From Thermoanaerobaculia bacterium (GTDB lineage Bacteria > Acidobacteriota > Thermoanaerobaculia > Gp7-AA8), in NCBI GenBank assembly GCA_035544735.1, contig DATKCD010000035.1, positions 31,854 through 95,853 of the forward strand: a DNA stretch of 64,000 nucleotides. Direction: 5' to 3'. Positions 1 through 64,000 of the stretch are shown here, piece after piece (position 1 is the first letter of the stretch; the number at the start of each line of letters is the position of its first letter). The translations under genes were made by a program, and so were the position numbers. A model generated the notes under the pieces. It worked only from the letters and a program-made list of their open reading frames with translations. It did not search any database and was not told the DNA's origin.

Positions 1-622
1 GCTGGTCAACCTCCTTCCGCGGTTCTACGACGTTTCGGCGGGACGGGTCGTGATCGACGGGCACGACATTCGGGATCTCACGCTCGAGTCTCTGCGCGGG
101 ATGATCGGGTTCGTCACGCAGGAAGTGATCCTGTTCAACGATACGGTGCGGAACAACATCGCGTACGGGCGGGCCGACGTCGGCCGGGAAGAGATCGAGC
201 GTTCAGCCCGCGCGGCGAACGCGCACGAGTTCATCATGCAGTTGCCGCAGGGATACGACTCGATGATCGGTGAGGGAGGAGTTCTCCTCTCCGGGGGGCA
301 GCGGCAGCGTCTGGCGATCGCGAGAGCGCTGCTGAAGGACTCGCCGATCCTCATCCTCGACGAGGCGACCTCCGCGCTCGACACCGAGTCCGAGCGCCTC
401 GTCCAGCAGGCCCTCGCGAATCTGATGGAGGGGCGCACCACGCTCGTCATCGCGCACAGGCTGTCCACCGTGCGCAACGCGAGCAAGATCGTGGTTCTCG
501 AGGCCGGCGCGATCGTCGAGTCGGGAACTCATGACGAGTTGATCGCACGCAAGGGCCTCTACCGCAAGCTCTACGAGCTGCAGTTCCTCGAAGACGAGGC
601 GATGAGCGAAGCAATGGCGTGA
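1..622 (+). CDS. msbA: ABC transporter ATP-binding/permease, MsbA-like lipid exporter; only the C-terminal ATPase part is in the window, and the 5' end lies upstream of it
   Basis: The translation from position 2 continues upstream of the first ATG. The ABC signature [16 protein letters not shown], the Walker B motif [12 protein letters not shown] and the H-loop IAHRLST are present. A DUF374 gene follows immediately, as in msbA-containing lipid A clusters. The symbol is assigned by similarity and context only. Confidence 0.8.
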
Positions 623-1293
623 GACGCGACCTCGGCACCCTCGTGATCCCTCCGCTGGCGGCTCTGCTGATCCGCACCCTGCACGCGACCCTTCGCGTCC
701 GGCACGTCCACGCCGAGCGCATCGAGCGCCTCAACCGCTCTGCCGGAAGCTACGTCTTCTCGTTCTGGCACGCCCATCTGCTCGTGATGGTCTATGCCCG
801 CTTCCGCTGGCCGCTCACGGTCATGATCTCGCAGCACCGCGACGGCGAGCTGATCGCCCGCACCATGGCTCGTTTCGGCGTACGCTCGGCCCGCGGGTCG
901 AGCTCCAAGCGCGGCTCCGAAGCCTTTCGCGACATGATCCGCGCCGCGCGCGAGGGCGACGTTCTCATCCTCACCCCCGACGGGCCCCGCGGTCCTCGAC
1001 GCATCGCCCAGCCGGGCGTGGTCCGCGCGGCCCAGATGGCCCGCATCCCCATCATTCCCGCCGCCGTCGTCGCCGAGCACCGCAAGACACTCCCTTCCTG
1101 GGACCGGTTCGAGATCCCGATGCCGTTCTCGAGAACGATCTTTCTCTACGGCGAGCCGGTGACGATCCCGAGGGACCTCGATGCCGAAGATCTCGAGCGG
1201 TGGAGGGAGGAGATCGAGCGCCGGATGAACGCGCTCGTCGAGGAGGGGGAGCGAGACTTCGACCGGCTCTGGAGCGGAGCCCCGGAACGCTGA
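619..1293 (+). CDS. DUF374 domain protein (lysophospholipid acyltransferase-like)
   Basis: The 224-aa ORF overlaps the upstream ABC gene stop by 4 bp. Motifs [24 protein letters not shown] are typical of the DUF374 family, which is often linked to msbA and kdtA. Confidence 0.65.
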
Positions 1294-1321
1294 GCGCGCC
1301 CGCGGCGGCCCCGGCGGATCG

Positions 1322-2053
1322 TCATCGTCCACCCCTCGGGATCCGCCGAGCCGCATCGAGCGGCTCGGCGGGCGGCCGGTCGCTTCGCCGCCGCCCTCCG
1401 TTCGGCACCGCGTCGGCATCGCCCCGGCCGGGAACGATCTCGACTCCTCCCTGACCCCGACGCCCCGCTCCACCCCGGCGCGCCTTCTCCAGCGTCATCA
1501 GAAACCCGAGCGCAGGATCCTTGAACTGACACTGCCGGAGCATCGTCCAGTTCCGCCGGACGTATTCCTGCAGATAGCGCAGCACGTGCCCGAGCGCGAT
1601 GATGCGGCACGGCGGCACTTCGTCGCCGGGAGGCATGGTGCCGAAGGCGACCAGACGCACCTGATGGCCTTCGGGCGTCGACACGGCTCCGCACTCGCGG
1701 AGAGCGTCGACCACCCGCGGCGCATCGCCGGCACCGCACCCGAACCGAGCGAGCACCGTCGCCAGCACGTCCGGATCCGTCGCCGAGTGGTTGAAGTTCA
1801 CTCGCCCTTCCTTCACTTCGCCGATGATCATGTCCACCCGCTCCTCGGGAATCGCGAGACCCGGGTCGAGCTCCGCCACTCCTCCGGCCGGCAGCGGCCC
1901 TCCCTCCCGCACCACGCGCGCTCCGCCCGGAAATCGGAACGCGAGCACATCGATGTCGGTCACCGTGCGGAATTTCCGCGAGCCCGCGGTCGCCGCGACG
2001 ACGGGATACTCGGCCGACGTGAAGTAGCCGTTGAGCTGCAGATACGCCTGCAC
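1322..2053 (-). CDS. Hypothetical protein, possible PD-(D/E)xK nuclease-fold protein
   Basis: A 243-aa ORF on the opposite strand sits between two plus-strand genes and has a protein-like composition, unlike the Arg-rich antisense ORFs nearby. It contains TDIDVLAF ... DMIIGEVKEG, a D...ExK pattern. The C-terminal 60 aa are low-complexity, so the true stop or frame is uncertain. Confidence 0.4.
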   Translation of the reverse strand: MQAYLQLNGYFTSAEYPVVAATAGSRKFRTVTDIDVLAFRFPGGARVVREGGPLPAGGVAELDPGLAIPEERVDMIIGEVKEGRVNFNHSATDPDVLATVLARFGCGAGDAPRVVDALRECGAVSTPEGHQVRLVAFGTMPPGDEVPPCRIIALGHVLRYLQEYVRRNWTMLRQCQFKDPALGFLMTLEKARRGGAGRRGQGGVEIVPGRGDADAVPNGGRRRSDRPPAEPLDAARRIPRGGR

Positions 2054-2273
2054 GAGCGAGACCGCGTGGTCCAGGTTCGAAACCTCCGGGCATCGCCCAT
2101 TGCGAATCGGATTCCAACACGTCGGTCGGCCTGCGGATCACCTCCGGGACCCGAGGCGGCGCCTTGCTGCGGTCCGCGAGCGCTACGGCAGGTCGAGCTC
2201 GCGTGCCGACGATCACCAAACGAACGGTGACGGTCGCGGCGATCGGTCGCCGACGGCTCCATTCGACTCTATA

Positions 2274-3038
2274 ATGCGCCGCATGCTGCGTTCCCTCGCC
2301 CTCCTGTCAGCGACCACGATATTGCTGCTCGTCTCGTGCGCGATGGAAGGGGTTCCGGAAGCGCGCGAGGGTGACCTCGCGGCGGCCGACGACCCGACGC
2401 TTCGCCCGCGGCAGCGGATGGTCACCGATCAGATCGTCGCGCGCGGAGTGACTCATCCCGCCCTCATCGAAGCGCTGCACAAAGTCCCGCGGCACCGCTT
2501 CGTCCCGCCGAGTCAGTCTTCGCACGCCTACGAGGACCGCCCCCTCCCCATCGGCCTCGACCAGACCATCTCGCAGCCTTACATCGTCGCCTACATGACT
2601 CAGGCCCTCGATCCCGGGCCGCGCGACAAGGTGCTCGAGATCGGGACCGGCTCCGGATATCAGGCGGCCGTCCTCGCCGAGATCGTCCGCGAGGTCTATT
2701 CGATCGAGATCGTCCCCGAGCTCGCCAGACAGGCCGGGCGGACCCTCGCCGAGCTCGGTTACGAGAACGTCCACGTCCGTGAAGGAGACGGTTACCGCGG
2801 ATGGCCTGAGGAGGCACCCTTCGACGGCATCATCGTGACCGCTGCCCCCCGGACGATTCCGAAGCCTCTGATCGATCAGCTCGCCATGAACGGGCGTCTC
2901 GTCATCCCCGTCGGCGACTGGTATCAGGAGCTGGTCGTCATCACGCGAACACCGGAGGGTCTGGTGGAGCGTCGCACGATCCCGGTGCGGTTCGTGCCGA
3001 TGACGGGAGAAGTGACCCGCGACCCCTCCATGCCGTAA
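2274..3038 (+). CDS. pcm: Protein-L-isoaspartate O-methyltransferase, lipoprotein-type N-terminus
   Basis: The AdoMet motif VLEIGTGSGYQAAVLA and the motifs TISQPYIVA and GRLVIPVG are present. The internal start MRRMLRSL is followed by a signal peptide with an LVSC lipobox. The upstream part of ORF 2031..3038 is Arg-rich and non-coding-like. Confidence 0.85.
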   Translation: MRRMLRSLALLSATTILLLVSCAMEGVPEAREGDLAAADDPTLRPRQRMVTDQIVARGVTHPALIEALHKVPRHRFVPPSQSSHAYEDRPLPIGLDQTISQPYIVAYMTQALDPGPRDKVLEIGTGSGYQAAVLAEIVREVYSIEIVPELARQAGRTLAELGYENVHVREGDGYRGWPEEAPFDGIIVTAAPRTIPKPLIDQLAMNGRLVIPVGDWYQELVVITRTPEGLVERRTIPVRFVPMTGEVTRDPSMP

Positions 3039-3130
3039 CATGGCTGCGGCAGCAGGGGAGGGGATCGATCACGCGGGAGCCGCCGGTCCGCGATTCGGAG
3101 TCCGTCCTGCAACGAAAGAGGGAAACCGAT

Positions 3131-3535
3131 TTGGCCGATGGAAACGGCAGTACGAGGCCGATGCGCAAGCTGAAGCCGCTCTACGACTGCCTCAAGTGTC
3201 CGGCGTACTGCTGCAGCTACGAGCGGATCGACGTGACCCGGCGCGACCTGTCGCGGCTGGCGCGTCACTTCGGCATCAGCGACGATGACGCCGAGCGGCG
3301 GTTCACCAAGCAGGTCGAGGGCCATCGCGCGCTGCGCCACCAGAAGGACCAGATCTTCGGCTCGATCTGCACGTTCTTCGACAGGGAGACGCGGCGCTGC
3401 ACCGTCTACGAAGCCCGTCCGAACGTCTGCCGCTCGTATCCCGACGGACGCTCCTGCGGGTACTACGACTTCCTCACCTGGGAGCGGGAGCATCAGGACG
3501 ATCCCGACTTCATTCCCTACGAGCTCGGTAAGTAA
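3131..3535 (+). CDS. YkgJ-family cysteine-cluster protein (UPF0153, putative Fe-S/zinc-binding)
   Basis: The Cys pattern CLKCPAYCC ... C..Y ... CRSYPDGRSCGYY is typical of the YkgJ family. Confidence 0.7.
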   Translation: MADGNGSTRPMRKLKPLYDCLKCPAYCCSYERIDVTRRDLSRLARHFGISDDDAERRFTKQVEGHRALRHQKDQIFGSICTFFDRETRRCTVYEARPNVCRSYPDGRSCGYYDFLTWEREHQDDPDFIPYELGK

Positions 3536-3586
3536 CGAGGGCCCTGCGTCTCCTCCGGGTGCTATATTGGGCTCAGGAGGTGACAC

Positions 3587-3790
3587 ATGGGCAAGCACTG
3601 GCACCTCTCGCCCGAGCAGTGGAAGGTCGCGCAGGCGGTCATCCGGGGCGAGCCGGTCTCGCAGACGTGCGTGCGGCTCGGCATCAGCGAGCCGCGCTAC
3701 AAGAAGGATCTCCACGCCGTCGCGGAGAAGGTCGGGGCTCGATCGCGGACCGAGCTGATCGAGACTCTCCGGCGTCCCTCAGCGGGCTGA
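3587..3790 (+). CDS. Small helix-turn-helix DNA-binding protein (LuxR/GerE-like or sigma-70 region-4-like)
   Basis: A 67-aa ORF has a good RBS (GGAGGT, 5 nt before the ATG). The sequence VSQTCVRLGISEPRYKKDLHAVAEKVG looks like an HTH. Confidence 0.45.
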   Translation: MGKHWHLSPEQWKVAQAVIRGEPVSQTCVRLGISEPRYKKDLHAVAEKVGARSRTELIETLRRPSAG

Positions 3791-3879
3791 GCGTCTGAGC
3801 CCCCGCGTTCGATCCCCCATTCCCGGCGTCATTTTCGAGGGGCCGGGGGAGCTCCGGCAGCATGGCAGGCCTGTTGCTC

Positions 3880-3918
3880 TTCATGAATCGACGGATGGAC
3901 CGTCCGTTCATGAATCGA
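3880..3918. promoter_or_regulatory. Two direct copies of TTCATGAATCGA (each containing the perfect palindrome TTCATGAA) 27 bp apart, immediately upstream of the M48 peptidase RBS; candidate operator
   Basis: Copies lie at 3880-3891 and 3907-3918. The RBS CAGGAGG (3921-3927) and the GTG start (3933) follow. This region is lower-GC than its surroundings. Confidence 0.25.
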
Positions 3919-3932
3919 ATCAGGAGGCCTAC

Positions 3933-4724
3933 GTGAGAACACTCGCAACCCGATTCGCGCCGATCGCGGCGCTCCTGCTCCTCGCCGGATGTGCGTCCGG
4001 CGGAGGCTTCAACCTGGTCTCGCTCGAGGAGGAATGGCAGCTCGGCCAGCAGCTCCACGCCGACATCGCCCGGCAGATGCCGCTCCTGAGCGACGCGACC
4101 GCAAACGCCTACATCAACCGGCTGGGCCAGCAGATCGTCTCGGAGACCGAGATGGCGCAGCTTCCCTGGCACTTTCACATCATCGACAGCCCGGAGATCA
4201 ATGCGATGAACATCCCGGGCGGACACGTCTACGTGACGACCGGGCTCATCGGAGCCGCCGACGACGTTTCCGAGCTCGCCGGCGTCGTCGCGCATGAAGT
4301 CGCGCACGGCGTCGAGCGTCACGCCACCGAGAACATGACGAAGGCCTATGGGCTCAACGTCCTCGCCTCGCTGCTTCTCGGTCAGGATCCGGCGATGTAC
4401 CAGCAGATTCTCGCTCAGATCGTCGGCGGCGGCGCGATGGCGAGCTTCGGGCGCGACGCCGAGCGCGAAGCCGACACCCTCGGCACGCGCTACATGTACC
4501 AGGCGGGCTACGATCCGAGAGGAATGGTGACCATGTTCGAGGAGCTGCTCCGCCGGCGCCAGCGGGAGCCGGGGGCGGTCGATCGTTTCTTCTCGACTCA
4601 CCCGCTGACGGAGTCGCGCATCGCCCAGGTTCGGAGCGAGATCGCCACCCTGCCGCAGCGAGCCAACCTGATCAGCAATACCCGGGATTACAACTCGTTC
4701 CGTTCCCGCTTCGGGCGGGGCTGA
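3933..4724 (+). CDS. M48-family zinc metallopeptidase lipoprotein (BepA/YcaL/LoiP-like)
   Basis: The HEXXH motif is HEVAHGVERH. A lipoprotein signal LLLAGCASG is present. The match to BepA/YcaL-type periplasmic M48 proteases is judged by eye. A GTG start with a CAGGAGG RBS is proposed. Confidence 0.8.
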   Translation: MRTLATRFAPIAALLLLAGCASGGGFNLVSLEEEWQLGQQLHADIARQMPLLSDATANAYINRLGQQIVSETEMAQLPWHFHIIDSPEINAMNIPGGHVYVTTGLIGAADDVSELAGVVAHEVAHGVERHATENMTKAYGLNVLASLLLGQDPAMYQQILAQIVGGGAMASFGRDAEREADTLGTRYMYQAGYDPRGMVTMFEELLRRRQREPGAVDRFFSTHPLTESRIAQVRSEIATLPQRANLISNTRDYNSFRSRFGRG

Positions 4725-4805
4725 CCCCGAATCCGCGGGCACCGATGAGCCTCGCGCTCGTCGGCGCCCGCGAGCCATCTTCCGGCGGCGTGCTACGATC
4801 GCGCG

Positions 4806-5377
4806 ATGCGGCACCTCGCGTCGTTCCTCCTGCTGCTGTCCCTCTCTTCATCCGCGGCAGCAGGCGTCGCCGGCTACGAAGCGGTTCGCTCCTCGCGTCC
4901 GGACGGGCGCTCCATCGCCGTTTCCGGACTGATCCTGGAGCGCGACGCATACAGGATCGAGCTCCGGTCGAGAACGATTCATCTGCTCGCCCCTTTCGGC
5001 GAGGAGACCTTCGGCGCCGTCTTCCTCGGTCACGGAAGCTTCCGGCTGGCGCCGGCGCTCCCCTCCGAGCGTCTGGCGGAGTGAAGAGCCGATCCGGGTG
5101 GCCGGCTTCAATTACGGCGATTTCCGGCGCCTCGATCGCACCGACGAGACGACCGGGCTCGCCTTCGAGGTCTACACCGGACGGGAGCGGACGCGCAAGG
5201 CCGAGGATTCTGACGGTGGTCCCGGTCTACCTCGATTTCGGGAAGAACGTCCTGCTCCGGATCGCCGCGGTGCGTCTCGCGGGCGGGACGTCCGAGAAGG
5301 TTTCGCTCGAGCTCGCGCTGCCGCGCGCGCCACGGCGCGCGATCATCAACAGCATGCACGACGTGCTGAGCCGATGA
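4806..5377 (+). pseudogene. Probable frameshifted gene (secreted protein of unknown function) split over three reading frames
   Basis: ORFs 4806..5084 (frame 0, with a signal peptide), 5098..5418 (frame 1) and the tail of 4745..5377 (frame 2) all have a normal protein-like composition. They abut head-to-tail, consistent with two frameshifts or sequencing errors in one roughly 190-aa gene. Confidence 0.3.
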
Positions 5378-5428
5378 GCGATCCCCGTCCGGATCGTCTC
5401 CCCTCGAGCGTGGTATAAACCGCCCGGC

Positions 5429-6319
5429 ATGATCCGCAGCATGACCGGGTTCGGCCGGGCCAGCGGCAAGGTCGGCGACCGCCTCTTCGTCTCGGTCCTC
5501 GCGAAGTCGGTCAATCACCGCTACCTCGAAGTCTCGCTCCGTCTGCCGGAGGTGCTCTGGGAAATGGAGCCCGCGCTTCGTACGCTCGCGTCCGAACGAT
5601 TCCACCGCGGCAAGCTCGACCTCTCGATCCGCGCCGAGCGCCTCGTCGACCCTGACTACGAAGTGCGCCTCTCGCGAAACATCGCCGAACGGGTCCTGCC
5701 GGGGCTCAAGTCGCTGATGACGGAGTTCGGCATCGAAGCGAACTTCACCGCCTCGGACCTGCTCCGCATTCCCGACCTGCTTCAGGTCCATCCCCGGGAG
5801 GCCGAGCTCGACGAGTCCGAGCAGCAGGACATCGTGCGCATCGCCGGCGAAGCCTTCGCGATGCTCGCCTCCATGCGCGAGAACGAAGGCGAGGCGCTCC
5901 GCCGCGACGTCGAAGGGCGGATCGATGAGGTCCGCCGCGGGTTCGACGCCATCGCCTCCTCCGCCGACTCGATCCGCGCCGAAGCGATCGATGCCTATCG
6001 CCAGCGCGTCGAAGAGCTCGCACGCGTTTCCGGCGTCGCCGTCGATCCCGACAGACTCGCCCAGGAAACGGTCATCCTCGCCGAGAAGAGCGACATCGCC
6101 GAGGAGCTCGCACGCGCCCGGAGCCACATCCGCCAGATCGAAGCGCTCATCCCCTCACCCGAGCCCGCCGGAAAGAAACTCGACTTCCTCTCCCAGGAGC
6201 TGCTCCGTGAAATCAACACCTCCGGCCAGAAGTCCCGCTCTGCGGCCATCCGGAGCGTCGTTGTAGAATTGAAGACTGCCGTCGAGCGCATCCGCGAGCA
6301 GGTTCAGAATGTCGAGTAG
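5429..6319 (+). CDS. yicC: YicC/YloC-family stress-induced protein (TIGR00255)
   Basis: The N-terminus MIRSMTGFGRA and the C-terminal region LSQELLREINTSGQKS are present. The gene sits upstream of gmk-rpoZ, a conserved arrangement. Confidence 0.8.
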   Translation: MIRSMTGFGRASGKVGDRLFVSVLAKSVNHRYLEVSLRLPEVLWEMEPALRTLASERFHRGKLDLSIRAERLVDPDYEVRLSRNIAERVLPGLKSLMTEFGIEANFTASDLLRIPDLLQVHPREAELDESEQQDIVRIAGEAFAMLASMRENEGEALRRDVEGRIDEVRRGFDAIASSADSIRAEAIDAYRQRVEELARVSGVAVDPDRLAQETVILAEKSDIAEELARARSHIRQIEALIPSPEPAGKKLDFLSQELLREINTSGQKSRSAAIRSVVVELKTAVERIREQVQNVE

Positions 6320-7001
6320 CCTCAATTTTCACCCCGACGGCACCCTTTTCATCCTCTCCGGACCCTCCGGCGCGGGGAAGACGACCCTCATCACCCGCGC
6401 CCAAACCGATCTCACGCGCCTCGGGATCCAGCTCCATTTCTCGGTCTCTCACACGACACGTCAGAAAAGGAAAACCGAGGAGGAAGGGCGCGACTACTAC
6501 TTCGTCGAGCTCCCCGCCTTCGAGCAAATGATTCGAAACGGGGAATTTATCGAATGGGCGCACGTTCATGGCCAGATGTACGGGACCTCGAAGCAGGAGG
6601 TCCTGACGCGGCTCGAGCAGGGGGAGGACGTGATCCTCGACATCGACGTCCAGGGGGCGCGCCAGATCTCGGAGAATTCCGAGCTGCGGCCCCACTCGCT
6701 GAGTCTGTTCCTCTTTCCTCCGTCGTTCGAGGAGCTGGAACGGAGGCTGATCGAGCGGGGGCAGAACACGCCCGAAGAGATCTCGGTGCGGCTGGAGAAG
6801 GCGCTGCACGAGGTCGAATCGGGGATGCCGTTCTACGATTACGTGCTCATCAACGACGATCTCGAGATCGCGGTCGAAAGTCTCAAAGCGGCGGTCATGG
6901 CACGCAAGCTCCGGTCGAAATCGGCCATGGAGGCGCTGCACCAGATGGCGCGCAGGTTCAAGGAGGAACGGAGTGGATCGTTTACCCGAGGGAGTGGATA
7001 G
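6309..7001 (+). CDS. gmk: Guanylate kinase
   Basis: The P-loop GPSGAGKTT is present, together with the motifs SVSHTTRQKR..E..G.DY.F. Confidence 0.9.
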   Translation: MSSSLNFHPDGTLFILSGPSGAGKTTLITRAQTDLTRLGIQLHFSVSHTTRQKRKTEEEGRDYYFVELPAFEQMIRNGEFIEWAHVHGQMYGTSKQEVLTRLEQGEDVILDIDVQGARQISENSELRPHSLSLFLFPPSFEELERRLIERGQNTPEEISVRLEKALHEVESGMPFYDYVLINDDLEIAVESLKAAVMARKLRSKSAMEALHQMARRFKEERSGSFTRGSG

Positions 7002-7194
7002 CAAGTTCCGGTACGTGCTGCTGGTCTCGAAGAGGGCCGAGCACCTGATCCAGGGATCGCCGGCCAACGTGAAATCGAAGCACTTCAAGCCGACGCGTGT
7101 CGCGATGGAAGAGATCGAGCGGAAGGCCGTGGAATGGTCGCTGACGCCTCCGGAGCTTCCGTCGGAGGACGACGCGGACGAGATCGAAGAGTGA
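6973..7194 (+). CDS. rpoZ: DNA-directed RNA polymerase subunit omega
   Basis: A 73-aa ORF with SKFRYVLLVSKRAEHL and an acidic C-terminus. It overlaps the gmk end by 29 nt. Confidence 0.8.
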   Translation: MDRLPEGVDSKFRYVLLVSKRAEHLIQGSPANVKSKHFKPTRVAMEEIERKAVEWSLTPPELPSEDDADEIEE

Positions 7195-8399
7195 ACATCG
7201 TCCTCGGGATCTCGGGCGGCATCGCCGCCTACAAGGCGCCGGACCTGGTCCGGCGTCTCCGGGATGCCGGGGCGAGCGTTCGGGTCCTGATGACGCCGAA
7301 CGCGACGCGGTTCGTCTCCCCCCTTTCCCTCGCCGCGGTCTCCGAGAACGGCGTGATCCACGACCAGTGGGGAGACTCGGCGCACGGGGGAGTCGATCAC
7401 ATCGAGATCGCCCGCTGGGCCGAGCTGCTTCTCGTGGCCCCCGCCACGGCGAACGTCCTCGCGAAGATGGCGACAGGCATCGCCGACGATGCGCTGAGCA
7501 CCTACGCGGTGGCGCACCGCACCGACGTCATGGTCGCACCCGCCATGAACACTTGGATGTGGATGCACCCGACCGTCCGCGAGAATCTCGAGCGCCTCCG
7601 CGGACGGGGAGTCATCGTCCTCGATCCCGACTCGGGGCTGCTCGCCTGCGGCGACGAAGGGCTCGGCCGGATGCCCGACGTCCCGGCGATCGTCGAGCAG
7701 GTCCTCGCCGTGTTCGCCTCCCAGGACCTCGCCGGAAAGAGAGTCCTCGTCACCGCCGGCCCGACGCGCGAGCCACTCGATCCGGTCCGATACCTCTCGA
7801 ACCGCTCTTCGGGAAAGATGGGATATGCGGTCGCGGCCGCCGCACGGCGGAGAGGGGCGGAGGTCACTCTGATCTCGGGGCCCGTCTCGATCCCCGTCCC
7901 CCCCGGCGTCCGCCTGGTCCGCGTCAACACCGCCGCCGAGATGTACGAGCGCGTCCTCGAGGCGCTTCCCGGACACGACCTCGTCGTCAAGGCTGCCGCG
8001 GTCGCCGACTTCACCCCCGCAGACCCCGCCCGGCAGAAGATCCGGAAGACCCCCGGCTCGGACGAGCTGGTCCTGACGCTCAGCCGCACGCCCGACATCC
8101 TCGCCGAGATCGGGCGGCGCGATCCCCGCCCGCTCCTGGTCGCGTTCGCGGCGGAGACCGAGAACCTCGAGGAGCATGCGCGACGCAAGCTCGAGGCGAA
8201 GAACGTCGATCTGATCGTCGCGAACGACGTCGCCGACCGCTCGATCGGCTTCGACTCCGACAAGAACGCCGTCACGATCCTCGGACGCGACGGCTCCTCG
8301 GTCACGGTCGATCGCGCCGACAAGACGACCGTCGCGAACCGCATCCTCGACCGAGCCGTCGCCCTTCTTCCTCGGCGCGCCGCGGTTCCCAGGGTATAG
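7191..8399 (+). CDS. coaBC: Bifunctional phosphopantothenoylcysteine decarboxylase/phosphopantothenate-cysteine ligase
   Basis: The flavoprotein N-domain NIVLGISGGIAAYKAPDLVRRL is present, as are the CoaB C-domain motifs (KTPGSD...). A GTG start overlaps the rpoZ stop (GTGA). Longer upstream ORF starts lie in rpoZ. Confidence 0.9.
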   Translation: MNIVLGISGGIAAYKAPDLVRRLRDAGASVRVLMTPNATRFVSPLSLAAVSENGVIHDQWGDSAHGGVDHIEIARWAELLLVAPATANVLAKMATGIADDALSTYAVAHRTDVMVAPAMNTWMWMHPTVRENLERLRGRGVIVLDPDSGLLACGDEGLGRMPDVPAIVEQVLAVFASQDLAGKRVLVTAGPTREPLDPVRYLSNRSSGKMGYAVAAAARRRGAEVTLISGPVSIPVPPGVRLVRVNTAAEMYERVLEALPGHDLVVKAAAVADFTPADPARQKIRKTPGSDELVLTLSRTPDILAEIGRRDPRPLLVAFAAETENLEEHARRKLEAKNVDLIVANDVADRSIGFDSDKNAVTILGRDGSSVTVDRADKTTVANRILDRAVALLPRRAAVPRV

Positions 8400-8416
8400 C
8401 CGGGAGGCGCCCCCCC

Positions 8417-8868
8417 GGTGTGGTGCGGGCGTCCCGCGCGCCCCCGGGCGGGAGGCCGGTTCCGCAACGCCCCGGGAATCACAGAGTGACCGTGAACGCC
8501 GGAACTGATCCCGGCCCGCGCATGTGGCCGGGGAATTCATCCCCGGCGGGAGGGCGGTTCCGCGCCGAGACACTCCGCCTGTCAGGCAGTGGGGAGGAGC
8601 GAATGCAGAATGCAGAATGCAGAAGGAAGAATCCAGAAAGGGCGCGTGGCACGATCACGGTACGGCGAAGTCGCCATCGACCATTTCTGGATTCTTCCTT
8701 CTGCATTCTGCATTCTGCATTCCTTCTATTCCTTCTCAACGACGTCTGATCTTTCGACAGCCAGGAAGATCTTCATCGTTGTCCTGGACACTCCGACCTC
8801 CCGGCGCCCCTGGCCGGCGATTTCACGTGGCCGGGGATTTCCTGTGGCCGGGACGCCCGCACCACACC
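8417..8868. mobile_element. MITE-like 452-bp intergenic element with perfect 20-bp terminal inverted repeats (GGTGTGGTGCGGGCGTCCCG / CGGGACGCCCGCACCACACC) and nested internal inverted repeats
   Basis: The terminal inverted repeats at 8417-8436 and 8849-8868 are exact reverse complements. Internal direct copies of TGTGGCCGGGGA(A/T)TT occur near both ends. The element has lower GC than the flanking genes and lies between the coaBC stop (8399) and the udg start (8891). No transposase is encoded. Confidence 0.4.
8601..8722. repeat. Perfect 39-bp inverted repeat (arms 8601-8639 and 8684-8722) with a 44-nt loop; each arm is (GAATGCA)x3 + GAAGGAAGAATCCAGAAA
   Basis: Right arm TTTCTGGATTCTTCCTTCTGCATTCTGCATTCTGCATTC is the exact reverse complement of the left arm. 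The loop contains a smaller hairpin, GGCGAAGTCGCC. ORFs 8479..8739(-), 8524..8877(+) and 8589..9269(+) that read through this region are rejected. Confidence 0.9.
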
Positions 8869-8890
8869 CCGAGGTAGACTCTCTGCCGCG

Positions 8891-9634
8891 ATGTTGCGCC
8901 CCGACCTTCGGACCGAGCTGGAACTGCTTCGCGATCTCGGCCATACGCATCTCGATCTCAGGCGCGCGCGCGCGGCCCGGGGCGACGAGGCCGACTCCGG
9001 ATCGCTCGACGAGCTCCCGGCGGGTGAGGCCTCGACGCGCCTGCTCGAGGGCGTACCGCGCCCGGAGGACGTCGCTCCGATACCACTCCTCAGCCAGCTC
9101 GAAGCCGCCGCAAAGCGCTGCATCCTCTGCCGTCTGTCCGGAACGCGCACCCAGGTCGTGTTCGGAACCGGCAACCCCGCGGCCGATCTCCTGTTCGTCG
9201 GAGAGGCGCCGGGTCGCGACGAGGACCTCGAGGGAGAGCCGTTCGTCGGCCGCGCCGGAAAGCTGCTGACCGACATCATCGGAGCGATGAAGCTCTCCCG
9301 CGACGAGGTCTACATCGCCAACGTGATCAAGTGCCGGCCGCCCGGCAATCGCAATCCCGAGCCCGACGAGATGGCCGCCTGCCGTCCCTGGCTCGACCGG
9401 CAGATCGAGCTCATCGCCCCGAAAGTCATAGTCACCCTCGGCAAGTTCGCCGCCCAGCGTCTGCTCGGCCGCTCGGTCGCCATCACGGCCGTGCGCGGGG
9501 AGTGGCAGATCTGGCGCGGCATCCGCGTCATGCCGACCTACCACCCCGCCTATCTGCTTCGCACCCCCTCGGCCAAAAAGGACGTCTGGAAGGACATGCA
9601 GCAGGTGATGGTCGAGCTCGGGATCGCGCTCTGA
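8891..9634 (+). CDS. Uracil-DNA glycosylase, family 4 (thermostable/UdgA-like)
   Basis: The Cys motif [19 protein letters not shown] and the motif GRAG.LL are present. The N-terminal 75 aa upstream of the CxxC cluster have a composition typical of the genome. Confidence 0.8.
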
Positions 9635-9693
9635 GCCCCCACGAGCGCCGCACTTGACGGAGTCGGTTCCTCCGCGGACCATGCCCCCGTCGC

Positions 9694-12129
9694 ATGACTG
9701 CCGGAATCTCCCGCTGGATCGAAGTCGCCGTCCCCCTCGGAGTGCAGGGGACCTTCACCTACGCCGTCCCCGAGGCGCTGCAGGCGGAGGTGAGGCTCGG
9801 CTCGAGGGTCGAAGTGCCGTGGGGAAGAAAAGTGACGACGGGATTCGTGACCGCGATCCTCGACGCGCCGCGCATCGAGCGGGAACGGGTGAAGGAGATC
9901 CGCGGGCTGCTCGACGAGGAGGAGCCGGCGCTGCTTCCGGAGATCCTCGAGCTCTGCCGGCGCGCCGCAGACTATTACCTGGCGCCGGTTGGGGAGATGC
10001 TGCGGGCGGCTCTGCCGCCGAACATGGCGGCTCGGGGCCGCCGGAAGGCGAGGGTGGTCGGGGGGGAAGAGCAGGTGCGCAGGGCGGTGGAGGCATCGAC
10101 GGTGCTCGTCGGCGATCTCGAGCTGCTGGAACGGATCCGAGGGGGCGAGGGGGATCCGGCGAAGCTCGTGGCGGCGTTTCGCGGGGCGCGCGGCGCGCTC
10201 GCGCGGCTCTCCGGAAGCGGCCTCGTCTCGATCGATGAGGCGCTCCGGGACGCCCGAGGGGTCCGCTACGACCGGTGGATCAGCCTCGGCGCACCGATCG
10301 CCGATCCGACGCCGAAACAACGGATCGTCCTGGAGCTGCTGGGCGCGCGGGGAGGGGAGGCGACTCATCAGGCGCTCGCGGCGGCCGGGGCGAGCCTCTC
10401 CGCGATCGATACGCTGGTCCGAAGGGGAGCGCTGGTCGTGGAGCGGCGTCACCGCCGGCACGCGATGGAGGGCTACGCGGCGGGCCTCGACGGAATCGAT
10501 CGAGGCGCGCTGCGCTACTCCGACGAGCAGCGGAGTGCCGTCGAGTCGGTGCGCGCGCGTCTCGGCTCGTTCGCTCCCTTTCTGCTCGAGGGGGTGACGG
10601 GCAGCGGGAAGACCGAGGTCTACGTCGAGCTGATGCGGGAAGTCGTGCGGGGCGGCCGCCAGGCGATCGTGCTCGTGCCCGAGATCGGGCTCACCCCCGT
10701 ATTGGCCGCGCGTCTGATGGAGCGGTTCGGCGACAGGATCGCGATCCTCCACAGCGGGCTCTCGGCCAGCGAGAAGTACGATCAGTGGTGGCGCGCGCGG
10801 CGAGGGGCGGTCGACGTCGCCATCGGCCCCCGGTCGGCGATCTTCACCCCCTTCCAGCGCCTCGGGATCGTCGTGGTCGACGAGGAAGGCGACTCCGCCT
10901 ACAAGCAGGAGGAGTCACCCCGCTACAACGGACGCGATCTCGCCGTCCTCCGCGCCCAGATCGCGGGCATTCCGGTCGTTCTCGGCTCCGCCACCCCCTC
11001 GCTCGAGAGCCGCGAGAACGCCGAGACGGGGCGCTACGGCCTGCTGCGCCTGACGAGCCGCGTCGAGGCCCGGCCGCTGCCGGAGGTCGAGGTCGTCGAC
11101 ATCCGGAAGGAGAAGGGAGAGAAAGAGGACCGCGGGCTGGTGATCTTCAGCGAGCGCCTCCGGGAGGAGCTCGCTCGCGTCTTTTCTGCCGGCGAGCAGG
11201 CGATCATTCTGATCAACCGCCGCGGCTACGCGCCGTTTCTCCTCTGCCGTGAGTGCGAGAACGATTTCCGTTGCCGCGACTGCAGCGTCACGATGACCGT
11301 CCATCGCAGAGTCGGCCAGCTCATCTGCCACTACTGCGGACTCAGGCGTCCCATCCCCCCGAGCTGCCCCCTCTGCCAGGGAGAGGTTCTCCAGCCGATC
11401 GGCTACGGGACCGAGAAGGTCGAGGAGCGTTTCCGCCGCTATTTTCCCGACGTCGCCTGCGAGGTCCTCGACCGCGATTCGATCCGCCGTCGTGGAGAGC
11501 TGGTCCGGATCCTCGACCGCTTCGGCAGCGGAAGGACGCGCGCGCTCATCGGAACTCAGATCATCAGCAAGGGGCATCACTTCCCCGGCGTCACGCTCAC
11601 CGCCGTGATCAGCGCCGACTCGATCCTCGGCTATCCCGATTTCCGCTCCGCCGAGAAGACGTTCTACCTTCTGACGCAGGTCGCCGGGCGCTCCGGCCGA
11701 GGTGACCGACCGGGGAAGGTCGTGATCCAGTCGGCCTTCCCCCACCACTACGCCATCCAGCATGCCATCCGGCAGGACTACGAGGCGTTCTACAGGGCGG
11801 AGATCGAGTTCCGCCGCCGCTTCCACTACCCGCCGACCAGCTCGATGATCGCCCTCCTCTTCCGGGGAGAGGAGCTGGAGGCGGTGGAGAGGGCGGCAGC
11901 GCGGGGAGGAGAGCTCCTCGAGAAGGCGGTGGCTGGCATCCGCGACGTGCGGATCCAGGGGCCGGCTCCGGCGCCGCTCGCTCGCATCAAGGGCGTCTGG
12001 CGCTACCAGATCCTCGTCCGGAGCGCGCACCGCCCGGCCCTCCGCCGAGCCGTCGAGCGCGCCGTCCTCGCGGAGTCGTTCCGCGGCGCCGACCTGGTCG
12101 TCGACGTCGATCCGGTGAACATCCTCTGA
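9694..12129 (+). CDS. priA: Primosomal protein N' (replication restart helicase PriA)
   Basis: The Walker A motif GVTGSGKTEVY is present, together with the DEAH-like motif VVDEE, a Cys4 zinc-binding region CREC..C..C...C.YCG and the C-terminal helicase motifs. Confidence 0.9.
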   Translation: MTAGISRWIEVAVPLGVQGTFTYAVPEALQAEVRLGSRVEVPWGRKVTTGFVTAILDAPRIERERVKEIRGLLDEEEPALLPEILELCRRAADYYLAPVGEMLRAALPPNMAARGRRKARVVGGEEQVRRAVEASTVLVGDLELLERIRGGEGDPAKLVAAFRGARGALARLSGSGLVSIDEALRDARGVRYDRWISLGAPIADPTPKQRIVLELLGARGGEATHQALAAAGASLSAIDTLVRRGALVVERRHRRHAMEGYAAGLDGIDRGALRYSDEQRSAVESVRARLGSFAPFLLEGVTGSGKTEVYVELMREVVRGGRQAIVLVPEIGLTPVLAARLMERFGDRIAILHSGLSASEKYDQWWRARRGAVDVAIGPRSAIFTPFQRLGIVVVDEEGDSAYKQEESPRYNGRDLAVLRAQIAGIPVVLGSATPSLESRENAETGRYGLLRLTSRVEARPLPEVEVVDIRKEKGEKEDRGLVIFSERLREELARVFSAGEQAIILINRRGYAPFLLCRECENDFRCRDCSVTMTVHRRVGQLICHYCGLRRPIPPSCPLCQGEVLQPIGYGTEKVEERFRRYFPDVACEVLDRDSIRRRGELVRILDRFGSGRTRALIGTQIISKGHHFPGVTLTAVISADSILGYPDFRSAEKTFYLLTQVAGRSGRGDRPGKVVIQSAFPHHYAIQHAIRQDYEAFYRAEIEFRRRFHYPPTSSMIALLFRGEELEAVERAAARGGELLEKAVAGIRDVRIQGPAPAPLARIKGVWRYQILVRSAHRPALRRAVERAVLAESFRGADLVVDVDPVNIL

Positions 12130-12158
12130 CCGCCTCTCCCGCCCGGCGGAAGGGGGGA

Positions 12159-12653
12159 TCACTGCATCATCACCGGTTCGGGCGCATTCGGATCGAGCAG
12201 GTTCCACCAGAGATCGCGATCGAACGCAGACAGCGTCTCGAGAAGGAGCGTGATCGTGGTTCCGGTCGCGAGAACCGCCTGCCAGAGCGGCTCGGAGCCC
12301 GACTGCTCGAAACGCCGGGAGGGAGCGCGACGGCCGAACTGCGCCCGGTCCAGCCGCTCGAGCGCCTCGACCGCGCCGTCGAGCGCCCCCTGGACGCGGC
12401 TGATCGGGTCGGCCTCTTCATGGCGATGCGGATGGCCTCCCCGCGGCGTCAGCTCCGCGACCCGCCCGAGCCATCGCGTCACCCGCGCCAGCTCCTCCTC
12501 CCCCCGCTCCCGGATCGGTCCCGGCAGATCGGGATGCGTCAGTGCCGTCAGCGCCCGATCGAGCCGGCTTCGATAGATCGATCCCACACGCCTGCGGACC
12601 TCCTCGAGCGAGGGAATGTGCCGCATCGTCTCCGTCTGGTCCGCTCGCTCCAC
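12159..12653 (-). CDS. Hypothetical protein
   Basis: A 164-aa ORF fills the gap between priA and accA on the opposite strand and has a plausible composition. No family was recognised. Confidence 0.4.
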   Translation of the reverse strand: MERADQTETMRHIPSLEEVRRRVGSIYRSRLDRALTALTHPDLPGPIRERGEEELARVTRWLGRVAELTPRGGHPHRHEEADPISRVQGALDGAVEALERLDRAQFGRRAPSRRFEQSGSEPLWQAVLATGTTITLLLETLSAFDRDLWWNLLDPNAPEPVMMQ

Positions 12654-12731
12654 TCAGTCTCCCTTTCCGCCCCGGGCCGCATGCGGTTTCAGCATTTGAC
12701 CGGTCGGCGAACGCTCTGCTAGGTTCCGCGC

Positions 12732-13682
12732 GTGACCAGCGATCCGGCGCAGTTCGAACAGCCGATTTTGGAACTACGGCGCGAAATCGACGAGATCACC
12801 ACGTCGGGCGACCCTTCCTCCCTCGCCCGCCTCGACGATCTGCAGCGGAAGCTTACCAGAGTCTCCAAAGACATCTATTCGAGCCTCACCCCCTGGCAGA
12901 AGACCCTCGTCGCCCGGAATCACGGACGGCCGTATACGCTCGATTTCGTCCGGTGGCTCTTCGAGGACTTCGTGGAGCTCCACGGCGACCGGAAGTTCTG
13001 GGACGACCACGCGATCGTGGCCGGGATGGCTCGGTTCGTCGACACGGCCTGCGTCGTGATCGGCCACCAGAAGGGACGCGATACGAGGGAAAAGCTCGTG
13101 CGCAATTTCGGCATGCCGCGCCCGGAGGGGTATCGGAAGGCAGTCCGGATCATGCACCTGGCCGAGAAGTTCCGCCTTCCGATCTTCTGCTTCATCGACA
13201 CGCCGGGGGCGTATCCGGGGGTCGGCGCCGAGGAGCGCGGGCAGGCGGAGGCGATCGCGGTGAATCTTCGCGAGATGTCGGCCCTGACGGTCCCGGTGAT
13301 CGTCACGGTGACGGGGGAGGGGGGGAGCGGCGGGGCGCTCGCCATCGGGGTGGGGGACCGGATCTTCATGCTCGAGCACGCCGTCTACTCCGTGATCTCG
13401 CCGGAAGGGTGTGCCGCGATCCTCTGGAAGAATCCGGCGGCCGCTCAGGATGCGGCGGCGGCGATGCGAATCACCGCGCGCGACCTCAAGGAGCTCGGCG
13501 TGATCGACGAAGTCGTTCCGGAGCCGGAGGGAGGGGCGCACACCGATCACGCGGCCACCGCGACGCTGCTCCGGCCCCATCTCGAGAAGGCGCTCCGCGA
13601 GCTCTCGAAGCTCAAGCCGGCGGCGATTCGGGAAGAGCGGTACCGGAAGTTTCGGAAGATGGGTGTCTTCGAGAAGCGTTGA
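12732..13682 (+). CDS. accA: Acetyl-CoA carboxylase carboxyltransferase subunit alpha
   Basis: The motifs [20 protein letters not shown] and [13 protein letters not shown] are present. A GTG start is proposed. Confidence 0.9.
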
Positions 13683-13752
13683 ACGCCGCGGTCGCACCGA
13701 CCCGGGGGTCCCCGTGACGCCCGGTCGCGCGGGCGCTACACTCGAAGCGACG

Positions 13753-15492
13753 ATGCCGATCCACCAGAGCTGGGATCTCGCGCCCGACCCGGGAGGGGAG
13801 GCGGACCTTCCCGTATCCGAGGCGCTGATCCCGCTGTTCGCGCGGCGCGGGGTGCGCGACGCGGCGCAACTGGAGGGGTTCAGCCGGCCGACGCTCGCCT
13901 CGCTGCACGACGCAGCGGCGATCGGCGGGATGGATTCCGCCTGCGAGCGGATCTTCCGCGCGATCCGCGACCGCGAAGCGATCGTGATCTACGGAGACTA
14001 CGACGTCGACGGCGTGACCTCGATCGTGATGCTGCGCGCGGTACTGAGGGCCCTCGGGGCGGACGTCGGGTTCGTGGTCCCCCACCGGCAGTTCGACGGC
14101 TACGGGCTCCGGACCGAAGTGCTCGACCGCGTTCTGCGCGAGCGAGCCATTCGGCTGGTGATCACGGTCGACTGCGGCATTACCTCGGTCGAGCCGGTCG
14201 CGCGGGCGATCGAGCAGGGCATCGACGTGATCGTGACCGACCACCACCTTCCTCCCGATCTGCTGCCGGAGGCGGCAGCCGTTCTGAATCCGAGGAAGGA
14301 GGGATGCGACTATCCGTTCAAGGAGCTGGCGGGAGTGGGGGTGGTGTTCAAGCTCTCGTGCGAGCTGCTGCGGCGCGCGGGGCACGGGATGTCGATCGAG
14401 TCGCTGGCGAAGATCGCGGCGATCGGGACGGTGGCGGACGTGGCGCCGCTGGTGGGAGAGAACCGTGCGCTGGTACGCATCGGGCTCGACGGGCTGGCCG
14501 ATCCGCGCAACCCGGGTCTGCGGGCGCTGATGCGCTCGCTCGGACTGCTCGGGCGACCGCTTCGGGCGGCCGACGTCGGGTTTCGCATCGGGCCGCGCAT
14601 CAACGCGGCAGGACGCGTCGCCTCGGCCGACACGGCGATCGATCTGTTCGACGCTCCGAACGAGGGAGCCGCATTGCCTCTGGTCGAGGAGCTCCACAGG
14701 CTGAACCGGGAGCGCCGCGCGCTCGAAGCCGCGCTGCTGCGCGAGGCGGAAGAGCAGATCGCAGCGATGGGAGGGCTTCCTCCGATCCTCGTCCTCGCCG
14801 GCGAGGGGTGGCACAAGGGGGTCGTCGGACTCTGCGCCGGAAGGCTCGCGCAGAAGTACAGCCGGCCCACGCTCGTGATCGCCCGCGGCGAGACGGAGTG
14901 CGTCGGCTCGGGACGGAGCATTCCCTCGATCGATCTGCACGCGGAGCTCGCGCGCGCCGGGGATCTGTTCACGCGGTTCGGCGGGCACAGCCACGCCTGC
15001 GGGTTCTCGCTCGAGGCCTCGCGCCTCGACGCGCTCCGCGAACGGCTGATCGACGGGCTCGCCGGCATCGACGCCTCGGCGTTCATCAAACGCCTCCCGA
15101 TCGAAGCGGAGATCGAGCTCGATTCGATCGACGCCCGGCTCCTCGCCGACCACGCGCTGCTCGAGCCGTTCGGACAGGACAACCCGCAGCCCGCGCTGCT
15201 CGCCCGCGGCGTCCGCGTCGAGCAGACGAGGGAGTTTTCACCCGGCTGCCACCGTTTGCTGGTCCGACAGGCTTCCCGGCGGATGACGGCGGTCTGCTGG
15301 CCCTCGACCGCGGCGCTCGAGCCGCTCGTCGGCGGGGGGCGGACGATCGATCTGGCCTTTCGTCTGGAACCGGACCGCTACGAGGGATTCCGCCTCGAGG
15401 TGGTCGACGCTGCCGCGGCGGGCGAAGCCCCCCTGGACGGCCCGGCAACCGCGACCGACGTCCCCGATCCTCGACCATGGTTCGACGCGTAA
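13753..15492 (+). CDS. recJ: Single-stranded-DNA-specific exonuclease RecJ
   Basis: The DHH motifs IYGDYDVDGVTS, VITVDCG and DHH, and the DHHA1 region, are present. The internal start MPIHQSW lies after the accA stop. The upstream part of ORF 13663.. overlaps accA. Confidence 0.85.
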   Translation: MPIHQSWDLAPDPGGEADLPVSEALIPLFARRGVRDAAQLEGFSRPTLASLHDAAAIGGMDSACERIFRAIRDREAIVIYGDYDVDGVTSIVMLRAVLRALGADVGFVVPHRQFDGYGLRTEVLDRVLRERAIRLVITVDCGITSVEPVARAIEQGIDVIVTDHHLPPDLLPEAAAVLNPRKEGCDYPFKELAGVGVVFKLSCELLRRAGHGMSIESLAKIAAIGTVADVAPLVGENRALVRIGLDGLADPRNPGLRALMRSLGLLGRPLRAADVGFRIGPRINAAGRVASADTAIDLFDAPNEGAALPLVEELHRLNRERRALEAALLREAEEQIAAMGGLPPILVLAGEGWHKGVVGLCAGRLAQKYSRPTLVIARGETECVGSGRSIPSIDLHAELARAGDLFTRFGGHSHACGFSLEASRLDALRERLIDGLAGIDASAFIKRLPIEAEIELDSIDARLLADHALLEPFGQDNPQPALLARGVRVEQTREFSPGCHRLLVRQASRRMTAVCWPSTAALEPLVGGGRTIDLAFRLEPDRYEGFRLEVVDAAAAGEAPLDGPATATDVPDPRPWFDA

Positions 15493-17438
15493 AGATCCTC
15501 AGGATCGCCCTGGCGATCCTCTTCGTCGCGTTTCTCGCGCTTCTCGGGCTGAGCTTCACCCGAAACAGCCAGCGCCAGCGCGCGGTCAGCGATCCGGTCA
15601 CCTCGCCGATGCGGCAGGGCGAGACGCCTCAGCTCGTCGCGTGGGCCTTCGAGGACGTGCAGACGATCGGCGGCCGCGTCGTCTCGCGGATTCGCGCCCG
15701 GCGCACGATGGGGTTCGGCTCCGGCTGGTACACCCTCGAGGACGTCCACCTCACGATCTACCGCAGCGGCGATCAGACCTGGGAGATCGCCGCACCGGAG
15801 GCACAGTTTCAGATCGACACGCGAGCCGCAGAAGCGAAGGGAGGCGTCCGCATCTCCTCGGGAGATCGCGTCCGGATCGAGACCGACTCGATCGACTTCG
15901 ACGGCACCCGTCTGGCCAACCGGATCCCCGTCCGGTTCCTCGTGGACGAGTGGGAGGGGAAGGCCGGCGCGGTCGATCTCAACGTGGCGACCGAGCATCT
16001 GCGGCTCCACGACGGCGTCGAGGCGACTCGGCGCATCGCGAACGAGCCCCCTCTGATGATGCGCGCCCTCGAAGCCGATTTCGACCGCCTCTCGAACGAG
16101 GCGGTGTTTCGCGGCCAGGCACGGATCGAGCGGCAGGGCGACACGCTCGAGACCGAGGCGATCACGGCACGGGTCGATGCGGAGCGCAGAGTGCTCAGTG
16201 CTCTCGAGGGTTGTTGCGGTGTGGCGTTTCATCTGTCCTCGGGCTCCGAGCTCGCCTCGGGCTCGTCGGTCGGGGAGACCACGGTCCGGGGCGAGCGGTT
16301 CTTCACCGACGTCGGTCCGGAGGGGAAGGTCCGGGCGATCTTCATCGAAGGGGCGGAGAGCCCGGCGCGAGCGGTTCTCGCCGGCCCGCCCCCGCGGACG
16401 CTGACGGCGGGGCAGTTCCGAATCGTTCTCGCCGACCAGGGGGTAGCGGAGATCGAGGCCTCGGGGAGGGCGAAGATCGAAGAATCGGGCCAGACCCCGC
16501 GCTCGGTGAGCGGGTCGAAGATGGTGGCGTACTTCGACGCGGCGCGGCAGCGGCCGACGAGCGCGGTCGTCGAGGGGAATCTCGAGTACCGGGACGCGCG
16601 GAACCGGGCGACGGCGCATCGGGGGACATTCGACTTTCTGGCCGACCGGGTGGTGCTCGATTCGGTCCGAGGGTCGCTTCCGTCGATCGAGTCGGACGGC
16701 CACCGTCTCACGGGGCAGAAGATCGAGCTCTCGCAGCGCGCCGGCCTGCTTCGTGCCGAGGGGTTCGTCAAGGCGCGCTTCATCGACCGCAAGGGCGGGT
16801 CCACGCTCGAACGGAGCGGCGTGTTCCCTTCGAGCCGCAGCCCGGTTTACGTCAATTCCGACTCGGTCGTGCTCCAGCAGCAGGCCGAATCCGCCCACTT
16901 CCGCGGGAACGTACGCGCCTGGCAGGACGAGAACATCCTCCTCTCGAAAGAGCTGAAGATCGAGCAGGGAGGAAAGACACTCGTGGCCGAGGGTGAGGTG
17001 CGCGCGGTGCTTTACAATGCGCGCGAGGAGAGCTCGTCCTCACCGGTCAAGGCGAGCGCGGAGACGCTGACGGCGCGACGGGACGAACGAACGGCGAATC
17101 TGCGCGGCGGAGTTCGAATCGAAGACCAGGGACGAGTGCTCACCTCGGAGAGCGCGACGTTCTTCTTCGATGCGGCGCAGCGCCTCGAGCGCGTCGAGGC
17201 GGCGGGAGGGGTCGAAGTCGCCGAACGGGCGGCCTCCCGCTCGGGCAAGGGAGAACGGCTCGTGTATCACGTTTCGAGACGAATGATTCACCTGGAGGGC
17301 TCGCCGGCGACGGTCACCGATCCGCAGGGGAGCGTCGAGGGAAGCGAGATCGTGTTCGATCTGGCGCGCGATCGCGTGGAGGTGCTCCGCGGTGAGGGGC
17401 AGACCGAGGCGACTTATCGCCCCGAGGGAAGTCGATGA
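15477..17438 (+). CDS. LPS-transport periplasmic bridge protein: N-terminal TM anchor (LptC-like) followed by several OstA/LptA-like beta-jellyroll regions (LptC/LptA-family fusion or expansion)
   Basis: A 654-aa segment begins at [25 protein letters not shown] (one TM helix). Its stop overlaps the lptB start (ATGA), and it lies directly upstream of lptB-rpoN, as lptC-lptA does in canonical clusters. The remainder of ORF 14304..17438 upstream of 15477 is Arg/Gly-rich and overlaps recJ in another frame. Confidence 0.55.
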
Positions 17439-18247
17439 GCGAAGTGAAACGGGCGGTTGCCGTGCCGGATCCGTTCGAGACCGATCCCGATCGGGGTCGC
17501 GGGCCGGATGCCGAGCCCGATCCGATCGTCCTCGCAACGCGCAACCTCGTGAAGATCTACCGCGGACGCACGGTCGTGCGCGACGTCTCGCTCGACATCG
17601 GGCAGGGTGAGATCGTCGGACTTCTCGGCCCCAACGGTGCGGGAAAGACCACGACGTTCTACATGGTCGTCGGGCTCGCCCAGCCCGACGCAGGGAGCGT
17701 GCTGCTGGGAGACGAGGAGATCACCACGCTGCCGATGTACCTTCGCGCGCAGAAAGGAATCAGCTATCTCCCACAGGAGCCGTCGATCTTCCGGAGGCTG
17801 ACCGTGGAGCAGAACCTGCTGGCGGTGTTCGAGACCATGGGGCTGGTGGCGGCCGAGCGGGAGCGGCGGGCGCGGCGACTGCTCGAAGAATTCGGGCTGA
17901 CCCACGTGGCGAACAACCGCGGGTACGCCCTCTCGGGGGGCGAACGCCGGCGGGTCGAGATCGCGCGGTGCCTCGCGATCGACCCGGCATTCATTTTGCT
18001 CGATGAGCCCTTTGCAGGAATCGATCCCATCGCCGTTCTCGACATTCAGCGTCTGGTCTCGCAGCTCCGGGAGCGGGGGATCGGCATCCTCATCACTGAT
18101 CATAACGTGCGGGAAACATTGAAGATCACGGACCGAGCCTATATCATCAAGGAGGGCGAGATCTTCCGTCAGGGGCCGCCCGGCATGCTGTCGACCGACC
18201 CCGAAGTCCGCCGGATCTACCTCGGGGAGGCGTTCAATCTCCACTAG
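17435..18247 (+). CDS. lptB: LPS export ABC transporter ATP-binding protein
   Basis: The Walker A motif [11 protein letters not shown], the signature [13 protein letters not shown] and the Walker B motif [12 protein letters not shown] are present. The gene sits directly upstream of rpoN. Confidence 0.9.
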
Positions 18248-18351
18248 GACCGACCCCCCCGCCCGGCCGACCGCCCGAGCCGTTCCAGGCCGCGTCGGCG
18301 CCCCGGCGTTATGTTGAGACACTGAGGAGTCCGAGCCGGAACCACCCCCTT

Positions 18352-19812
18352 ATGGCACTCGAACAAAAGCTCCATCTGAAGCTTTCGCAGAAGCTGATCA
18401 TGACGCCTTCGCTGCAGCAGGCGATCAAGCTGCTGCAGTTGAGCAAGCTCGAGCTTCAGGAGGTTCTCAATCAGGAGCTGCTCGAGAATCCGCTGCTCGA
18501 CGAGGCGCAGGAGCAGGAAGAGACGAAGGCCGAAGAAGCAGAATCCGAGGACGCCAAGGAGCAGGAGAAGAAGGCCGAGGAGGAAAAGAAGGAGGAGGAG
18601 CAGAAGGCCGAGGAAAAGGACTCGTTCGACGAGATCGACTACGACGCCTACTTCCAGGACTACATCGAGTACGGGTACAACCCCCGGATGTCGGAGGAGT
18701 ACGAGGAGTTCCCGATCGAGAACACGCTGACGCGTCCGCCGGACCTGACGGACCATCTGAGCTGGCAGCTCTCGATGTCGGACGCCTCGCCGGAGATCAA
18801 GGAAGTGGCGACGTTCCTGATCGGAAACATCGACGAGGACGGCTACCTCCGGGCGACGGAGGAGGAGATCGGGGAAGGGACCGGAGCGACCGGCGAGGAG
18901 ATCGGGGAGGCGCTGGGCCTGCTTCAGACGTTCGATCCGATCGGGGTGGGGGCGAGGGACCTGCGGGAGTGTCTGCTTCTGCAGCTCGCGCAGCTCGAGC
19001 TCGACGATCCGCTGGCCGAGAGGGTCATCAGCGAGCAGTGGGACATGGTGATGAACCGTCACTTCGTCCAGCTCGCGAAGCTGCTCGGGATCGAGCTCAA
19101 GCAGCTCGAGGGCGTCATCGAAGTGATCAAGAGCCTCGATCCGAAGCCGGGCCGGAAATACAGCAACGAGCGGGCGATCTACGTCGAGCCCGACGTGTAC
19201 ATCCACAAGATCGGCGACGAGTACATCATCCAGCTCAACGAGGACGGCATGCCGAAGCTGCGCATCAACGGCAGTTATCGCCAGATGCTGCATTCGATGG
19301 ACTCCAAGAAGGACGGAGAGACCGTCAACTACATCAAGGAGAAGATCCGCTCGGCGGTCTGGCTCATCAAGTCGCTCGACCAGCGCCAGCGGACCATCTA
19401 CAAGGTCGCCGAATCGATCGTCAAGCATCAGCGCGAGTTTCTCGACAAGGGCATCGACTTTCTCCGCCCCCTGGTCCTGCGCGACGTCGCCGACGACATC
19501 CAGATGCACGAGTCGACCGTCTCCCGCGTCGTCTCCAACAAATACATGCACACCCCCCGCGGCCTCTTTCTGATGAAGTACTTCTTCCACAGTGGAATCG
19601 ACTCCGACTTCGGCGGCGACATCTCCAGCCTCACCGTCAAGCGCAAGATTCAGGCGTACATCACCGAGGAGGATCCCCGCAAGCCCCTTTCCGACTCCAA
19701 GATCATGAAGATCCTCAACGACGAGGGGATCAACATCGCGCGCAGGACCGTCGCCAAGTACCGCGACGAGCTCAATATCCCGTCCTCCACGGATCGCAAG
19801 CAGATTTTCTGA
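18352..19812 (+). CDS. rpoN: RNA polymerase sigma-54 factor
   Basis: The N-terminal region I MALEQKLHLKLSQKLIMTPSLQQAIKLLQLS, an acidic region II and the C-terminal RpoN box ARRTVAKYR are present. Confidence 0.95.
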   Translation: MALEQKLHLKLSQKLIMTPSLQQAIKLLQLSKLELQEVLNQELLENPLLDEAQEQEETKAEEAESEDAKEQEKKAEEEKKEEEQKAEEKDSFDEIDYDAYFQDYIEYGYNPRMSEEYEEFPIENTLTRPPDLTDHLSWQLSMSDASPEIKEVATFLIGNIDEDGYLRATEEEIGEGTGATGEEIGEALGLLQTFDPIGVGARDLRECLLLQLAQLELDDPLAERVISEQWDMVMNRHFVQLAKLLGIELKQLEGVIEVIKSLDPKPGRKYSNERAIYVEPDVYIHKIGDEYIIQLNEDGMPKLRINGSYRQMLHSMDSKKDGETVNYIKEKIRSAVWLIKSLDQRQRTIYKVAESIVKHQREFLDKGIDFLRPLVLRDVADDIQMHESTVSRVVSNKYMHTPRGLFLMKYFFHSGIDSDFGGDISSLTVKRKIQAYITEEDPRKPLSDSKIMKILNDEGINIARRTVAKYRDELNIPSSTDRKQIF

Positions 19813-19835
19813 GCCCCCGGGCAGGAGGAGCAGAC

Positions 19836-20387
19836 ATGAACATCGAGATCTCAGGCCGCAACTACGAAGTGCCCGACCGGATCCGCGAGCTCATCCTCAA
19901 GAGACTCGATAAAGTCACGCGCTTCTTCGAAGACGTCATCGAGATCCGTTGCGTCCTGAACGTCGAGAAACACCGGAACATCTGCGAGATGATCATCATC
20001 GGCAAGAACCAGGACGTGAAGTCGATCCAGGAAGCGGACACGATGGAGGATGCCATCACCACCACGATCGACCACCTCAAGACCCAGGCGACGAAGAATC
20101 GCAAGAAGATCACCGATCATCGGAAGAAGGGGAGCACGCAGCCGGCGGGCCGGACGGCCGGCTCGGGCGAGCGGTCCGATCGCAGCTCCACCGACCGCAA
20201 GACCGCCCCCCGAATCATCCGGCAGACCGCCCTTCCGATCCGCCCCATGTCGGTCGAGCAGGCCGCGATCACCCTCGACGACTCCAGAAACGAGTTCATC
20301 GTCTTCCGCGATCTCGACACCGACAAGGTGACGGTCATCTACCGGCGGCGGGACAACGACTTCGGGCTCATCGCTCCCGAGTTCTGA
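19836..20387 (+). CDS. hpf: Ribosome hibernation promoting factor, long form
   Basis: The N-terminus MNIEISGRNYEVPDRIRELI matches HPF. A C-terminal extension is present, as in long HPF. The RBS GGAGGAG lies 6 nt upstream of the ATG. The gene is in the conserved position after rpoN. Confidence 0.85.
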   Translation: MNIEISGRNYEVPDRIRELILKRLDKVTRFFEDVIEIRCVLNVEKHRNICEMIIIGKNQDVKSIQEADTMEDAITTTIDHLKTQATKNRKKITDHRKKGSTQPAGRTAGSGERSDRSSTDRKTAPRIIRQTALPIRPMSVEQAAITLDDSRNEFIVFRDLDTDKVTVIYRRRDNDFGLIAPEF

Positions 20388-20455
20388 TCGCACGGCGGCC
20401 GCGCGCACGGACCGGCTCCCGGAAACGGCTACAATAGGCCGCTGGTTGCGGCCTC

Positions 20456-21559
20456 ATGAACCAGGAAGACTTCGTTCAGGCCCCCGTTCAGATCCTGCTC
20501 TCCCCCGAGCTCGAAGACCTCCACCTCGAGCTCGTGACGGGAGGAGACGGGCTGGACCGCACCATCCTCCGCCCGCGTATCCAGAAGCCGGGTCTCGCCT
20601 TCGCCGGATATTACGAGTACATCAAGCCGGGGCGGGTGCAGATCATCGGGGAGTCGGAGACGAAGTATCTCCAGGGCCTGCCGGCCCGGCTGCGGGAGAA
20701 GCGTATTCGCGACGTGGCCGGTCTCGACGTGGCGTGTTTCATCGTGACCAAGGGGATGCCTCCGCTGCAGGAGCTCATCCACGAATCGGAGAACCGCTCG
20801 GTGCCGCTGTTCGCCACGTCCGCGCTGACGTCCCACACGATCACGCGGATCACGTACTTCCTCGAGGAGTCGATGGCCCCGCACATCACGCTGCACGCGG
20901 GGCTGCTCGACGTCTACGGGATCGGCGTTCTGCTGATCGGCGACAGCGGCATCGGTAAGAGCGAGTGCGCGCTCGATCTGGTGTATCGGGGACATCGGCT
21001 CATCGCGGACGACATGGTGATCGTCCGGCGGCATCCGAACGACGTGCTCCTCGGCTACGCCTCGGAGATTCTTCCGCACCACATGGAGCTCCGCGGCATC
21101 GGGATCGTCAACATCAAGGATCTGTTCGGCGTCTCGTCGACGCGCGACATCAAACCGATCGACATCGTGGTCAAGCTCGAGAAGTGGATCGAGGGGACCG
21201 AATACGAGCGCCTCGGCGTGGAAGGGGAGCGCTACGAGTGCCTGGGCGTTTCCAAGCCGCTGGTCCGTCTTCCGGTCGCTTCGGGGCGCAACCTCGCCCT
21301 GCTGGTCGAGGTCGCCGCCCGCAATCATCTGCTCAAGCTCCAGGGATACCATTCGGCCGAGAATTTCGCGCGGCAGCTCGACGAGTACCTCGCGCGCAAA
21401 GCGGCGGACGTCATCGAAGTCGAGCCCGAGCTCCCACCGCCGGGGGACGCGGCGGCGGCCACCTCGCAGCTCCGCAGCCTCAAGAGCCGCGAGCTGATGA
21501 TGCGCCAGAAGAACCTCGAGATCGACCACGCCCGCCGCCGGGGACGCGGAAACAAATGA
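20456..21559 (+). CDS. hprK: HPr kinase/phosphorylase
   Basis: The P-loop GDSGIGKSE is present, together with the signature motif L.GIGI.NI..LFG. Confidence 0.9.
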   Translation: MNQEDFVQAPVQILLSPELEDLHLELVTGGDGLDRTILRPRIQKPGLAFAGYYEYIKPGRVQIIGESETKYLQGLPARLREKRIRDVAGLDVACFIVTKGMPPLQELIHESENRSVPLFATSALTSHTITRITYFLEESMAPHITLHAGLLDVYGIGVLLIGDSGIGKSECALDLVYRGHRLIADDMVIVRRHPNDVLLGYASEILPHHMELRGIGIVNIKDLFGVSSTRDIKPIDIVVKLEKWIEGTEYERLGVEGERYECLGVSKPLVRLPVASGRNLALLVEVAARNHLLKLQGYHSAENFARQLDEYLARKAADVIEVEPELPPPGDAAAATSQLRSLKSRELMMRQKNLEIDHARRRGRGNK

Positions 21560-22416
21560 GTCCGGAGTATCTGGTCGTCATCACCGGCCTGTCCGGCGCC
21601 GGCAAGAGCTACGCGCACAGCACCCTCGAGGACCTCGGGTTCTACTGCACCGACAACCTCCCCGTGCACATGATCGACTCGCTCATCGAGCACGTCACGC
21701 GCGAGGGGTATACCCGGATCGGAATCGTCGTGGACGTCCGGACCCCGGGATTCGCCGAGGACTTCCCCACGATCTATCGGGAACGGATCAAGAGAGCGAA
21801 TCCCGAGGCGATGCTCATCTTTCTGGAGGCCTCGAACGAGGTGCTCGCGCGCCGCTTCTCCGAGACCCGACGCCCGCACCCGTACGACCCCGAGCTTCCG
21901 ATGACCGAAGCCATCGAGTCGGAGCGCCGGACGCTCGACGACGTCAAGGCGATGGCCGACATGGTTCTCGACACCTCCCAGTTCTCGGTCCACGAGCTCA
22001 AGGCCGAGGTCATACGCCGCTTCGGCCTTTCGGGCTACGAGCGCGAGATGCTCATCAACATCGTCACGTTCGGCTACAAGTACGTCCTTCCCTACAATCT
22101 CGACCTGATGTTCGACGTCCGCTTTCTGCCGAACCCTCATTTCGTCGACGAGCTTCGCCCGAAGACGGGCCTCGATCTCGAGATCATCGAGTATCTCGAG
22201 GCGCAGCCGGAGTACCGCGAGTTCGTCGACCGGCTCTCCGATTTCCTGCTCTACGTCGTGCCTCGGTACGAGAAGGAGATGAAGAGCTATCTGACCATCG
22301 GCATCGGCTGCACGGGGGGAAGGCACCGCTCGGTCGCGGTCGGCGAGCGCCTGAGGCGAGCTCTCGGCGACGCCGGATATTCGGTCGAGGTCACCCACCG
22401 CGACTGCAACCGCTAG
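21556..22416 (+). CDS. rapZ: RNase adapter protein RapZ (YhbJ family, P-loop NTPase)
   Basis: The P-loop ITGLSGAGKS and the C-terminal motif GCTGGRHRSV are present. The start overlaps the hprK stop (ATGA). Confidence 0.9.
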   Translation: MSPEYLVVITGLSGAGKSYAHSTLEDLGFYCTDNLPVHMIDSLIEHVTREGYTRIGIVVDVRTPGFAEDFPTIYRERIKRANPEAMLIFLEASNEVLARRFSETRRPHPYDPELPMTEAIESERRTLDDVKAMADMVLDTSQFSVHELKAEVIRRFGLSGYEREMLINIVTFGYKYVLPYNLDLMFDVRFLPNPHFVDELRPKTGLDLEIIEYLEAQPEYREFVDRLSDFLLYVVPRYEKEMKSYLTIGIGCTGGRHRSVAVGERLRRALGDAGYSVEVTHRDCNR

Positions 22417-22469
22417 GTTCACGCCGCCGGCGCCGGCCGGCGGGTTCCGTCGCTTGGCAAGCTCTTCGA

Positions 22470-23837
22470 ATGTCGAAGGAGCTCCTGATGCGCGCCCGGA
22501 TCCTCCAGCTGCTCGAGTCGCTGCGAACGAGCCTATGGTTCGTTCCGACGTTCATGATGAGCGCCGCGACGGCTCTCGCGTTCGGGCTCCCCCGTTTCGA
22601 CCGCGACTACGTCGACACGGACGGGCTGCTCGGTCCCTGGGTTTACGGAGGAGGACCGGAGGGAGCGCGGCAGGTGCTCTCGACCATCGCCGGGTCGATG
22701 ATCACGGTTGCCGGCGTGGTCTTTTCGGTCACGATCGTCGCGCTCTCGCTCGCTTCGCAGCAGTTCGGGCCGCGGATGCTGCGCAATTTCATGACTGACC
22801 GCGGAACGCAGGTCGTCCTCGGCACTTTCACGTCGCTGTTCCTCTACTGCATTCTGGTCGCTCGGACGATCCGGAGCGGAGACGAATCGGCGAGGGTTCC
22901 GCATCTGTCGATCACCGTGGCGGTTCTGCTCGCGGCGATCGCCCTTCTGGTCCTGGTCTATTTCATCCATCACGTGTCGCGGTCGATTCAGGCCGATTCG
23001 ATCATCAGCCGGGTCGGGCGGGAGCTCGATGCCGCGATCGATCAGGCGCACGCCGAAGCGGGGGAATCGGCGCGGGGAGACGAACCGCTGCCGGATCGGG
23101 GTTGGGTTCCAGTCGAGGCGCGAGCGACCGGATACGTTCAGGCGATCGATTCGTGGCAGATCGTCCGGGAGGCGTTCGCGAGAGGGGCGGTGGTGCGGTT
23201 CCGCCGCGCCCCGGGAGAGTTCGTGTTCGACCGCGCGTCGCTCGCCGACGCCACGCCGGTCGAAGCGGTCGGGGATGGGGAGTGGATCCGGGCCGCCGTC
23301 GCGGTCGGACCGATCCGCACGCCGACGCAGGACCTCGAGTTCTCGGTCTCCCGGCTGGTCGAGATGGCGCTGCGCGCCCTCTCCCCCTCGCTCAACGACC
23401 CGTTCACCGCCGATGCCTGCATCGACCGCCTCGCCTCCGGCTTCGCGCGGGCCGCCGAGGGCGACCTTCCGACGGGAAGGTTCACCGATGGGGAAGGGAC
23501 GCTTCGCCTCGTCGTCCCGCTGACCAGTCTCGAGCGGATCGCCGACGCCTCGTTTCATCCGATCCGGCAGGCCTCGGCCCGCCTTCCGGCGGTCGCCCTG
23601 CACCTGCTGTCCAGACTCGCCCAGGTCATCCGCGCGACCTCGAGCGAGCCGGGACGACAGCTCCTTCTCCGACACGCGGTGCTGGTCCGCCGCAGCCTCG
23701 AGAGCTCCGGCCTCGACCCGGCCGATCTCGAGGCGATCGACGGGCGATTCCGCGACGTCCTCGAGGCGATGGCCGCCGAGCCCGAATCGCCGCCCGGCGA
23801 ACCGCTGTCGGAACGCATCATGAACAGCGGGAGTTGA
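22470..23837 (+). CDS. DUF2254 domain membrane protein
   Basis: Four N-terminal TM helices are followed by a large soluble domain. The layout and the N-terminal motif LWFVP..M are typical of the DUF2254 family. Confidence 0.6.
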   Translation: MSKELLMRARILQLLESLRTSLWFVPTFMMSAATALAFGLPRFDRDYVDTDGLLGPWVYGGGPEGARQVLSTIAGSMITVAGVVFSVTIVALSLASQQFGPRMLRNFMTDRGTQVVLGTFTSLFLYCILVARTIRSGDESARVPHLSITVAVLLAAIALLVLVYFIHHVSRSIQADSIISRVGRELDAAIDQAHAEAGESARGDEPLPDRGWVPVEARATGYVQAIDSWQIVREAFARGAVVRFRRAPGEFVFDRASLADATPVEAVGDGEWIRAAVAVGPIRTPTQDLEFSVSRLVEMALRALSPSLNDPFTADACIDRLASGFARAAEGDLPTGRFTDGEGTLRLVVPLTSLERIADASFHPIRQASARLPAVALHLLSRLAQVIRATSSEPGRQLLLRHAVLVRRSLESSGLDPADLEAIDGRFRDVLEAMAAEPESPPGEPLSERIMNSGS

Positions 23838-23868
23838 GGCTAATTTTGGTAGCAGCCGACCCGTTCCT

Positions 23869-23896
23869 CCCGACTCGCCAACGGTCCGCGAGTCGG
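23869..23896 (+). terminator. Possible factor-independent terminator hairpin after the DUF2254 gene
   Basis: The stem is CCCGACTCGC / GCGAGTCGG with a 9-nt loop, about 30 nt after the stop. There is no U-tract, which is common in high-GC genomes. Confidence 0.25.
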
Positions 23897-24040
23897 CCTC
23901 GGTGGCGGCGCCGGGGAGGGGAGGGGGGAGGGGTGGGGCGCGAATGGCCTAACCCATTCGGATGTTAGAATTTGCGGTTTGTCGGCCGGGTCACCCGGCG
24001 CGGAGCGCCGCGCGCGTTCCGCCGAGGAGGTTCACCCATC

Positions 24041-24484
24041 TTGATCGGCGGTCTGATCGTCACTCATGGAAGGCTCGCGTACGAGTTGCTGCATGCCGCG
24101 GAGACCATCGAGGGAGAGCTGGCTGGAATCGAGGCCGTTCCTCTGGAGTGGACCGAGACGGTGGAGCAGGCGCGGGAGAAGATCCGTCAGGCTCTCGAGC
24201 GGATCGGTCGCGAATGCGGAGTCATCATCTTCACGGACATGTTCGGTGGCACGCCGAGCAACATCTCGCTCTCGTTCCTGGAGAAGGATCGGGTGGAGAT
24301 CGTGACGGGCGTGAACCTTCCGATGATCATGAAGTTCGTATCGCTCAAGGATGGGGCGGGGGACCTTTCCGAGGCGGCGCATCTGATCCGGGAGAAGGGG
24401 TCGAAGTCGATCCGCGTGGCCTCGGACCTGCTGGCGATGGAGGATCGGAACGACGGGGAGGAACGTGATCAGCAGGGAGATTGA
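24041..24484 (+). CDS. PTS EIIA component, mannose/fructose family
   Basis: The sequence LIVTHGRLAYELL...IIFTDMFGGTP...VTGVNLPM has the EIIA-Man fold signature. A TTG start with the RBS GAGGAGG 10 nt upstream is proposed. The upstream part of ORF 23972.. has no RBS. Confidence 0.7.
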   Translation: MIGGLIVTHGRLAYELLHAAETIEGELAGIEAVPLEWTETVEQAREKIRQALERIGRECGVIIFTDMFGGTPSNISLSFLEKDRVEIVTGVNLPMIMKFVSLKDGAGDLSEAAHLIREKGSKSIRVASDLLAMEDRNDGEERDQQGD

Positions 24485-24734
24485 GATCCGGAACAAGCTC
24501 GGGCTCCACGCCCGGGCGGCTGCGAAGCTGGTTCACGCCGCGGCGCGGTTCAAGAGCGACATCAAGGTTCGGAAAGGGAGCGACCAGGTCGACGCGAAGA
24601 GCATTCTCGGGATCCTGCTGCTGGCGGCGGGGCAGGGGACGAAGATCACGGTGACGGCTTCGGGGGAAGACGAGACCGAGGCGGTGGAGTCGATCGAGAG
24701 TCTGATCGACTCGAAATTCGACGAATCGGAGTAG
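24465..24734 (+). CDS. ptsH: Phosphocarrier protein HPr
   Basis: The active-site region GLHARAAAKLV with His15 is present, as is the regulatory Ser46 region KGSDQVDAKSILGILLL. A GTG start is proposed. Confidence 0.85.
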   Translation: MISREIEIRNKLGLHARAAAKLVHAAARFKSDIKVRKGSDQVDAKSILGILLLAAGQGTKITVTASGEDETEAVESIESLIDSKFDESE

Positions 24735-26540
24735 ATGGTGCTGGTTCCGAAACAGCGTAAGTCGTCCCGCGACGTCCGGAGCGAGATCCGGACGTACAAG
24801 GGGATCGGCGTGTCGCCGGGGATCGCGATCGGCCATGCGCTGATCGTGGAGAAGCTCACCTCGGTGTTCCGGGTTCCGATCAAGGAGGACGACGTGCCTC
24901 GGGAAGTCGAGCGATTCGTGGAGGCGCTCGACCGGACCCGAGGCGATCTGTACGAGCTCAAGGACAAGGTGGCGCGCTCGATCGGGGACGAGTATGCGTC
25001 GATCTTCGAGGCGCACGCGATGATCGCCGGCGACCCCGCCTTCGCCGACAAGGTGATCCAGAAGATCGAGCAGGAGCGGGTCAACGCCGAATGGGCCCTG
25101 TTCGAAGTCCAGGAAGAGCTCGAGGCGCGGTTCGAGAGCTTCGAGGACGAGTACCTCCGAGACCGGGGAGAGGACGTCAAGGACGTCGGGATGAGCCTGC
25201 TGAAGAACCTGCACGGTCTCTCGCACCACGATCTGTCCGAGATCGACCACGACGTGGTGATGCTCGCCGACGACCTCACGCCCTCGGACGCGATTCACTT
25301 CAACCGCAAGCCGATCGTCGGCTTCGCCACCGAGAGCGGCGGCCGGACTTCGCACACGTCCATCATCGCGAAGTCGCTGTTCCTTCCCGCCGTGATCGGC
25401 GTGCCCCGCCTGACCGAGGTCATCGACAACGAGGAGCTCGTGATCGTCGACGGCTACGAAGGCACGCTGGTGGTCAATCCGACGCCCGCGCTGATCGAGG
25501 AATACCGGAGCAAGGTGACCCGCCACGAGGAGTACGAGAAGCGTCTGCTCGAGAATCGGGACATCCCGGCGGTCACGCGCGACGGGCGGAAGGTCGCGCT
25601 GCAGGCGAACATCGAGCTGCTCGAAGAGCTGGACGACGCGAGAAAATACGGCGCGGAGGGGATCGGGCTCTACCGCTCCGAGTTTCTCTACATTTCGAAG
25701 AGCCCCGCTCTGCCGACCGAAGAGGAGCACTTCGAGATGTACCGCAGGATCGCCGAAAAGGTCAGTCCCGAGTGGGCCGTGATCCGCACGTTCGACCTGG
25801 GCGGCAAGAAGCTGGCCCGCGAGGTGATGGGCTCGCGCGAGGACAACCCCGTGCTCGGTCTGCGGGCGCTGCGGCTCTGCATGAGGCACCGCGACATGTT
25901 CCGGACTCAGCTCCGCGCACTGCTCCGCGCCTCGGCCCACGGCAGGATCAAGATCATGTTCCCCCTCGTGTCGGGGATCCAGGAGCTCCGGCAGGCCAAA
26001 TCATTCCTGCGCGAGATCCGCAACGAGCTGGATGCCGAGGGGATCGAATACAACCGCGAGCTCGAGGTCGGAATCATGATCGAGGTCCCCTCGGCGGCGA
26101 TGACGGCCGACATCCTGGCGACCGAGGCCGACTTCTTCGCCATCGGCACGAACGACCTCATCCAGTACGCCCTCGCGATCGACCGCTCGAACGAGAACGT
26201 GAACTACCTCTACGAGCCGCTCCATCCCGCGATCCTGCGCCTGATCAAGTTCGTCATCGACTCGGCACGCGATGCCGGAATCCCCGTCTCGATGTGCGGC
26301 GAGATGGCCGCCGATCCGCTCTACGCCGTCGTCCTGGTCGGGCTGGGGCTCGAGATCCTCTCGATGAGCCCTTCCTCCATCCCGATGATGAAGGAAGTCA
26401 TCCGATCGGTCCGCCACCGCGACTGCCGGCGCATCGCCGCCCAGGCCCTCCAGAAGAGGACCGCGCAGGAGATCGAGGAGTTCGTGATCGAGAGCGTCGC
26501 CATGCGTCTCCCCAGCGGATTCGCCACGCGCACCTCCTGA
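24735..26540 (+). CDS. ptsI: Phosphoenolpyruvate-protein phosphotransferase (PTS Enzyme I)
   Basis: The phospho-His region GGRTSHTSIIA, the PEP-binding region and the motif RTFDLGGKK are present. Confidence 0.9.
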   Translation: MVLVPKQRKSSRDVRSEIRTYKGIGVSPGIAIGHALIVEKLTSVFRVPIKEDDVPREVERFVEALDRTRGDLYELKDKVARSIGDEYASIFEAHAMIAGDPAFADKVIQKIEQERVNAEWALFEVQEELEARFESFEDEYLRDRGEDVKDVGMSLLKNLHGLSHHDLSEIDHDVVMLADDLTPSDAIHFNRKPIVGFATESGGRTSHTSIIAKSLFLPAVIGVPRLTEVIDNEELVIVDGYEGTLVVNPTPALIEEYRSKVTRHEEYEKRLLENRDIPAVTRDGRKVALQANIELLEELDDARKYGAEGIGLYRSEFLYISKSPALPTEEEHFEMYRRIAEKVSPEWAVIRTFDLGGKKLAREVMGSREDNPVLGLRALRLCMRHRDMFRTQLRALLRASAHGRIKIMFPLVSGIQELRQAKSFLREIRNELDAEGIEYNRELEVGIMIEVPSAAMTADILATEADFFAIGTNDLIQYALAIDRSNENVNYLYEPLHPAILRLIKFVIDSARDAGIPVSMCGEMAADPLYAVVLVGLGLEILSMSPSSIPMMKEVIRSVRHRDCRRIAAQALQKRTAQEIEEFVIESVAMRLPSGFATRTS

Positions 26541-26635
26541 AGGCGCAGGGGGCGCTCGGGCGCCGAAATGACCTCGTGGCCGCTGGTGTTGTCCACCGCA
26601 GGGGCCGAACCGGCTGGTATCATCAGGAGGACCGC

Positions 26636-27265
26636 ATGATGGGACGACTGCTCGCGATCGCGCTGCTGATCCTCTGGGCGGCGACACCGATCGGCGCCGA
26701 CGAGGCGGCCGCGAAATCGAAATCGGATAGCCGGAAGGGCGCTTCGTCCGGGGACGCGAAGAGCGCGTCCGCCGGCGCGAAGGATTCCGCCGCCGGGAAG
26801 GGCGAAGAGGACTCGCCCCTGGTCCAGGCGGCTCGCCGGGGGCGGCTCGCACGCGAGAAGGGCGACAAGTCGCGCGTGGTCATCACCGACGAGACCGTGA
26901 AGCAATCCACCGGACGGGTGACCGTTTTCGAGGGCCAGCCCGGGGAGATCCGACATCAGGCCGAGCCCGCCGACCAGGTCTTCACCCGCATGGCCGCGGA
27001 AAAGAAGGCGAAGGAGCAGGCCGCCGCGGACGCGAAGGCGAAGATCGAGCGGCTCGAGGAGGAGATCGCGCGGCTCGATCGCGACCTCCGCCGCACTCAG
27101 GACGAGTACTTCGACGAAGGGGACCTGAACTATCGCGAGGAAGTCCTTCAGGACCGCTGGAAGGACGCCCGCGACCGACTCGCCGAGAAGCGCGAAGAGC
27201 TCGAGCGCGTACGGCGGGACTACCAGCGGCTGTCGCGCGAGACATCGAACGTCTACAAACCATGA
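26636..27265 (+). CDS. Secreted low-complexity/coiled-coil protein of unknown function
   Basis: The RBS CAGGAGG lies upstream. A signal peptide MMGRLLAIALLILWAATPIGA is followed by a K/S/A/D-rich region and a charged coiled-coil. This is the C-terminal 210 aa of ORF 25091..27265, whose upstream part overlaps ptsI out of frame. Confidence 0.5.
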   Translation: MMGRLLAIALLILWAATPIGADEAAAKSKSDSRKGASSGDAKSASAGAKDSAAGKGEEDSPLVQAARRGRLAREKGDKSRVVITDETVKQSTGRVTVFEGQPGEIRHQAEPADQVFTRMAAEKKAKEQAAADAKAKIERLEEEIARLDRDLRRTQDEYFDEGDLNYREEVLQDRWKDARDRLAEKREELERVRRDYQRLSRETSNVYKP

Positions 27266-28572
27266 CCGCTTCGACCAGCGAGAAAGCGTTCTTCATCGAG
27301 ACCTGGGGCTGCCAGATGAACGACCTCGATTCGCAGCGCCTCGCGGGACAGCTCCGGCTCCGCGGCTGGCGACGCGTCGAGGATGCCTCCCGGGCGAGCC
27401 TGATTCTGCTCAATACCTGCAGCATCCGGGACAAGTCCGAGAACAAGGTCTTCAGCCGGCTCGGCGAGCTCCGCGGGGTCGGGCGGTCCGGCGTGAGAGT
27501 CGGCGTCGCCGGCTGCGTCGCGCAGCAGGAAGGAGAAGCCATCCTCGCCCGCGCCCCCTGGGTCGACTTCGTCATGGGTCCGGGTAACGTCGGCGCCCTC
27601 GATCAGCTCCTCGACGGGACGCGGAAGGTCGCGGTCGACTTTCCCGCCGACAGGCGATACGACTATCTCTCGATCGACCGCCCCTCCCGCGTGCGCGCTC
27701 AGGTCACGATCATCGAAGGGTGCAACAAGAACTGTACCTTCTGCATCGTTCCGACCACGCGCGGCCGCGAGGTCTCGCGCCCGATGCGGGAGATCGTCGG
27801 CGAGATCCGCTGGGAGCTGCGGCAGGGGAGGGCCGAGGTCGAGCTGCTGGGACAGACCGTCAATGCCTACCGCTGCCCCGAGAGCGGAACCGACTTCGCC
27901 GGCCTGCTCGAGACGATCGCCCGCCTTCCCGGGCTGCTCCGCCTCCGGTTCGTCACCTCCCACCCCGCCGAGGTGACCGACCGCCTCATCGAGGTGATGC
28001 GGGACTACCCGGTGATCTGCCGTTACCTCCATCTTCCCGTCCAGTCGGGCTCCTCGCGCGTGCTGCGCCGGATGAAGCGCCTCTACACCCGGGAGCAGTA
28101 TCTCGACGTGATCGAGCGCATCCGGACGGCCATCCCCGGGATGAACTTCTCGACCGACATCATCGTCGGATTCCCGGGAGAGACCGAGGAGGATTTCGAG
28201 CAGACGCTGAGCCTGGTCGAGAAGGTCGGATACGGATCACTCTTCGGCTTCCTCTACTCGCCGCGGCCGGGAACGCCGGCGCCGCGGCTCGGGCCCCCCG
28301 TCGAGCACGGCGTCGCCGCGGCGCGACTCGGGCGGCTGTTCGCTCTGCAGGAGCGATTCGAGCGGAGGACGCTCCGGAGCTGGGTCGGCCGGATCGTCCC
28401 GGTGCTGTACGAGGGGTCGAGCGCGAAGAGTCCGGAGGTCCTGGCCGGCAAAACAGAGCACAACTGGACCGTGAACTTCACGAGCGCCCGTCCCGCTTCG
28501 ATCGGGGAGCTCGTTCCCGTGCGGATCGATCACGCGCTTCATCACTCGTTGCGAGGGGAGGCCGTCGCGTGA
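27262..28572 (+). CDS. miaB: tRNA-2-methylthio-N6-dimethylallyladenosine synthase
   Basis: The MTTase N-domain WGCQMN, the radical-SAM motif CNKNCTFCIVP and a TRAM domain are present. Confidence 0.9.
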   Translation: MTASTSEKAFFIETWGCQMNDLDSQRLAGQLRLRGWRRVEDASRASLILLNTCSIRDKSENKVFSRLGELRGVGRSGVRVGVAGCVAQQEGEAILARAPWVDFVMGPGNVGALDQLLDGTRKVAVDFPADRRYDYLSIDRPSRVRAQVTIIEGCNKNCTFCIVPTTRGREVSRPMREIVGEIRWELRQGRAEVELLGQTVNAYRCPESGTDFAGLLETIARLPGLLRLRFVTSHPAEVTDRLIEVMRDYPVICRYLHLPVQSGSSRVLRRMKRLYTREQYLDVIERIRTAIPGMNFSTDIIVGFPGETEEDFEQTLSLVEKVGYGSLFGFLYSPRPGTPAPRLGPPVEHGVAAARLGRLFALQERFERRTLRSWVGRIVPVLYEGSSAKSPEVLAGKTEHNWTVNFTSARPASIGELVPVRIDHALHHSLRGEAVA

Positions 28573-29054
28573 GCACTCTGATTCCGATGACCATCAAGGG
28601 GCTGATGCTCGACCCGGTCTCCAATTCTCCCATCGTCGTCCTCAAGGACGGCGAGGAGAAGGTCTTCCTGCCGATCTGGGTCGGCGTGTTCGAGGCCAAT
28701 GCCATCGCCCTCCAGCTCGAGAACATCGACACCCCGCGGCCGATGACCCACGACCTGCTCCGGAACGTGATCTCCACGGTCGAGGGAACCGTGGAGCGGA
28801 TCGTCATCAGCGAGCTCCGCGAGTCGACCTTCTACGCCCTGATCCTCATGACCGTCGGAGGGAAGAGCCTCGAGATCGATGCCCGTCCCAGCGATGCGAT
28901 CGCCCTCGCACTCCGCACCGCCTCGCCGATCTTCGTCGAGCAGGCGGTCCTCGAACAGGCTCAGACCATCGTCCCCGAAGAGGACACCGACGACCGGCTT
29001 CGGAAGTGGTTCGAGAGCGTCAGCCCCGAGGACCTCGGAAAATACAAGATGTAG
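28569..29054 (+). CDS. Bifunctional nuclease domain (BFN/DUF151) protein
   Basis: The motifs VVLKDGEEKVFLPIWVG..EA.AIA and ARPSDAIALALR are present. A GTG start overlaps the miaB stop (GTGA); the alternative start is the ATG at 28587. Confidence 0.7.
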   Translation: MSTLIPMTIKGLMLDPVSNSPIVVLKDGEEKVFLPIWVGVFEANAIALQLENIDTPRPMTHDLLRNVISTVEGTVERIVISELRESTFYALILMTVGGKSLEIDARPSDAIALALRTASPIFVEQAVLEQAQTIVPEEDTDDRLRKWFESVSPEDLGKYKM

Positions 29055-29056
29055 GG

Positions 29057-29285
29057 GCGTCTTGGGCGTCTAGGGCGTCCTGGGCGTCTGGAGCGTCTGG
29101 AGCGTCTGGAGCGTCTGGAGCGTCTGGAGCGTCTGGAGCGTCTTGGGCGTCTGGGCTGTGCCAGCCGCGGTTTCCGCCGGATGAGAGCAAACGTCGAACC
29201 GCCGAAGAAGACTTCAGCGAAAGATGACGCCCCAGGCACACCGGACGCTCCAGACCCTCCAGACGCTCAAGACGCTCAAGACGCT
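29057..29285. repeat. Inverted tandem 9-bp repeat array, locus A: 11 units of GCGTCTGGA-like (29057-29155), an 85-bp spacer, then 5 units of the complement CCAGACGCT-like (29241-29285)
   Basis: Counted directly. The forward-unit variants TTGG/TAGG/CTGG/TGGA/TGGG have matching complementary variants in the reverse array. The locus fills the whole interval between the BFN stop (29054) and the parA start (29305). ORFs translating it (RRSRRS or ASGASG periodic peptides) are rejected. Confidence 0.9.
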
Positions 29286-29304
29286 GTAGAATCGGACTCA
29301 CGGA

Positions 29305-30060
29305 ATGATCATCACCGTCGCGAACCAGAAGGGCGGAGTGGGAAAGACCACGACCGCGATCAATCTCGCCGCAGCCGTCGCCAACAAGGGGTTCAAGACC
29401 CTCCTGATCGATCTCGATCCCCAGTCGAACTCCACGATGAGCTACGTGGACGTCCGCTCGATCGAGAGGTCGATGTTCGACGTGCTGGTCTCCGAGGAGC
29501 TCGGATTGAGGGAGGTCATCATTCCGACGTCGGTGGAGAACCTCCATCTGGCTCCCTCCCGGATCGCCCTCGCGAAGCTCGAGTCCAAGCTGATCGGCGA
29601 GATGGACGGTCATTACCGCCTCAAGGATCGCCTCGGCGACGTGGGGAGCGAGTACGACTACGTCTTCATCGACACCCCACCGACGCTCGGCATGATCACC
29701 GTCAACGCCATGGTCGCGTCGACCCACGTCCTGGTGCCGATCCAGTCGTCCTATTTCGCTCTCGAAGGGACGGACGACCTGCTCGAGACCATCGACAAGA
29801 TCAAGTCCAGGCCGAACCCGAATCTGCAGCTTCTCGGCGTCGTGATCACCATGCACGACAAGCGGACGACTCTGGCCAAGGACATTCACGACCAGATCCG
29901 GGAGGTGTTCGGCGACCGCCTCTTCCAGACGATGATCACCAAGTCGATCCGACTCGAAGAGAGCCCGGCGTACAAGGAGTCGATCTTCACGTTCGCGCCA
30001 CGATCGAGCGGCGCGATGGAGTACTACTCGCTCTCCGAGGAGATACTGTCCCGTGTGTAG
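29305..30060 (+). CDS. parA: ParA/Soj-family chromosome partitioning ATPase
   Basis: The deviant Walker A motif NQKGGVGKTTTAINLAAA is present, with full-length ParA similarity. Confidence 0.9.
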   Translation: MIITVANQKGGVGKTTTAINLAAAVANKGFKTLLIDLDPQSNSTMSYVDVRSIERSMFDVLVSEELGLREVIIPTSVENLHLAPSRIALAKLESKLIGEMDGHYRLKDRLGDVGSEYDYVFIDTPPTLGMITVNAMVASTHVLVPIQSSYFALEGTDDLLETIDKIKSRPNPNLQLLGVVITMHDKRTTLAKDIHDQIREVFGDRLFQTMITKSIRLEESPAYKESIFTFAPRSSGAMEYYSLSEEILSRV

Positions 30061-30120
30061 CGCGGGTGGATGGACCGACCCGCGGGTCTCTCCGCGGTCC
30101 GAGGCTGGAGCTCGAAGACG

Positions 30121-30945
30121 ATGAAACGTGGACTTCCCGAACGCGCACGCATGCGACACGACGCCCACTTCGTCGACGAGCTCGCCAAACGATCCTCCGC
30201 CCACGTCGGATCGATGATCCCGCTCTCGCTCATCGAGCCCAATCCCGAGCAGCCGCGAACCAACATCGGGAACCTCGACGAGCTCACCGCATCGATCCGC
30301 GAGAAGGGGGTGCTCGAGCCGATCCTGGTCCGCCAGCTCGGCCCCGGCCGCTACCAGATCATCTCCGGAGAACGCCGCTTCCGCGCCGCCACCGCCGCCG
30401 GCCTCGAAGAGATCCCCGCCATCGAGTTCGACGCCGACGACCGCGAAGCCCTCGAGATCGCCCTGATCGAGAACATCCAGCGGAAGGACCTCACCCCCTT
30501 CGAAGAAGCCGAAGGGTTCCGGTTCCTCCAGGAGAAATTCGGCTACACCCATGAGAAGATCTCCCAGGTCCTCGGCAAATCCCGCACGACCATCACCGAA
30601 GTCCTCCAGCTCAATGAGATCCCCGACCGGATTCGCGTCCTCTGCCGCGAGGGGGGGATCGCCAGCAAGTCCGTCCTGGTCCAGATCGCCCGGGCGGGGA
30701 GTGAGGAGGCGATGGAGGAGCTGGTCGACCGCTTCTCCCGCGGCGAGATCACCCGCCAGGATGTCCGGAGAGCGACCTCCAGGAGGGTCGAGCCGAAGAA
30801 GGCCGGCCGCCCCCGGAACTACCGCTTCGATCTGAAGGACCGGAGCCTGCCGTTCACCCTCAGCCTCCGCTTCCGGAAGTCGGAAGTCGACAAGAAGGAA
30901 GTCATCGCCGCCCTCCGCGCGGTCATCGAGCGACTCGAGAAGTAG
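30121..30945 (+). CDS. parB: ParB/Spo0J-family partitioning protein
   Basis: The ParB-box GERRFRAA and the HTH KSRTTITEVLQL are present. The start may lie earlier, because ORF 30070..30945 begins upstream. Confidence 0.85.
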   Translation: MKRGLPERARMRHDAHFVDELAKRSSAHVGSMIPLSLIEPNPEQPRTNIGNLDELTASIREKGVLEPILVRQLGPGRYQIISGERRFRAATAAGLEEIPAIEFDADDREALEIALIENIQRKDLTPFEEAEGFRFLQEKFGYTHEKISQVLGKSRTTITEVLQLNEIPDRIRVLCREGGIASKSVLVQIARAGSEEAMEELVDRFSRGEITRQDVRRATSRRVEPKKAGRPRNYRFDLKDRSLPFTLSLRFRKSEVDKKEVIAALRAVIERLEK

Positions 30946-31174
30946 GCGTCTCGAGCGTCTAGGGCGTCTGGGGCGTCTGGTGCGTCTGGAGCGTCTGGAG
31001 CGTCTAGGGCGTCTGGAGCGTCTGGAGCGTCTTGGGCGTCTGGAGCGTCTTGGGCGTCTTGGGCGTCCTGAGCGTCGTGGCGGTATGGGGGGGGTGTCCC
31101 CTCGGAGAGTGCCGTGACGGCCCGGACGCCCAAGACGCTCCAGACGCCCAAGACGCCCAAGACGCCCAAGACGC
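30946..31174. repeat. Inverted tandem 9-bp repeat array, locus B: 15 forward units (30946-31080), a 40-bp spacer containing the mini-palindrome GGGGGGGGTGTCCCCTC, then 6 reverse-complement units (31121-31174)
   Basis: Counted directly. The array starts on the first base after the parB stop and ends about 125 bp before lptF-lptG. Confidence 0.9.
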
Positions 31175-31301
31175 GACTTAACATAATCTCTCTTATGAGA
31201 CGCTGCGGAAATCGGGCGGCCGGCAACAAATCTCCCTCGCCGCGCGTTCTTCAACCCATTGCGGCGCGGCCGCTTGCGGCTGATCCGCCCGCTCGGCACC
31301 G

Positions 31302-33632
31302 ATGCGCATCCTGACCCGTTACGTCCTCCGCGAGCTTCTCCCGCCGACCCTGCTCGGGTTCGGCTTCTACACCTTCATCATCCTGATGAAGAACCTGTTC
31401 GACTTCGCGGAGATGATCATCAAACGGTCGCTGCCGTTCTCGATCGTCCTCGAGCTGCTCGCCCTGGCGCTCCCGCACATCGTCGTGCTGACGATCCCGA
31501 TGTCGCTGCTGGTGGGGATCCTCATCGCCATCGGCCGGCTCTCGGCCGACTCCGAGATCATCGCCATGCAGTCGGCGGGTCAGTCGCCGGCGGCGATCTA
31601 CCGGCCGGTCTTCTACTTCTCCGTCGCGGTGTTCCTCGTCAATCTCGTCCTGATGATCTGGGTTCTTCCGTGGGGCAACGCGGCGCTGCAGAAGCGCCGG
31701 GTCGATCTGCTGACCTCGGCCGTGGAGCGCGAGATCAAGCCTCGGGTTTTCTTCGACGAGTACGAGGACCGGGTGATCTACATCGACGACGTCGAGACGG
31801 CCACGGGACTGTGGAAAGGGATCTTCATCGCCGACACGAGCGATCCCGATCAGCAGCGGATCATCGTGGCGGATGCGGGACGTCTCTCGGTGACGAGCGG
31901 GACGCGGCAGGTCTGGCTGGACCTCGAGGGACCCGAGACGCACGTGCTGTCACCCGACAAACCGGAGCGATACGATCTGAATCGGAACGAGGCGCAGCAG
32001 ATCCTGCTGGACGATCCTTCGCTCGGCGAGCTCGAGACGCGGTCGCTCGCGAAGTCGCTCAAGGAGATGAGCCTGACCGAGCTGCTGGAGCGGCTCCGCC
32101 GCGCCCAGGCCGAGGGTGACGCGCTCGACGAGCGGTTCATCCGGGTGGAGATCCACACCCGGTTCGCGATCCCGTTCGCCTGCATCGCATTCGGCGTGCT
32201 CGGGCTGCCCCTCGGGATCACGAACCGCCGCGGAGGCAGGAGCTCGGGCTTCTCGCTGAGCATCGCGATCATCCTTCTCTACTACATCCTGCTGAACAAC
32301 GGCGAGGATCTGGCGCGCTCGGGCCGGCTCCCTCCAGGGATCTCGATGTGGCTGGCGAACGCGGTTCTGCTGGGGGCCGGACTCTGGCTGCTCGGGAAGA
32401 CGGGGACGGACCGGAGGGCGGGCGGGCTGCGGCGGCTGATCGCTCCCCTGCGCCGGCTGGCGCGATGGAAACGCCCCGCGGACCGGAAAAAGGAGCTCGC
32501 GCGGGACGAGGGATCTCTGCTGCAGCGTCTGGACATTCCGTTCCCGAACACGATCGACCGCTACGTCCTGATCGAGTTCGCCAAGATTCTGGCGCTCGTC
32601 GTGCTCTCGACGGCGGTGTTGTTCGTGGTGGTCGATTACACGGAGATCGCCGGGCACGTGGGCGAGAACGACATCCCCTTCGACGTGGTGGCCTCGTACT
32701 ACCGATATCTGATGCTGCAGATCCTGAGCTGGGTCCTTCCGATCTCGGTTCTCGTCGGGACGCTCATCACGTTCGGGATCCTGTCGAAGAACAACGAGGT
32801 GACGGCGATCAAGGCCAATGGGATCTCGCTGTACCGGATCGCGCTGCCGGTCGTTGCCGTCGCGGCCACGATCAGCGTGGTGTCGTACTTCCTCCACGAC
32901 TTCGTGCTGCCGTACTCGAACCAGCGTGTGGCGGAGCTGCGCGCGCACATTCGCGGAAGGGAGACGGCGAGCGCGTACTCGCCGGAGCAGCAGCGGCAGT
33001 GGGTGTTCGGGAAGGGACGCTACATGTTCAACTTCCTCGGCTACGATCGCTCCTCGCGGACCCTGTCGGAAATCCAGGTCTTCGAGTTCCATCCGAGCGA
33101 GTTTCGCCTCACGCGGCGAGTCTGGGCGGACGAGGCGCGCTTCGACGGCACCGGCTGGGTGTTCCTGAACGGCTGGATGCGCTCGTTCGGAGACGACGGT
33201 GGCTCGTCCTACACGCCGCTCTCGCGTCCGGTCCGGCTGCACTATCCGGAGCGGCCCTCCTGGTTCGAGGTCGAAGCGAAGGCGCCCGACCAGATGACCT
33301 GGGCCGAGCTGCGCCGCTACATCGCCAATCTCAGACGTCTCGGCTACTCCGCCGACGAGCTGACCGTCAGGCTCTGGGAAAAGACGTCATGGCCCTTCAT
33401 CAGCGTGGTCATGGCGCTGATCGCCCTCCCCTTCTCGTTCAGGATGGGAAAGAAGGGGGCGCTCTACGGCATCGGAATCGCGCTCTTTCTCGCGTTCGTC
33501 TACTGGAGCCTGTTCGGCGTGTTCAGCAAGCTGGGCGAGGTCGGCAACCTTCCCGGCATCCTGGCCGCCTGGAGCGCGAACGTCCTGTTCATGATCGCCG
33601 CGCTCTACATGTTCCTCCACGTCGAGACGTGA
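31302..33632 (+). CDS. lptFG: Fused LptF-LptG LPS export permease (two YjgP/YjgQ-family modules in one 776-aa ORF)
   Basis: The N-terminal half has the LptF layout and the second half the LptG layout. The N-terminal half begins MRILTRYVLRELL and has TM helices, a periplasmic domain and C-terminal TM helices. The second half begins about aa 410 at IDRYVLIEF and repeats the same architecture. There is no in-frame stop between the halves. The linker is basic (RRLIAPLRRLARWKRPADRKKELARDEG). Confidence 0.7.
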   Translation: MRILTRYVLRELLPPTLLGFGFYTFIILMKNLFDFAEMIIKRSLPFSIVLELLALALPHIVVLTIPMSLLVGILIAIGRLSADSEIIAMQSAGQSPAAIYRPVFYFSVAVFLVNLVLMIWVLPWGNAALQKRRVDLLTSAVEREIKPRVFFDEYEDRVIYIDDVETATGLWKGIFIADTSDPDQQRIIVADAGRLSVTSGTRQVWLDLEGPETHVLSPDKPERYDLNRNEAQQILLDDPSLGELETRSLAKSLKEMSLTELLERLRRAQAEGDALDERFIRVEIHTRFAIPFACIAFGVLGLPLGITNRRGGRSSGFSLSIAIILLYYILLNNGEDLARSGRLPPGISMWLANAVLLGAGLWLLGKTGTDRRAGGLRRLIAPLRRLARWKRPADRKKELARDEGSLLQRLDIPFPNTIDRYVLIEFAKILALVVLSTAVLFVVVDYTEIAGHVGENDIPFDVVASYYRYLMLQILSWVLPISVLVGTLITFGILSKNNEVTAIKANGISLYRIALPVVAVAATISVVSYFLHDFVLPYSNQRVAELRAHIRGRETASAYSPEQQRQWVFGKGRYMFNFLGYDRSSRTLSEIQVFEFHPSEFRLTRRVWADEARFDGTGWVFLNGWMRSFGDDGGSSYTPLSRPVRLHYPERPSWFEVEAKAPDQMTWAELRRYIANLRRLGYSADELTVRLWEKTSWPFISVVMALIALPFSFRMGKKGALYGIGIALFLAFVYWSLFGVFSKLGEVGNLPGILAAWSANVLFMIAALYMFLHVET

Positions 33633-33633
33633 G

Positions 33634-33848
33634 GCGTCTGGAGCGTCTGGAGCGTCTGGAGCGTCTGGAGCGTCTTGAGCGTCTGGAGCGTCTGGAGCGT
33701 CCGGAGCGTCTCGGCGGTTCGAAGACCGCGAGAGAATCACTCGAGACGCCCGAGACGCCCGAGACGCCCGAGACGCCCGAGACGCTCAAGACGCCCGAGA
33801 CGCTCCAGACGCCCGAGACGCTCCAGACGCTCCAGACGCTCCAGGCGC
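33634..33848. repeat. Inverted tandem 9-bp repeat array, locus C: 9 forward units (33634-33714), a 26-bp spacer, then 12 reverse units, mostly CCGAGACGC/TCCAGACGC (33741-33848)
   Basis: Counted directly. The locus lies between the convergent lptFG stop (33632) and the pckA stop (33854). Confidence 0.9.
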
Positions 33849-33853
33849 CCCGG

Positions 33854-35413
33854 TCAGATCGCTTCGACGATCCGCCGGTCGAGCCCTTCCCATTTGCGGA
33901 GGTACTCCTTCCGCTCGCGGAGGTAGCGCTCGACCAGCTTCTGGTACTCGTCCATCCGCCCCTGGCGCTCGTAGAGCCGTCGCGGCTGGAGATAGTCGGC
34001 GTCGTCGATTCCCGGCACGCGGCTGGCGACTCGATAGCCGAAGTCGGGGTCCGTTTCCCACTCGATGGTCCCTTCCGCGATGGCCTTGACGATCGCCGAG
34101 GAGTGCTGAATCCGGACCTTCTTGGCGCGGTCGTCGTCGTCGCCGCCGCCGATCCGCCCGGTGTTCATCAGGTAGACCTCCATCGGCGAGCTCTCGAACA
34201 GCTCGAGGAAGCGGTTGCCCTGGAGAGCGTGCAGCAGGGGAAAGAAGGGGTTCGTGCCGGGAACGCGGAGGGACTTGCCGGCCTCGGCCGCGCCGCCGGC
34301 GCTCGTTCCTTTCGTCTCACCGAGCATGAAGAACGCGGCCGCCTGAGCTCCCTCGAGCTTCGCGACGGCCGGAATGATGTTGTCGTTGCGGTTGAGGATC
34401 AGGAGGAAGTCGGCCTTGTCGATCCTGCGTGCGTCGTAGCTCCCGGCCACGTCCTGCATCCGGATGACCGCGCGGCCGTTCTTCGTGTAGGACGTATCGA
34501 AATAGTCGATCTTCCCGTCTTCGTCCAGCGAGACGTTCTCGAGATAAGCATGGCGCGAAGCGCAGGCGCGGTAGATCGTCGGCTCGTCCTTCTCGTTGAG
34601 CCCGAAGGTCTTGGCGAAGCAGCCGTTCTCGGTGGCGACGACCTTCCCTCCCGGCATCAGCGCGGCGAAATCGTCCTGCACGGGCGAGGAGTCGTTCTGC
34701 TTGGTGAAGGTCGTGGTCGTCTTGCCGGTCCCCGAGAGGCCGACAATCAGCCCGACCCGGTGTTTGCCGTTCACCGGGATCACCTTGCATCCGGCGTGGA
34801 GCGCGAGTCCGCCGCGCTCGTAGACGATCTTGTTCCACATCCGGAGGCCGCCTTTTTTCGACTCCCCGAAGTAATCGGAGTTGAACACGCGCGTGATCTC
34901 GTTCTCGAGATCGACGGCGATCAGGCGGTCGTCGGGGTATCCGGGCATCGGCAGGTTCGGCGTGTAGACGACCTGGAGCTTCGGCTCGAAGCTTTCGAGC
35001 TCCTCGGGCGTCGCCGGGTAGTAGAGGTGCTGCTGCATCGCCGCGATGTTCGCGTTCCGCTTCTCCATGACGAGTCGAGCCGGGACCCGGTGCTGCGGGT
35101 CGTTCCCGATGAACCCCTCGACGACGATCATCTCCTGGCCGCGGATGTAGTCGTCCTGGAGCTTCGAGATGCGGTCGTACTCGGCGCGGGTGATGGTCTG
35201 GTCGGAGTGGCGGGAAGGATCGTCCGTCGCAATGAACGTCGAGAGCTTGGAGCGGGAGACCACGCGCGTGGCGACGTTGTAGTTGTCGAACTCGGTCTTC
35301 CGCGCATTGGGCATCTGCGCGGTCAGCTCGCGCAGCTCCCGGGGAGAAGGATTCCATAGGACCGATTTCGGCTGGACCGGAAGCGCTTTCGATTCCCGTG
35401 CGATTTCCGTCAT
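33854..35413 (-). CDS. pckA: Phosphoenolpyruvate carboxykinase (ATP)
   Basis: The ATP-type P-loop GLSGTGKTTT, PEPCK motifs and RIGGG are present. The start MTEIARE is chosen within the longer ORF, whose 5' extension is Arg-rich. Confidence 0.85.
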   Translation of the reverse strand: MTEIARESKALPVQPKSVLWNPSPRELRELTAQMPNARKTEFDNYNVATRVVSRSKLSTFIATDDPSRHSDQTITRAEYDRISKLQDDYIRGQEMIVVEGFIGNDPQHRVPARLVMEKRNANIAAMQQHLYYPATPEELESFEPKLQVVYTPNLPMPGYPDDRLIAVDLENEITRVFNSDYFGESKKGGLRMWNKIVYERGGLALHAGCKVIPVNGKHRVGLIVGLSGTGKTTTTFTKQNDSSPVQDDFAALMPGGKVVATENGCFAKTFGLNEKDEPTIYRACASRHAYLENVSLDEDGKIDYFDTSYTKNGRAVIRMQDVAGSYDARRIDKADFLLILNRNDNIIPAVAKLEGAQAAAFFMLGETKGTSAGGAAEAGKSLRVPGTNPFFPLLHALQGNRFLELFESSPMEVYLMNTGRIGGGDDDDRAKKVRIQHSSAIVKAIAEGTIEWETDPDFGYRVASRVPGIDDADYLQPRRLYERQGRMDEYQKLVERYLRERKEYLRKWEGLDRRIVEAI

Positions 35414-35742
35414 GATCTCCCCTTTGCCGTTGCGGACGCGTGGTTTGCGCCGCGCCCTCCGGTTCCGCTCGCGCAGCAGCCTCGCGCGGAGGGCCATGGC
35501 GGCCCTGCAGACGCCGGGTTTCGCCAGTTTATCGATTTTCGGCTCGCGCCGTCCACCCAGGAGAATGCGAAGAGCGTACCTCCGGGCGGGCGCGGGTGCC
35601 GGGCCTCTCCCGCCGGCGGAAGAGCGGCTTCACGGATGAAATCCCCCGCCCGAGTCCGCCGCTTCGCCGGGCCGCCCTCGAGGATCGGATGCCCTCCGAT
35701 GCCCGGCGCGCCCTCCCCTCCCCTGCTACAATTCACGCCGCC

Positions 35743-36741
35743 ATGGGCAAGCCCGAGCGCCGGCAGGGGCCGGCGGAGATCCACCCATCGATCCTCGAAG
35801 CGCGGCGCGTTCTCGAAGTCGAAGCGAATGCAATCCTCGGTCTGATCAACCACCTCGACGAGCAGTTCATCGCGGTCGTCGATCTGATCCGTGCGTCCTC
35901 GGGGCGGGTGGTCACCATGGGGATGGGGAAGTCGGGCATCATCTGCAAGAAGATCAGCGCCACGCTCGCCTCGACGGGAACGCCGTCGTTCTTCATGCAC
36001 CCCGGCGAGGCGCTCCACGGCGATCTCGGAATGCTCGTCCGGGGCGACCTGGTGCTGGCGATCTCCAATTCGGGCGAGACCGAGGAGATTCTCCGTCTGA
36101 TGCCGGCGATCAAGCGGCTCGGCGTCTCGCTCGTCTCGATCACCGGAAATCCCGCGTCGAGCCTGGCGCACCATGCCGACCACCATCTCTCCGCTGCCAT
36201 CTCGAAGGAGGCGTGCCCCCTCGGACTCGCTCCCACCGCATCGACCACCGCGACGCTCGCGCTCGGAGACGCGCTCGCGATGGCGCTGCTGACCGCACGC
36301 GGTTTCCGTGAGGAGGACTTCGCGGTCCTGCATCCCGGAGGAAAGCTCGGCAAGCGCTTCCTCAAGGTCCGCGACCTGATGCACTCGGGAGATGACGCGC
36401 CGCGCGTGGTGCTCTCCACTCCCATGCAGGACGTGATCTACGAGATGTCGCGCAAGGGGTTCGGCATCACCGCCGTGGTCTCCGAGGACGGGCGGCTCGA
36501 AGGGGTGATCTCCGATGGAGACCTCCGCCGCCTGCTTCAGCGCGACGAACAGGCGCTCCGGCGCAACGCTCAGGAATCGATGAAACGCGATCCCTTCACG
36601 ATCGATGGAGATCAGCTCGCCTCGGCCGCCCTTCAGGTGATGGAGGAGAAGAAGATCACCTCGCTCTTCATCGTCGACGATGCCGGGCGCGCCGAAGGAA
36701 TCCTCCACATCCACGATCTCTGGGGGCTGGAGCTGTTTTGA
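35743..36741 (+). CDS. kdsD: KpsF/GutQ-family arabinose-5-phosphate isomerase (SIS + tandem CBS domains)
   Basis: The SIS motifs GMGKSG and ASTGTPSFFMHPGEALHGDLGM are present, with a CBS pair at the C-terminus. The alternative start is the ATG at 35689. The ORF's upstream 100 aa are junk-like. Confidence 0.85.
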   Translation: MGKPERRQGPAEIHPSILEARRVLEVEANAILGLINHLDEQFIAVVDLIRASSGRVVTMGMGKSGIICKKISATLASTGTPSFFMHPGEALHGDLGMLVRGDLVLAISNSGETEEILRLMPAIKRLGVSLVSITGNPASSLAHHADHHLSAAISKEACPLGLAPTASTTATLALGDALAMALLTARGFREEDFAVLHPGGKLGKRFLKVRDLMHSGDDAPRVVLSTPMQDVIYEMSRKGFGITAVVSEDGRLEGVISDGDLRRLLQRDEQALRRNAQESMKRDPFTIDGDQLASAALQVMEEKKITSLFIVDDAGRAEGILHIHDLWGLELF

Positions 36742-37124
36742 CCGACGCCCGTCCGAGCGCCGTTCCCGTCGTTCTCCACTACCTCGGCGGCCGCACCGAG
36801 CACGTCTGGGCCCCGCCTCAGATCGACCCCGACCGGCAGACCGTCGCGGTGACCAATCAGGACGGCACCCCGCGCGAGGTCTCGTTCACCGAGCTCAAGG
36901 CGGTGTTCTTTCTCCACGACAGCGAGGTGGCGGACCCGGGCGAGACGCCGCCCGGCAGCACGCTCGCGGTCGAGTTCGCCGATGGCGAGCTCATCCGAGG
37001 CATCACGAACCAGTACAATCCTTCCGCCGGCGGATTCTGGCTCTACCCTCACGACCGGAGCAAAAACGACCGCGTGTTTGTTGTCAACTCCGCCGTCGTT
37101 TCCATCGACGTCGAGAAACTCTGA
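36738..37124 (+). CDS. Hypothetical protein (128 aa)
   Basis: A TTG start overlaps the kdsD stop. The composition is plausible, but no family was recognised. Confidence 0.45.
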   Translation: MTDARPSAVPVVLHYLGGRTEHVWAPPQIDPDRQTVAVTNQDGTPREVSFTELKAVFFLHDSEVADPGETPPGSTLAVEFADGELIRGITNQYNPSAGGFWLYPHDRSKNDRVFVVNSAVVSIDVEKL

Positions 37125-37202
37125 AGCGTCCCGCCGGGAGAGTCCCGGCGCGACGCCACACCAGACGCGCCGGCACCGCCCGCGCGAAGCACGGAGGAAC
37201 CC

Positions 37203-37817
37203 TTGAAGATCGCGTTCATCTCGAGCACTCTGCTGTTCGCCCTGACCACGAGCGCGCCCGCCGCCGAGCTGTCCGTGGAACGGGCACTCGCGGCGACGGC
37301 CGGAACGAAAGCGGAGTTCGTACAGAAGTTCACCCCGAAGGGATTCACGCGCGACCGCGTGGAACGAGGGGAAGTGATATTCGGCCCGGCGCCGCAGATG
37401 CGATGGAGCTACCGGAGTCCCGAGTCGAAGCTTTTCGTGTTCGACGGCGAGACCTCGTGGCTCTACGCTCCGGACGACCGGCAGGTGACGGTCGCGACCC
37501 TGAGCGAGGAAGATCGGAAGGCGTTGCCGTTCGTGCTCCTGGCGGACGCCGTCGCGCTGCAGCGTGAGTACGCGGTCCGCGAAAGCGTCGAAGGGGGGTC
37601 GATCCGCACCGAGCTGACGCCGCGGAGCGAGGCGGCCCTGGTGCGGGACCTGGTGGTGGTGACGGGGGCGAAGGATCACCGGATCCGCCGGATCGAGTAT
37701 TCGGACCGGCAGGGCAACCGGACGGTTTTCGAGTTCGCGAACCACACGCCGGCGCGGATCGCGGCCGAGACGTTCCGATTCACCCCTCCCCCGGGTGTGG
37801 AAGTCGTCCGGAACTGA
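37203..37817 (+). CDS. LolA-like periplasmic protein (outer-membrane lipoprotein carrier family fold)
   Basis: A TTG start is preceded by a GGAGGA RBS, and a signal peptide is present. The length (about 200 aa) and the motif F.Q.F...G are LolA-like. The assignment is tentative. Confidence 0.5.
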   Translation: MKIAFISSTLLFALTTSAPAAELSVERALAATAGTKAEFVQKFTPKGFTRDRVERGEVIFGPAPQMRWSYRSPESKLFVFDGETSWLYAPDDRQVTVATLSEEDRKALPFVLLADAVALQREYAVRESVEGGSIRTELTPRSEAALVRDLVVVTGAKDHRIRRIEYSDRQGNRTVFEFANHTPARIAAETFRFTPPPGVEVVRN

Positions 37818-37845
37818 AATCGCGGGCGGGAAGGGAACGAGCGAC

Positions 37846-38340
37846 ATGGCGCAGGAGTTCTCGTTCGACATCGTGTCGAAGACCGACATGCAGGAAGTGG
37901 CCAACGCCGTACAGCAGGCGGCGCGCGAGCTCGCGAACCGCTTCGATTTCAAGGGGAGCAGGAGCGAGATCACCCTCGGCGAGGGGGAGATCGTCCTGGT
38001 CTCGGACGACGCACAGAAGCTCAAGAGCGTCCGCGACGTTCTCGAGGAGAAACTGGTGCGGCGCAAAGTCTCGCTCAAGGCGCTCGACTACCAGAACGTG
38101 GAAGACGCCTCGATGGGGACCGTCCGGCAGCGCGCGAAGATTGTGCAGGGAATCGAGTCCGACAAGGCGAAGGCGATCGTCCGCATGGTCAAGGACGCGA
38201 AGATTCGAGTCCAGGCCTCGATTCAGGGCGATCAGGTCCGGATCGCGGGAAAGAACAAAGACGAGCTCCAGAGGGTCATCGCCATGGCCCGCGAGCGGGA
38301 CTTCGGCATCCCGCTGCAGTTCGTCAATTACAGGGGCTGA
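37846..38340 (+). CDS. yajQ: YajQ-family nucleotide-binding protein (UPF0234)
   Basis: The motifs MAQEFSFDIVSK, FDFKGS and IRVQASIQGDQVRI are typical of YajQ. Confidence 0.8.
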   Translation: MAQEFSFDIVSKTDMQEVANAVQQAARELANRFDFKGSRSEITLGEGEIVLVSDDAQKLKSVRDVLEEKLVRRKVSLKALDYQNVEDASMGTVRQRAKIVQGIESDKAKAIVRMVKDAKIRVQASIQGDQVRIAGKNKDELQRVIAMARERDFGIPLQFVNYRG

Positions 38341-38382
38341 ATCGGCTTTGCGCCCCGGTTTGAATCGGATATTCTTGCAGCC

Positions 38383-39396
38383 GTGAGCACGCCCGGAACC
38401 CGCATTCCGACGCCGCCGGCCGGCTCGATTCGCCCCGAACAGTTCCTCGACCTGATCGCACCGAAGCTCCTGCGGGTCGAAGCCGAGCTGCGTGATCATT
38501 TCAACTCGCCGGTCCGGACCATCGGCGAAGTCGGCGACCACATCCTGGACGGCGGCGGAAAACGCCTCCGTCCCGCGTTGCTGCTCCTCGCTTCCAGCAT
38601 GGTCGAGTACGAGGGGGATCACGACGTGATCCTCGCCGCCGTCGTCGAGATGATCCACACCGCCACCCTCGTCCACGACGACATCATCGACGACGCCGAA
38701 GTCCGCCGCGGCAAGACCTCGATCAACTACCGGTGGGGCAATCACCTCACCGTGCTCGTCGGCGACTATCTCTACGTCCGCGCTCTCGACACCGCCCTCG
38801 AGGCCCGCAGCATCGACGTCCTCAAGACCCTCTCGACCGCCACGATCCGGATGACCGAGGGGGAGATCCTCGCCCTCGAGCTCAACGGCCGTCCCGATCT
38901 GACTCGCGACGAGTACTTCGACGTCATCGAGCGCAAGACCGCCGCGCTGTTCGGCGCCTCCTGCCGCCTCCCCGGCCACCTGGTTCAGCATCCCGCCGGA
39001 GATCTGCTGTTTCAATACGGCAGCAATCTCGGCATCTGCTTCCAGCTCATCGACGACGTGCTCGATTACACCTCCTCCACCGCCGTTCTCGGCAAGCCCG
39101 TCCTGTCCGATCTGCGCGAGGGGAAGATCACCCTTCCTCTGATCCTCGCCCGGCCCCGCGCCACCGACCCCGAACGAAGGATCATCGACCGGGTGGTGGC
39201 CGAAAAGAGCCTCGGCTCGACCGATCCCCGCGATCTGGTCGACATCGCGAACCGATACGACGCCATCGACGAGAGCCGCGACATCGCCCGCGACTACGCC
39301 GACCGCGCACGCGCCGCCCTCGACCCCTTCCCCGACTCCCCCGCTCGCCAGGCGCTCGCCGCGGCCCTCGACTTCGTCCTCTCGCGGGAGCGCTGA
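38383..39396 (+). CDS. Polyprenyl diphosphate synthase (IspB/heptaprenyl-octaprenyl type)
   Basis: The FARM motif LVHDDIIDD and the SARM motif FQLIDDVLDY are present. A GTG start is proposed. Confidence 0.8.
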   Translation: MSTPGTRIPTPPAGSIRPEQFLDLIAPKLLRVEAELRDHFNSPVRTIGEVGDHILDGGGKRLRPALLLLASSMVEYEGDHDVILAAVVEMIHTATLVHDDIIDDAEVRRGKTSINYRWGNHLTVLVGDYLYVRALDTALEARSIDVLKTLSTATIRMTEGEILALELNGRPDLTRDEYFDVIERKTAALFGASCRLPGHLVQHPAGDLLFQYGSNLGICFQLIDDVLDYTSSTAVLGKPVLSDLREGKITLPLILARPRATDPERRIIDRVVAEKSLGSTDPRDLVDIANRYDAIDESRDIARDYADRARAALDPFPDSPARQALAAALDFVLSRER

Positions 39397-39474
39397 GGCG
39401 GTTCGTAAACATCTTGACGACCCGCCTCCCGGCACCTAAAATAACGTCAGCAACCTGGGAAGGGGTGTGAAGGG

Positions 39475-39858
39475 ATGGAGCGGATCCAGGTCAAAGGTCC
39501 TCACGGCATCCAGCGCGGTCGCCTTCTGTCCGCCCTCCGCACCTGTCTCCCCGGCGCCTGGCTCAGCCCCGAGCCTCACGAGCTGATCTCCCTCTACCGG
39601 CTCCGCTACCGGATGGCGCTCGAGGACGGCAAGTACGACGCGGCCCTCATCTTCCTGAACAAGATCCTCGAGGTCGATCCGATGAACCCGGAAGCGAAGC
39701 TCTGCCTCGCGGAGATCTACCACCGGCACCTCGGAGACCTCGGACGGGCGGTCGAGCAGTACAACAAGGTCATTCGGCTGACGGCGAGCCGCCCCGACGA
39801 TCAGGTGTCGCAGCGCGCCCGGACCTCGCTCACCGAGATCCTCGAGCTTCTGAGCTGA
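39475..39858 (+). CDS. Small tetratricopeptide-repeat protein
   Basis: The TPR-like segment AALIFLNKILEVDPMNPEAKLCLAEIYHRHLGDLGRAVEQY is present. An RBS lies upstream. The 3' end overlaps the convergent GH3 gene by 29 bp. Confidence 0.45.
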   Translation: MERIQVKGPHGIQRGRLLSALRTCLPGAWLSPEPHELISLYRLRYRMALEDGKYDAALIFLNKILEVDPMNPEAKLCLAEIYHRHLGDLGRAVEQYNKVIRLTASRPDDQVSQRARTSLTEILELLS

Positions 39859-41455
39859 GCTCCGGCTCGCATCGGGCGCCGGTTCCGATCGGGCCGACTC
39901 CCTCGACCGAGACCGGAAGCCGCCCGGCCGCGCAGCGCTCGCCCTTCAGCACCTCCAGAGCAGCCCGCTGCGACTCCGCCCGGAATCCGTAGGCGAACAC
40001 TCTCGCCTCGGCCGCGATCCCGGCCGCGTCGTGGGGCGATCCGAGAAGCACCAGCACCAGACGTGCAGACGGTCGCCTCGCGACCACGCCCGCGATGATC
40101 CCGGCCTGCGAGCGATTCTGGATGGCCGCGATCCAGCGCGAGTCCGGCTTCACCATTTCCGCGATCTGCTCGGTCAGCAGCCGGATCTGGTTCGTACCTG
40201 GTTTCAAGGGAAGAAGGATCCGCCGATCTTCGGCGAACGCATCCGCCAGGGGCCCGCTCACGCCGATGAACAACTCCGCCGGGAGATCGAGCACGGGAAC
40301 CGGCGGCGCCACGGTGACCGCTCGCCGTGCCAGGTCGAGGGCGAGGCCGGGATCCGGCCGGCAATCGGGCGCCGGCAGCGCCGCCCTTCTCTTCGCCTCG
40401 AGGACTCGCGCCACCGACGCGTCCACCCGCGCGCGCGAGAGCCTCCCCGATCGCATCGCTTCCAGGAGAGCCACGTAGCCGGAGTGGGCCGATCGTGGAC
40501 TCACCACCAGCACCACGTCCGCTCCTGCTTCGATCGCCCTCACCACCAGCTCCCCCTGCTCCCCCTCCTCGGCGATCCCCCGCATGTGCATCGCGTCCGT
40601 GACGACGAGCCCGTCGAATCCGAGCTCCCGGCGGAGCAGCGACTGGAGCAACCGAGGCGAAAGCGACGCCGGGATCCCGTCGCTCCCCGCCCAGGCCGGA
40701 TACGACACGTGCGCGGCCATCACGCCGTCGAGGGCGCCTGACTCGATCGCGGCGGCGTAGGGAGCCAGATCGGTCCGGCGCATCAGCTCCGGCGAACGGT
40801 CGACCTCGGCCGCGCCGAGGTGAGGATCGGCGGTCGCGAATCCCTGACCCGGGAAGTGCTTCGCGACTCCCAGAACTCCCGCGGAGCGCATTCCGTTCAG
40901 GAACGCGGTCGAGATCCGTCCCACCAGGTCGGGATCGTCGGAGATCGCGCGAGTCCCGAGATCGGACGAGTCGGCGGCCGAGCTCAGATCGAGCGTCGGC
41001 GCGAAGTTCATGGTGATTCCCGCCGAGCGAAGCGCACAGCCGACGTGCGCCCCCGAGATTCTTGCAATCCTCTCGCTTCCGATCGCGCCGAGGGCCATCG
41101 CGCCGGGAATGGCTGCCGGCTCGTAGCGGATGACGCTTCCCCCTTCCTGATCGACCGCGACGATCGGCGCGAGCGAGGGCGTTCCCGCCAGCTCGCGGAT
41201 CTCCGCGGTCAGCTTCCGAACCTCCGTTTCGGATGCCAGATTTGAGCGGTAGAGCACGACGATTCCGACCTTCCGATCGGCGATCCAGGGGCGGAGTGCC
41301 GGCGTAACCGACGGCGATGGAAGGCCGATCCCGAGAATCTGCGAGGCCCGCTGCGAGTCCGTCATTTCTCCGTCCGCGGGCGGCGGCGGGGCTGCGGAGG
41401 CGATCGCCGAACCGAGGAAAAGAATGGAGTTTCGGAGAATGGCTGAGCGGACCAT
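39830..41455 (-). CDS. Glycoside hydrolase family 3 protein (NagZ/BglX-like, secreted)
   Basis: The GH3 N-domain motifs VAVDQEGGSV and KHFPGQG are present, with a signal peptide. Confidence 0.8.
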   Translation of the reverse strand: MVRSAILRNSILFLGSAIASAAPPPPADGEMTDSQRASQILGIGLPSPSVTPALRPWIADRKVGIVVLYRSNLASETEVRKLTAEIRELAGTPSLAPIVAVDQEGGSVIRYEPAAIPGAMALGAIGSERIARISGAHVGCALRSAGITMNFAPTLDLSSAADSSDLGTRAISDDPDLVGRISTAFLNGMRSAGVLGVAKHFPGQGFATADPHLGAAEVDRSPELMRRTDLAPYAAAIESGALDGVMAAHVSYPAWAGSDGIPASLSPRLLQSLLRRELGFDGLVVTDAMHMRGIAEEGEQGELVVRAIEAGADVVLVVSPRSAHSGYVALLEAMRSGRLSRARVDASVARVLEAKRRAALPAPDCRPDPGLALDLARRAVTVAPPVPVLDLPAELFIGVSGPLADAFAEDRRILLPLKPGTNQIRLLTEQIAEMVKPDSRWIAAIQNRSQAGIIAGVVARRPSARLVLVLLGSPHDAAGIAAEARVFAYGFRAESQRAALEVLKGERCAAGRLPVSVEGVGPIGTGARCEPELSSEARGSR

Positions 41456-41508
41456 GCGGCAGAGTTGAGCTAGAATAACGCGGAATCCGCCCAGACAGGA
41501 AGGTCACG

Positions 41509-44500
41509 ATGAGACGAATGCCCGCTCGCCCGCTCGGACTCTGTCTTCTGTTCGCGCTGCTCGCCGCATCGGCGAGCGCCCAATTCGTCGTGACCAATAC
41601 TCTCGACATCGGAGCCGGGTCGCTGCGCCAGGCGATCCTCGACAGCAACGCCTGCCTCGCGACGTGCGACATCGAATTCAATATCCTGGCCGGTTCGTGC
41701 CCGTCATCCGAGTGCCGGATCGAGGTCGCGTCCGCCCTTCCTTCGATCAGCGGGATCGGAAGCCCCACGGTGGACGGTACTACGCAGCAGATCTTCAACG
41801 GCTCGTTCGTAGTCGTCGACGGAAACGGGATCGCGGCCGACGGACTCACGCTGGCTGCGGCGAGCGTGACGGTCGACGGGCTGGCGGTGGTTGCCTTCGG
41901 AGGAGCGGGAATCCGGCTGACCTCTCCGGCGGGAGGAGCCGAGATCCTCAGCTCGAGAATCGGGACGTCCTTTGCGGGCTCCGTCGAAGGAAACGGCGGG
42001 GACGGGATCGCGGCCGACAGCGGGCTGCTGGGGGCTCTGATCTCGGGGAACACGATCGCGCACAACGGCGGATCGGGCGTCCGGATCGGGACCGACGACG
42101 GCGACCTGACTCCGAGCGGGGTCGAGCTCATCAGCAACTCGATCTTCGACAACGCTCTTCTCGGCATCGATCTCGGCACCCAGGGAGTGCTGGCGAACGA
42201 CGCGCTCGATCTCGACGCCGGCCCCAACGGTCTTCAGAACGCTCCGGTGCTCACTTCGGCGAGCTCGACTCCGAGCGGGATTCAGGTCGTCGGCCAGCTC
42301 GAGTCCGAAACCTCCCAGGACTATCGAATCGAGATCTACGGCAGCGCCGTCGCCGACCCGAGCGGTTTCGGCGAGGGAGAGATCCTGCTGAACTCGTTCA
42401 ACGCGGCCACGGATGCGTCCGGTGTGGCTCCCATCGATCAGGTTTTCTTCGCCTCCGGCTCCTCGTTCGACTCGATCACGGCCACGGCGACGAAAATCGA
42501 CCTCTCCGGGGGAGTCAACGAGACCTCCGAGTTCTCGAACGCGGTGCCCCTGCCGCATTCGTACATCGTGACGAACACCAACGACAGCGGCCTCGGGTCG
42601 CTTCGCGCCGCCATCGATGCCGCGAACTCGTTCGCCTGTGCTTATCCCTGCACGATTCTGTTCAACATCCCCGGGACCGGGCCGGTTTTCACCATCCAGC
42701 CGCTGACGCCCCTTCCGGCGATCGTCGTCGAGCAGGTGTTCATCGAGGGCTCGAGCCAGACCTCGTTCGGCGGCGATACGAACCCCTTCGGTCCCGAGAT
42801 CGACCTCGACGGCTCTCTCCTCTCGTCCGGACACGGCCTGCTGATCGATGCGGCGAGCACGTTCGTGGGGGGGGTCGGCATCGAAGGGCTCACGATCCGC
42901 AACTTCCCCGGCGACGGCATCCGCGTCGACGCGCCCGGCTCCTTCTCGAGCTCCGGCAACGCGTTTTTCAACTGTTACATCGGAACCGATCCGACCGGCA
43001 CTTCGGCCTCGCCGAACGGTGGCTACGGAATCGGCCTGTTCGGAGCCGCTCTGTCCAACTTCGTCGGCGATCCGTTCAACGACATCGGAAACCTGATCAG
43101 CGGGAACGCGGCGTTCGGCGTCTATGCCGGGATCTCTTCGGGCAGCCACATCGTGGTCTCGAATCTCATCGGCACCGATCGCACGGCGACGAGTCCGATT
43201 CCGAACGGGATGGGCGGCGTCTACGTCGACAGCGGCTTCAACCAGTTCGGATTCTTCAGCTCCCGCTTCATCGTCAATTCCGCGGGGGCGAGCGCCCTTT
43301 CCGCACCGGCCGATCCGTCCCGGCGGCTCGCGCGGCTCGCGGAGCGGGATCCGGCCTCGGATGAGCGGATCGCGTCGGCTCCGTGGGTCGTACGGCAACA
43401 GGCGCTCGCGGCGTCTCGGTCGTCCGCCCCGGCCGTCGCTCCTTCGTCGGTCGCTGCGCAGGGCGCGCTCCCCGCTCCGAGTGGAAACATCATCGCCTTC
43501 AACGACGGTCCGGGAATCGTACTCGACAACGGGGCGAGCGAGAACCTCGTCGCTCTGAACTGGATTCATTCGAACGACGGGGACGGAGTCCTGCTGACCG
43601 GCACCGCCGGCAACGGCAACTGGATCTCGGTGAACTCGATCCACGACAATGCCGGACTCGGAATCGACATCGACGCGGGCACGCAGAACGCCGACGGAGT
43701 CACCCAGAACGACGGCGCCGAGACGTTCGGCGAGCCGAACGACCTGGTCGACTATCCGACGATCGTGAGCGCGGTGTTCGACGGGACGAACACCGACATC
43801 ACATACACGTTCGCCTCCACCTCCGGGGCGTACCAGACGTATTACTTCGATTTCCACAAGGGTCCGACGCCCGACCCGAGCGGCTTCGGCGAAGGGGAGA
43901 CGTGGTTCGACTTTGACGCTCAGACGTATGGAATCACACCGCCGGACGGCACGACCCCGCACCTGCTCCGCTTCCCGATGGATCTGCGCGGAAACTGGAT
44001 CACCGCGACGACCGGAAGCGAGGTTTTCACGAGTACTTCGTTCTCGGTCTCCGAGTTCAGCGCAGCCGTCGCGGTTCAGGCTCTCGACCTCGGGATTGCC
44101 AAGAGCGGCCCCGCCACCGTCCTGGCCGGCCAGCCCTTCAGCTACACCCTCACCGTCACCAACTTCGGCCCCGACACTTCAGAACCCGTCGACGTGACCG
44201 ATACCCTCCCCGCCGGCACCGCCTTCGTCTCCGCTTCCGCGTCGTCCAGCACCCCGACGATCTGGTCGTGCAGCGAGACCTCGCCCGGGGTGGTCCTCTG
44301 CACGACGGGCGTCATGCTCGAGCTCGACGTCACGACGATCACGATCAACGTCGTCGCGCCGGGAAGCCCCGGCACGATCACGAACACCGCCGACGTGGCG
44401 ACGGGCGGAACCGACATCGACCCCGCGAACGACTTCTCGGCCGTCTCGACGACGGTCCTCCCCCCCGAGGCCGATCTCAAGATCGAAAAGAGCGGGCCGG

Positions 44501-47500
44501 CTTCGGTGCAGCCGGGACAGTCGTTCTCCTGGACGCTCGTCGTCACGAATCTCGGACCGGAGAGCGCCCTCGACCTCGGCCTGAACGACGTCCTCCCCGG
44601 CGGGGTGACGTCCGTCTCGTTCTCCGCTCCCGGCTGGACGTGCGCGTTCACTCCCTCGTCCGCCCCCTCCAGCGCCGGTTCGTTGAGCTGCTTCCGCCCG
44701 AGCCTCGCCGCGGGAGTCTCCTCCAGCATCACCATTCAGGTGACGGCACCGAACGGCTCCGCCACGCTCACCAACACGGCCGACGTCTTCTCGGAGACGA
44801 CCGACTCCAACCAGGCGAACAACGGCGCGACGGCGGTGACCGTGGTCGAGGATCCGTGCACCGTCGGCCGTCCGATCTCCGTCAGTCCGGTCGGCGAGAC
44901 CGCCGGTCCGCCGGTCGAGTTCGTCTTCGAGGCCGTCGCGGAGGCTACCGGCTATCAGATCATCCTCATCGGGCCGGACGGAGTCTCGCGCCAGCTCGCC
45001 TCGATCAGCGGCTCGGCTCCGGCGGGCGAGCAGATGCGCGTCACGGTGGAATCCGGAATTCCGAGCGGGCGCAACATCTGGTTCGCCCGAGCGCTCTTCA
45101 AACCTCCGTGTCGTACGGTGGATGGCAACCAGCTCGTCTTCTTCATCGACAGTTGCCCTACGGCGGTGCCCGAGCTGCTCGAGCCGGCGGGTGGCGTGGT
45201 GAACAGCCCGACGACCGTGTTCCGATGGACGCGGGTCGACGAGGCGACTCGGTACGACCTGTTCACCTCTCTCGACGGCGGCGGGTTCGTATTCGCCGGC
45301 TCGGTGAACCAGCCGGCCGATCCGAACGAGGTCCCCTCGCTCGAGCTCGCCGTCCCGGCCGGCGCCGCGATCGGCTGGTTCGTCGAGGTCTTCTTCGGAC
45401 CCGACTGTCCGGTCGGCCGCTCCGCGACGGAGGGCTTCGACGTCGCCTGCTTCGCTCCGGTCCTCTCGGTCCCGGGAGAGCTGAGCTCCGGCGAGCCGTA
45501 TCAGGTGCGCGCGACGATCGTCTCCGTGGGACGCGGTTACGAGTTCCAGGAGTCGACCTCCCCCGACTTCGACGAGAATCTGGTCGTCAGGGACGGGATC
45601 GTCGACGAGAGCGGCGAGTTCATCTTCGCGGAGTTCGAGCACGAGATCGTCGATGCGACCGCGTTCTTCTACCGCGTCCGCGTAGCGCAGACGGGCTGCC
45701 AATTCTCCGATCCGCCGGGACGCATCGTCATCATCCCGATCTCGCTCGACTCGGTCGCGCAGTTCGGCTTCGACTCGCCGATCAGCCGGGCGCTGTTCGT
45801 CCCCTCCCCCGACCCCGATTCGGAACTGAGCTTCAACTTCGTCGCCACGACGGATCGCGACTGGCTGACGGTCCAGCCGAATTCCGGCATCGTCGGACCC
45901 GAGGGCGTCACGCTCACCGTCGTGATCGACCCGGTCGACCTGCCGGTCGGCAGCACGATCGGCACGGTGCTCGTCGAGTTCACCGAGGTCGGCGCCTCCG
46001 GCAAATCGGCCCAATCCAATCATACGACGACGACTTCGACCTCGGTCTCGCTCACGCTCGTCACGCCGGTGACCAACACCGGCAAGTCCGGGCCGGTCGC
46101 CGAGTCGCTCGTCATTCCCGCGGTGGCGCACGCCGGCGGCGTGGCCTCCGCCTGGCGGACCGACGTCCGCCTGATCAACCTCGGAACGAGCGTGAAGAAA
46201 TACGCGCTCAATCTCACCGAGTCGGGCCAGGACGGGACCCAAAGCGGGAAGACGAGCGAGATCCAGCTCGCGCCCGGGCAGATCACGGCTCTCAACGACG
46301 TGGTCAAGCACTGGTACGGCATCGGATCCCTCCCCGGTGAGTCGGGCACGGGGACGCTCGAGATCCGGCCGCTCGACGCCGCCGGCAAGACGGCAGCGCA
46401 GACTCCCGTCACCCGCACGCTCGTCTCGCTGGCCTCGTCGCGGACCTACAACCAGACCACCACCGGCACGCTCGGCCAGTTCATCCCGGCGATTCCATTC
46501 GCGGCCTTCGTCGGACAGACCCCACCCGAGGCCGAGCAGAGGAGCGTGCTCTCGCTGCAGCAGCTCGCGCAGTCCACCGATTACCGCACCAACGTCGGAG
46601 TGGTCGAAGCGGCCGGCAAGTCGGCCACCGTCACGATGCGTTTCTTCGACGCCGCGGGGGTCGAGCTGTTCACCCTTCCGGTGACGCTCCAGCCGGGCGA
46701 GCACCGGCAGTTCGATCAGATCCTCGCCAAGAACGGGGTCGCGAACGTCGCGAGCGCGCGGGCGGAGCTCGAAGTGACCGGCGGAGACGGAAAGATCGCC
46801 GCCTACGCGTCGGTCATCGACAACCGGACGGGCGATCCCCTTCTGGTCCAGGCCGTCGATCTGGCGACGCTCGGCGCTCAGAAGTACGTCGTCCCCGGCG
46901 TCGCGCACTTCGAGACGGGCCAGGCGAACTGGAGGAGCGACCTCCAGCTCTTCAATGCCGGGCTCGCCTCGGTTCGCGCGCGGCTCGCCTTCTTCCGCCA
47001 GCAGGAGACCACCGCGGCGCAAACGGTCGAGGTCGACCTCGAGCCCGGAACCGTCACGGCTCTGAACGACATTCTGCAGAACACCTTCGGCGAGTCCAAC
47101 AGCGGCGGCGCCGTTCACGTCACGACCGACGTCGAGTCGCGGCTCGTCATCACCGGCCGCACCTACGACCAGCAGGAGGACGGCACCTTCGGACAGTTCA
47201 TCTCCGCCGTGACCGAGGAGCAGGCGATCGGCCTCGGCGACCGGCCGATGCAGGTGCTCCAGATGGAGGAGTCGGCGAAGGTCCGGACGAATCTCGGCCT
47301 GGTCGAGGTCACCGGACAGCCGGTCCTGATCGAGATCACCGCCCACCCGGCCGAGTCGCGCGTGAGCCCGACGATCCAGCTCAACCTCGCCGGCAACGAG
47401 TTCCGCCAGCTCAATCAGGTTCTGCGGATCCTCAACGCCGGCACCACCTACAACGCGCGCGTCTCTCTGCGCGTCATCGGAGGCAACGGCCGAATCGCCG

Positions 47501-47559
47501 CCTACGGATCGGCCATCGACAACAGCACTCAGGACCCGACCTACGTCCCCGGACAGTAG
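41509..47559 (+). CDS. Giant (2016 aa) secreted surface protein: 2x CSLREA-like N-modules (GSLRQAI / GSLRAAI), parallel beta-helix repeats, DUF11 repeat domains, and 4 C-terminal roughly 150-aa tandem repeats
   Basis: The signal peptide MRRMPARPLGLCLLFALLAASASA is present. The nonapeptide DPSGFGEGE recurs near aa 285 and aa 795, indicating an internal duplication. Three DUF11-like segments (LT..N.GP) are present. The C-terminal repeats share G.GKIAAY.S.IDN.T.DP. Confidence 0.75.
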   Translation: MRRMPARPLGLCLLFALLAASASAQFVVTNTLDIGAGSLRQAILDSNACLATCDIEFNILAGSCPSSECRIEVASALPSISGIGSPTVDGTTQQIFNGSFVVVDGNGIAADGLTLAAASVTVDGLAVVAFGGAGIRLTSPAGGAEILSSRIGTSFAGSVEGNGGDGIAADSGLLGALISGNTIAHNGGSGVRIGTDDGDLTPSGVELISNSIFDNALLGIDLGTQGVLANDALDLDAGPNGLQNAPVLTSASSTPSGIQVVGQLESETSQDYRIEIYGSAVADPSGFGEGEILLNSFNAATDASGVAPIDQVFFASGSSFDSITATATKIDLSGGVNETSEFSNAVPLPHSYIVTNTNDSGLGSLRAAIDAANSFACAYPCTILFNIPGTGPVFTIQPLTPLPAIVVEQVFIEGSSQTSFGGDTNPFGPEIDLDGSLLSSGHGLLIDAASTFVGGVGIEGLTIRNFPGDGIRVDAPGSFSSSGNAFFNCYIGTDPTGTSASPNGGYGIGLFGAALSNFVGDPFNDIGNLISGNAAFGVYAGISSGSHIVVSNLIGTDRTATSPIPNGMGGVYVDSGFNQFGFFSSRFIVNSAGASALSAPADPSRRLARLAERDPASDERIASAPWVVRQQALAASRSSAPAVAPSSVAAQGALPAPSGNIIAFNDGPGIVLDNGASENLVALNWIHSNDGDGVLLTGTAGNGNWISVNSIHDNAGLGIDIDAGTQNADGVTQNDGAETFGEPNDLVDYPTIVSAVFDGTNTDITYTFASTSGAYQTYYFDFHKGPTPDPSGFGEGETWFDFDAQTYGITPPDGTTPHLLRFPMDLRGNWITATTGSEVFTSTSFSVSEFSAAVAVQALDLGIAKSGPATVLAGQPFSYTLTVTNFGPDTSEPVDVTDTLPAGTAFVSASASSSTPTIWSCSETSPGVVLCTTGVMLELDVTTITINVVAPGSPGTITNTADVATGGTDIDPANDFSAVSTTVLPPEADLKIEKSGPASVQPGQSFSWTLVVTNLGPESALDLGLNDVLPGGVTSVSFSAPGWTCAFTPSSAPSSAGSLSCFRPSLAAGVSSSITIQVTAPNGSATLTNTADVFSETTDSNQANNGATAVTVVEDPCTVGRPISVSPVGETAGPPVEFVFEAVAEATGYQIILIGPDGVSRQLASISGSAPAGEQMRVTVESGIPSGRNIWFARALFKPPCRTVDGNQLVFFIDSCPTAVPELLEPAGGVVNSPTTVFRWTRVDEATRYDLFTSLDGGGFVFAGSVNQPADPNEVPSLELAVPAGAAIGWFVEVFFGPDCPVGRSATEGFDVACFAPVLSVPGELSSGEPYQVRATIVSVGRGYEFQESTSPDFDENLVVRDGIVDESGEFIFAEFEHEIVDATAFFYRVRVAQTGCQFSDPPGRIVIIPISLDSVAQFGFDSPISRALFVPSPDPDSELSFNFVATTDRDWLTVQPNSGIVGPEGVTLTVVIDPVDLPVGSTIGTVLVEFTEVGASGKSAQSNHTTTTSTSVSLTLVTPVTNTGKSGPVAESLVIPAVAHAGGVASAWRTDVRLINLGTSVKKYALNLTESGQDGTQSGKTSEIQLAPGQITALNDVVKHWYGIGSLPGESGTGTLEIRPLDAAGKTAAQTPVTRTLVSLASSRTYNQTTTGTLGQFIPAIPFAAFVGQTPPEAEQRSVLSLQQLAQSTDYRTNVGVVEAAGKSATVTMRFFDAAGVELFTLPVTLQPGEHRQFDQILAKNGVANVASARAELEVTGGDGKIAAYASVIDNRTGDPLLVQAVDLATLGAQKYVVPGVAHFETGQANWRSDLQLFNAGLASVRARLAFFRQQETTAAQTVEVDLEPGTVTALNDILQNTFGESNSGGAVHVTTDVESRLVITGRTYDQQEDGTFGQFISAVTEEQAIGLGDRPMQVLQMEESAKVRTNLGLVEVTGQPVLIEITAHPAESRVSPTIQLNLAGNEFRQLNQVLRILNAGTTYNARVSLRVIGGNGRIAAYGSAIDNSTQDPTYVPGQ

Positions 47560-47705
47560 TCGGACCGGTTTTCGCGCCGACACGTGCCTCCCGGCTTCCG
47601 GCCGGGCGGTACCCCTGCGGCGGAGAAACGCCGCCACGGGCCGCTGATCTCCCCGAGCCACGCCCCCCCCCCAGCGGCACCGCTCCGGGTGCTACCATTG
47701 CCGGC

Positions 47706-48206
47706 ATGCGGACGGCGGTCTACCCAGGCTCATTCGACCCGATCACGAATGGTCATCTCGACATCATCCGGCGCGGCACGCGCCTGTTCGACCGGACCAT
47801 CGTGGCCATCCTCGAGAACGAGGAGAAATCCTCCCTCTTCCCGGTCGCGGAGCGCATCGACACGATCCGGCAGGTCACGCGCGATCTGCCGACCGTCGAG
47901 GTGCGATCGTTTTCCGGGCTGCTCGTCAACTTCGTCAGGAAGGTGAACGCGAGCGTCGTGGTTCGCGGGATCCGCGCCGTCTCCGATTTCGAGTACGAGT
48001 TCCAGATGACGCTGATGAACCGCGAGCTGGCTCCCGACACCGAGACGATCTTCATGATGCCGGCCGTGGAGTACACTTTCGTCTCCTCCCGGCTGATCAA
48101 GGAGGTCTTCCGACTGGGAGGAGACGTCCATCGGCTCGTCCCCCCGCTGGTGCTGGAGCGTCTGGCGCAGCGTCTCGGCCCCTCGCCGGCGGCGCCTCAG
48201 CGCTGA
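47706..48206 (+). CDS. coaD: Pantetheine-phosphate adenylyltransferase
   Basis: The motif YPGSFDPITNGHLDII is present. Confidence 0.9.
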   Translation: MRTAVYPGSFDPITNGHLDIIRRGTRLFDRTIVAILENEEKSSLFPVAERIDTIRQVTRDLPTVEVRSFSGLLVNFVRKVNASVVVRGIRAVSDFEYEFQMTLMNRELAPDTETIFMMPAVEYTFVSSRLIKEVFRLGGDVHRLVPPLVLERLAQRLGPSPAAPQR

Positions 48207-49150
48207 GAGCCGGCCGGATCGAGGGCGTCTCTGAGACCTTCCCCCAGAAGGTTGCAGGCGATCACGGTGAGAAAGATCGCGATGCCGGGAAAGGCCGTCA
48301 GCCACCACGCCTGCAGAAGATAATCGTCGGCGCTCGAAAGAATCGTCCCCCACGATGCTCGCGGCGAAGAGATTCCGAATCCGAGGAACGAGATCGCCGA
48401 TTCGGCGAGGATCGCGCCGGAGACTCCGAACGTGGTTGTGACGATCGCCGGCGCGAGGGCGTTCGGAATCAGGTGCCGGACCACGATCCTCCCCTTCCCC
48501 GCCCCCACCGCCTTCGCTGCCGTCGCATACTCCGTCTCCCTCACCCGGAGCACTTCTCCACGCACCAGCCTCGCCTCGGCGGTCCACGACGTGAGCGCGA
48601 GCGCCAGGACGATCGTCGCCATGCCCGGCTCGAGGATCGCGACGATCGTCAGGAGCAGGATCATGAAGGGAAACGCGATGATGGCATCCACGAGCCGCAT
48701 CACCGCGCCGTCGATCCAGCCGCCGAAGTAGCCGGCGCATCCCCCCAGTGCGCATCCGATCAGGAGGGCGAACAGCGCGGAGCAGAAGCCGACGACCAGG
48801 GAGATCCGCGCGCCATGGATCACGCGGGCGAGCACGTCCCTGCCGAGCTCGTCGGTCCCGAGCCGATGCCTCCGGCTCGGCGGCTCGAGCCGTTCGGCGA
48901 GGGAGATGTTGCGCGGCGAGTACGGAACCGGGGCCGACACCACGCGCTCACCCTCCGCGGCCGACTCCGCCGGCGCCGGCGCGTCGAGAAGCGCGGGAAG
49001 CCAGTTCGCGAAGGCGGGAAATCTCCAGCCCGTGGCTCCACGCACCGCGAGCGGCAGATCCGTCGCAATCAGCGGCGAGAGCAGCGCGACGGCGGCGAGC
49101 GCCGCCAGCAGCGCGGCACCCGCTCGGAGCGCGAGACTTCCTCCTCTCAT
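48197..49150 (-). CDS. ABC transporter permease (peptide/nickel family, DppC/OppC-like)
   Basis: The motifs LGTDELGRDV and an EAA-like loop are present. The start MRGGSLAL is chosen; the longer upstream ORF is Arg-rich. The start overlaps the neighbouring permease stop (ATGA). Confidence 0.8.
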   Translation of the reverse strand: MRGGSLALRAGAALLAALAAVALLSPLIATDLPLAVRGATGWRFPAFANWLPALLDAPAPAESAAEGERVVSAPVPYSPRNISLAERLEPPSRRHRLGTDELGRDVLARVIHGARISLVVGFCSALFALLIGCALGGCAGYFGGWIDGAVMRLVDAIIAFPFMILLLTIVAILEPGMATIVLALALTSWTAEARLVRGEVLRVRETEYATAAKAVGAGKGRIVVRHLIPNALAPAIVTTTFGVSGAILAESAISFLGFGISSPRASWGTILSSADDYLLQAWWLTAFPGIAIFLTVIACNLLGEGLRDALDPAGSQR

Positions 49151-50133
49151 CGCCCTTCTCCCACGCGCACGCGAGGATCGGCGACCGCATAGAGCAGATC
49201 GGCGCAGAGCGAGACCGCCATCGTCACGACCGCCGTCACGACCGCAAGCCCGAGGACCAGAGGATAGTCGCGCGCGAGCACCGCTCCGAAGAACAACCGC
49301 CCGATTCCGTCCCACTGAAAGATCTGCTCCACGACGACGCTGCCCGAAACGAGCCACGGAATCACCAGTCCCGCGAGGGAGATCAGCGGCACCAGAGTGT
49401 TGCGGAAGCCGTGGATCCAGAGCACGCGAATCGAACCGGCCCCCTTGGCCCGGGCCGTCCGGATGAAGGGGGTGCCGAGGGTTTCGCGGAGCGCCGAGCG
49501 GACGAATCGGGCGAAGAAGGCGATCTGACCGTAGGCCAGCACCGTCACCGGCAGCACCAGGTGCTCCAGGCGGTCGGCGAGGCCCCCTGCGCGCCCCACG
49601 GACGCTCCGGAGGAGCTCATTCCCATCAGGGGGAGCACGCCCAGGCGGACGGCGAACAGCTCGATCAGCAGCAGGGCCACCCAGAACGCGGGAAGCGAAT
49701 AGAGGAGGAACAGGACGACGGCGGATCCGCGATCGACCAGGGAGCCCGGTCGGGCCGCCGCGGCGACGCCGAGCGGAATCCCGATCGCGAGGGCGACCAG
49801 GAGTGCGAGACCGTTGAGCAGGAGGGTTGCGGGGATGCGCTCGGCGATCACGGTGCGCACGGGCCGGCGATGCGCGAGGGAGTCGCCGAAATCGAAGCGA
49901 AGCGCCGCGGCGGCCCAGGCGAGATACTGCGCACCGAGAGAGCGGTCGAGGCCGTGCTCGGCCCGGATCGCTTCGAGAACATCGGGAGGAGGAACTCTCC
50001 CCCCCCGAACGGCGCCGGTCAGGAGCAGCGCCGGATCTCCCGGCGCGAGGTGCATCAACCCGAACACCACGAGCGTGATGCCGATCAGCGTCGCTGCCGT
50101 CGTCAGGAGCCGCCTGCCGAGATAGCCGCTCAT
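49147..50133 (-). CDS. ABC transporter permease (DppB/OppB-like)
   Basis: The start is at MSGYLGRRLL, and the layout is typical of the BPD transport-system inner-membrane component. Confidence 0.8.
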   Translation of the reverse strand: MSGYLGRRLLTTAATLIGITLVVFGLMHLAPGDPALLLTGAVRGGRVPPPDVLEAIRAEHGLDRSLGAQYLAWAAAALRFDFGDSLAHRRPVRTVIAERIPATLLLNGLALLVALAIGIPLGVAAAARPGSLVDRGSAVVLFLLYSLPAFWVALLLIELFAVRLGVLPLMGMSSSGASVGRAGGLADRLEHLVLPVTVLAYGQIAFFARFVRSALRETLGTPFIRTARAKGAGSIRVLWIHGFRNTLVPLISLAGLVIPWLVSGSVVVEQIFQWDGIGRLFFGAVLARDYPLVLGLAVVTAVVTMAVSLCADLLYAVADPRVRVGEGR

Positions 50134-50137
50134 CGCC

Positions 50138-51790
50138 TCAAGGCTCGCGTCGCTCGCTCTCGCTCCCGCGATCCTCCGGCGCGATCCACCACTGCAGCGG
50201 TCCCGGGGACCATCCGAACAGGCCGAGCCCCTCGGCATGCTCCACGCCTCGCACCCGGCGGTTCACCGCCCACTTGGTCGACACCTGGATCGTCCACGCG
50301 TACGGCTGATCTCGCGCGAGAATCTCGTGCAGCTCCCGGTAGATCTCGGCACGACGGTTCCGATCGAACTCGGTCCGCCCCACTTCGATCAGCCGGTCGA
50401 CCTCGGGATTGTCGTAATAGACGAAGTTCTGCCCGTTCGGGGGGAACTGCGACGAGTGGAAGAGCGAAAACAGGTCGGGATCGAGGTCGAGCGACCAGGC
50501 GAGCATCGTCGACTGAAACTCGCCGCTGAGCACCCTCGAGAACAGGGTCGCGGCGTCGAGCTGCGTGATCCGGAGTCTCACGCCCGCGCGCGCGAGCTGG
50601 TCCTGGTAGATCTGCGCCTGGTTGGCCGACGAGGTATCCCCCGCCACGAGCAGCATCTCGATCTCGAACGGCTCGCCTTCGCGGTCGAGCACTCCGTCGC
50701 GATCCGAGTCGCTCCACCCGGCCGCCGCGAAGACTTTCCCGGCGGCCGTCGGATCGAACTCGATCGGGCTCACCGAGGGATTGAAGGCCCAGTGGTTCGG
50801 CGTGAAGGGTCCCGTGATGATCCTCGCGGTCCCGTAGTACAGCTTTTCGATGATCAGGCGGCGGTCGAGGCACATGGTCAGAGCGCGCCGGATCGCCGGA
50901 TCCGCGAGAATCGGATCGCGGTTGTTCCACGGAATGAAGTTGTACCCCAGCTCGTAGAAGCGATGAAACTCGATGGTCGAGGTGAACGAGGGGTCTTCAC
51001 GATTGGCGAGCCACTGATCGGACGTAGCGATCGTCTCGTCGATCTCGCCTGCGCGGAGCGCGTTCCACGCCTGGTTCCGATCTTCGATGATCCGGAACAG
51101 GATCGACTCGATGTAAGGCTTTTCCCGCCAGTAGTTCTCGCGGCGCTCGAGCAGGATCTCGCTTCCCCGCACGCGGCGCACCATCTCGTAGGGGCCCGAC
51201 CCGATCGCGCGATCGTGGAACGAGCTCGCGAAATCGCCCTTCGAATAGACGTGCTCCGGAAGCACCGCGATGTTGAACGCGAGGAGCTGGGCGGGACGCG
51301 CCTGCGTGAATACCACCTGGACGGTGTGGTCGTCGAGGGCCCTGGTCTGGTCGAGCTTCAGCCCTGCGAACAGCCCCGAGAGCTGCACCGACTGCGACTT
51401 CGGATCGACGATCCTCCGGAGGGTGAAGACCACGTCCTGGGCGCGGACCGGGCGGCCGTCGCTGAACGTCGCCGCCGGCTCGAGCTCGAAGACCCAGGTC
51501 AGCCGGTCGTCCGACACGGTCCAGGAGCGCGCCAGCCCCGGGATCACCTCCAGGTTCCGGTTGACCTCGACGAGCGCATCGTGCAGATAGGAGAGGACCA
51601 GCTTCTCCGGCTGGGTCGAGTGCATCACGAAATTCAGCGTTCCGGCGTCGCCTTCCAGCCGCCGGACCAGGTGTCCCCCCTCGACCGGGACGTCCGAGCT
51701 CCCCTCCCCCTTCGTCCCCGCCGGGCGTTCCGGCGGCGCGCACGCGAGCGCGAGCGCGACGAGCACCCCTGCCGGAATTCGCCACCGCAT
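50138..51790 (-). CDS. ABC transporter substrate-binding protein, family 5 (peptide/nickel)
   Basis: A lipoprotein signal LVALALAC is present. The long SBP_bac_5-like sequence makes this an operon with the two permeases. No ATPase genes are adjacent. Confidence 0.85.
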   Translation of the reverse strand: MRWRIPAGVLVALALACAPPERPAGTKGEGSSDVPVEGGHLVRRLEGDAGTLNFVMHSTQPEKLVLSYLHDALVEVNRNLEVIPGLARSWTVSDDRLTWVFELEPAATFSDGRPVRAQDVVFTLRRIVDPKSQSVQLSGLFAGLKLDQTRALDDHTVQVVFTQARPAQLLAFNIAVLPEHVYSKGDFASSFHDRAIGSGPYEMVRRVRGSEILLERRENYWREKPYIESILFRIIEDRNQAWNALRAGEIDETIATSDQWLANREDPSFTSTIEFHRFYELGYNFIPWNNRDPILADPAIRRALTMCLDRRLIIEKLYYGTARIITGPFTPNHWAFNPSVSPIEFDPTAAGKVFAAAGWSDSDRDGVLDREGEPFEIEMLLVAGDTSSANQAQIYQDQLARAGVRLRITQLDAATLFSRVLSGEFQSTMLAWSLDLDPDLFSLFHSSQFPPNGQNFVYYDNPEVDRLIEVGRTEFDRNRRAEIYRELHEILARDQPYAWTIQVSTKWAVNRRVRGVEHAEGLGLFGWSPGPLQWWIAPEDRGSESERREP

Positions 51791-51881
51791 GCGAGGTCCC
51801 CTCTCCATCGGTCTGCTCGACGGGCCGGTTCACTCGGACCGCCGGTCGCGACGCCGACTCTATTATAGGGAGTCTGCCGGA

Positions 51882-54038
51882 TCAGGGCCGGATCGTCGCC
51901 GTCGCCACGTTCCAGGACGAATCGACCACGCGCAGCACGACGAACTGATCGCGGATCTCGGAGCGCCGGAATCGAAATTCCTCCTCACGCGAGTCGACGA
52001 TCCCGTCCACCGGAGGGATCCGGATCCACCGCTCGGCATCCGCGGCGTATTCCGCGCGGACGAGCGGCGAAAGGGCATCCCGCACGGTGACGACCACCCA
52101 CTCCCCCTCGATCCGGCTCACGATCGCAGGAGGGGTGTTGTCGATCGTGAACTCGACCCCTTCGGTCGAAGCCGTGAGCGGCCGCTCCGGATTCTCCCGC
52201 TCGTCCGAGGCGACCAGGCGCAACTCGTAACGCCCGTCCGGGAGCTGCGAGGTGTCGAAGTTGTACTGGCTCTCCTCGACGTTGTCGCGGAGCCGCAGCC
52301 ACTCCTTCCCGCCGACGGGACGGAACGAGAGCGAGAACCGCAGCGGATCGCCGTTCGGATCGCTCGCCTTCCAGTTGACCGTCCGATACCCCTTCCGGAA
52401 CAGGCGTTTGCCCGGATCGCTCCGCTCCCGGGGATCGTCCAGGCTGCTGAAGATGCCGTGCTCGTCGGGATTCGTCGCTTCGAGGACCTGAGGGGCGGCG
52501 GGGAACGAGGCGCCGACGAAGACGACTCCCGGTTCGAGGACCGTCAGACTCTCGATGACCGGGCTCGCGTTCCGATTCATGAATGACGCGCTCATCGAGT
52601 CGACGGCGAACCCCGGCGGCGGGCTCTCCACCGTCAGGCGCCACTGGAGAAACCGCGCCGGCGGAGCATCGATCCGGCCGCTTCTTCCCTTCGCCGGAAA
52701 CCAGTCGCTCCATGTCTCATCCGGAGCGTTCGTGTTTCCGCTGCGAAACGCATTGACGGCCCCATCGAGCGCACTCCCCTCCAGCGAATAGGAGCCGAAG
52801 GTCGAAAAGCGCCCCGTGTCCTTCACGGCCGATCGATACTCGGCCCGGCCGCGGCCGCCGGCGGCGAGCCGGTAGACCGCTCCGGCGTTGGTCGTGGTCG
52901 CCACCGTCGACCCCCCCGCGGCGACCAGCGAGACGACCTGTTTCTCGGGAACCGTCGCGAGGAGGGCGAGCTCTCCATCCAACCAGCGATAGATCCGGCC
53001 GAGGGGGCCGGTGCCGAGCAGGATCGCTCCGTCCGCGCCGGCGATGTCGTAGATCATCTCGCGCTCGAGCTTGCGCACGGCGGTGACGTAGCCGTCCGGA
53101 TCGATCCGATACAGCTCGGCGCTTCCCCCGCCGGCGGTGGTGACCGGCTGATCGAATGAGAACGAGATGTCGACGGCGGGCGTGGGAGCCGAGCTTGCGG
53201 TCCCTCCCTGCGGCTGCCCGCTCTGCTGCCGGCTCTCGGTCTGCCGCGGCTGCGGGGGCTGTTCGGGCTTCGGCGGCGCCGCCGTGGGAAGGGTGCTCGA
53301 GACTCCCGCCGCCCAGGCGGCTCCTCCCGCCGGGTCGATCCAGATCGAGGAAATCTCCGTGAAGTCGGAGTCGAACAGGGCCCGGCCTCGTCCCTCCGCA
53401 TCGATCTCGTAGATGCGTCCCTCGGCCGCTCCTCCCGCCAGGATCCTTCCGCCGCCCACGGCGAGAACGCGGATATGCGTCTCCGGCGCGTCGTACAGCA
53501 CTTCTCCCTTCCCGTCGGGACCGACCTTCCAGATCCGTCCTTCCACTCCGGTTCCGACGGCGAGCGATCCGTCCGAGAGCGGCTCGATCGCCCAGATGTA
53601 GGCCTCCTGCGGATCGAAGAACACGCTCACCGAGCCGTCCGCCGGATCGATCCGGTAGATCTTCCCGTAGGGGGACGAGCCGGCGTATACGGCGCCGCGA
53701 TGCCAGGCGATCGCGTAGATCTCCGGCTCGGATGCCTGATGGAGCAGCGTGCTCTCGGTGCCGCGGACGCGATAGACGTTGCCGCTGTTGCCCGTTCCGA
53801 GATAGAGCGCCCCGGAGGGATCGACGGTCTGAGAGAGCACGAAGGGGTCGGGGAGCGATACGGCCCGGGTGAGCGCGGGACCGGGGAGGATCCGGCCGCG
53901 GGAGCTCACGGTGAGCCCTTCCGATTCGCCCGCCAGATACTCGTCGGCCGAGCGGAGACGCCAGAAGTCGGGCCTGGCGCCTTCGGCTCCGGCAGTGGCG
54001 AGAAGAAGAGCGATCAGGACCGTCGGCGCAACACGCAT
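51882..54038 (-). CDS. Secreted beta-propeller repeat protein with a C-terminal beta-sandwich (FN3-like) region
   Basis: A signal peptide is present. Blades are repeated as G.IYRID / G.IYEID / YRL. A Pro/Gln-rich linker is present. Confidence 0.5.
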   Translation of the reverse strand: MRVAPTVLIALLLATAGAEGARPDFWRLRSADEYLAGESEGLTVSSRGRILPGPALTRAVSLPDPFVLSQTVDPSGALYLGTGNSGNVYRVRGTESTLLHQASEPEIYAIAWHRGAVYAGSSPYGKIYRIDPADGSVSVFFDPQEAYIWAIEPLSDGSLAVGTGVEGRIWKVGPDGKGEVLYDAPETHIRVLAVGGGRILAGGAAEGRIYEIDAEGRGRALFDSDFTEISSIWIDPAGGAAWAAGVSSTLPTAAPPKPEQPPQPRQTESRQQSGQPQGGTASSAPTPAVDISFSFDQPVTTAGGGSAELYRIDPDGYVTAVRKLEREMIYDIAGADGAILLGTGPLGRIYRWLDGELALLATVPEKQVVSLVAAGGSTVATTTNAGAVYRLAAGGRGRAEYRSAVKDTGRFSTFGSYSLEGSALDGAVNAFRSGNTNAPDETWSDWFPAKGRSGRIDAPPARFLQWRLTVESPPPGFAVDSMSASFMNRNASPVIESLTVLEPGVVFVGASFPAAPQVLEATNPDEHGIFSSLDDPRERSDPGKRLFRKGYRTVNWKASDPNGDPLRFSLSFRPVGGKEWLRLRDNVEESQYNFDTSQLPDGRYELRLVASDERENPERPLTASTEGVEFTIDNTPPAIVSRIEGEWVVVTVRDALSPLVRAEYAADAERWIRIPPVDGIVDSREEEFRFRRSEIRDQFVVLRVVDSSWNVATATIRP

Positions 54039-54089
54039 CTCACACCCTCATTTCCATTGGAATCGGACGACCGGAGCGAATCGGATCCG

Positions 54090-55904
54090 TCAGAGCCGGG
54101 GCCGGATCCGTATGTCGACCCTGACGGCGCCGTCGACGATGTAATCGAGCGTTCGGGACTCTCGGACCGGCGCATCGACGCGGACCGGAGCGGCGGAGGA
54201 GTTCGTCGAGTCGGCGGTGATCACGGCCTGCATGGACGGAGGCAGGCTCGGATGATAGACGCCGGCGGAGACGGCTCCCTCGGTGGGTGAGTAGAGTCCG
54301 ACCGTCAGGTCGGTCGAGGAGCGGAGGCGCTCGATGACGCCGACCATCTGGGGAAGCGACCGGGGATCCGGGGGCACGAGCGAGAAGTCGAGACGGTTCG
54401 CCACGCGACCGCCGCCGACGAAAATGAATGCGTTCCCGGGCCGGGTCGTTTCGGGGATCTTCACCTCGAACGTCTCGAGGAACGCCTCCCCGCGGTAAGG
54501 CTTGAGCATCGCGTTCACGCGGATCGTGTCGCCCGGATTGATCTGCCCGTCGGAGGGCGTCTCGACGGACGCCTGCAGAAGGCGGGCGAGCCGGAGGTCG
54601 TCCTCGTGCCGGAGGCGGAGGCGGATGGCGCGGATCGGTGCGTCGACGTACTCGTTGGAGAGCAGGTAGCTGGAGATGACGGCGAGGTAGACGGGGATGG
54701 ACTGGCGCGCCTCGGGGCCTGCCCAGCCGTCCCGGACCCGGATCGGCTCGGCGAATCCGTCGATGGTGATCTCCGAATCGAGCATGATCGTCCGCTCGCC
54801 GGCGGCCCGCTGCGCGACCGCGACCACGCTGTCGGCGACCATCGCGAGAAGCAGCGGAGACAGCATCGGGTGTCGCGCGAGCTGGAACTCGAACGTCTCC
54901 AGGCCCCGCGAGCCTTCGAGCGTCAGCTCGACGGGGATCATCTCCGCCACGGCACCGACCGTTCCGAAGATCCCCGAGGAGCGGTCCTGCTGCAGAGCCC
55001 CCACGACCTCACCCGAGTTCGAGAACTTGAACGAGCGCGCCACGCTCGACATCACCGCGATCACTTCCGCCTTCGCCATCGGAAACTCGATCGCTCCCAT
55101 GTCGAGGAACGGATGGCCGAACGCCCAGACCCGGTCGCCATCGACGTGCGTCACCGTCCCGGTGGCCGCCACCGAGAAGTCTCCCTGCAGCAGCACGGCG
55201 CCGATCGCGTCACCCGGCTCGAAGGGAGCCTTCGCCGCATCACGCTCGAGCGCCGCACCCGATGCCGTGCTCCCGGCGGGAACGGCGAGGAATCCCCCGG
55301 CCTCGAACATCCGTCCGAAACGATCGAGGGTCTCGGAGGCGAAGTTTCCGAACGAGAGCGGCACGGCGATCGGAAGGGCGGCCGAAGTCCCGCCCGCCGG
55401 CCGCGCGAGCGCCGCGAACATCGGCTCGAGCGCTTCCGGTCGCGGATCGAGCAGCGCCTCGATCAGCGCCCGCGAGTCCGCACTCGCAGCCACCATCGGC
55501 GACCCCGACCCCGCTCCGTTCTGCGCCAGCCGCAGCATCTCCTCGATCGGCGTGATCCCGGCGATCGGATCCTTCGCGAACTGCCACGAGTACGCCAGCG
55601 CCCCGATCAGCTTCCCGTCGATGAAGATCGGCGACCCGCTCATCCCCGCGATCACCCCGCTGCGTTTCAGCAGCTCCGAATCCACTCTCGCCAGTATCAG
55701 GTCCTGCGACGGACCCATCTTCGGCAGCACCCCGAGGATCTCGACCTCGAAACGCTCGACCTCGTTCCCCTCGAAGATCGTCAGCCCGTATCCCTTCATC
55801 CCCTTCTTCACCTCCCCGACCGGCAGGATCTCCGCAGCGAGCTCCGCTGGGGGTACGAGCGCGAGGACGACGGCGAGGAGCGGAATGAATGTTCGGAAGT
55901 TCAC
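54090..55904 (-). CDS. SpoIVB-like peptidase S55 domain protein
   Basis: The motif GMSGSPIFIDGKLIGALAY matches the S55 (SpoIVB) catalytic Ser region. A signal peptide is present, and a GTG start is proposed. Confidence 0.5.
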   Translation of the reverse strand: MNFRTFIPLLAVVLALVPPAELAAEILPVGEVKKGMKGYGLTIFEGNEVERFEVEILGVLPKMGPSQDLILARVDSELLKRSGVIAGMSGSPIFIDGKLIGALAYSWQFAKDPIAGITPIEEMLRLAQNGAGSGSPMVAASADSRALIEALLDPRPEALEPMFAALARPAGGTSAALPIAVPLSFGNFASETLDRFGRMFEAGGFLAVPAGSTASGAALERDAAKAPFEPGDAIGAVLLQGDFSVAATGTVTHVDGDRVWAFGHPFLDMGAIEFPMAKAEVIAVMSSVARSFKFSNSGEVVGALQQDRSSGIFGTVGAVAEMIPVELTLEGSRGLETFEFQLARHPMLSPLLLAMVADSVVAVAQRAAGERTIMLDSEITIDGFAEPIRVRDGWAGPEARQSIPVYLAVISSYLLSNEYVDAPIRAIRLRLRHEDDLRLARLLQASVETPSDGQINPGDTIRVNAMLKPYRGEAFLETFEVKIPETTRPGNAFIFVGGGRVANRLDFSLVPPDPRSLPQMVGVIERLRSSTDLTVGLYSPTEGAVSAGVYHPSLPPSMQAVITADSTNSSAAPVRVDAPVRESRTLDYIVDGAVRVDIRIRPRL

Positions 55905-55926
55905 GTCCGGATGAACAAGCGCCGAA

Positions 55927-56448
55927 ATGCAGGCATTTCGCGGCGGCGCACCGGGGCCTCACCCTGGCTCCGGAGAGCCTTTCTGCTGTTACGATACGGA
56001 GTCCGTGCCCGCGATCCACTTCCTCTGCCGCGCATGCGAGCGGCGCCTCGCCGCCGACGACGGGAGCGATCCCGGCGTCGGCTGCGACTCCTGCGGTGTG
56101 AGCCATGCGCTCGCCTTTCCCCCGGCCGGGGCCCCCCTCGAGCGCTGCGGATCGTGCGGCGAGCGCGAGCTCTACGTGCAGAAGGACTTCAACCGCACTA
56201 CCGGAATCGTCCTGGTCGCGATCGGTGCCGTTTTCGTCCCCTGGACCTGGGGCCTGAGCCTGCTCGCCGTCACGATCCTCGACTTCGCGCTCTACTCGCT
56301 GCTCGGGGACGTGACGGTCTGCTACGCCTGCCGGGCCGTCCATCGCGGCTTTCCGCGAAACCCCGCGCACGGAGCGTTCGATCTGGTGACGCACGACCGG
56401 CACGTTTACGGGGTGGCGCCTCCCGGAGCCGAGGAGGGGCACCGGTGA
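55927..56448 (+). CDS. Hypothetical zinc-ribbon membrane protein
   Basis: Four CxxC pairs are present (CRAC, CDSC, CGSC, CYAC), with two predicted TM helices. The start is uncertain. Confidence 0.35.
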   Translation: MQAFRGGAPGPHPGSGEPFCCYDTESVPAIHFLCRACERRLAADDGSDPGVGCDSCGVSHALAFPPAGAPLERCGSCGERELYVQKDFNRTTGIVLVAIGAVFVPWTWGLSLLAVTILDFALYSLLGDVTVCYACRAVHRGFPRNPAHGAFDLVTHDRHVYGVAPPGAEEGHR

Positions 56449-56455
56449 GGCGGGG

Positions 56456-57223
56456 TCAGACGGGCAGCCGGGCCCCGCTCGAGAGCCCGATCGCGAGCAC
56501 TTCCCCGATGACGACCGCGACGACCGCGACGTAGAGGATCCCGGTCGCCGCCATCGTCGAGCGGATGCGAGCGGTTCCCCAGATCATCGGCCAGAGCGCC
56601 AGCGGAAACAGAAGACCCCACCCGACTCGCATCCAGAAGAAGATTCCCTGGCGCACGACGAGCTCCCAGAGCGGGGTGTCCCGTCCCCACCCCGCCGACC
56701 CGAGCAGGGCGATCGCCCCTCCCACCACGGCCAGCCGAACGATCGAGCAGGCCAGCAGCGCGCGGCAGAGCCGCAGCAGGGGATCGATCGACATCCCGCG
56801 GACCACGAGGTACCAGTGGCCGAGCAGCATCGCCTGGCTGACCGTGCCGAGCAGCGCGGTGGCGCTCCACGCCCCCGCCGCGCTCCACGCCGGCGCCAGG
56901 GGGAGCACCGCGTGATGCCACGCGAGCGCAGGGGCGGCCAGACCGGCGATCCCCGCGAGGAGCCAGACCAGCCGGTAGACCGGCCGCTTCGGATAGCGGA
57001 GGACGAGCCACAGCAGGCCGGCCGCGACGACCAGCGACGCGTCGGCTCCGGCGAGATCGGGGCGGCGCGCGGCGGCGTGCGCGACGGCCGCCAGGGCGCC
57101 GAGCGAGGCGACGACGATCAGGATCAGCCGGTAGTACTTCACCCCGGCATCTCTTCGTCTCACCAGCGGAAGGGTCAGCTGCAGCCCGGCCGCGGTCTCG
57201 ATCAGGAAGAGCGCGAGATACAT
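56456..57223 (-). CDS. Integral membrane protein of unknown function
   Basis: A 255-aa, highly hydrophobic multi-pass ORF. Confidence 0.45.
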   Translation of the reverse strand: MYLALFLIETAAGLQLTLPLVRRRDAGVKYYRLILIVVASLGALAAVAHAAARRPDLAGADASLVVAAGLLWLVLRYPKRPVYRLVWLLAGIAGLAAPALAWHHAVLPLAPAWSAAGAWSATALLGTVSQAMLLGHWYLVVRGMSIDPLLRLCRALLACSIVRLAVVGGAIALLGSAGWGRDTPLWELVVRQGIFFWMRVGWGLLFPLALWPMIWGTARIRSTMAATGILYVAVVAVVIGEVLAIGLSSGARLPV

Positions 57224-57253
57224 GTTGCGCCGCTACTCTCGAGCGCCCGCGGG

Positions 57254-58183
57254 CTACTGCACCGCTTCGCTCGCCCGCAGGAATCGATATCCCCGCTCCT
57301 CCAGCCGGGGAAGCTCGTCGCGCAGCACGCGAATCGTGGTCGGATAGAGATGTCCGATGCCGATGGCGATGTCTCCGCCGTCCGCCAGCCGCGCGAGCCG
57401 CTCGATCTGAGCGCGGATCGCCTCCTCGCTCGTGTCGGCGTCGAGGAAGACGTCGCGCGCGGCCGCCCGGACTCCCAGACGGCTGGCGAGCTGCCGCGAA
57501 ACCGTGTGCGGCGTGGTCCGGGAGTCGATGAAAAAGACTCCCTCGGCCGCGATCGCTTCCAGCACCTTCTGCATCACCCGCGCATCGGAGGTCGCCGCCG
57601 ATCCCATGTGGTTGTTGACTCCCTTCGCATGAGGCACGCTCCGGACCATCGCCCGCGTGCGAGAGTGGATCTCGTCGTCCGACATGCTGCGCAGGATCGC
57701 CCCTTCCCCCGGCGAGACCGCCGGATATCCCTCCGGCTCCATCGGCAGATGACAGAGGATCTCGAATCCGCGGGAAAAGAGGAAGGAGGCCGAGCTCGCC
57801 GCGTGCGGCGTCCCCGGAATCACGGCGAAGCTGATCGTCGTGCCGAGCGCGGCGGCCTGTTCGGCCGCGCCGCGGTCGTAGCCGACGTCGTCCAGAATCA
57901 GCACGATCCTTCCGGCCTCCGGCCGGCCGGGTGCTGCGGCCGGCGGGGGGCCTGGAGATTCGACGACCGCAGCAGCCTCGGTAGCGCGGGGGGCCTCGTC
58001 GAGCGCCGGGCCGGCATTCCCCGCCAGACGGACGTCACCCGCCACCCACTGATATCCGAGGAAGAGGAGGAATCCGAGAAGTGGCAGGGCGAGGGTGGCC
58101 GCGAGCACGCGGAAGGGCGGCCGCGGGCCGAGAGGATCGCTTCGCCGGATCGGGCCCCTTCTCTCCGAGCCCCGATCGTTCAC
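57254..58183 (-). CDS. Divergent polysaccharide deacetylase family protein (YibQ-like)
   Basis: The motifs ILDDVGY, GHLYP and FFIDSRTT are present. An N-terminal TM helix is present. The gene is adjacent to ctpA and envC-like genes, as yibQ is in Proteobacteria. Confidence 0.65.
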   Translation of the reverse strand: MNDRGSERRGPIRRSDPLGPRPPFRVLAATLALPLLGFLLFLGYQWVAGDVRLAGNAGPALDEAPRATEAAAVVESPGPPPAAAPGRPEAGRIVLILDDVGYDRGAAEQAAALGTTISFAVIPGTPHAASSASFLFSRGFEILCHLPMEPEGYPAVSPGEGAILRSMSDDEIHSRTRAMVRSVPHAKGVNNHMGSAATSDARVMQKVLEAIAAEGVFFIDSRTTPHTVSRQLASRLGVRAAARDVFLDADTSEEAIRAQIERLARLADGGDIAIGIGHLYPTTIRVLRDELPRLEERGYRFLRASEAVQ

Positions 58184-59364
58184 GCGGCCTTCTTCTCCAC
58201 CTCTGAGGATTTGAGAATCGCGATGGCGCGGTCGAGGATCAGGTCGGGCTTCTCGGCCGAGTCGTCCTCTTCCCCGAGGATGATGAGCGGGGTCAGATCG
58301 ACGACCACGTCGGGGCGGACACCCTCCTGCCGGATGACCTGGGACTTCGGGGTGGTGTAGTCGCCGATGGTGACCATGAGGGCTCCGCCGCTCGGCAGAT
58401 GGACGAGTCTCTGCTCGATCGCCTTGCCGTACGTGCGGGTTCCGACGACGCGACCGCGCTCGTTGTCGCGGATTGCGGCGGCGAAGACCTCGGCGCCGCC
58501 CGTGGAGCTCGAGTCGGCGAGGACGACGAGCTCGCCGTCGTAGACGGTCTCGGGATCCGCCGACCAGGTTCGCGCGTCCACGCGGCGACCTTCGAGCGAC
58601 GCGATCGTCCCCTTTCCGAGCAGCAGATCGGCCGACTCGATCGCAGGCTCAATCGCTCCGTCGGCGTTGCCGCGAACGTCGACGATCAGCTTCCGCGCGC
58701 CGGCAGCAGCGGCGGCCTCGAGCGCGCTCGCGAGCTGTTCCGGCGTCTGCTCGCTGAAGAACGGGATCGCGATGTAGCCGACCCCGTCGACGGTCGTGAA
58801 CACGGGGGCCGGGATGGCGAAGTTCTTCCGCTCGACTTCGATCGTCTCCCGCTTGTTCATCGATCCCTTCAGCAGGACCAGACTGACCTTGCTCCCCTTC
58901 TCGCCGTGGAGCGCCGAGCGAATCTCCCAGAGCGCCATCTCCTGCGTGCGGTCTCCGTCGATCATCTCGATGAAATCGCCCGCCTCGATTCCGGCGGCTT
59001 TGGCGGGAGAGCCGGCGAGCGGGGCGATGACGTAGGCGTATCCGAACCGGCGGCTGACGACGATCCCGGGTCCCGTCGTCTCGGGTTCTCGGTAATCGCG
59101 GTACGCCTCCATCCGGGTGGGAGGGACGTAGTAGCTGTACTCGTCGATCGCATCGGTCAGACCGTCGAAGGCCCCGGCGATGAGCTCGTCCGGATCGACG
59201 TTCTCGACGTAGCTGCTTCGCACCAGGGAGAACACCTCGGTGAAAATGCTCAGGTAACGGTAGACGTTGTCGCGGGAGACGGCCTGTCCGAACAACCCTC
59301 CGGCGAGCAGCGTGATCATGAGCGTGAGCGAAACGGCGAGAAATCCCAGCTTTCTGCGGTTCAT
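58180..59364 (-). CDS. ctpA: Carboxyl-terminal processing protease, S41 family
   Basis: A PDZ domain is present. The catalytic region is GRVVGTRTYGKA, with Ser/Lys dyad motifs. The start is at MNRRKLGF. Confidence 0.85.
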   Translation of the reverse strand: MNRRKLGFLAVSLTLMITLLAGGLFGQAVSRDNVYRYLSIFTEVFSLVRSSYVENVDPDELIAGAFDGLTDAIDEYSYYVPPTRMEAYRDYREPETTGPGIVVSRRFGYAYVIAPLAGSPAKAAGIEAGDFIEMIDGDRTQEMALWEIRSALHGEKGSKVSLVLLKGSMNKRETIEVERKNFAIPAPVFTTVDGVGYIAIPFFSEQTPEQLASALEAAAAAGARKLIVDVRGNADGAIEPAIESADLLLGKGTIASLEGRRVDARTWSADPETVYDGELVVLADSSSTGGAEVFAAAIRDNERGRVVGTRTYGKAIEQRLVHLPSGGALMVTIGDYTTPKSQVIRQEGVRPDVVVDLTPLIILGEEDDSAEKPDLILDRAIAILKSSEVEKKAA

Positions 59365-59372
59365 GTCGGTTC

Positions 59373-60524
59373 CTATCGGAGCCACTCCTTCGGGTCGGTC
59401 GGCCTGTTGTCCTCCCGGATCTCGAAATAGAGCGATCCGGAGTCTCCCTCTTCGTCTTCCGCGACGAGCGCCACGCGCTGGCCGGCGGCGATCCGGTCAC
59501 CCACGCTCAACGCGGCCCCCCGCGTGTTTCCGTAGAGCGAAAAGACGCGGTCGCCATGATCGAGGATGATCAGATTCCCGTATCCTCTGAACCACTGGGC
59601 AAATAGAACTGTTCCCGCGTAGACCGCGCGGACCTCGTTTCCGGGGGCGGTCCCGATGCGGATCCCATTGTTGACGATCCAGGTGTCGAACTCGGTGCTG
59701 CGCTGGCGGCCGTAGTCCTCGACGATGGCGCCGCGGACGGGCCAGTCGAGAGCCCCCTTGAACTCCCGGACGCTGACCGAGACCGAGGGGTGGAGGTTCT
59801 GACTGTAGAGGAGCTCGAAAAGGCGCTCGAGGCGGCGGGCCTTCTCTTCGAGCTCGGCGAGCCTGGCGGCCGAGCGGCGCGACTCGCTGCGCAGGCGTGC
59901 GAGGACTCGCTCCTTCTCGAGGCGCTTCTGCTCGGCTGCCGCCCGCCGGCCGGCCGCGAGCTTGCGAGTCCGCTCGATCTCCCCTTCCTTCTCCGCCAGG
60001 CGCCCCTCCTCGAGCACGAGCCGCTCCTGCGCCGCCTGGAACGCCGAGACCGCCCGCGCATCGCGTCCCACCAGATAGGCGAGCATCGCCGCCCCTTCGA
60101 GCGGATTTCGCCGCGGATCGATCGAAAGCAGCATCCGCAGATACGGCACGCGACCCATCCGGTAGAGCATCGAGAGGCGCGTCGTCAGATATCCGCGGTG
60201 CCGGCGGAGGTCCTGGTTGATCGCGAACACGCGGTCGGCGATCTCGCGCCGCTGGCTCTCGAGGCGCGAGGCGGTCTCGAGCGCCGCCTCGAGCTCCCGG
60301 GTGACGATCCCGAGCTCGAGATCGATCGTCTGAAGCTCGTTCTCCAGGGTCCCCGCCTGCCGGCGAACCGAGTCCAGACGCCCGCGGAGCTGGCGGATCT
60401 CGCCGCGCAGCCGGTCCAGCTCCGCTTCGTGATCGCGTCGCTGCCCGTGAAGCGATCCGGCGAGCAGGAGGATCGCGAGAGATGCGGCGCCGAGCCGCCT
60501 TCCCGGGAGCCACGCCGGCATCAC
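59373..60524 (-). CDS. M23-family peptidase with N-terminal coiled coil (EnvC-like murein hydrolase activator)
   Basis: A long coiled coil is followed by the LytM-domain motifs GNLIILDHG and YGN. Confidence 0.8.
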   Translation of the reverse strand: MMPAWLPGRRLGAASLAILLLAGSLHGQRRDHEAELDRLRGEIRQLRGRLDSVRRQAGTLENELQTIDLELGIVTRELEAALETASRLESQRREIADRVFAINQDLRRHRGYLTTRLSMLYRMGRVPYLRMLLSIDPRRNPLEGAAMLAYLVGRDARAVSAFQAAQERLVLEEGRLAEKEGEIERTRKLAAGRRAAAEQKRLEKERVLARLRSESRRSAARLAELEEKARRLERLFELLYSQNLHPSVSVSVREFKGALDWPVRGAIVEDYGRQRSTEFDTWIVNNGIRIGTAPGNEVRAVYAGTVLFAQWFRGYGNLIILDHGDRVFSLYGNTRGAALSVGDRIAAGQRVALVAEDEEGDSGSLYFEIREDNRPTDPKEWLR

Positions 60525-61237
60525 GACCTCGCCCTGGCCGGGATCAGCTTCAGCGCCTCCCGCGCCGCCTGCTGCTGCGCCTCTTTCTTCGACGACCCCG
60601 TCCCCTTCGCGCTCACCCGGTTCGGAAGCGAGACCTCGACCACGAATCTCTTGTCGTGATCAGGGCCGATTTCCTCCACGACGGCGTACTCGGGAAGCGG
60701 CAGCCCCATTGCCTGCACCACTTCCTGGAGCGCGGTCTTGTAGTCCTGAAAGAGCAGATCGTTCTCGTCGAGCTCCATGAGGTCCGCCTCGAACGATCGC
60801 TCGATGAGCTCGCGGACCGGCTCGACCCCTCCATCGAGATAGATCGCGGCGATGACGGCCTCGAACAGGTTCGCGAGGAGCGAGTCCTTGTTGCGGCCGC
60901 CCGACTTCTCTTCGCCGACCCCGAGCCTCAGCGCCTCCCCCATGCCGAGGCTCCGAGCCTTGCGCGCGAGGCTGGTCGAGCTGACCAGGAACGCCTTCAT
61001 CTTCGACAGCGCCCCTTCATCGAGCGCCGGAAACCGCCCGAACAGGATGTCGCCGACCAGAAACCCGAGGACCGAGTCGCCGAGAAACTCGTAGGTCTCG
61101 TTGTCGCCGACCTCGCGATCCTTCGACTCGTGGGAGAACGACTTGTGAGTGAGGGCCCTGCGGAGGAGGTCTCGACTGGCGAAACGATAGCCGAGCCGGG
61201 ACTCGAAAGCGTCGAGATCGTTCTCGATGGTGCTCAA
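60521..61237 (-). CDS. rnc: Ribonuclease III
   Basis: The RNase III signature ETYEFLGDSVL is present, with a dsRBD at the C-terminus. The start is set at TTG 61237. The annotated ORF extends to 61360 only by reading antisense through the tRNA-Phe gene (GGSIPSLGT peptide). Confidence 0.8.
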   Translation of the reverse strand: MSTIENDLDAFESRLGYRFASRDLLRRALTHKSFSHESKDREVGDNETYEFLGDSVLGFLVGDILFGRFPALDEGALSKMKAFLVSSTSLARKARSLGMGEALRLGVGEEKSGGRNKDSLLANLFEAVIAAIYLDGGVEPVRELIERSFEADLMELDENDLLFQDYKTALQEVVQAMGLPLPEYAVVEEIGPDHDKRFVVEVSLPNRVSAKGTGSSKKEAQQQAAREALKLIPARARS

Positions 61238-61299
61238 CGAATCCCAGTATAGACGATCGGACCTCTCACACAGGACAAGTCCAGCGGATGAAGAGAGGA

Positions 61300-61375
<76 letters not shown>

Positions 61376-61527
61376 ATCGGAGTGCGGAGGTCGCGAAAAG
61401 CGCGCGAACGATAGCGGCCCTTCGCGAACCTGTCAACGCCGAGCAGCGTCAACCCCCCCTCGGCGGGACAAATTTCGGGCGCCGCCCGCGCGCGCCCTCG
61501 CCGGTGCGGTGCGGACCGATGGGGGCC

Positions 61528-62403
61528 TCACCGGGTCCGGTCGCGGAGCAGGCGCGCGAGATCGCGGAGCGGAGCCGCCGCCGAGCCGAGCCGCGCGATG
61601 GCGGCGAGGGAGGTGTCGATCAGCTCGGCGTTGAGCTGGCGCGCTCCGTCGAGCCGGGCCAGCCGCACGAAGGTCAGCTTTCCTTCGTCCTTGCCGACGT
61701 CCTTGCCGAGCTGCTCCCGGGTCGAGGTGACGTCGAGGATGTCGTCGGTGATCTGGAAGGCGAGCCCGAGGTTCTTGGCGTACGCTTCGATCGCCCGCAC
61801 GCGCGGTGCCCGCGCGTTGGCGAGCATCGCTCCGGTCGCCGCGGCGGCGACGAACAGGGCGCCGGTCTTGCGCGAATGGACGTACTCGAGGGTCGGGAAG
61901 TCGAGCGTGGCGCGCTCGGAATGGAGGTCGACGGCTTCTCCACCGACGCTTCCGTCCCATCCGATCGCGGCGACGAGCCGGTCGAGGATCTCGTGCAACG
62001 GCCAGCGGCGGGGCCGCAGCTCCGCGTGATTGCGCGCGAGCAGTCCGTACCCGTGGTTGAGCAGCGCGACCGCGGTCAGGATCGCGAGGTCCTCGCCGAA
62101 TCTCCGGTGGATGGCCGGCTCGCCGCGTCGCAGGGCGGCGTCGTCCATCGCGGGAAGATCGTCGAGAATCAGCGAGGAGGTGTGGATCATCTCGAACGCG
62201 GCGGCGGCGTCGAGCAGGCGGTCGGGCTTCGCGCCGCAGCTCTCCCCGGCGGCCAGGGTGAGAATGCCGCGGACCCGCTTGCCGGCGGAGCGGAGGGCCG
62301 TCAGCACGGGCTCGCGCAGGGCCGGCGGCATGACGGCGTCGCTCGCGACCTGATGCAGCCGCGCGTCGATGCGCGCTCGTCGATCGGAGAAGTAGTCGCT
62401 CAA
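61528..62403 (-). CDS. ispA: Farnesyl/geranylgeranyl diphosphate synthase (short-chain trans-prenyltransferase)
   Basis: The FARM motif [11 protein letters not shown] and the SARM motif FQITDDILD are present. Confidence 0.8.
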
Positions 62404-62473
62404 CGGATCGGTCGGCCCCGCACTTTCTGCGGATGCCCCGCATCATTATGGTAGCATCCGAACCCAGCGGTCT

Positions 62474-63999
62474 ATGAATGGTCAGCAGGCACTCCGATTC
62501 CGCCTCGCGATTCCGCTTCTCCTCGTCTTCCTCGTCCTCTTTCTCTCGCTGATCGCCCTGTTCACCGATCTCCCGGAAGCCGACTACTGGAAGACGTTTC
62601 TGGCGGGGATCCTTTCGGCCGGCGCGTGCGCGGTGCTGCTCTCGCTGGTTCAGTCGCGTCAGCGAAACGAGGAAGACACCACGACCGAGCTCCTGCATCG
62701 GATCACCTCGGGCGACCTCGCCGTGCCGACGAAGGAGATCGAGAAGCACGCGGGAACGGCCGAGATCGCGGCGGGAATCCGGGGGATGGTGCTGAACCTC
62801 GAGCGGACGATCAGCCGATTCGCGCAGCTTTCGGCCGACGTGCATCTGGTGAGCGAGCAGATCGGCAATCGGGCCCGCGAGCTCGCGCGGGCCGCCGAGT
62901 CGCAGGTGTCCTCCACGGCGGCGACGGCGGACTCGGTGACGCAGATCGATCGTTCGATCCACGAGGTCCGCAGGAGCATGGAGAACCTGTCGGTCAACGC
63001 TGAGGAGACCTCGACCTCGGTTCTCGAGATGTCGGCTTCGATCGAGCAGGTGCGGCGGATCGCGGAGACCCTGTCGGAGTTCGTGGAGCAGACGGCCTCG
63101 GCGATCGAGGAGATGGTCGCGTCGATCAATCAGGTGGCGACGAACACGGAGAGCTTTTCGTCGTTCGCGTTCGAGACGGCGAGCTCGATGGTGGAGATGA
63201 ATGCGACGACGACCGAGATCGGGCGATCGGCGCAGCAGTCTTCGGATCTCGCGCGCGACGTGCGGAACGCGGCGAACGAAGGGCGCGACGCGGTGCAGGG
63301 CACCGTGCGCGGGATGCACAAGATCGACGATTCGGTGCGGAACGCCGTCACCGCCCTCAGCTCGCTGGTCGAGCGAAGCGAGGAGATCGGAGAGATCGTC
63401 CGCGTGATCGACGAGATCGCCGGGCAGACGAACCTGCTGGCGCTCAACGCCGCCATCATCGCCGCCCAGGCCGGCGAGCGCGGCAAGGGCTTCGCCGTGG
63501 TCGCCGACGAGATTCGCGACCTGTCGGAGCGCACTTCGGTCTCGACCGAGGAGATCCGCACGCTGATCCGCAACGTCCAGCAGGGAATCACCGCCGCCGT
63601 CGATCAGATGACCGTCAGCGCGGAGCGAGTGAGCGAGGGGGTCGACCTGACCGCGCGGGCCCACGAGAAACTGGAGCGCATCCTCGGGCTGACCGACCGC
63701 TCTCTCTCGTCCATCTCCGAGATCGCCAAAGCCACCGACGAGCAGATCCGCGGCAGTCAGGCCGCCACCGAGGCGATCGAAGAAGTCACCAAGATGGTCC
63801 AGCAGACCGCGACCGCCACCCAGCAGCAGTCGACCACCTCGCGCAAGCTCGGCGAGCAGGCCGCCATCGTGCGCGACTACACCAAGCATCTCAAGCGCGC
63901 GATGGAAGAGCAGGAGACCGGAAGCCGCGCCATCAGCCGCGCCATGGACAACATCATGAGCGCGGTCGCCAGCGTCAGCGAGTCCGCCGCGATCCTCGG
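62474..63999 (+). CDS. Methyl-accepting chemotaxis protein; the 3' end runs off the window
   Basis: Two N-terminal TM helices are followed by the highly conserved MCP signalling motif [35 protein letters not shown]. The frame stays open from the ATG at 62474 to the window end. It is not in the supplied ORF track, presumably because it lacks a stop. Antisense ORFs 62659..63129 and 63130..63591 are rejected. Confidence 0.8.
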
Positions 64000-64000
64000 C

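Follow-up and report, generated by a model that had tools for sequence, protein, structure and literature searches.

Gene context of the coaBC-udg spacer

In the window, by which we mean the whole 64-kb stretch of DNA that was analysed, a segment of 452 bp (8417-8868) lies inside the spacer between coaBC and udg, which is 491 bp long here. The location between these two genes, as stated in the original prediction, is supported by Pfam matches to DFP and Flavoprotein upstream and to UDG downstream. The genes and the short features bordering the segment are as follows.

6973-7194, rpoZ (Pfam RNA_pol_Rpb6)
7134-8399, plus strand, coaBC (Pfam DFP, 4.5e-75; Flavoprotein, 1.2e-34)
8400-8418, plus strand, small GC hairpin CCGGGAGG-CGC-CCCCCCGG with 7/8 pairs, 1 nt past the coaBC stop
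8873-8878, plus strand, TAGACT, a -10-like hexamer 12 nt upstream of the udg ATG
8891-9634, plus strand, udg, uracil-DNA glycosylase superfamily (Pfam UDG, 5.2e-42)

As rpoZ fills positions 6973-7194, the true start of coaBC is probably located near 7191; the CoaBC proteins of relatives are 393-404 aa in length. The best CoaBC homologues share 73-75% identity with the protein of the window, one of them being encoded on a contig of the metagenome-assembled genome (MAG) MFD03899.bin.2.39. In five relatives the order of genes is identical (M48 peptidase-yicC-gmk-rpoZ-coaBC-udg-priA-hypothetical-accA-recJ), and in these the coaBC-udg spacer measures 80-96 bp as compared to the 491 bp of the window. 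Neither of the two repeats that are described in the following sections, the REP and the heptamer hairpin, is present in any of the five spacers. The comparison with relatives lacking the insertion, which had been suggested together with the original prediction, thus yielded five short and repeat-free spacers, and these indicate at the level of sequence that the ~400 extra bp are a lineage-specific gain.

The relatives carry the hexamer TACACT at the place where the window has TAGACT, and overall the hexamer is found 8-12 nt upstream of the udg ATG; TAGACT at 8873-8878 is a probable, predicted promoter element of udg. The repeat cluster is located upstream of this hexamer and downstream of the coaBC stop. 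Since the shared hexamer lies outside the repeats, the extra DNA has the coaBC stop on one side and the probable promoter of udg on the other, and it disrupts neither the stop codon nor the putative promoter. Stop-proximal hairpins comparable to the one at 8400-8418 also occur in relatives, and this small hairpin may perhaps be an ancestral 3' hairpin; folding of 8400-8480 is no better than that of shuffled sequences (z -0.49).

Anatomy and composition of the segment

The segment consists of an outer and an inner inverted repeat with short duplications between them.

8417-8452, plus strand, left REP: head GGTGTGGTGCGGGCGTCCCG at 8417-8436, then ~16 nt of REP body/spacer
8443-8465, plus strand, first copy of a 23-nt direct repeat, CCCGGGCGGGAGGCCGGTTCCGC, 91% identical to 8541-8563 (BLAST)
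8524-8547 (unit to 8563), plus strand, second GTGG-tagged stem-loop: GTGG, then GCCGGGGA-ATTCA-TCCCCGGC
8601-8642, plus strand, left arm of the inner hairpin: GAATGCA three times, then GAAGGAA, GAATCCA and GAAAGGG (TRF period 7)
8643-8680, no strand assigned, loop of the inner hairpin: 38 nt, GC-rich, internally paired (fold)
8681-8722, plus strand, right arm of the inner hairpin: (TGCATTC)3 and the rest of the arm
8811-8852, plus strand, 17-nt tandem repeat TGGCCGGGGATTTCACG, 2.5 units, TRF score 63, extending into the right REP
8846-8868, minus strand, right REP: exact 20-mer on the minus strand, head facing outward, degenerate stem with 4/6 pairs

The original prediction had described the whole segment as lower in GC. 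This is correct for the stretch from ~8600 to 8800, to which GC values of 0.48-0.53 are confined, but not for the outer part at 8400-8600, where a GC of 0.70-0.80 equals or exceeds the window mean of 0.67 (66.9%). None of the three ORFs that cross the segment shows a coding GC3 signature or a Pfam match, in agreement with the earlier statement that no credible ORF is present, and the hypothesis that the segment is coding was rejected on these grounds.

Local direct duplications occupy the parts between the outer repeats and the inner hairpin. One of them is the 23-nt direct repeat; its second copy (8541-8563) lies 3' of the stem-loop at 8524-8547, for which folding gives an 8-bp stem and a 5-nt loop, and judging from its sequence the stretch 8524-8563 looks like a REP-like unit in direct orientation relative to the left REP. 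The direct repeats reported near both ends of the segment are real (TGTGGCCGGGGAATT at 8523-8537 and CGTGGCCGGGGATTT at 8826-8840), but the two copies differ by one mismatch, and the right copy belongs to the 17-nt tandem array at 8811-8852. The direct similarity of this array to 8510-8538 was equalled by just 1 of 300 shuffles. For the inner flanks, 8437-8600 and 8723-8848, the pairing between them was matched by 210 of 300 shuffles, meaning that they are not palindromic, and a foldback comprising the whole 452 bp was rejected since the inner flanks lack complementarity.

The outer inverted repeats are copies of a dispersed GTGG-tagged REP

The outer inverted repeat (8417-8436 and 8849-8868, sequence GGTGTGGTGCGGGCGTCCCG) is perfect over 20 of 20 positions, as originally predicted, and the 20-mer has two matches at up to 3 mismatches in the 64-kb window as compared to none in 100 shuffles. 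In a scan for exact matches that covered one genome per GTDB species, the 20-mer was found at 24 loci of other genomes, nearly all of them Acidobacteriota MAGs. The hosts belong to Thermoanaerobaculia, Terriglobia and unclassified Acidobacteriota, with 11 of the 24 loci in MAG MFD03899.bin.2.39; outside this phylum, the exact sequence occurs in one MAG each of Verrucomicrobiales and Coriobacteriales.

At the GTDB loci the 20-mer is part of a typical REP of sequence GGTGTGGTGCGGGCGTCCCGCCCGC, in which an unpaired GTGG tag is followed by a stem GCGGGC/GCCCGC; the layout in other genomes can be written as GTGG-TGC-GGGCG-TCC-CGCCC-GC(A). In eight loci an inverted partner with 2-4 mismatches is located 74-124 bp away, and in three further loci the pairs are wider, with 174, 312 and 592 bp between them. 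By crude gene calls, 28 of 38 REP copies are extragenic. To our knowledge, this REP family has not been described in Acidobacteriota. With its GTGG tag, stem and inverted partners, the repeat has the build of the GTAG-tagged REPs, which form head-to-head dimers. In published examples the dimers have spacers of 20-100 bp, and a tag of the form GTGG is known from the verrucomicrobium Opitutus terrae (Di Nocera et al., 2013, PMC3733652). On the basis of sequence, the "terminal inverted repeats" of the segment are two copies of a dispersed REP head.

Homology to REPs of other genomes extends over 36-39 nt for the left copy and over 23-25 nt for the right copy. The left REP matches locus L015 over 37 nt at 97% and locus L011 over 39 nt at 92%, and the ~16 nt of body and spacer 3' of its head are homologous to REP dimers elsewhere. 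The GTGG tag is intact in the window REPs, while the stem of the left copy is degenerate (GCGGGC/GCGCGC, 5/6 pairs). With 412 bp between the repeats, the window pair is outside the range of short-spacer dimers and represents at best a split or filled-in dimer, or else two single copies. An alignment of the segment as a "split REPIN" was rejected, as only the blocks 8417-8452 and 8844-8868 are reliable and the small blocks between them are noise.

The inner hairpin belongs to a separate family of heptamer hairpins

The inner inverted repeat (8601-8639 and 8684-8722) is perfect over 39 of 39 positions and contains the three GAATGCA units that had been noted before; it extends to 42 nt with one mismatch (8601-8642 and 8681-8722, 98%), leaving a loop of 38 nt. 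The structure predicted earlier inside this loop was also recovered, since the loop pairs internally when folded. The left arm is made up of six GAA-phased heptads. As RNA, the hairpin folds with -87.8 kcal/mol on the plus strand and -90.3 kcal/mol on the minus strand, as compared to about -36 kcal/mol for shuffles (z about -14). The stem is AT-rich, no T-run follows on its 3' side, and the hairpin begins 201 nt past the coaBC stop.

A homologous hairpin was found by BLAST of the segment against loci of other genomes, at 2109-2258 of locus L005 in MAG MFD03899.bin.2.39, where it starts a few nt past the stop codon of the upstream ORF. Its arm reads AAATGCA GAATGCA AAATGCA GAATGTA AAATCCC AAAAGGG and aligns heptad for heptad with the arm in the window, the six window heptads being in phase with L005 2116-2157 and also with L072. 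A scan of metagenome contigs for three RAATGCA units gave at least 120 loci. Among those listed, 72 are on high-GC contigs (at least 0.57; GC 0.57-0.70), and the listed high-GC loci contain at least 38 hairpins in at least 35 loci. In the listed hairpins the RAATGCA arms measure 17-65 nt, and the loops, which are unrelated to one another, 4-90 nt with one outlier of 290 nt; neither loops nor flanks are conserved among family members. Among the matches listed, all 120 RAATGCA loci lack the REP 20-mer at up to 4 mismatches, which sets the heptamer hairpin apart as a family separate from the REP. By its sequence the inner hairpin is a member of such a widespread family, (RAATGCA)n-loop-(TGCATTY)n, of which we found no earlier description in the full-text literature.

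The family also bears on the suggestion that the low GC of the segment points to a foreign origin. Heptamer hairpins are typical of contigs with a GC of 0.57-0.70, and as they are native to high-GC genomes, the low GC is intrinsic to the hairpin and no sign of foreign DNA. A viral origin was rejected as well, as neither the REP 20-mer nor the heptamer repeat has an exact match on any IMG/VR contig.

Nesting of the two repeats and a wider class of tandem-arm hairpins

REPs stand beside heptamer arrays in four other loci. In two loci of one MAG (L017 and L011) a REP dimer is located in the loop of a hairpin with arms (GTTCTCC)n ... (GGAGAAC)n, at L024 about 17 AACGTTC units adjoin a REP, and at L019 a REP pair 592 bp apart surrounds other palindromic repeats. 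The nesting order in the window is the reverse of that in L017 and L011, with the REPs outside and the heptamer hairpin inside. Palindrome loops seem to be preferred sites for the landing or growth of the other kind of repeat, a preference that would follow if single-stranded hairpin DNA is the substrate of insertion. The side-by-side occurrence in four loci also makes it possible that REPs and heptamer arrays belong to one system rather than to two.

Hairpins whose arms are built of tandem repeats are not limited to the RAATGCA unit. Three hairpins with 9-nt units are found in the window itself, sharing the design (GCGTCTGGA)n ... (TCCAGACGC-like)n.

29053-29285, 9-mer hairpin, starting 0-3 nt past the stop of a gene with a bifunctional-nuclease domain
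30943-31174, 9-mer hairpin, starting 0-3 nt past the parB stop
33630-33855, 9-mer hairpin, starting 0-3 nt past the lptFG stop

Further hairpins of the relatives have units of 7, 8 and 9 nt, and the arm units seen across the class are RAATGCA, GTTCTCC, CATTCAA, GTCTGGGA, GCGTCTGGA and GGGTCTAGG. Arms made of tandem arrays can pair in more than one register. By manual count, ~22 of 49 tandem-arm hairpins lie within 15 nt of a gene 3' end. At locus L029, tandem-arm hairpins follow udg, priA and accA, three positions without such a hairpin in the window, indicating that the hairpins are gained and lost at orthologous spacers. In tests for RNA structure specific to one strand, mismatches on the sense strand are G.U rather than A.C in a ratio of 14:5, which is not significant (p=0.06), and the folding energy leans towards the sense strand over the antisense strand (13:7), likewise not significantly.

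In the full-text literature we found no description of tandem-repeat-arm hairpins in Acidobacteriota. We tentatively propose, as a possibility that we would not yet rate as probable, that they constitute an undescribed and widespread class of intergenic elements in Acidobacteriota and high-GC soil bacteria, which usually start at or just after stop codons, are gained and lost, and repeatedly nest with REPs, each kind in the loop of the other; the segment between coaBC and udg would then exemplify a palindrome system of two components by which the ends of transcription units are marked. This hairpin family appears to represent a new form of the intergenic palindromic repeats and is a more interesting lead than the REP part of the segment, which is a new member of the known REPs.

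Interpretation of the segment

We consider it likely that the segment is a BIME-like nest, in which a pair of GTGG-tagged REPs surrounds a RAATGCA-heptamer hairpin, and not a discrete MITE. Two unrelated kinds of palindromic repeat, one nested in the other, would have accumulated and thereby lengthened the spacer by ~400 bp. The outer layer would comprise the head-outward inverted GTGG REP pair, at least one REP-like unit and the short local duplications, and the inner layer would be the heptamer hairpin, which may have formed by insertion or by slippage plus copying between its arms. By analogy with known REPs, a REP-associated Y1 (HUH) transposase may have brought in the copies of the window by moving them as single-stranded hairpins. 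With E. coli RayT as the phmmer query, no ORF of at least 80 aa from the window and ~0.85 Mb of loci gave a hit below E=0.4, and Y1_Tnp is absent next to the REPs in 10 MAG-locus ORFs searched with Pfam, all of which are unrelated to transposition. As no RayT or Y1 homologue was found, the assumed route of REP spread is unsupported in the window and in the ~0.85 Mb of loci. Against a mosaic origin stand the presence of just two REP copies and one RAATGCA hairpin within the 64-kb window and the degenerate stems of both REPs (5/6 and 4/6 pairs), and the identities of 20/20 and 39/39 would also fit a young composite unit.

The original prediction had named a non-autonomous transposable element (MITE) as one reading that fits the architecture. 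As a discrete 452-bp MITE or foldback, the segment would have 20-bp ends on which a transposase encoded elsewhere acts, with the inner hairpin as cargo. Part of the MITE reading holds, as repeat-derived DNA has been inserted here and the relatives' orthologous spacer lacks it; the discrete unit does not, given that a second copy, a target-site duplication and a transposase are all missing in the window. Other whole copies, which had been proposed as a check, occur neither in the window (pattern search and word-7 BLAST) nor at the REP or hairpin loci, where the two types of repeat are found separately. The heptamer hairpin family apart, the interior (8437-8848) has no second copy in the window or in 149 Acidobacteriota and metagenome loci, and none appears in the 24 REP loci or the 120 hairpin loci among the matches listed; instead, the interior holds local duplications and the hairpin of an independent family. 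The perfect terminal repeats, whose sequence is dispersed in related genomes, would suit a MITE, and the REP pairs of L014 and L019, 312-592 bp apart, likewise surround other sequence, but the usual spacing of REP partners is 74-124 bp. The sequences flanking the segment (...CCCCCCC on the left, CCGAGG on the right) have CC alone in common, which is meaningless at 70-80% GC, so that a target-site duplication is absent. The cognate transposase that the original prediction had pointed to, and with it a parent IS with matching ends, was not found either: among the ~50 ORFs of the 64-kb window with coding GC3 none matches a transposase, integrase, invertase or Y1 family in Pfam, and only housekeeping genes are present. 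Taken together, we regard the discrete MITE as unlikely.

Less likely still is a gene for a structured non-coding RNA, or an attenuator of udg or coaBC specific to this locus, which had been named as the alternative to a mobile element. A very stable predicted structure (z of -9.6 and -11 over the segment as a whole and of -14 over the inner hairpin) and the position between two genes on the same strand would agree with it, but the stability derives entirely from perfect repeats that fold equally on both strands, and the members of the hairpin family lack conservation in loops and flanks. The proposed Rfam scan, run at gathering and permissive thresholds, returned nothing but sub-threshold miRNA-hairpin look-alikes (39.5 bits as compared to a gathering score of 67), hence no family at threshold. 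A regulator conserved at this position, the outcome that was said to speak for this alternative, does not agree with the absence of the segment from the spacers of five out of five relatives with equal gene order. An invertible switch, in which a recombinase would flip the 412 bp between the 20-bp repeats and thereby alter udg expression, is highly improbable: inverted repeats around a few hundred bp beside a gene start have a fitting geometry and one sigma-70-like match lies on the minus strand (8739-8712), but the 64 kb encode no site-specific recombinase gene, the -10-like element of udg is outside the segment, and the same 20-mer behaves as a REP, with pairs that are normally 74-124 bp apart and found at many unrelated loci.

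As a BIME-like nest, the segment is mostly ordinary selfish or structural intergenic DNA. Its inner hairpin could nonetheless affect transcripts. According to the folding model, a read-through transcript of coaBC would form a perfect duplex of 39-42 bp with about -88 kcal/mol. Transcription would pause or end at such a structure, 3'-exonucleases would be stopped by it, or RNase III, whose gene (rnc) is encoded in the window at 60521-61360, would cleave it, a duplex of this kind being an ideal substrate of the enzyme. Expression of coaBC and udg would be uncoupled in this way, and on the predicted fold the cluster probably acts as an RNA 3' end or RNase III barrier. A search for intrinsic terminators gave 0 terminator-like sites in 8200-9100.

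For annotation, the segment is best treated as a local repeat nest rather than as a transposon with its own ends, a gene or foreign DNA. This group of Acidobacteriota would possess two abundant families of intergenic palindromes, one being the GTGG REP, whose 20-mer is exact across classes, and the other the tandem-arm hairpins at stop codons; neither was found described for Acidobacteriota in the full-text literature. If the hairpins mark the ends of transcripts, they could help to locate the borders of operons in this phylum, where canonical terminators are few, and they would also make it possible to study in a natural setting how bacterial chromosomes tolerate and renew long perfect palindromes.

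Comparison with known repeat systems

With the REP, REPIN and BIME elements of other bacteria the REP family of the outer layer shares the short GC-rich stem-loop with an unpaired GT(A/G)G tag, the dispersed and mostly extragenic copies in related genomes, the dimers, inverted with their heads outward, whose spacers measure tens of bp, and the clustering with local tandem duplications. The outer layer differs from them in that the window REPs stand 412 bp apart around an unrelated hairpin and have degenerate stems. In contrast to the REP-RAYT systems, the window and the loci searched yielded no RAYT gene, and as compared to known REPs the same 20-mer is exact across several Acidobacteriota classes.

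Bacterial MITEs such as Correia, ERIC and Nezha are likewise small, non-coding and intergenic with terminal inverted repeats, fold into stable hairpins and vary in presence between relatives, whereas the segment has no repeated whole unit or target-site duplication and its interior is pieced together from other repeats. Eukaryotic Foldback elements have long inverted arms built of short tandem repeats on a kb scale. The arms of the tandem-arm hairpins are similarly composed of short units (7-9 nt here) whose number varies between arms and copies, but these hairpins are bacterial, tens of bp in size and tied to gene 3' ends. We know of no transposase for tandem-arm hairpins.

According to work cited in PMC12306157, ribosomes stall at REPs near stop codons, and stem-loops at the 3' side serve to stabilise or terminate mRNAs. 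Many relatives of the inner hairpin as well as the three 9-mer hairpins of the window resemble such elements in beginning within 15 nt past a stop codon, while the inner hairpin of the segment is located 201 nt from the coaBC stop and has no U-tract terminator. TAACTGA heptamers form direct repeats in many intergenic regions of Beggiatoaceae and Cyanobacteria, with no known route of spreading, and their arrays are direct, located just upstream of start codons and not paired into hairpins (PMC4679880). The reiteration of one specific heptamer in intergenic regions of several lineages is common to both cases, but the heptamer described here is a different one and is paired into hairpins.

Tandem-arm hairpins at gene 3' ends

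The window contains three long hairpins whose arms are made of tandem 9-mers, with units of the form (GCGTCTGGA)n ... (TCCAGACGC / CCAAGACGC / CCGAGACGC)n, each beginning 0-3 nt after a stop codon.

Long hairpins with tandem 9-mer arms in the window
29053-29285, 3' of the stop codon of a bifunctional-nuclease-domain gene
30943-31174, 3' of the parB stop codon
33630-33855, 3' of the lptFG stop codon

The copy numbers differ between both arms in every one of the three, and the folding energies predicted for the RNA range from -135 to -181 kcal/mol. Hairpins of the same design, built from other 7-9 nt units (GGGTCTAGG, GTCTGGGA, CATTCAA and others), are likewise located at gene 3' ends in related Acidobacteriota contigs.

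Hairpins of this design in related contigs
L029, 8016-8180, 10618-10767 and 12289-12458
L007, 6395-6563
L011, 5909-5992
L013, 525-665

Some of these hairpins occupy the orthologous udg-priA, priA-hypothetical and accA-recJ spacers, where the window has none, which indicates that these elements undergo rapid gain and loss.

Association of REPs with heptamer repeats

The physical association of REPs with heptamer repeats is more frequent than chance would suggest, as illustrated by the following loci, the first two of which belong to one MAG.

REPs joined to heptamer repeats
L017, 1700-1930, REP dimer inside the loop of a heptamer-armed hairpin, (GTTCTCC)n ... (GGAGAAC)n
L011, 5150-5475, REP dimer in a loop of the same kind
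L024 (Verrucomicrobiales MAG), 340-475, REP immediately next to an (AACGTTC) array some 17 units long

A further dispersed palindromic repeat, TGTCATCC(C/T)GAGCG(A/T)AGCGA(G/A)GGATCT, occurs in several Acidobacteriota MAG loci (L003 1747-1928, L006 2625-2817, L008 4134-4228, L017 6214-6292 and L019 about 4145-4560); the L019 copy is flanked on both sides by GTGG-tagged REPs.

According to GC3-based gene calls, some relatives' REP dimers fall within long open reading frames, namely in the REP-bearing loci L005 (1364-1442), L015 and L012. The L005 frame reads through the dimer and ends at a TGA overlapping the ATG of the next gene. These may be in-frame intragenic REPs, like those reported in Opitutus terrae, or a gene-calling artefact.

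Gene starts and other features of the window

In six of six genomes (window 8873-8878 and the syntenic contigs L025-L029) a conserved TAGACT/TACACT hexamer precedes the udg ATG by 8-12 nt, and this conservation suggests a promoter whose udg transcript would be leaderless or have a very short leader. The coaBC start probably lies near 7191 rather than 7134, because the ORF as called encodes 421 amino acids and the relatives' CoaBC proteins only 393-404; its 5' end is overlapped by a 73-aa ORF (6973-7194) matching RNA polymerase omega (Rpb6/RpoZ). The called RNase III ORF (60521-61360, minus strand) overlaps tRNA-Phe (61300-61375, minus strand); the real start is probably downstream of its first start codon. 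A 2016-aa ORF (41509-47559) contains DUF11, CARDB and beta-helix repeats; its product, probably a large surface protein, has no relation to the coaBC-udg repeat segment.

Follow-up and report, generated by a model that had tools for sequence, protein, structure and literature searches.

REP/BIME elements of Proteobacteria, tagged GTAG or CGTC, are extragenic, dispersed and multi-copy (Di Nocera et al. 2013, PMC3733652). Most follow an ORF, where the neighbouring genes are unidirectional or convergent, and they also occur between operon cistrons; inverted pairs fold into larger hairpins, mosaics with other motifs occur, and the REP unit itself is a 20-40 bp palindrome with a 4-nt tag (PMC3733652). 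The 23S rRNA IVS elements of Coxiella and Leptospira carry a PF05635 ORF (S23p) in the loop of a long terminal-inverted-repeat stem. In Coxiella this is a unique 28-bp terminal stem cut by RNase III, accompanied by tandem heptamers whose copy number varies among strains, and the IVS is regarded as selfish and tolerated by its host because RNase III removes the stem (PMC4990558). Intergenic 7-nt tandem arrays, namely the STRR of cyanobacteria and the TAACTGA heptamers of Beggiatoaceae, abound in some lineages; the genome of Orange Guaymas Maribeggiatoa has 169 direct sets and one inverted set, most of them upstream of start codons (PMC4679880). MITEs are short, gene-less, multi-copy elements with inverted termini. 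Drosophila Foldback (FB) elements have long inverted terminal arms built of short tandem repeats in variable number, with a central domain that is variable or absent.

We analyzed a 64-kb stretch of a Thermoanaerobaculia MAG (the window), in which three intergenic loci each run from a forward (GCGTCTGGA)n array through a unique spacer into a reverse array. These elements resemble REP/BIMEs in dispersal, position, hairpin pairing and mosaic structure. Unlike that of REP, their repeat unit, a 9-mer or 7-mer present in 3-30 copies, is not palindromic, and complementarity exists solely between whole arrays. CGTC or GTAG is present in several of the array units, as in REP tags. With the 23S IVSs they share the long inverted stem, S23p-carrying relatives and variable short tandem repeats, but the copies in the window lack an ORF, occupy intergenic regions of mRNA instead of rRNA helices, and belong to a group whose arms are arrays of up to about 270 bp. 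The likeness to MITEs extends to outnumbering gene-carrying relatives about tenfold; it ends at the termini, which are tandem arrays of variable length, at the window copies' lack of a conserved internal sequence, and at the absence of any detected target-site duplication (TSD), conserved target motif or transposase. A weak test also found no RAYT or TIRYT gene. A paired inverted array after stop codons is the defining feature here, in contrast to the direct arrays of STRR and TAACTGA, although an inverted form also occurs at one Symploca locus (L065). The resemblance to FB concerns arm design and is an analogy only, FB being eukaryotic and much larger, with no homology implied. We conclude that the three loci are probably gene-less copies of a dispersed, IVS-like foldback family of Thermoanaerobaculia and the wider Acidobacteriota, which, if functional, would act as REP-like RNA stems.

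The architecture of the three loci, as first predicted from the sequence, was recovered by Tandem Repeats Finder (Table 1), with unit counts that agreed to within one unit and a few bases. A two-unit probe allowing up to three mismatches gave 41 matches, all within the three loci, against 0.26 in shuffled sequence. The reverse array of locus A comprises 4.7 copies at 29244-29285, preceded from 29226 by two degenerate units. Arrays are homogeneous at their centres and degenerate at their edges. Matching of unit variants between arms, asserted for all loci, holds position by position in locus B, where the reverse arm mirrors the order of the inner forward units; loci A and C have different variant mixes in their two arms. 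The loop of locus A has no similarity to any other loop or to S23p loops. The three copies are grouped within 4.8 kb, which we counted against a dispersed family. The statement that no other copy exists in the 64 kb is correct for the 9-mer unit but not for the class, as an inverted 7-nt array of the form (GAATGCA)n...(TGCATTC)n with two identical 36-nt arms lies elsewhere in the window.

Table 1. Features of the window around the inverted arrays, with the basis of each assignment.
Feature	Position	Strand	Description	Basis
Inverted tandem array, 7-nt unit	8601..8722	.	fourth array; (GAATGCA)3 GAAGGAAGAATCCAG ... mirror	Tandem Repeats Finder
Bifunctional-nuclease-domain (BFN) gene	28569..29054	+	stop abuts locus A	Pfam PF02577, gene calls
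Locus A forward arm	29057..29155	.	~11 units (10.9 copies to 29154) of GCGTCTGGA or variants	Tandem Repeats Finder, unit list
Locus A loop	29156..29225	.	unique spacer, small internal hairpins	fold, comparison of loops
Locus A reverse arm	29226..29285	.	~5-7 units of TCCAGACGC or variants	Tandem Repeats Finder, sequence
TAGAAT, -10-like box	29287..29292	+	12 nt upstream of parA ATG; putative promoter function	sequence comparison
parA	29305..30060	+		Pfam
parB	30121..30945 (ORF open from 30070)	+		Pfam
Locus B forward arm	30946..31080	.	~15 units (14.6 copies to 31076)	Tandem Repeats Finder, unit list
Locus B loop	31081..31124	.	spacer about 44-48 bp; G8/C4 mini-hairpin inside	sequence, fold
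Locus B reverse arm	31125..31174	.	~6 units (5.6 copies)	Tandem Repeats Finder, unit list
Fused lptF-lptG	31302..33632	+		Pfam
Locus C forward arm	33634..33714	.	~9 units (8.7 copies to 33711)	Tandem Repeats Finder
Locus C loop	33715..33741	.	spacer about 27-30 bp	sequence, fold
Locus C reverse arm	33742..33850	.	~12 units (12.1 copies)	Tandem Repeats Finder
ATP-dependent PEP carboxykinase (PEPCK)	33854..35497	-	convergent with lptFG	Pfam

Elements of this kind sit in non-coding slots, typically straight after stop codons, and can fill the whole intergenic gap. Locus A begins 2 nt beyond the BFN-domain stop codon, and 19 nt separate its other end from the parA ATG. Pfam and gene calls also upheld the described context of the other two: locus B starts at the first base past the parB stop, and locus C lies between the convergent lptFG and PEPCK stops, 1 nt and 3 nt away. 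In nearly every element a gene 3' end falls within about 0-6 nt of an outer edge, and in several the TAG stop overlaps the first G of the array. The parA promoter had been placed inside locus A; however, the conserved -10-like TAGAAT, kept in all orthologous loci, sits just outside the reverse array. The arms are 78-89% complementary across 59-82 nt. RNA folds of the three loci reached -154.6, -167.3 and -177.6 kcal/mol (z = -9.4, -11.9 and -15.3) and DNA folds -79, -87 and -103 kcal/mol (z = -8 to -13.5), in line with the 45-100 bp stems originally envisaged. No U-tract follows the stems. Sense and antisense folds, compared for an excess of G-U over A-C mismatches, gave 9 of 16.

A scan of a genome collection for array runs found the arrays dispersed in relatives and not confined to par. 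The 9-mer arrays occur at at least 24 unrelated sites on at least 22 contigs of the related MAG JBOGJQ01 and at at least seven loci of MAG CAWCBB01; these counts come from related MAGs, the window's own genome being covered within the 64-kb stretch. Sites include gyrB-gyrA and neighbours of Band_7, response-regulator and glycosyltransferase genes, and wherever both arms lie within a contig the forward arm precedes the reverse arm. Matches outside Acidobacteriota were coding PET repeats or a different direct repeat. Arrays are also combined, BIME-like, with two palindromic MITE-like cores shared among copies. The gyrB-gyrA element is kept in two species about 85% identical in DNA, one having 16/6 units and the other 4/4. 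Between two 99.9%-identical strains (L089 and L090), 14.3 kb contain 12 SNPs and three indels, and every indel is a single-unit array change (+7 in both arms of one element and +9 in one 9-mer array). Slippage thus adds whole units to the arms and removes them at a faster pace than point mutations build up.

Across the lineage, inverted tandem arrays form a class in which the period is 7 or 9 nt and many different units occur. In 340 kb of acidobacterial DNA, an inverted partner accompanied 22 of 44 period-7 arrays and 12 of 38 9-mer-family arrays, against none of 43 arrays with periods of 5, 6, 8 or 10-14. The corresponding figures for 418 kb from other phyla were 2/26 (heptamer) and 0/55 (9-mer). 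Heptamer families such as GTAGCTG and GAAYGCA are multi-copy and occur in more than one genus; the arm family of the window's 7-nt array is also found in MAG JBOGJQ (L014, L028 and L033).

Each of the five acidobacterial homologues of the 23S-rRNA-IVS protein (S23p; PF05635/TIGR02436, Avd-like) sits in a loop between 9-mer arrays; three have the window's unit family and two have related GNGTCTNNN units. The PF05635 ORF (E = 7e-28) is inside such arrays at non-homologous sites in two genomes (L057 and L087), and three further loci, picked solely by protein similarity, have S23p enclosed by inverted 9-mer arrays, with no two in the same neighbourhood (L106, L107 and L108). Among distant metagenome homologues, tandem 7-8-nt arrays flank six of seven, two of these six with one flank only visible, and the array unit differs between S23p clades. 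The loop gene encodes 120-140 aa, a four-helix bundle homologous to DGR Avd. No catalytic activity is known for S23p, which may ride along in these loops without driving them. This link between S23p genes and arrays is new and was not visible in the original prediction. Neither S23p gene remnants nor the shared palindromic cores were seen in the window's own loops, so putative descent from gene-carrying elements is traced through arm sequence and polarity only.

In our reading the element comprises two arms of inverted tandem 9-nt arrays (GNGTCTNNN, or GCGTCTGGA in the window version), which always read 5'-GCGTCT... from the outside inwards. Its loop varies, holding an S23p gene, one of the two cores or, in many copies including the window's three, a short unique sequence. 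Because the structure is palindromic, transcription of either strand should yield one and the same stem, 5'-(GCGUCUGGA)n...(UCCAGACGC)m-3', 45-100 bp long. Like REP/BIME or IVS stems, it could act as a barrier to 3' exonucleases and a substrate of RNase III, and may mark or process mRNA 3' ends and intercistronic junctions. The family probably arose as a selfish or near-neutral element spread by copying. The early suggestion of a novel REP/BIME-like extragenic palindrome family was essentially right on the evidence of dispersal, post-stop position and mosaics with other palindromic modules. Long bidirectional terminators or insulators, also suggested, are only partly tenable: they fit the position but not the missing U-tract, and termination cannot be obligatory, since elements of this kind occupy the gaps between gyrB and gyrA and between parA and parB.

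Two further suggestions were that this ParB or ParA binds the arrays as centromere-like iterons or as autoregulatory operators. They bracket parAB in three grouped copies, cover most of the parA upstream region and, like the iteron centromeres R1 parC and F sopC, are short tandem repeats adjoining par genes; no canonical parS was found in the window at up to three mismatches. The arrays nevertheless differ from iteron centromeres and chromosomal parS in being dispersed genome-wide, in being built as inverted hairpins and in lacking the 16-bp parS palindrome. Dozens of unrelated loci have the same arrays, and locus C is 2.7 kb past parB, between lptFG and PEPCK. The comparison of orthologous parAB-lptFG loci envisaged at the outset covered seven syntenic loci, where the same slots hold plain hairpins or other units (including TAGCTGG, CAGTCGT, GTAGGAA, GTAGCAG, CGTTCTC and GTAGGCA), while ParB, of the chromosomal TIGR00180 type, is 81-84% identical with an invariant HTH. 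As the 9-nt arrays are dispersed in relatives and not kept with a conserved ParB, par-specific readings are not supported; a period of 9 or 7 nt also does not fit the turn of the helix. Judged by sequence comparison, the tie to parAB and lptFG is incidental, and the comparative data already largely refute a centromere or operator, which we regard as highly improbable.

Growth in place of ordinary post-stop terminator hairpins, by slipped-strand duplication and quasi-palindrome correction without mobility or an S23p link, would account for unit-length indels as the dominant mutation, joint change of both arms in one element, homogeneous centres with degenerate edges, many different units, the hairpin always present in orthologous slots and the lack of a TSD or transposase. 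We consider it unlikely, because shared units would then reflect convergence or gene conversion, but the same 9-mer, polarity and outer terminus GCGTCT recur at at least 24 non-homologous sites per genome and in at least three genomes, array-S23p-array composites occupy five different genomic contexts, and heptamer families are shared among genera. The arrays might alternatively work as DNA, either as chromosome-structuring cruciforms or as platforms with multiple binding sites, for S23p pentamers or for a protein of nucleoid or gyrase type. E. coli BIMEs bind gyrase and IHF, and one element of the family lies at gyrB-gyrA; the loci, as single-stranded DNA, fold far more stably than shuffled sequence, the regular units of 7 or 9 nt resemble iterated binding sites, and S23p genes co-occur with arrays whose unit differs by clade. 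Most copies are nevertheless far from any S23p gene, a transcribed hairpin explains stop-codon abutment and arm complementarity more simply, and unequal arms (11 versus 5, 15 versus 6) argue against a precise protein scaffold, which leaves a DNA-level role quite unlikely. Many contigs of the short-read MAG JBOGJQ end inside arrays (L018, L033, L043 and L059), so that its exact copy numbers may be unreliable. Collapsed or chimeric repeats from short-read MAG assembly are still an extremely improbable source of the arrays, as the same architecture occurs in independent assemblies, inside 0.4-0.6 Mb CAWCBB contigs and the 4.49-Mb CP065003 record, and the window arrays are internal to a 102-kb contig with intact conserved genes on either side.

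Loci A, B and C each consist of a forward array of a 9-nt unit, a loop whose sequence is unique, as is true of the short loops in general, and an array of the reverse-complementary unit. TRF, probe matches and arm complementarity all bear out the original observation of three inverted-array loci. The arms are 78 to 89% complementary across 59 to 82 nt, and the predicted folding holds at both levels, as every locus folds well beyond its shuffles as RNA (−155, −167 and −178 kcal/mol for A, B and C; z of −9 to −15) and as DNA (−79, −87 and −103 kcal/mol). The asymmetry between sense and antisense RNA folding, taken as a gauge of RNA-level selection (9/16, mean −3.7 kcal/mol) is a figure dominated by unequal arm lengths. 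A position-by-position mirroring of unit variants between arms, also proposed, applies to locus B but not to loci A and C. The neighboring genes, by Pfam, are parA and parB, preceded by a gene with a BFN domain and followed by a fused lptFG and, convergent with it, a PEPCK gene. Locus A runs from 2 nt past the BFN stop to 19 nt short of the parA ATG, the first base of locus B is the base after the parB stop, and locus C occupies the gap between the convergent stops of lptFG and PEPCK.

The claim that no other copy exists in the 64 kb is correct for the 9-nt unit: a two-unit probe with up to three mismatches gave 41 matches in the window (0.26 expected), all within loci A to C. However, the window has a fourth element of the inverted-array kind. 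Its unit is 7 nt long, and it lies within the 758 bp that separate coaBC (7191-8399) from a UDG-family gene (9158-9634). A 17-bp repeat and a related hairpin lie in the same long intergenic region. The arm family (GAAYGCA)n GAACGTAGAAGGAAG also occurs, at times nested, in the related acidobacterial MAG JBOGJQ (L014, L028 and L033).

Positions of arrays, cores and associated motifs (window coordinates unless a fetched comparison locus, L001 to L108, is named)
Feature	Position	Description
Locus A	29057-29285	TRF: 10.9 forward copies of GCGTCTGGA at 29057, 4.7 reverse copies at 29244
Locus B	30946-31174	TRF: 14.6 forward copies of GCGTCTGGA at 30946, 5.6 reverse copies at 31125
Locus C	33634-33850	TRF: 8.7 forward copies of GCGTCTGGA at 33634, 12.1 reverse copies at 33742
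Fourth inverted tandem array, 7-nt unit	8601-8722	(GAATGCA)3 GAAGGAAGAATCCAG and its mirror; 36-nt arms identical
17-bp tandem repeat TGGCCGGGGATTTCACG (x2.5); related hairpin GTGGCCGGGGAATTCATCCCCGGC	8811-8852; 8525-8550	On both sides of the 7-mer array
TAGAAT box	29287-29292	Ahead of parA; conserved at orthologous positions in L089-L097
34-nt motif TTAACATAATCTNTCTTATGRGACKCTGCGGAAA	31178-31211	Between parB and lptFG, adjoining the downstream end of locus B
gyrB-gyrA element, L071	46-128	gyrA ATG at 131
gyrB-gyrA element, L001	6611-6834	gyrA start at 6609, minus strand
Core 1	L017, L018, L052, L083, L089/L090 (8350-8556), L093 (8341-8519), L094 (2889-3142), L013, L060	Palindromic; parts GTCATCCTGAGCGAGG...GAAGGATCTCCTCAGC...GCTGAGGAGATCC...CTCAGGATGAC
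Core 2	L026 601-814; L081 ~590-830; L089 ~14200-14313	Palindromic; GGGTAGCCGGTGGTGAC...; ...GGAGGGTAGCCGGTGGTGAC...GTCACCACCGGCTACC...
Hybrid element	L060 1260-1680	Heptamer (CAGTCGT) left arm, core 1, 23-unit 9-mer right arm; arms non-complementary
Symploca sp. SIO2E9 repeat	L012 4330-4420; L023 2750-2830; L034 3890-3960	GGAATTTTAATTCTCC(GCGTCTGGA)4...TTCCCCCAC.CTTTTTTTCGCTCACCC

The 9-mer arrays are dispersed in related genomes. We scanned one genome per species for at least three units of the window 9-mer. In JBOGJQ01, matches fell on at least 22 contigs and at least 24 unrelated sites, and CAWCBB01, another acidobacterial MAG, has arrays at at least seven loci, on long contigs. Presence at many sites in two MAGs therefore answers the question, raised earlier, of whether the arrays are dispersed or confined to the par region: they are dispersed. 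Local clusters like that of the window are found on other contigs too. Note that array copy numbers in short-read MAGs are possibly collapsed; arrays of this class explain why the MAGs studied here fragment at such sites. In every case with both arms on one contig, the forward array precedes the reverse one, and each outer end reads GCGTCT... inwards. Matches in other phyla (Streptomyces, Granulosicoccus and others) were mostly short arrays that run in a single orientation and lack an inverted partner; the two of these that we examined, L004 and L061, are coding repeats of the PET type. A dispersed repeat of Symploca has four copies of the identical 9-mer in direct orientation with no inverted partner, and is unrelated. 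The nine matches on viral contigs are all single-orientation arrays and probably coding, and thus do not point to a phage link.

Beyond the 9-mer, we found a wider class of inverted tandem arrays, defined as TRF array pairs with reverse-complementary consensus units. The acidobacterial loci contain about 30 of them, built on roughly a dozen distinct units. Across 340 kb of acidobacterial DNA, 22 of 44 period-7 arrays and 12 of 38 arrays of the 9-mer family had an inverted partner, as did none of the 43 arrays with periods of 5, 6, 8 or 10 to 14. In 418 kb from other phyla, we found a single heptamer pair (Symploca, L065) and no paired 9-mer arrays (0 of 55). Leaving aside the 9-mer family, by which the loci had been chosen, element density is about one per 14 to 16 kb; the window has four elements in 64 kb. 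Nearly every element has at least one flanking gene that ends about 0 to 6 nt from the outer array edge, and at five loci (L017, L081, L083, L087 and L089) the TAG stop shares its G with the first GCGTC. These features define a distinct extragenic-repeat architecture, paired inverted 7- or 9-nt arrays right after stop codons, that is abundant in a poorly studied phylum.

Some of these elements carry a gene. The loop of a 9-mer element in L057 contains a 131-amino acid ORF that matches PF05635 (23S_rRNA_IVP; E = 7e-28), TIGR02436 ("four helix bundle protein") and PDB 2GSC, and is thus an S23p gene, named for the 23S rRNA intervening sequence (IVS) protein. A homologue with 78% identity lies within another 9-mer element in a different genome (L087), with nonhomologous flanks. 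Three further S23p genes were picked by protein similarity alone before their contigs were fetched, and inverted 9-mer arrays enclose every one of them, with different neighboring genes in each case. The arrays are GCGTCTTGG/GCGTCTAGG in L107, which is the unit family of the window, GGGTCTAGG/GAGTCTAGG in L106, and GGGTCTGTC/GAGTCTATC, with about 30 units, in L108 (the 4.49-Mb CP065003 record). Among seven distant homologues (37 to 46% identity; metagenomes of GC 40 to 65%), six are flanked by tandem 7- to 8-nt arrays, which often begin at the stop codon of the gene upstream, with units GGTGCTGC, GTGTTGAA, GTACCGA and ATGTGTTN; for L101 and L105, a contig end leaves a single flank visible. That S23p genes systematically sit inside inverted tandem arrays is the lead of wider interest. 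An HMM search of the window and the other loci found no S23p ORFs beyond those already known, none of which is in the window, and gene-less copies therefore outnumber gene-carrying ones at least tenfold. The loops of loci A to C hold no S23p remnant and have no detectable similarity to S23p-containing loops or to the palindromic cores described below. Judged by their arms, which are those that flank S23p genes in L057, L087 and L107, loci A to C are best read as copies without a gene in a dispersed family of foldback elements whose gene-carrying relatives hold an S23p gene.

Two closely similar loci, L089 and L090, differ by 12 substitutions in 14.3 kb, and their three indels all fall in arrays and are one unit long: +7 in each arm, forward and reverse, of one element, and +9 in a 9-mer array. 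That both arms of one element changed together suggests that one arm may be corrected against the other. The dominant unit variant differs by genome (GGA in the window, TGG in JBOGJQ, and TGA or AGG in CAWCBB), and arrays have homogeneous centers and degenerate edges. Unit indels, genome-specific variants and degenerate edges bear the mark of arrays that expand and contract by strand slippage and evolve in concert. The arrays also provide hypervariable markers for strain typing. Long loops share a MITE-like core of about 135 bp (core 1, GTCATCCTGAG...CTCAGGATGAC), which occurs in either orientation within both 9-mer and 7-mer elements, and alone in L094. Core 2 lies beside 9-mer arrays. The hybrid element in L060 is, from the arrangement of its parts, probably a recombinant through the shared core, which implies that the repeats mediate rearrangements.

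The par genes beside loci A and B had suggested a ParB centromere (parS or iteron type) or par operator arrays. We fetched seven syntenic loci with the order PtsI, hypothetical protein, MiaB-like, BFN, ParA, ParB, LptFG and convergent PEPCK. In six of these genomes, ParB keeps 81 to 84% identity and an HTH segment that does not vary, whereas the arrays that flank parAB are 9-mers, assorted 7-mers or absent. In L089, BFN is followed by a (TAGCTGG)n/(CCAGCTA)n hairpin and lptFG by a (CAGTCGT)n...(ACGACTG)n element; L093 has (GTAGGAA)n...(TTCCTAC)n after lptFG; L096 has a GTAGGCA-type hairpin after BFN; both L093 and L096 have heptamer hairpins in the parA-parB gap; and L091 and L097 have plain hairpins in the intergenic slots. 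Because the arrays do not covary with ParB, the centromere and operator readings fail, the former also because arrays are not confined to the par or origin region. The comparison of orthologous parAB-lptFG loci proposed earlier thus went against the par-centered options, which we reject, and the parAB and lptFG neighborhood of the arrays is incidental. The ParB of the window is of the chromosomal TIGR00180 type; we found no canonical parS with up to three mismatches in the window and no exact match in the first 93 loci. The comparison of loci dispels the tempting but wrong idea of a new type of ParB centromere. A terminator or insulator role fares better in part, as the stems are present. However, no arm is followed by a T-run, and elements sit within the gyrB-gyrA and parA-parB gaps, so they are not obligatory terminators; they differ from intrinsic (Rho-independent) terminators in the missing U-tract and in being tolerated between cistrons of essential operons. 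The 9-mer element fills the whole gyrB-gyrA gap, ending 1 to 2 nt from the gyrA start, at an orthologous site in two species (flanking DNA about 80 to 86% identical; 16/6 units in one, 4/4 in the other). This leaves no room for a Shine-Dalgarno sequence or promoter. A folded stem would bring the gyrB stop beside the gyrA start, and translational coupling from gyrB to gyrA across the stem is possible.

The remaining option, a REP- or BIME-like family, is upheld and can be extended. Like REPs, the elements are high copy, extragenic and mostly located after ORFs, with convergent or co-directional neighbors, and their distribution, including between cistrons, matches the description of REPs (PMC3733652). 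Their mosaics of arrays and palindromic cores, with two cores nested in array loops and one hybrid-arm element, resemble the modular BIMEs of E. coli. By contrast, a REP unit is an imperfect palindrome of 20 to 40 bp with a GTAG or CGTC tag, whereas the array units are nonpalindromic and 9 or 7 nt long. These tetranucleotides, the tags of two REP superfamilies (PMC3733652), occur on one strand of 6 or 7 of about 11 acidobacterial units (GTAGCTG, GTAGCAG, GTAGGAA, GCGTCTGGA, CAGTCGT and ACGTCCTAT; about 1.3 expected by chance), but never as a tag on a stem, and they are not enriched in the units flanking distant S23p genes. A regex scan for the RAYT (Y1 transposase) motif, a weak test that covered the window and the fetched loci, found none. 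MITEs share the inverted arms; the array elements differ in lacking target-site duplications, as neither these nor a target motif were seen at 20 or more array junctions. IVSs share the long stem formed by terminal inverted sequences. Unlike IVSs, loci A to C have no PF05635 ORF in the loop, which relatives with the same arms do have, and all copies lie between protein-coding genes, not in the terminal loops of 23S rRNA helices. Rfam gave no match at the gathering or E-value threshold and no rRNA; the sole match was a chance-level hairpin (E = 0.47). Integron attC sites are palindromes directly after cassette stops. The genes flanking our elements, however, are syntenic housekeeping genes and no attC core is present, and we reject this reading. 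The elements are a variant within the extragenic palindromic repeats and IVS-like elements already known. A literature search, limited in reach, found no account of the inverted-array architecture or of the S23p-array association, which is not proof of novelty.

Because the structure is palindromic, any transcript that crosses an element would carry the same long stem. By analogy with REP and IVS stems, this stem would block 3' exonucleases and, judging by its length, serve as an RNase III substrate. It would label the ends of mRNAs or the junctions between cistrons, and the host would pay little for it. The arms themselves "breathe," lengthening and shortening by slippage. In the loci examined, we found no transposase, target-site duplication or target motif to account for new copies. 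To our knowledge, S23p is not a known transposase, and the function of its family has been unknown for three decades. Avd works with a reverse transcriptase. PF05635 is homologous to this accessory protein of DGRs (PMC10053308). In the 23S rRNA IVS of Coxiella, an S23p ORF is found together with tandem heptamers that vary between strains and a terminal stem that RNase III cuts (PMC4990558). PADLOC returned no meaningful match for S23p. One joint reading, which we offer as speculation and think rather unlikely to be right in full, is that S23p is the hallmark gene of a widespread group of foldback elements whose arms are tandem 7- to 9-nt arrays, each S23p clade having its own unit. S23p would recognize the arrays, as DNA or RNA, and promote maintenance or spread of the element, possibly via RNA released by RNase III (compare Avd and reverse transcriptase). 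Gene-less copies such as loci A to C would be nonautonomous derivatives settled at mRNA 3' ends, and classical rRNA IVSs a special case that landed in rRNA helices. With S23p tied to a recognizable repeat structure, both its function and the origin of rRNA IVSs become testable.

Some features of the syntenic region are separate from the arrays. The 34-nt motif after locus B is kept in all syntenic genomes (L089, L091, L093, L094, L096 and L097) and matches no Rfam family; it may be a promoter, operator or leader element of lptFG. The TAGAAT box lies only about 7 to 15 nt upstream of the ATG of parA and, in L093, L094, L096 and L097, also of that of lptFG. Its proximity to the ATG suggests leaderless or very short-leader mRNAs in this lineage. 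Elsewhere, window 3535-3933 and L083 3834-4257, in a related MAG, are orthologous intergenic slots with different contents: a 9-mer array and core 1 in L083, and in the window a 67-amino acid ORF (3587-3790) preceded by the promoter-like TGCTATATT. The LptF-LptG fusion (window 31302-33632; about 770 to 830 amino acids) has 1204 homologues at E ≤ 1e-50. Fusion length was found in 120 of the 120 matches listed, and by this measure the fusion is the norm in this lineage.

Follow-up and report, generated by a model that had tools for sequence, protein, structure and literature searches.

Are LptF and LptG, the two membrane subunits of the LPS extractor LptB2FG, made as one polypeptide in this Thermoanaerobaculia genome, and would such a chain work as the usual pair does? 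The question was raised by a sequence-only reading of the window, that is, of the whole 64,000-nucleotide stretch of DNA analysed here, which had noted a single 776-aa ORF with an LptF module reaching to about residue 395 and an LptG module behind it. The ORF listing confirmed an uninterrupted frame of 776 codons at 31302..33632 on the forward strand, with an ATG start and a TGA stop. Its product begins with MRILTRYVLRELL, carries IDRYVLIEF at aa 418–426 and ends with FMIAALYMFLHVET; a 100% identical protein is already on record at NCBI (P0001). Pfam PF03739 (LptF_LptG) matched the protein in two stretches, as expected from the reading, LptF-like first and LptG-like second (551.3 bits against a cut-off of 27.9, E = 1.2e-165), and no other Pfam domain was found in the 776 aa, the LptA-like domains of the locus belonging to a separate ORF. 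On the whole protein, the NCBIfam models TIGR04407 (LptF) and TIGR04408 (LptG) matched at aa 3–364 and aa 417–773, respectively. Scored alone, the N-terminal half reached 253.3 bits with TIGR04407 (cut-off 230) versus 143.6 bits with the LptG model, while the C-terminal half reached 241.1 bits with TIGR04408, a margin of 1 bit over the cut-off of 240, versus 130.8 bits with the LptF model. That is, in either half the equivalog model of its own family outscored that of the paralogue by about 110 bits. The proposed order of the modules was therefore borne out, but the LptF module ends earlier than had been read, at about aa 364–370, and is followed by a linker and a junction motif. The lptF–lptG fusion is genuine, and its features are collected in Table 1.

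Table 1. Features of the fused lptFG gene and of its surroundings, in window coordinates.
Feature	Coordinates	Strand	Evidence
lptFG, fused LptF-LptG permease gene	31302..33632	+	ORF, Pfam, NCBIfam, GC3
LptF module aa 1–364: TM1–3, periplasmic beta-jellyroll, TM4–6	31302..32393	+	TIGR04407, PDB matches, AlphaFold
E85 codon, coupling-helix glutamate of LptF half	31554..31556	+	aligned to E. coli LptF E84
LptF-half periplasmic beta-jellyroll aa 157–237	31770..32012	+	AlphaFold strands; Foldseek to LptF chains
Variable Arg-rich inter-domain linker aa 365–404, inferred cytoplasmic	32394..32513	+	homologue alignments, pLDDT
Conserved junction motif S-L-L-Q-R-L-D-I-P-F-P-N-T-I-D-R-Y aa 405–421, before LptG TM1	32514..32564	+	homologue conservation
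LptG module aa 417–776: TM1–3, beta-jellyroll, TM4–6	32550..33629	+	TIGR04408, PDB, Foldseek
E499 codon, coupling-helix glutamate of LptG half	32796..32798	+	aligned to E. coli LptG E88
LptG-half periplasmic beta-jellyroll aa 566–646	32997..33239	+	AlphaFold strands
Gene of 653-aa membrane-anchored protein, LptC + LptA-like domains	15477..17438	+	TIGR04409, TIGR03002, Pfam
lptB, ATPase	17435..18247	+	TIGR04406, 359.3 bits (cut-off 240)
Inverted 9-bp tandem arrays, (GCGTCTGGA)n then reverse complement, intergenic, upstream of lptFG	30946..31174	.	
Inverted 9-bp array pair, intergenic, downstream, between convergent lptFG and pckA	33634..33850	.	

Whether relatives carry the fusion, a point that the sequence-only reading had left to a survey, was answered clearly: in all of the 80 related genomes, each the representative of a species, both halves share one frame that is stop-free between them. 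The best 120 database matches were without exception 762–836 aa long (query coverage 99–100%), and of the best 150 clusters, drawn at 50% identity from 1.8 billion proteins, 137 reach a length of 740 aa or more. Single alignments span essentially the entire query, both halves included, down to 28% identity. Distant fused members matched the LptF model as well as the LptG model in 56 of 56 cases, and the placement of LptF before LptG was also found in the distant member P0136. Besides the Thermoanaerobaculia of the window, source names place fused members in Terriglobia, Vicinamibacteria, Aminicenantes and Polarisedimenticolia; one fused cluster is labelled 'Dormibacteraeota' and another 'candidate division B38'. 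A profile built from 126 diverse fused proteins matched mostly Thermoanaerobaculia, and a profile built without that class reached Terriglobia. The fusion is thus the standard architecture in Thermoanaerobaculia and is found in at least four other Acidobacteriota classes. Since fused members are named in five classes, it is a broad Acidobacteriota trait and not a peculiarity of the source organism, as judged from the organisms named for a sample of clusters.

Literature searches, outside subscription-only papers, found no description of an LptF–LptG fusion, and the database annotations of the fused proteins read LptF, LptG or both. In at least one phylogenomic survey of outer-membrane genes, lptF and lptG were "apparently lacking" in Acidobacteria, with hits chosen partly by length (PMC8871954). 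The double length of the fused gene is a plausible, and possibly the actual, cause of this false negative.

Two readings would deny that a true LptF and a true LptG are joined. According to one, sequencing or assembly overlooked a stop codon or a frameshift in the linker and turned two adjacent genes, lptF and lptG, into one. Indels are possible in high-GC metagenome assemblies, the window belongs to a MAG (P0001 carries the label 'MAG TPA'), and the databases hold a few half-length entries (P0263 with 405 aa, P0247 with 429 aa). Yet the 80 genomes sharing the stop-free frame are independent of each other at species level, full-length proteins occur in hundreds of independent metagenome entries, and third-position GC follows one shared frame throughout (0.91 in the LptF half, 0.85 in the linker, 0.91 in the LptG half). 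P0263 and P0247, moreover, look like broken fused genes and not like a natural split, because both overlap at the linker start RRNRDKSLLL. Taken together, the relatives, the metagenome proteins and the GC signal effectively refute an artefact, to which we give practically no chance. The other reading, in which the halves are not orthologues of LptF and LptG but arose within Acidobacteriota when one homodimeric LptF/G-like permease was duplicated internally, is very improbable, even though LptF and LptG are paralogous and either model also matches the opposite half. Against it, each half passes its own equivalog cut-off and prefers its own model by the difference given above, the PDB sequence matches are best to LptF chains for the N-terminal half and to LptG chains for the C-terminal half, and the same order in P0136 shows the arrangement in a distant protein too; on these grounds we rejected the duplication origin.

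To the genuine fusion, then, structure prediction assigns two LptF/G-type domains. An AlphaFold model built from an alignment of 76 homologues (pLDDT 80.7, pTM 0.71) shows the LptF/G order of helices and strands twice, and pLDDT values below 50 are confined to the linker (369–414). Each half is predicted to have six TM helices with a beta-jellyroll between TM3 and TM4; in the LptF half the helices comprise residues 2–41, 46–82, 96–139, 274–307, 312–340 and 345–371. When the model was compared to the PDB with Foldseek, the best 30 matches were all LptF or LptG chains, with TM scores of 0.61–0.88 normalised to the target chain; the top match was 6mjp_G (E = 3.5e-14, TM 0.78), in support of the LptG module. 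The protein is accordingly predicted to form two six-helix bundles, each with its jellyroll and with a disordered linker between them, and the packing of the LptF half against the LptG half is likewise taken from the model. At residue level, E85 aligns with E84 of E. coli LptF (6mhu_F) and E499 with E88 of E. coli LptG (6mhu_G). Both glutamates are invariant in the 76 fused homologues, and E85 is at least 90% conserved in the 126 diverse ones.

The segment joining the two modules is about 40–55 residues long, Arg-rich, positively charged and poorly conserved, and scored alone it matched no family. The sequence-only reading had called it basic and probably cytoplasmic, and had judged a head-to-tail fusion topologically feasible; both statements hold up. 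In the window protein we counted 15 K+R versus 6 D+E. Among the 76 close homologues the corresponding region (residues 365–408) measures 39–53 aa with 18% Arg, and in the 126 diverse fused homologues (residues 365–416) it measures 34–112 aa at a net charge of +2 to +17; none of the 126 lacks the net positive charge, and one contains a membrane-like hydrophobic stretch there. In solved structures the ends of LptF TM6 and LptG TM1 are cytoplasmic (PMC6744409). A linker that is basic, disordered in the model and almost never hydrophobic among the homologues, flanked by ends that are cytoplasmic, fits a cytoplasmic tether, which probably leads from where LptF TM6 ends to where LptG TM1 begins. The junction motif that follows behaves differently from the linker: in the 76 homologues D411, P415, D419, R420 and Y421 are invariant, R409, I412, F414 and N416 are at least 90% conserved, and FP..LDRY persists in the consensus of the 126 diverse proteins.

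Which partners does the locus offer to such a permease? The sequence-only reading had pointed to an LptC/LptA-like protein encoded upstream of lptB, and this protein indeed has a membrane anchor and matches to both families above curated cut-offs. TIGR04409 (LptC) matched its 653 aa at aa 14–143 (49 bits, cut-off 38) and TIGR03002 (LptA) in two stretches, the best at 518–642 (77.4 bits, cut-off 71.7), while Pfam placed LptC at 20–183 and LptD_N/LptA at about 458–506 and 527–631. A single-sequence AlphaFold model had an overall pLDDT of 35.6, with 80–92 in the N-terminal helix; the PDB contained no sequence match to the protein even at E ≤ 1, and a metagenome scan with it found no relatives. 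Its stop codon overlaps the start of lptB, which lies 13 kb upstream of lptFG. Neighbouring genes were read from an ORF and GC3 map of the window and from related loci. In the source lineage lptFG follows parAB, and kdsD (Kdo synthesis) and lolA are located just downstream, a synteny kept in relatives. The 9-bp inverted repeat arrays said to lie on either side of the gene are real as well, and the downstream pair is able to form a stem about 100 bp long (RNA fold −177.6 kcal/mol, z = −15.3). A scan for promoters and terminators around lptFG gave no signal above shuffled background.

Two further readings accept the fused gene and differ on its product. The chain might end up as two subunits, either by proteolysis in the linker or by separate translation of the LptG half from an internal start. 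With pLDDT below 50 and a sequence and length that vary, the disordered linker would be accessible to proteases, and an AAGGAG string is found at 32490–32495. Internal initiation was nevertheless rejected, as the stretch from aa 387 to 421 lacks any in-frame ATG, GTG or TTG. The linker is also unconserved and therefore offers no conserved cleavage site or internal ribosome-binding site, whereas the conserved motif before LptG TM1 argues for selection on the joined form. On balance we regard two final subunits as unlikely. It is highly unlikely, too, that the cargo of the permease is some lipid different from LPS, a role proposed for Lpt-like systems of organisms that lack LPS. Transport of other lipids or lipoproteins by Lpt homologues has been suggested for Thermotoga (PMC10160955) and for Borrelia (PMC10353723; bioRxiv 10.1101/2022.12.21.521298). 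Here, in contrast, both halves pass LPS-specific equivalog models, lptB, kdsD and the LptC/LptA-like gene lie within the window, and Acidobacteria are classed as LPS diderms (PMC8871954).

We therefore favour, with considerable confidence, a vertically inherited fusion that yields a single-chain LptFG permease working with two LptB. One chain would hold both transmembrane domains of the LPS extractor, LptF ahead of LptG, and would fold as the usual pseudo-symmetric F/G pair to bind two copies of LptB. The fused protein would extract LPS and, by way of the LptF jellyroll, deliver it to the LptC/LptA-like partner. The single-chain state and the movement of LPS are predicted for the lptFG product and likely. 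What the fusion would alter is assembly, with an obligate 1:1 ratio and pairing of F and G and one insertion event, and not the chemistry of transport. It is, in short, a modest and under-described variant of a well-known system, whose known transport mechanism is unchanged.

The TM1G/TM5F gate is the site where the LptC helix inserts and where LPS is thought to enter. The tether would run beneath this lateral gate, and we mention as a rather doubtful idea that tether and R-L-D-I-x-F-P-N motif could modulate gate opening or the coupling to LptC and LptB, and that the inner-membrane Lpt engine of Acidobacteriota perhaps consists of three gene products (LptB, LptF-G and LptC-A), not five. As a natural experiment, the fusion suggests that a heterodimer of F and G can cope with a cytoplasmic link between LptF TM6 and LptG TM1. 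This is of use in the design of single-chain LptFG proteins, be it for structure determination or for mutating one half only of what is a validated antibiotic target; if the natural protein is a single chain, it would already provide a scaffold for structures and for asymmetric mutants. The fused architecture may also serve as a taxonomic marker for Acidobacteriota.

How does the protein compare with known systems? FhuB of the E. coli ferric hydroxamate importer, a type II importer, also has its two transmembrane domains in one chain. In both cases homologous membrane domains that are separate subunits elsewhere are fused head to tail and served by two copies of a separate ATPase, but the fold here is that of the LPS extractor, the transport direction differs, and there is no sequence relationship. 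In E. coli, lptF and lptG neighbour pepA/holC, whereas lptFG lies behind parAB here. G4FGC1 of Thermotoga maritima is a putative fused Lpt-like ABC permease reported to combine LptF/G-like, LptA-like and LptD-like domains, for which ordinary membrane lipids have been proposed as cargo (PMC10160955). It is, like the protein described here, a natural fusion of Lpt modules in a non-proteobacterial diderm; in contrast to it, the window protein contains two PF03739 domains only, and a separate LptC/LptA-like protein is kept. The canonical system is LptB2FG(C) from E. coli and other Proteobacteria (PDB 6MHU, 6MI7, 6S8H, 6MJP, 5X5Y, 8FRL), with which the fused protein shares the predicted fold of six TM helices and a jellyroll per half, a coupling-helix glutamate in each half at the LptB contact, the presence of lptB and LptC/LptA homologues and the expected stoichiometry of one F, one G and two B. 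It differs in its sequence, at about 15–22% identity to the solved proteins, and in that F and G, two gene products there, form a single polypeptide here.

The sequence-only reading had described a natural fusion, with an LptF-like module running into an LptG-like one. The ORF, its N-terminus, the stretch IDRYVLIEF (aa 418-426) and the C-terminus were all reproduced exactly in the window. Pfam PF03739 (LptF_LptG), expected twice, gave two matches (E 1.2e-165), and the NCBIfam equivalogs were found in the proposed order (LptF, aa 3-364; LptG, aa 417-773). Scored separately, the N half (aa 1-371) reached 253.3 bits with its own LptF model (cut-off 230) versus 143.6 bits with the paralogue model LptG, and the C half (aa 406-776) 241.1 bits with LptG (cut-off 240) versus 130.8 bits with LptF, while the linker, scored separately against the family models, gave no match. 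Nearest PDB sequences were LptF chains for the N half and LptG chains for the C half. Third-position GC was 0.85-0.91, in a single frame, across the LptF half, linker and LptG half. The observation of LptF and LptG in one ORF is confirmed; every sequence and fold property that could be tested identified the N half as LptF and the C half as LptG.

An AlphaFold2 model of LptFG, run with 76 fused homologues, had a mean pLDDT of 80.7 and a pTM of 0.71, and the predicted helix and strand pattern of the LptF half recurs in the LptG half. When the model was compared with the PDB using Foldseek, the 30 best matches were exclusively LptF or LptG chains from LptB2FG(C) complexes, led by 6mjp_G (E 3.5e-14, target TM-score 0.78). 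The short coupling helices carry E85 (LptF half) and E499 (LptG half), both invariant in the close alignment of 76 homologues; their aligned counterparts in E. coli are LptF E84 and LptG E88, respectively.

Features of the window (nucleotide positions) and of the LptFG protein (aa)
Feature	Position	Strand	Details
Array, 7-bp unit	8601-8638		GAATGCA x5.4
Array, 7-bp unit	8685-8722		TTCTGCA x5.4
LptC/LptA-like ORF	15477-17438		653 aa, ~13 kb upstream of lptFG
Genes between lptB and lptFG			rpoN, hprK, PTS genes, miaB, parAB
lptB-parAB interval	18352-28572		rpoN, hprK, ptsI, miaB
Inverted array pair 1	29057-29285		3' of gene upstream of parA
Inverted array pair 2	30946-31174		begins 1-2 nt past parB stop codon
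lptFG ORF	31302-33632	+	ATG start, TGA stop, 776 codons
Inverted array pair 3	33634-33850		begins 1-2 nt past lptFG stop codon
Genes downstream of lptFG			convergent pckA, then kdsD (KpsF/GutQ family), DUF6982, lolA
pckA	33854-35497		divergent from kdsD
kdsD ORF as listed	35440-36741		GTG start overlapping pckA 5' end
2016-aa ORF	41509-47559		DUF11, CARDB, right-handed beta-helix repeats
LptF half, helices	aa 2-41, 46-82, 85-91 (short), 96-139		AlphaFold2
LptF half, strand block	aa 157-237		AlphaFold2
LptF half, later helices	aa 274-307, 312-340, 345-371		AlphaFold2
Low-confidence stretch between halves	aa 369-414		AlphaFold2
LptG half, helices	aa 415-455, 460-496, 499-505, 510-551		AlphaFold2
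LptG half, strands	aa 566-646		AlphaFold2
LptG half, later helices	aa 685 to 774		AlphaFold2

The question of an assembly artefact was addressed with comparative evidence from homologous proteins and genomes. A 100% identical protein (P0001) from a Thermoanaerobaculia MAG is present in NCBI, and every one of the best 120 database relatives is 762-836 aa long, with 99-100% query coverage and identity down to 55%. A genome scan, with each GTDB species represented by one genome, yielded 185 confirmed loci; in all of the best 80, checked by tblastn and translation, both halves share one frame with no stop between them, and all are labelled Thermoanaerobaculia or Acidobacteriota. Among the half-length database entries, P0130 begins within the linker without a start codon, and P0263 (LptF-like) and P0247 (LptG-like) share the overlapping linker start RRNRDKSLLL; judged by their sequences, these few entries are fragments or broken genes. 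Since the relatives are full-length and in frame, an identical protein exists and the half-length entries are of this nature, an assembly artefact is ruled out for practical purposes. Separate translation initiation of the LptG half is disfavoured, because no in-frame start codon was found in the sequence of aa 387-421.

When 1.84 billion cluster representatives were searched exhaustively with HMMER, 137 of the best 150 clusters had a length of at least 740 aa; single alignments across essentially the whole query were common and seen down to 28% identity. Taxonomic spread was read from source names on sampled clusters, which place the fused architecture in Thermoanaerobaculia, Candidatus Aminicenantes, Vicinamibacteria, Candidatus Polarisedimenticolia, Terriglobia, Terriglobales, Acidobacteriia, Candidatus Acidoferrales and Candidatus Angelobacter and, by source name alone, in one cluster labelled 'candidate division B38'. 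LptF and LptG models were both matched by 56/56 distant fused members, the first of which (P0136) has the same LptF-then-LptG placement as the window protein. Since fused clusters bear names from several acidobacterial classes and distant members match both models, the fusion is, on the basis of sampled names, a broad Acidobacteriota trait not particular to this organism. One fused cluster of 227 member sequences (P0517) carries the NCBI label Candidatus Dormibacteraeota, a lineage outside Acidobacteriota; either the contig was mis-binned or the fusion also occurs beyond the phylum. The MAG S6_bin.32.orig holds two distinct full-length lptFG genes on separate contigs (loci L003 and L004, with 72% and 69% identity to the query), which suggests a bin mixing two related genomes.

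In the 76 close homologues, the linker (aa 365-408, reference numbering) comprises 39-53 residues, 18% of them arginine, and is of low conservation. Across 126 diverse fused proteins, segment 365-416 spans 34-112 residues (median 56), has a positive net charge in all cases (+2 to +17) and contains a membrane-like hydrophobic stretch in one. In solved structures (PMC6744409), TM2-3 and TM4-5 are the cytoplasmic loops, which puts the two ends of every six-helix domain on the cytoplasmic side. The basic, probably cytoplasmic linker proposed from sequence alone is thus supported, and such a non-hydrophobic tether from LptF TM6 to LptG TM1 fits the topology. Directly N-terminal of LptG TM1 lies the conserved motif S-L-L-x-R-L-D-I-x-F-P-N-x-[IL]-D-R-Y, in which D411 and P415 are invariant among the 76 close homologues; its FP..LDRY part is still present in the consensus of diverse fused proteins. 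Some fused homologues (P0258, P0259, P0270, P0183 and P0143) are much longer (900-983 aa), and in P0152 and the truncated P0226 the segment between the domains contains hydrophobic stretches that resemble membrane segments; in some lineages, insertions or additional helices may have entered the linker.

The LptC/LptA-like protein claimed upstream of lptB is indeed encoded within the window, with an N-terminal membrane helix and matches above cut-off to LptC (49 bits, cut-off 38; LptC domain aa 20-183) and LptA (77.4 bits, cut-off 71.7; LptA/OstA-like domains ~458-506 and 527-631), with ~270 unassigned residues between. It is a possible natural LptC-LptA fusion, predicted to be translationally coupled to lptB (match 359 bits), whose start its stop overlaps; rpoN follows. 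The order parA-parB-lptFG-pckA-kdsD-DUF6982-lolA is kept across Thermoanaerobaculia loci; in a Terriglobia-type relative, the surroundings of the fused gene differ. In the lptB-parAB interval, a relative has hpf, rapZ, EIIA and HPr in addition. The E. coli neighbourhood is lptCAB-rpoN-hpf-ptsN-rapZ-npr, and this likeness suggests an old linkage of Lpt genes with the nitrogen-PTS region. The listed kdsD ORF matches its family only from ~aa 120, and the product in relatives is 333 aa; its true start is probably ~100 codons downstream of the GTG. The 2016-aa ORF probably encodes a giant surface protein.

Of the 9-bp inverted arrays noticed earlier, three intergenic pairs are present (32 two-unit matches versus 0.03 expected), each consisting of (GCGTCTGGA)n, a 30-70 bp spacer and the reverse-complement array. 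The array after lptFG is predicted to fold into a ~100 bp stem (-177.6 kcal/mol, z = -15.3) and may serve as a bidirectional terminator or REP-like element. The window contains the same design with a 7-bp unit; in the related locus L051 (12031-12117), (TAGGACGAA)x4.7 lies directly before its inverse (CCGTCCTAT)x5, and among the TRF rows of the 80 related loci, arrays with a period of 7 are the most frequent. The lineage as a whole seems to have inverted short-period arrays, with a unit sequence that changes fast.

Beside the directly observed domain content, conserved LptB-docking residues, linker properties, partner genes and conservation of the fusion, we infer a mechanism in which the single chain would fold as the usual F/G pair, bind two LptB and extract LPS toward the LptC/LptA-like bridge. 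Fusion would fix F:G pairing and 1:1 stoichiometry and make membrane insertion one event. Since solved complexes show the LptC helix located at the TM1G/TM5F gate (PMC6744409), the tether joins elements beside that gate; a regulatory consequence is speculation.

One survey found lptF and lptG apparently lacking in Acidobacteria, with orthologues chosen partly by hit length (PMC8871954). The double-length gene may have caused this absence call, which the presence of lptFG corrects. A literature search for a description of an LptF-LptG fusion found no paper. JGI uses a double 'LptF/LptG' name and NCBI 'LptF/LptG family permease', but NCBI entries frequently name one half alone. The fusion appears undescribed in the searchable literature, yet already caught by automated annotation. 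It is real, well conserved and mechanistically easily understood, may mark the phylum Acidobacteriota, and offers a natural single-chain LptFG, useful rather than surprising for the specialist. Two membrane domains in one chain are a common arrangement in other ABC families, e.g. FhuB. In the canonical system LptF and LptG are separate polypeptides, and their union in one polypeptide is the only departure of the window LptFG, unlike the Thermotoga fusion, in which LptF/G-, LptA- and LptD-like domains are combined (PMC10160955).
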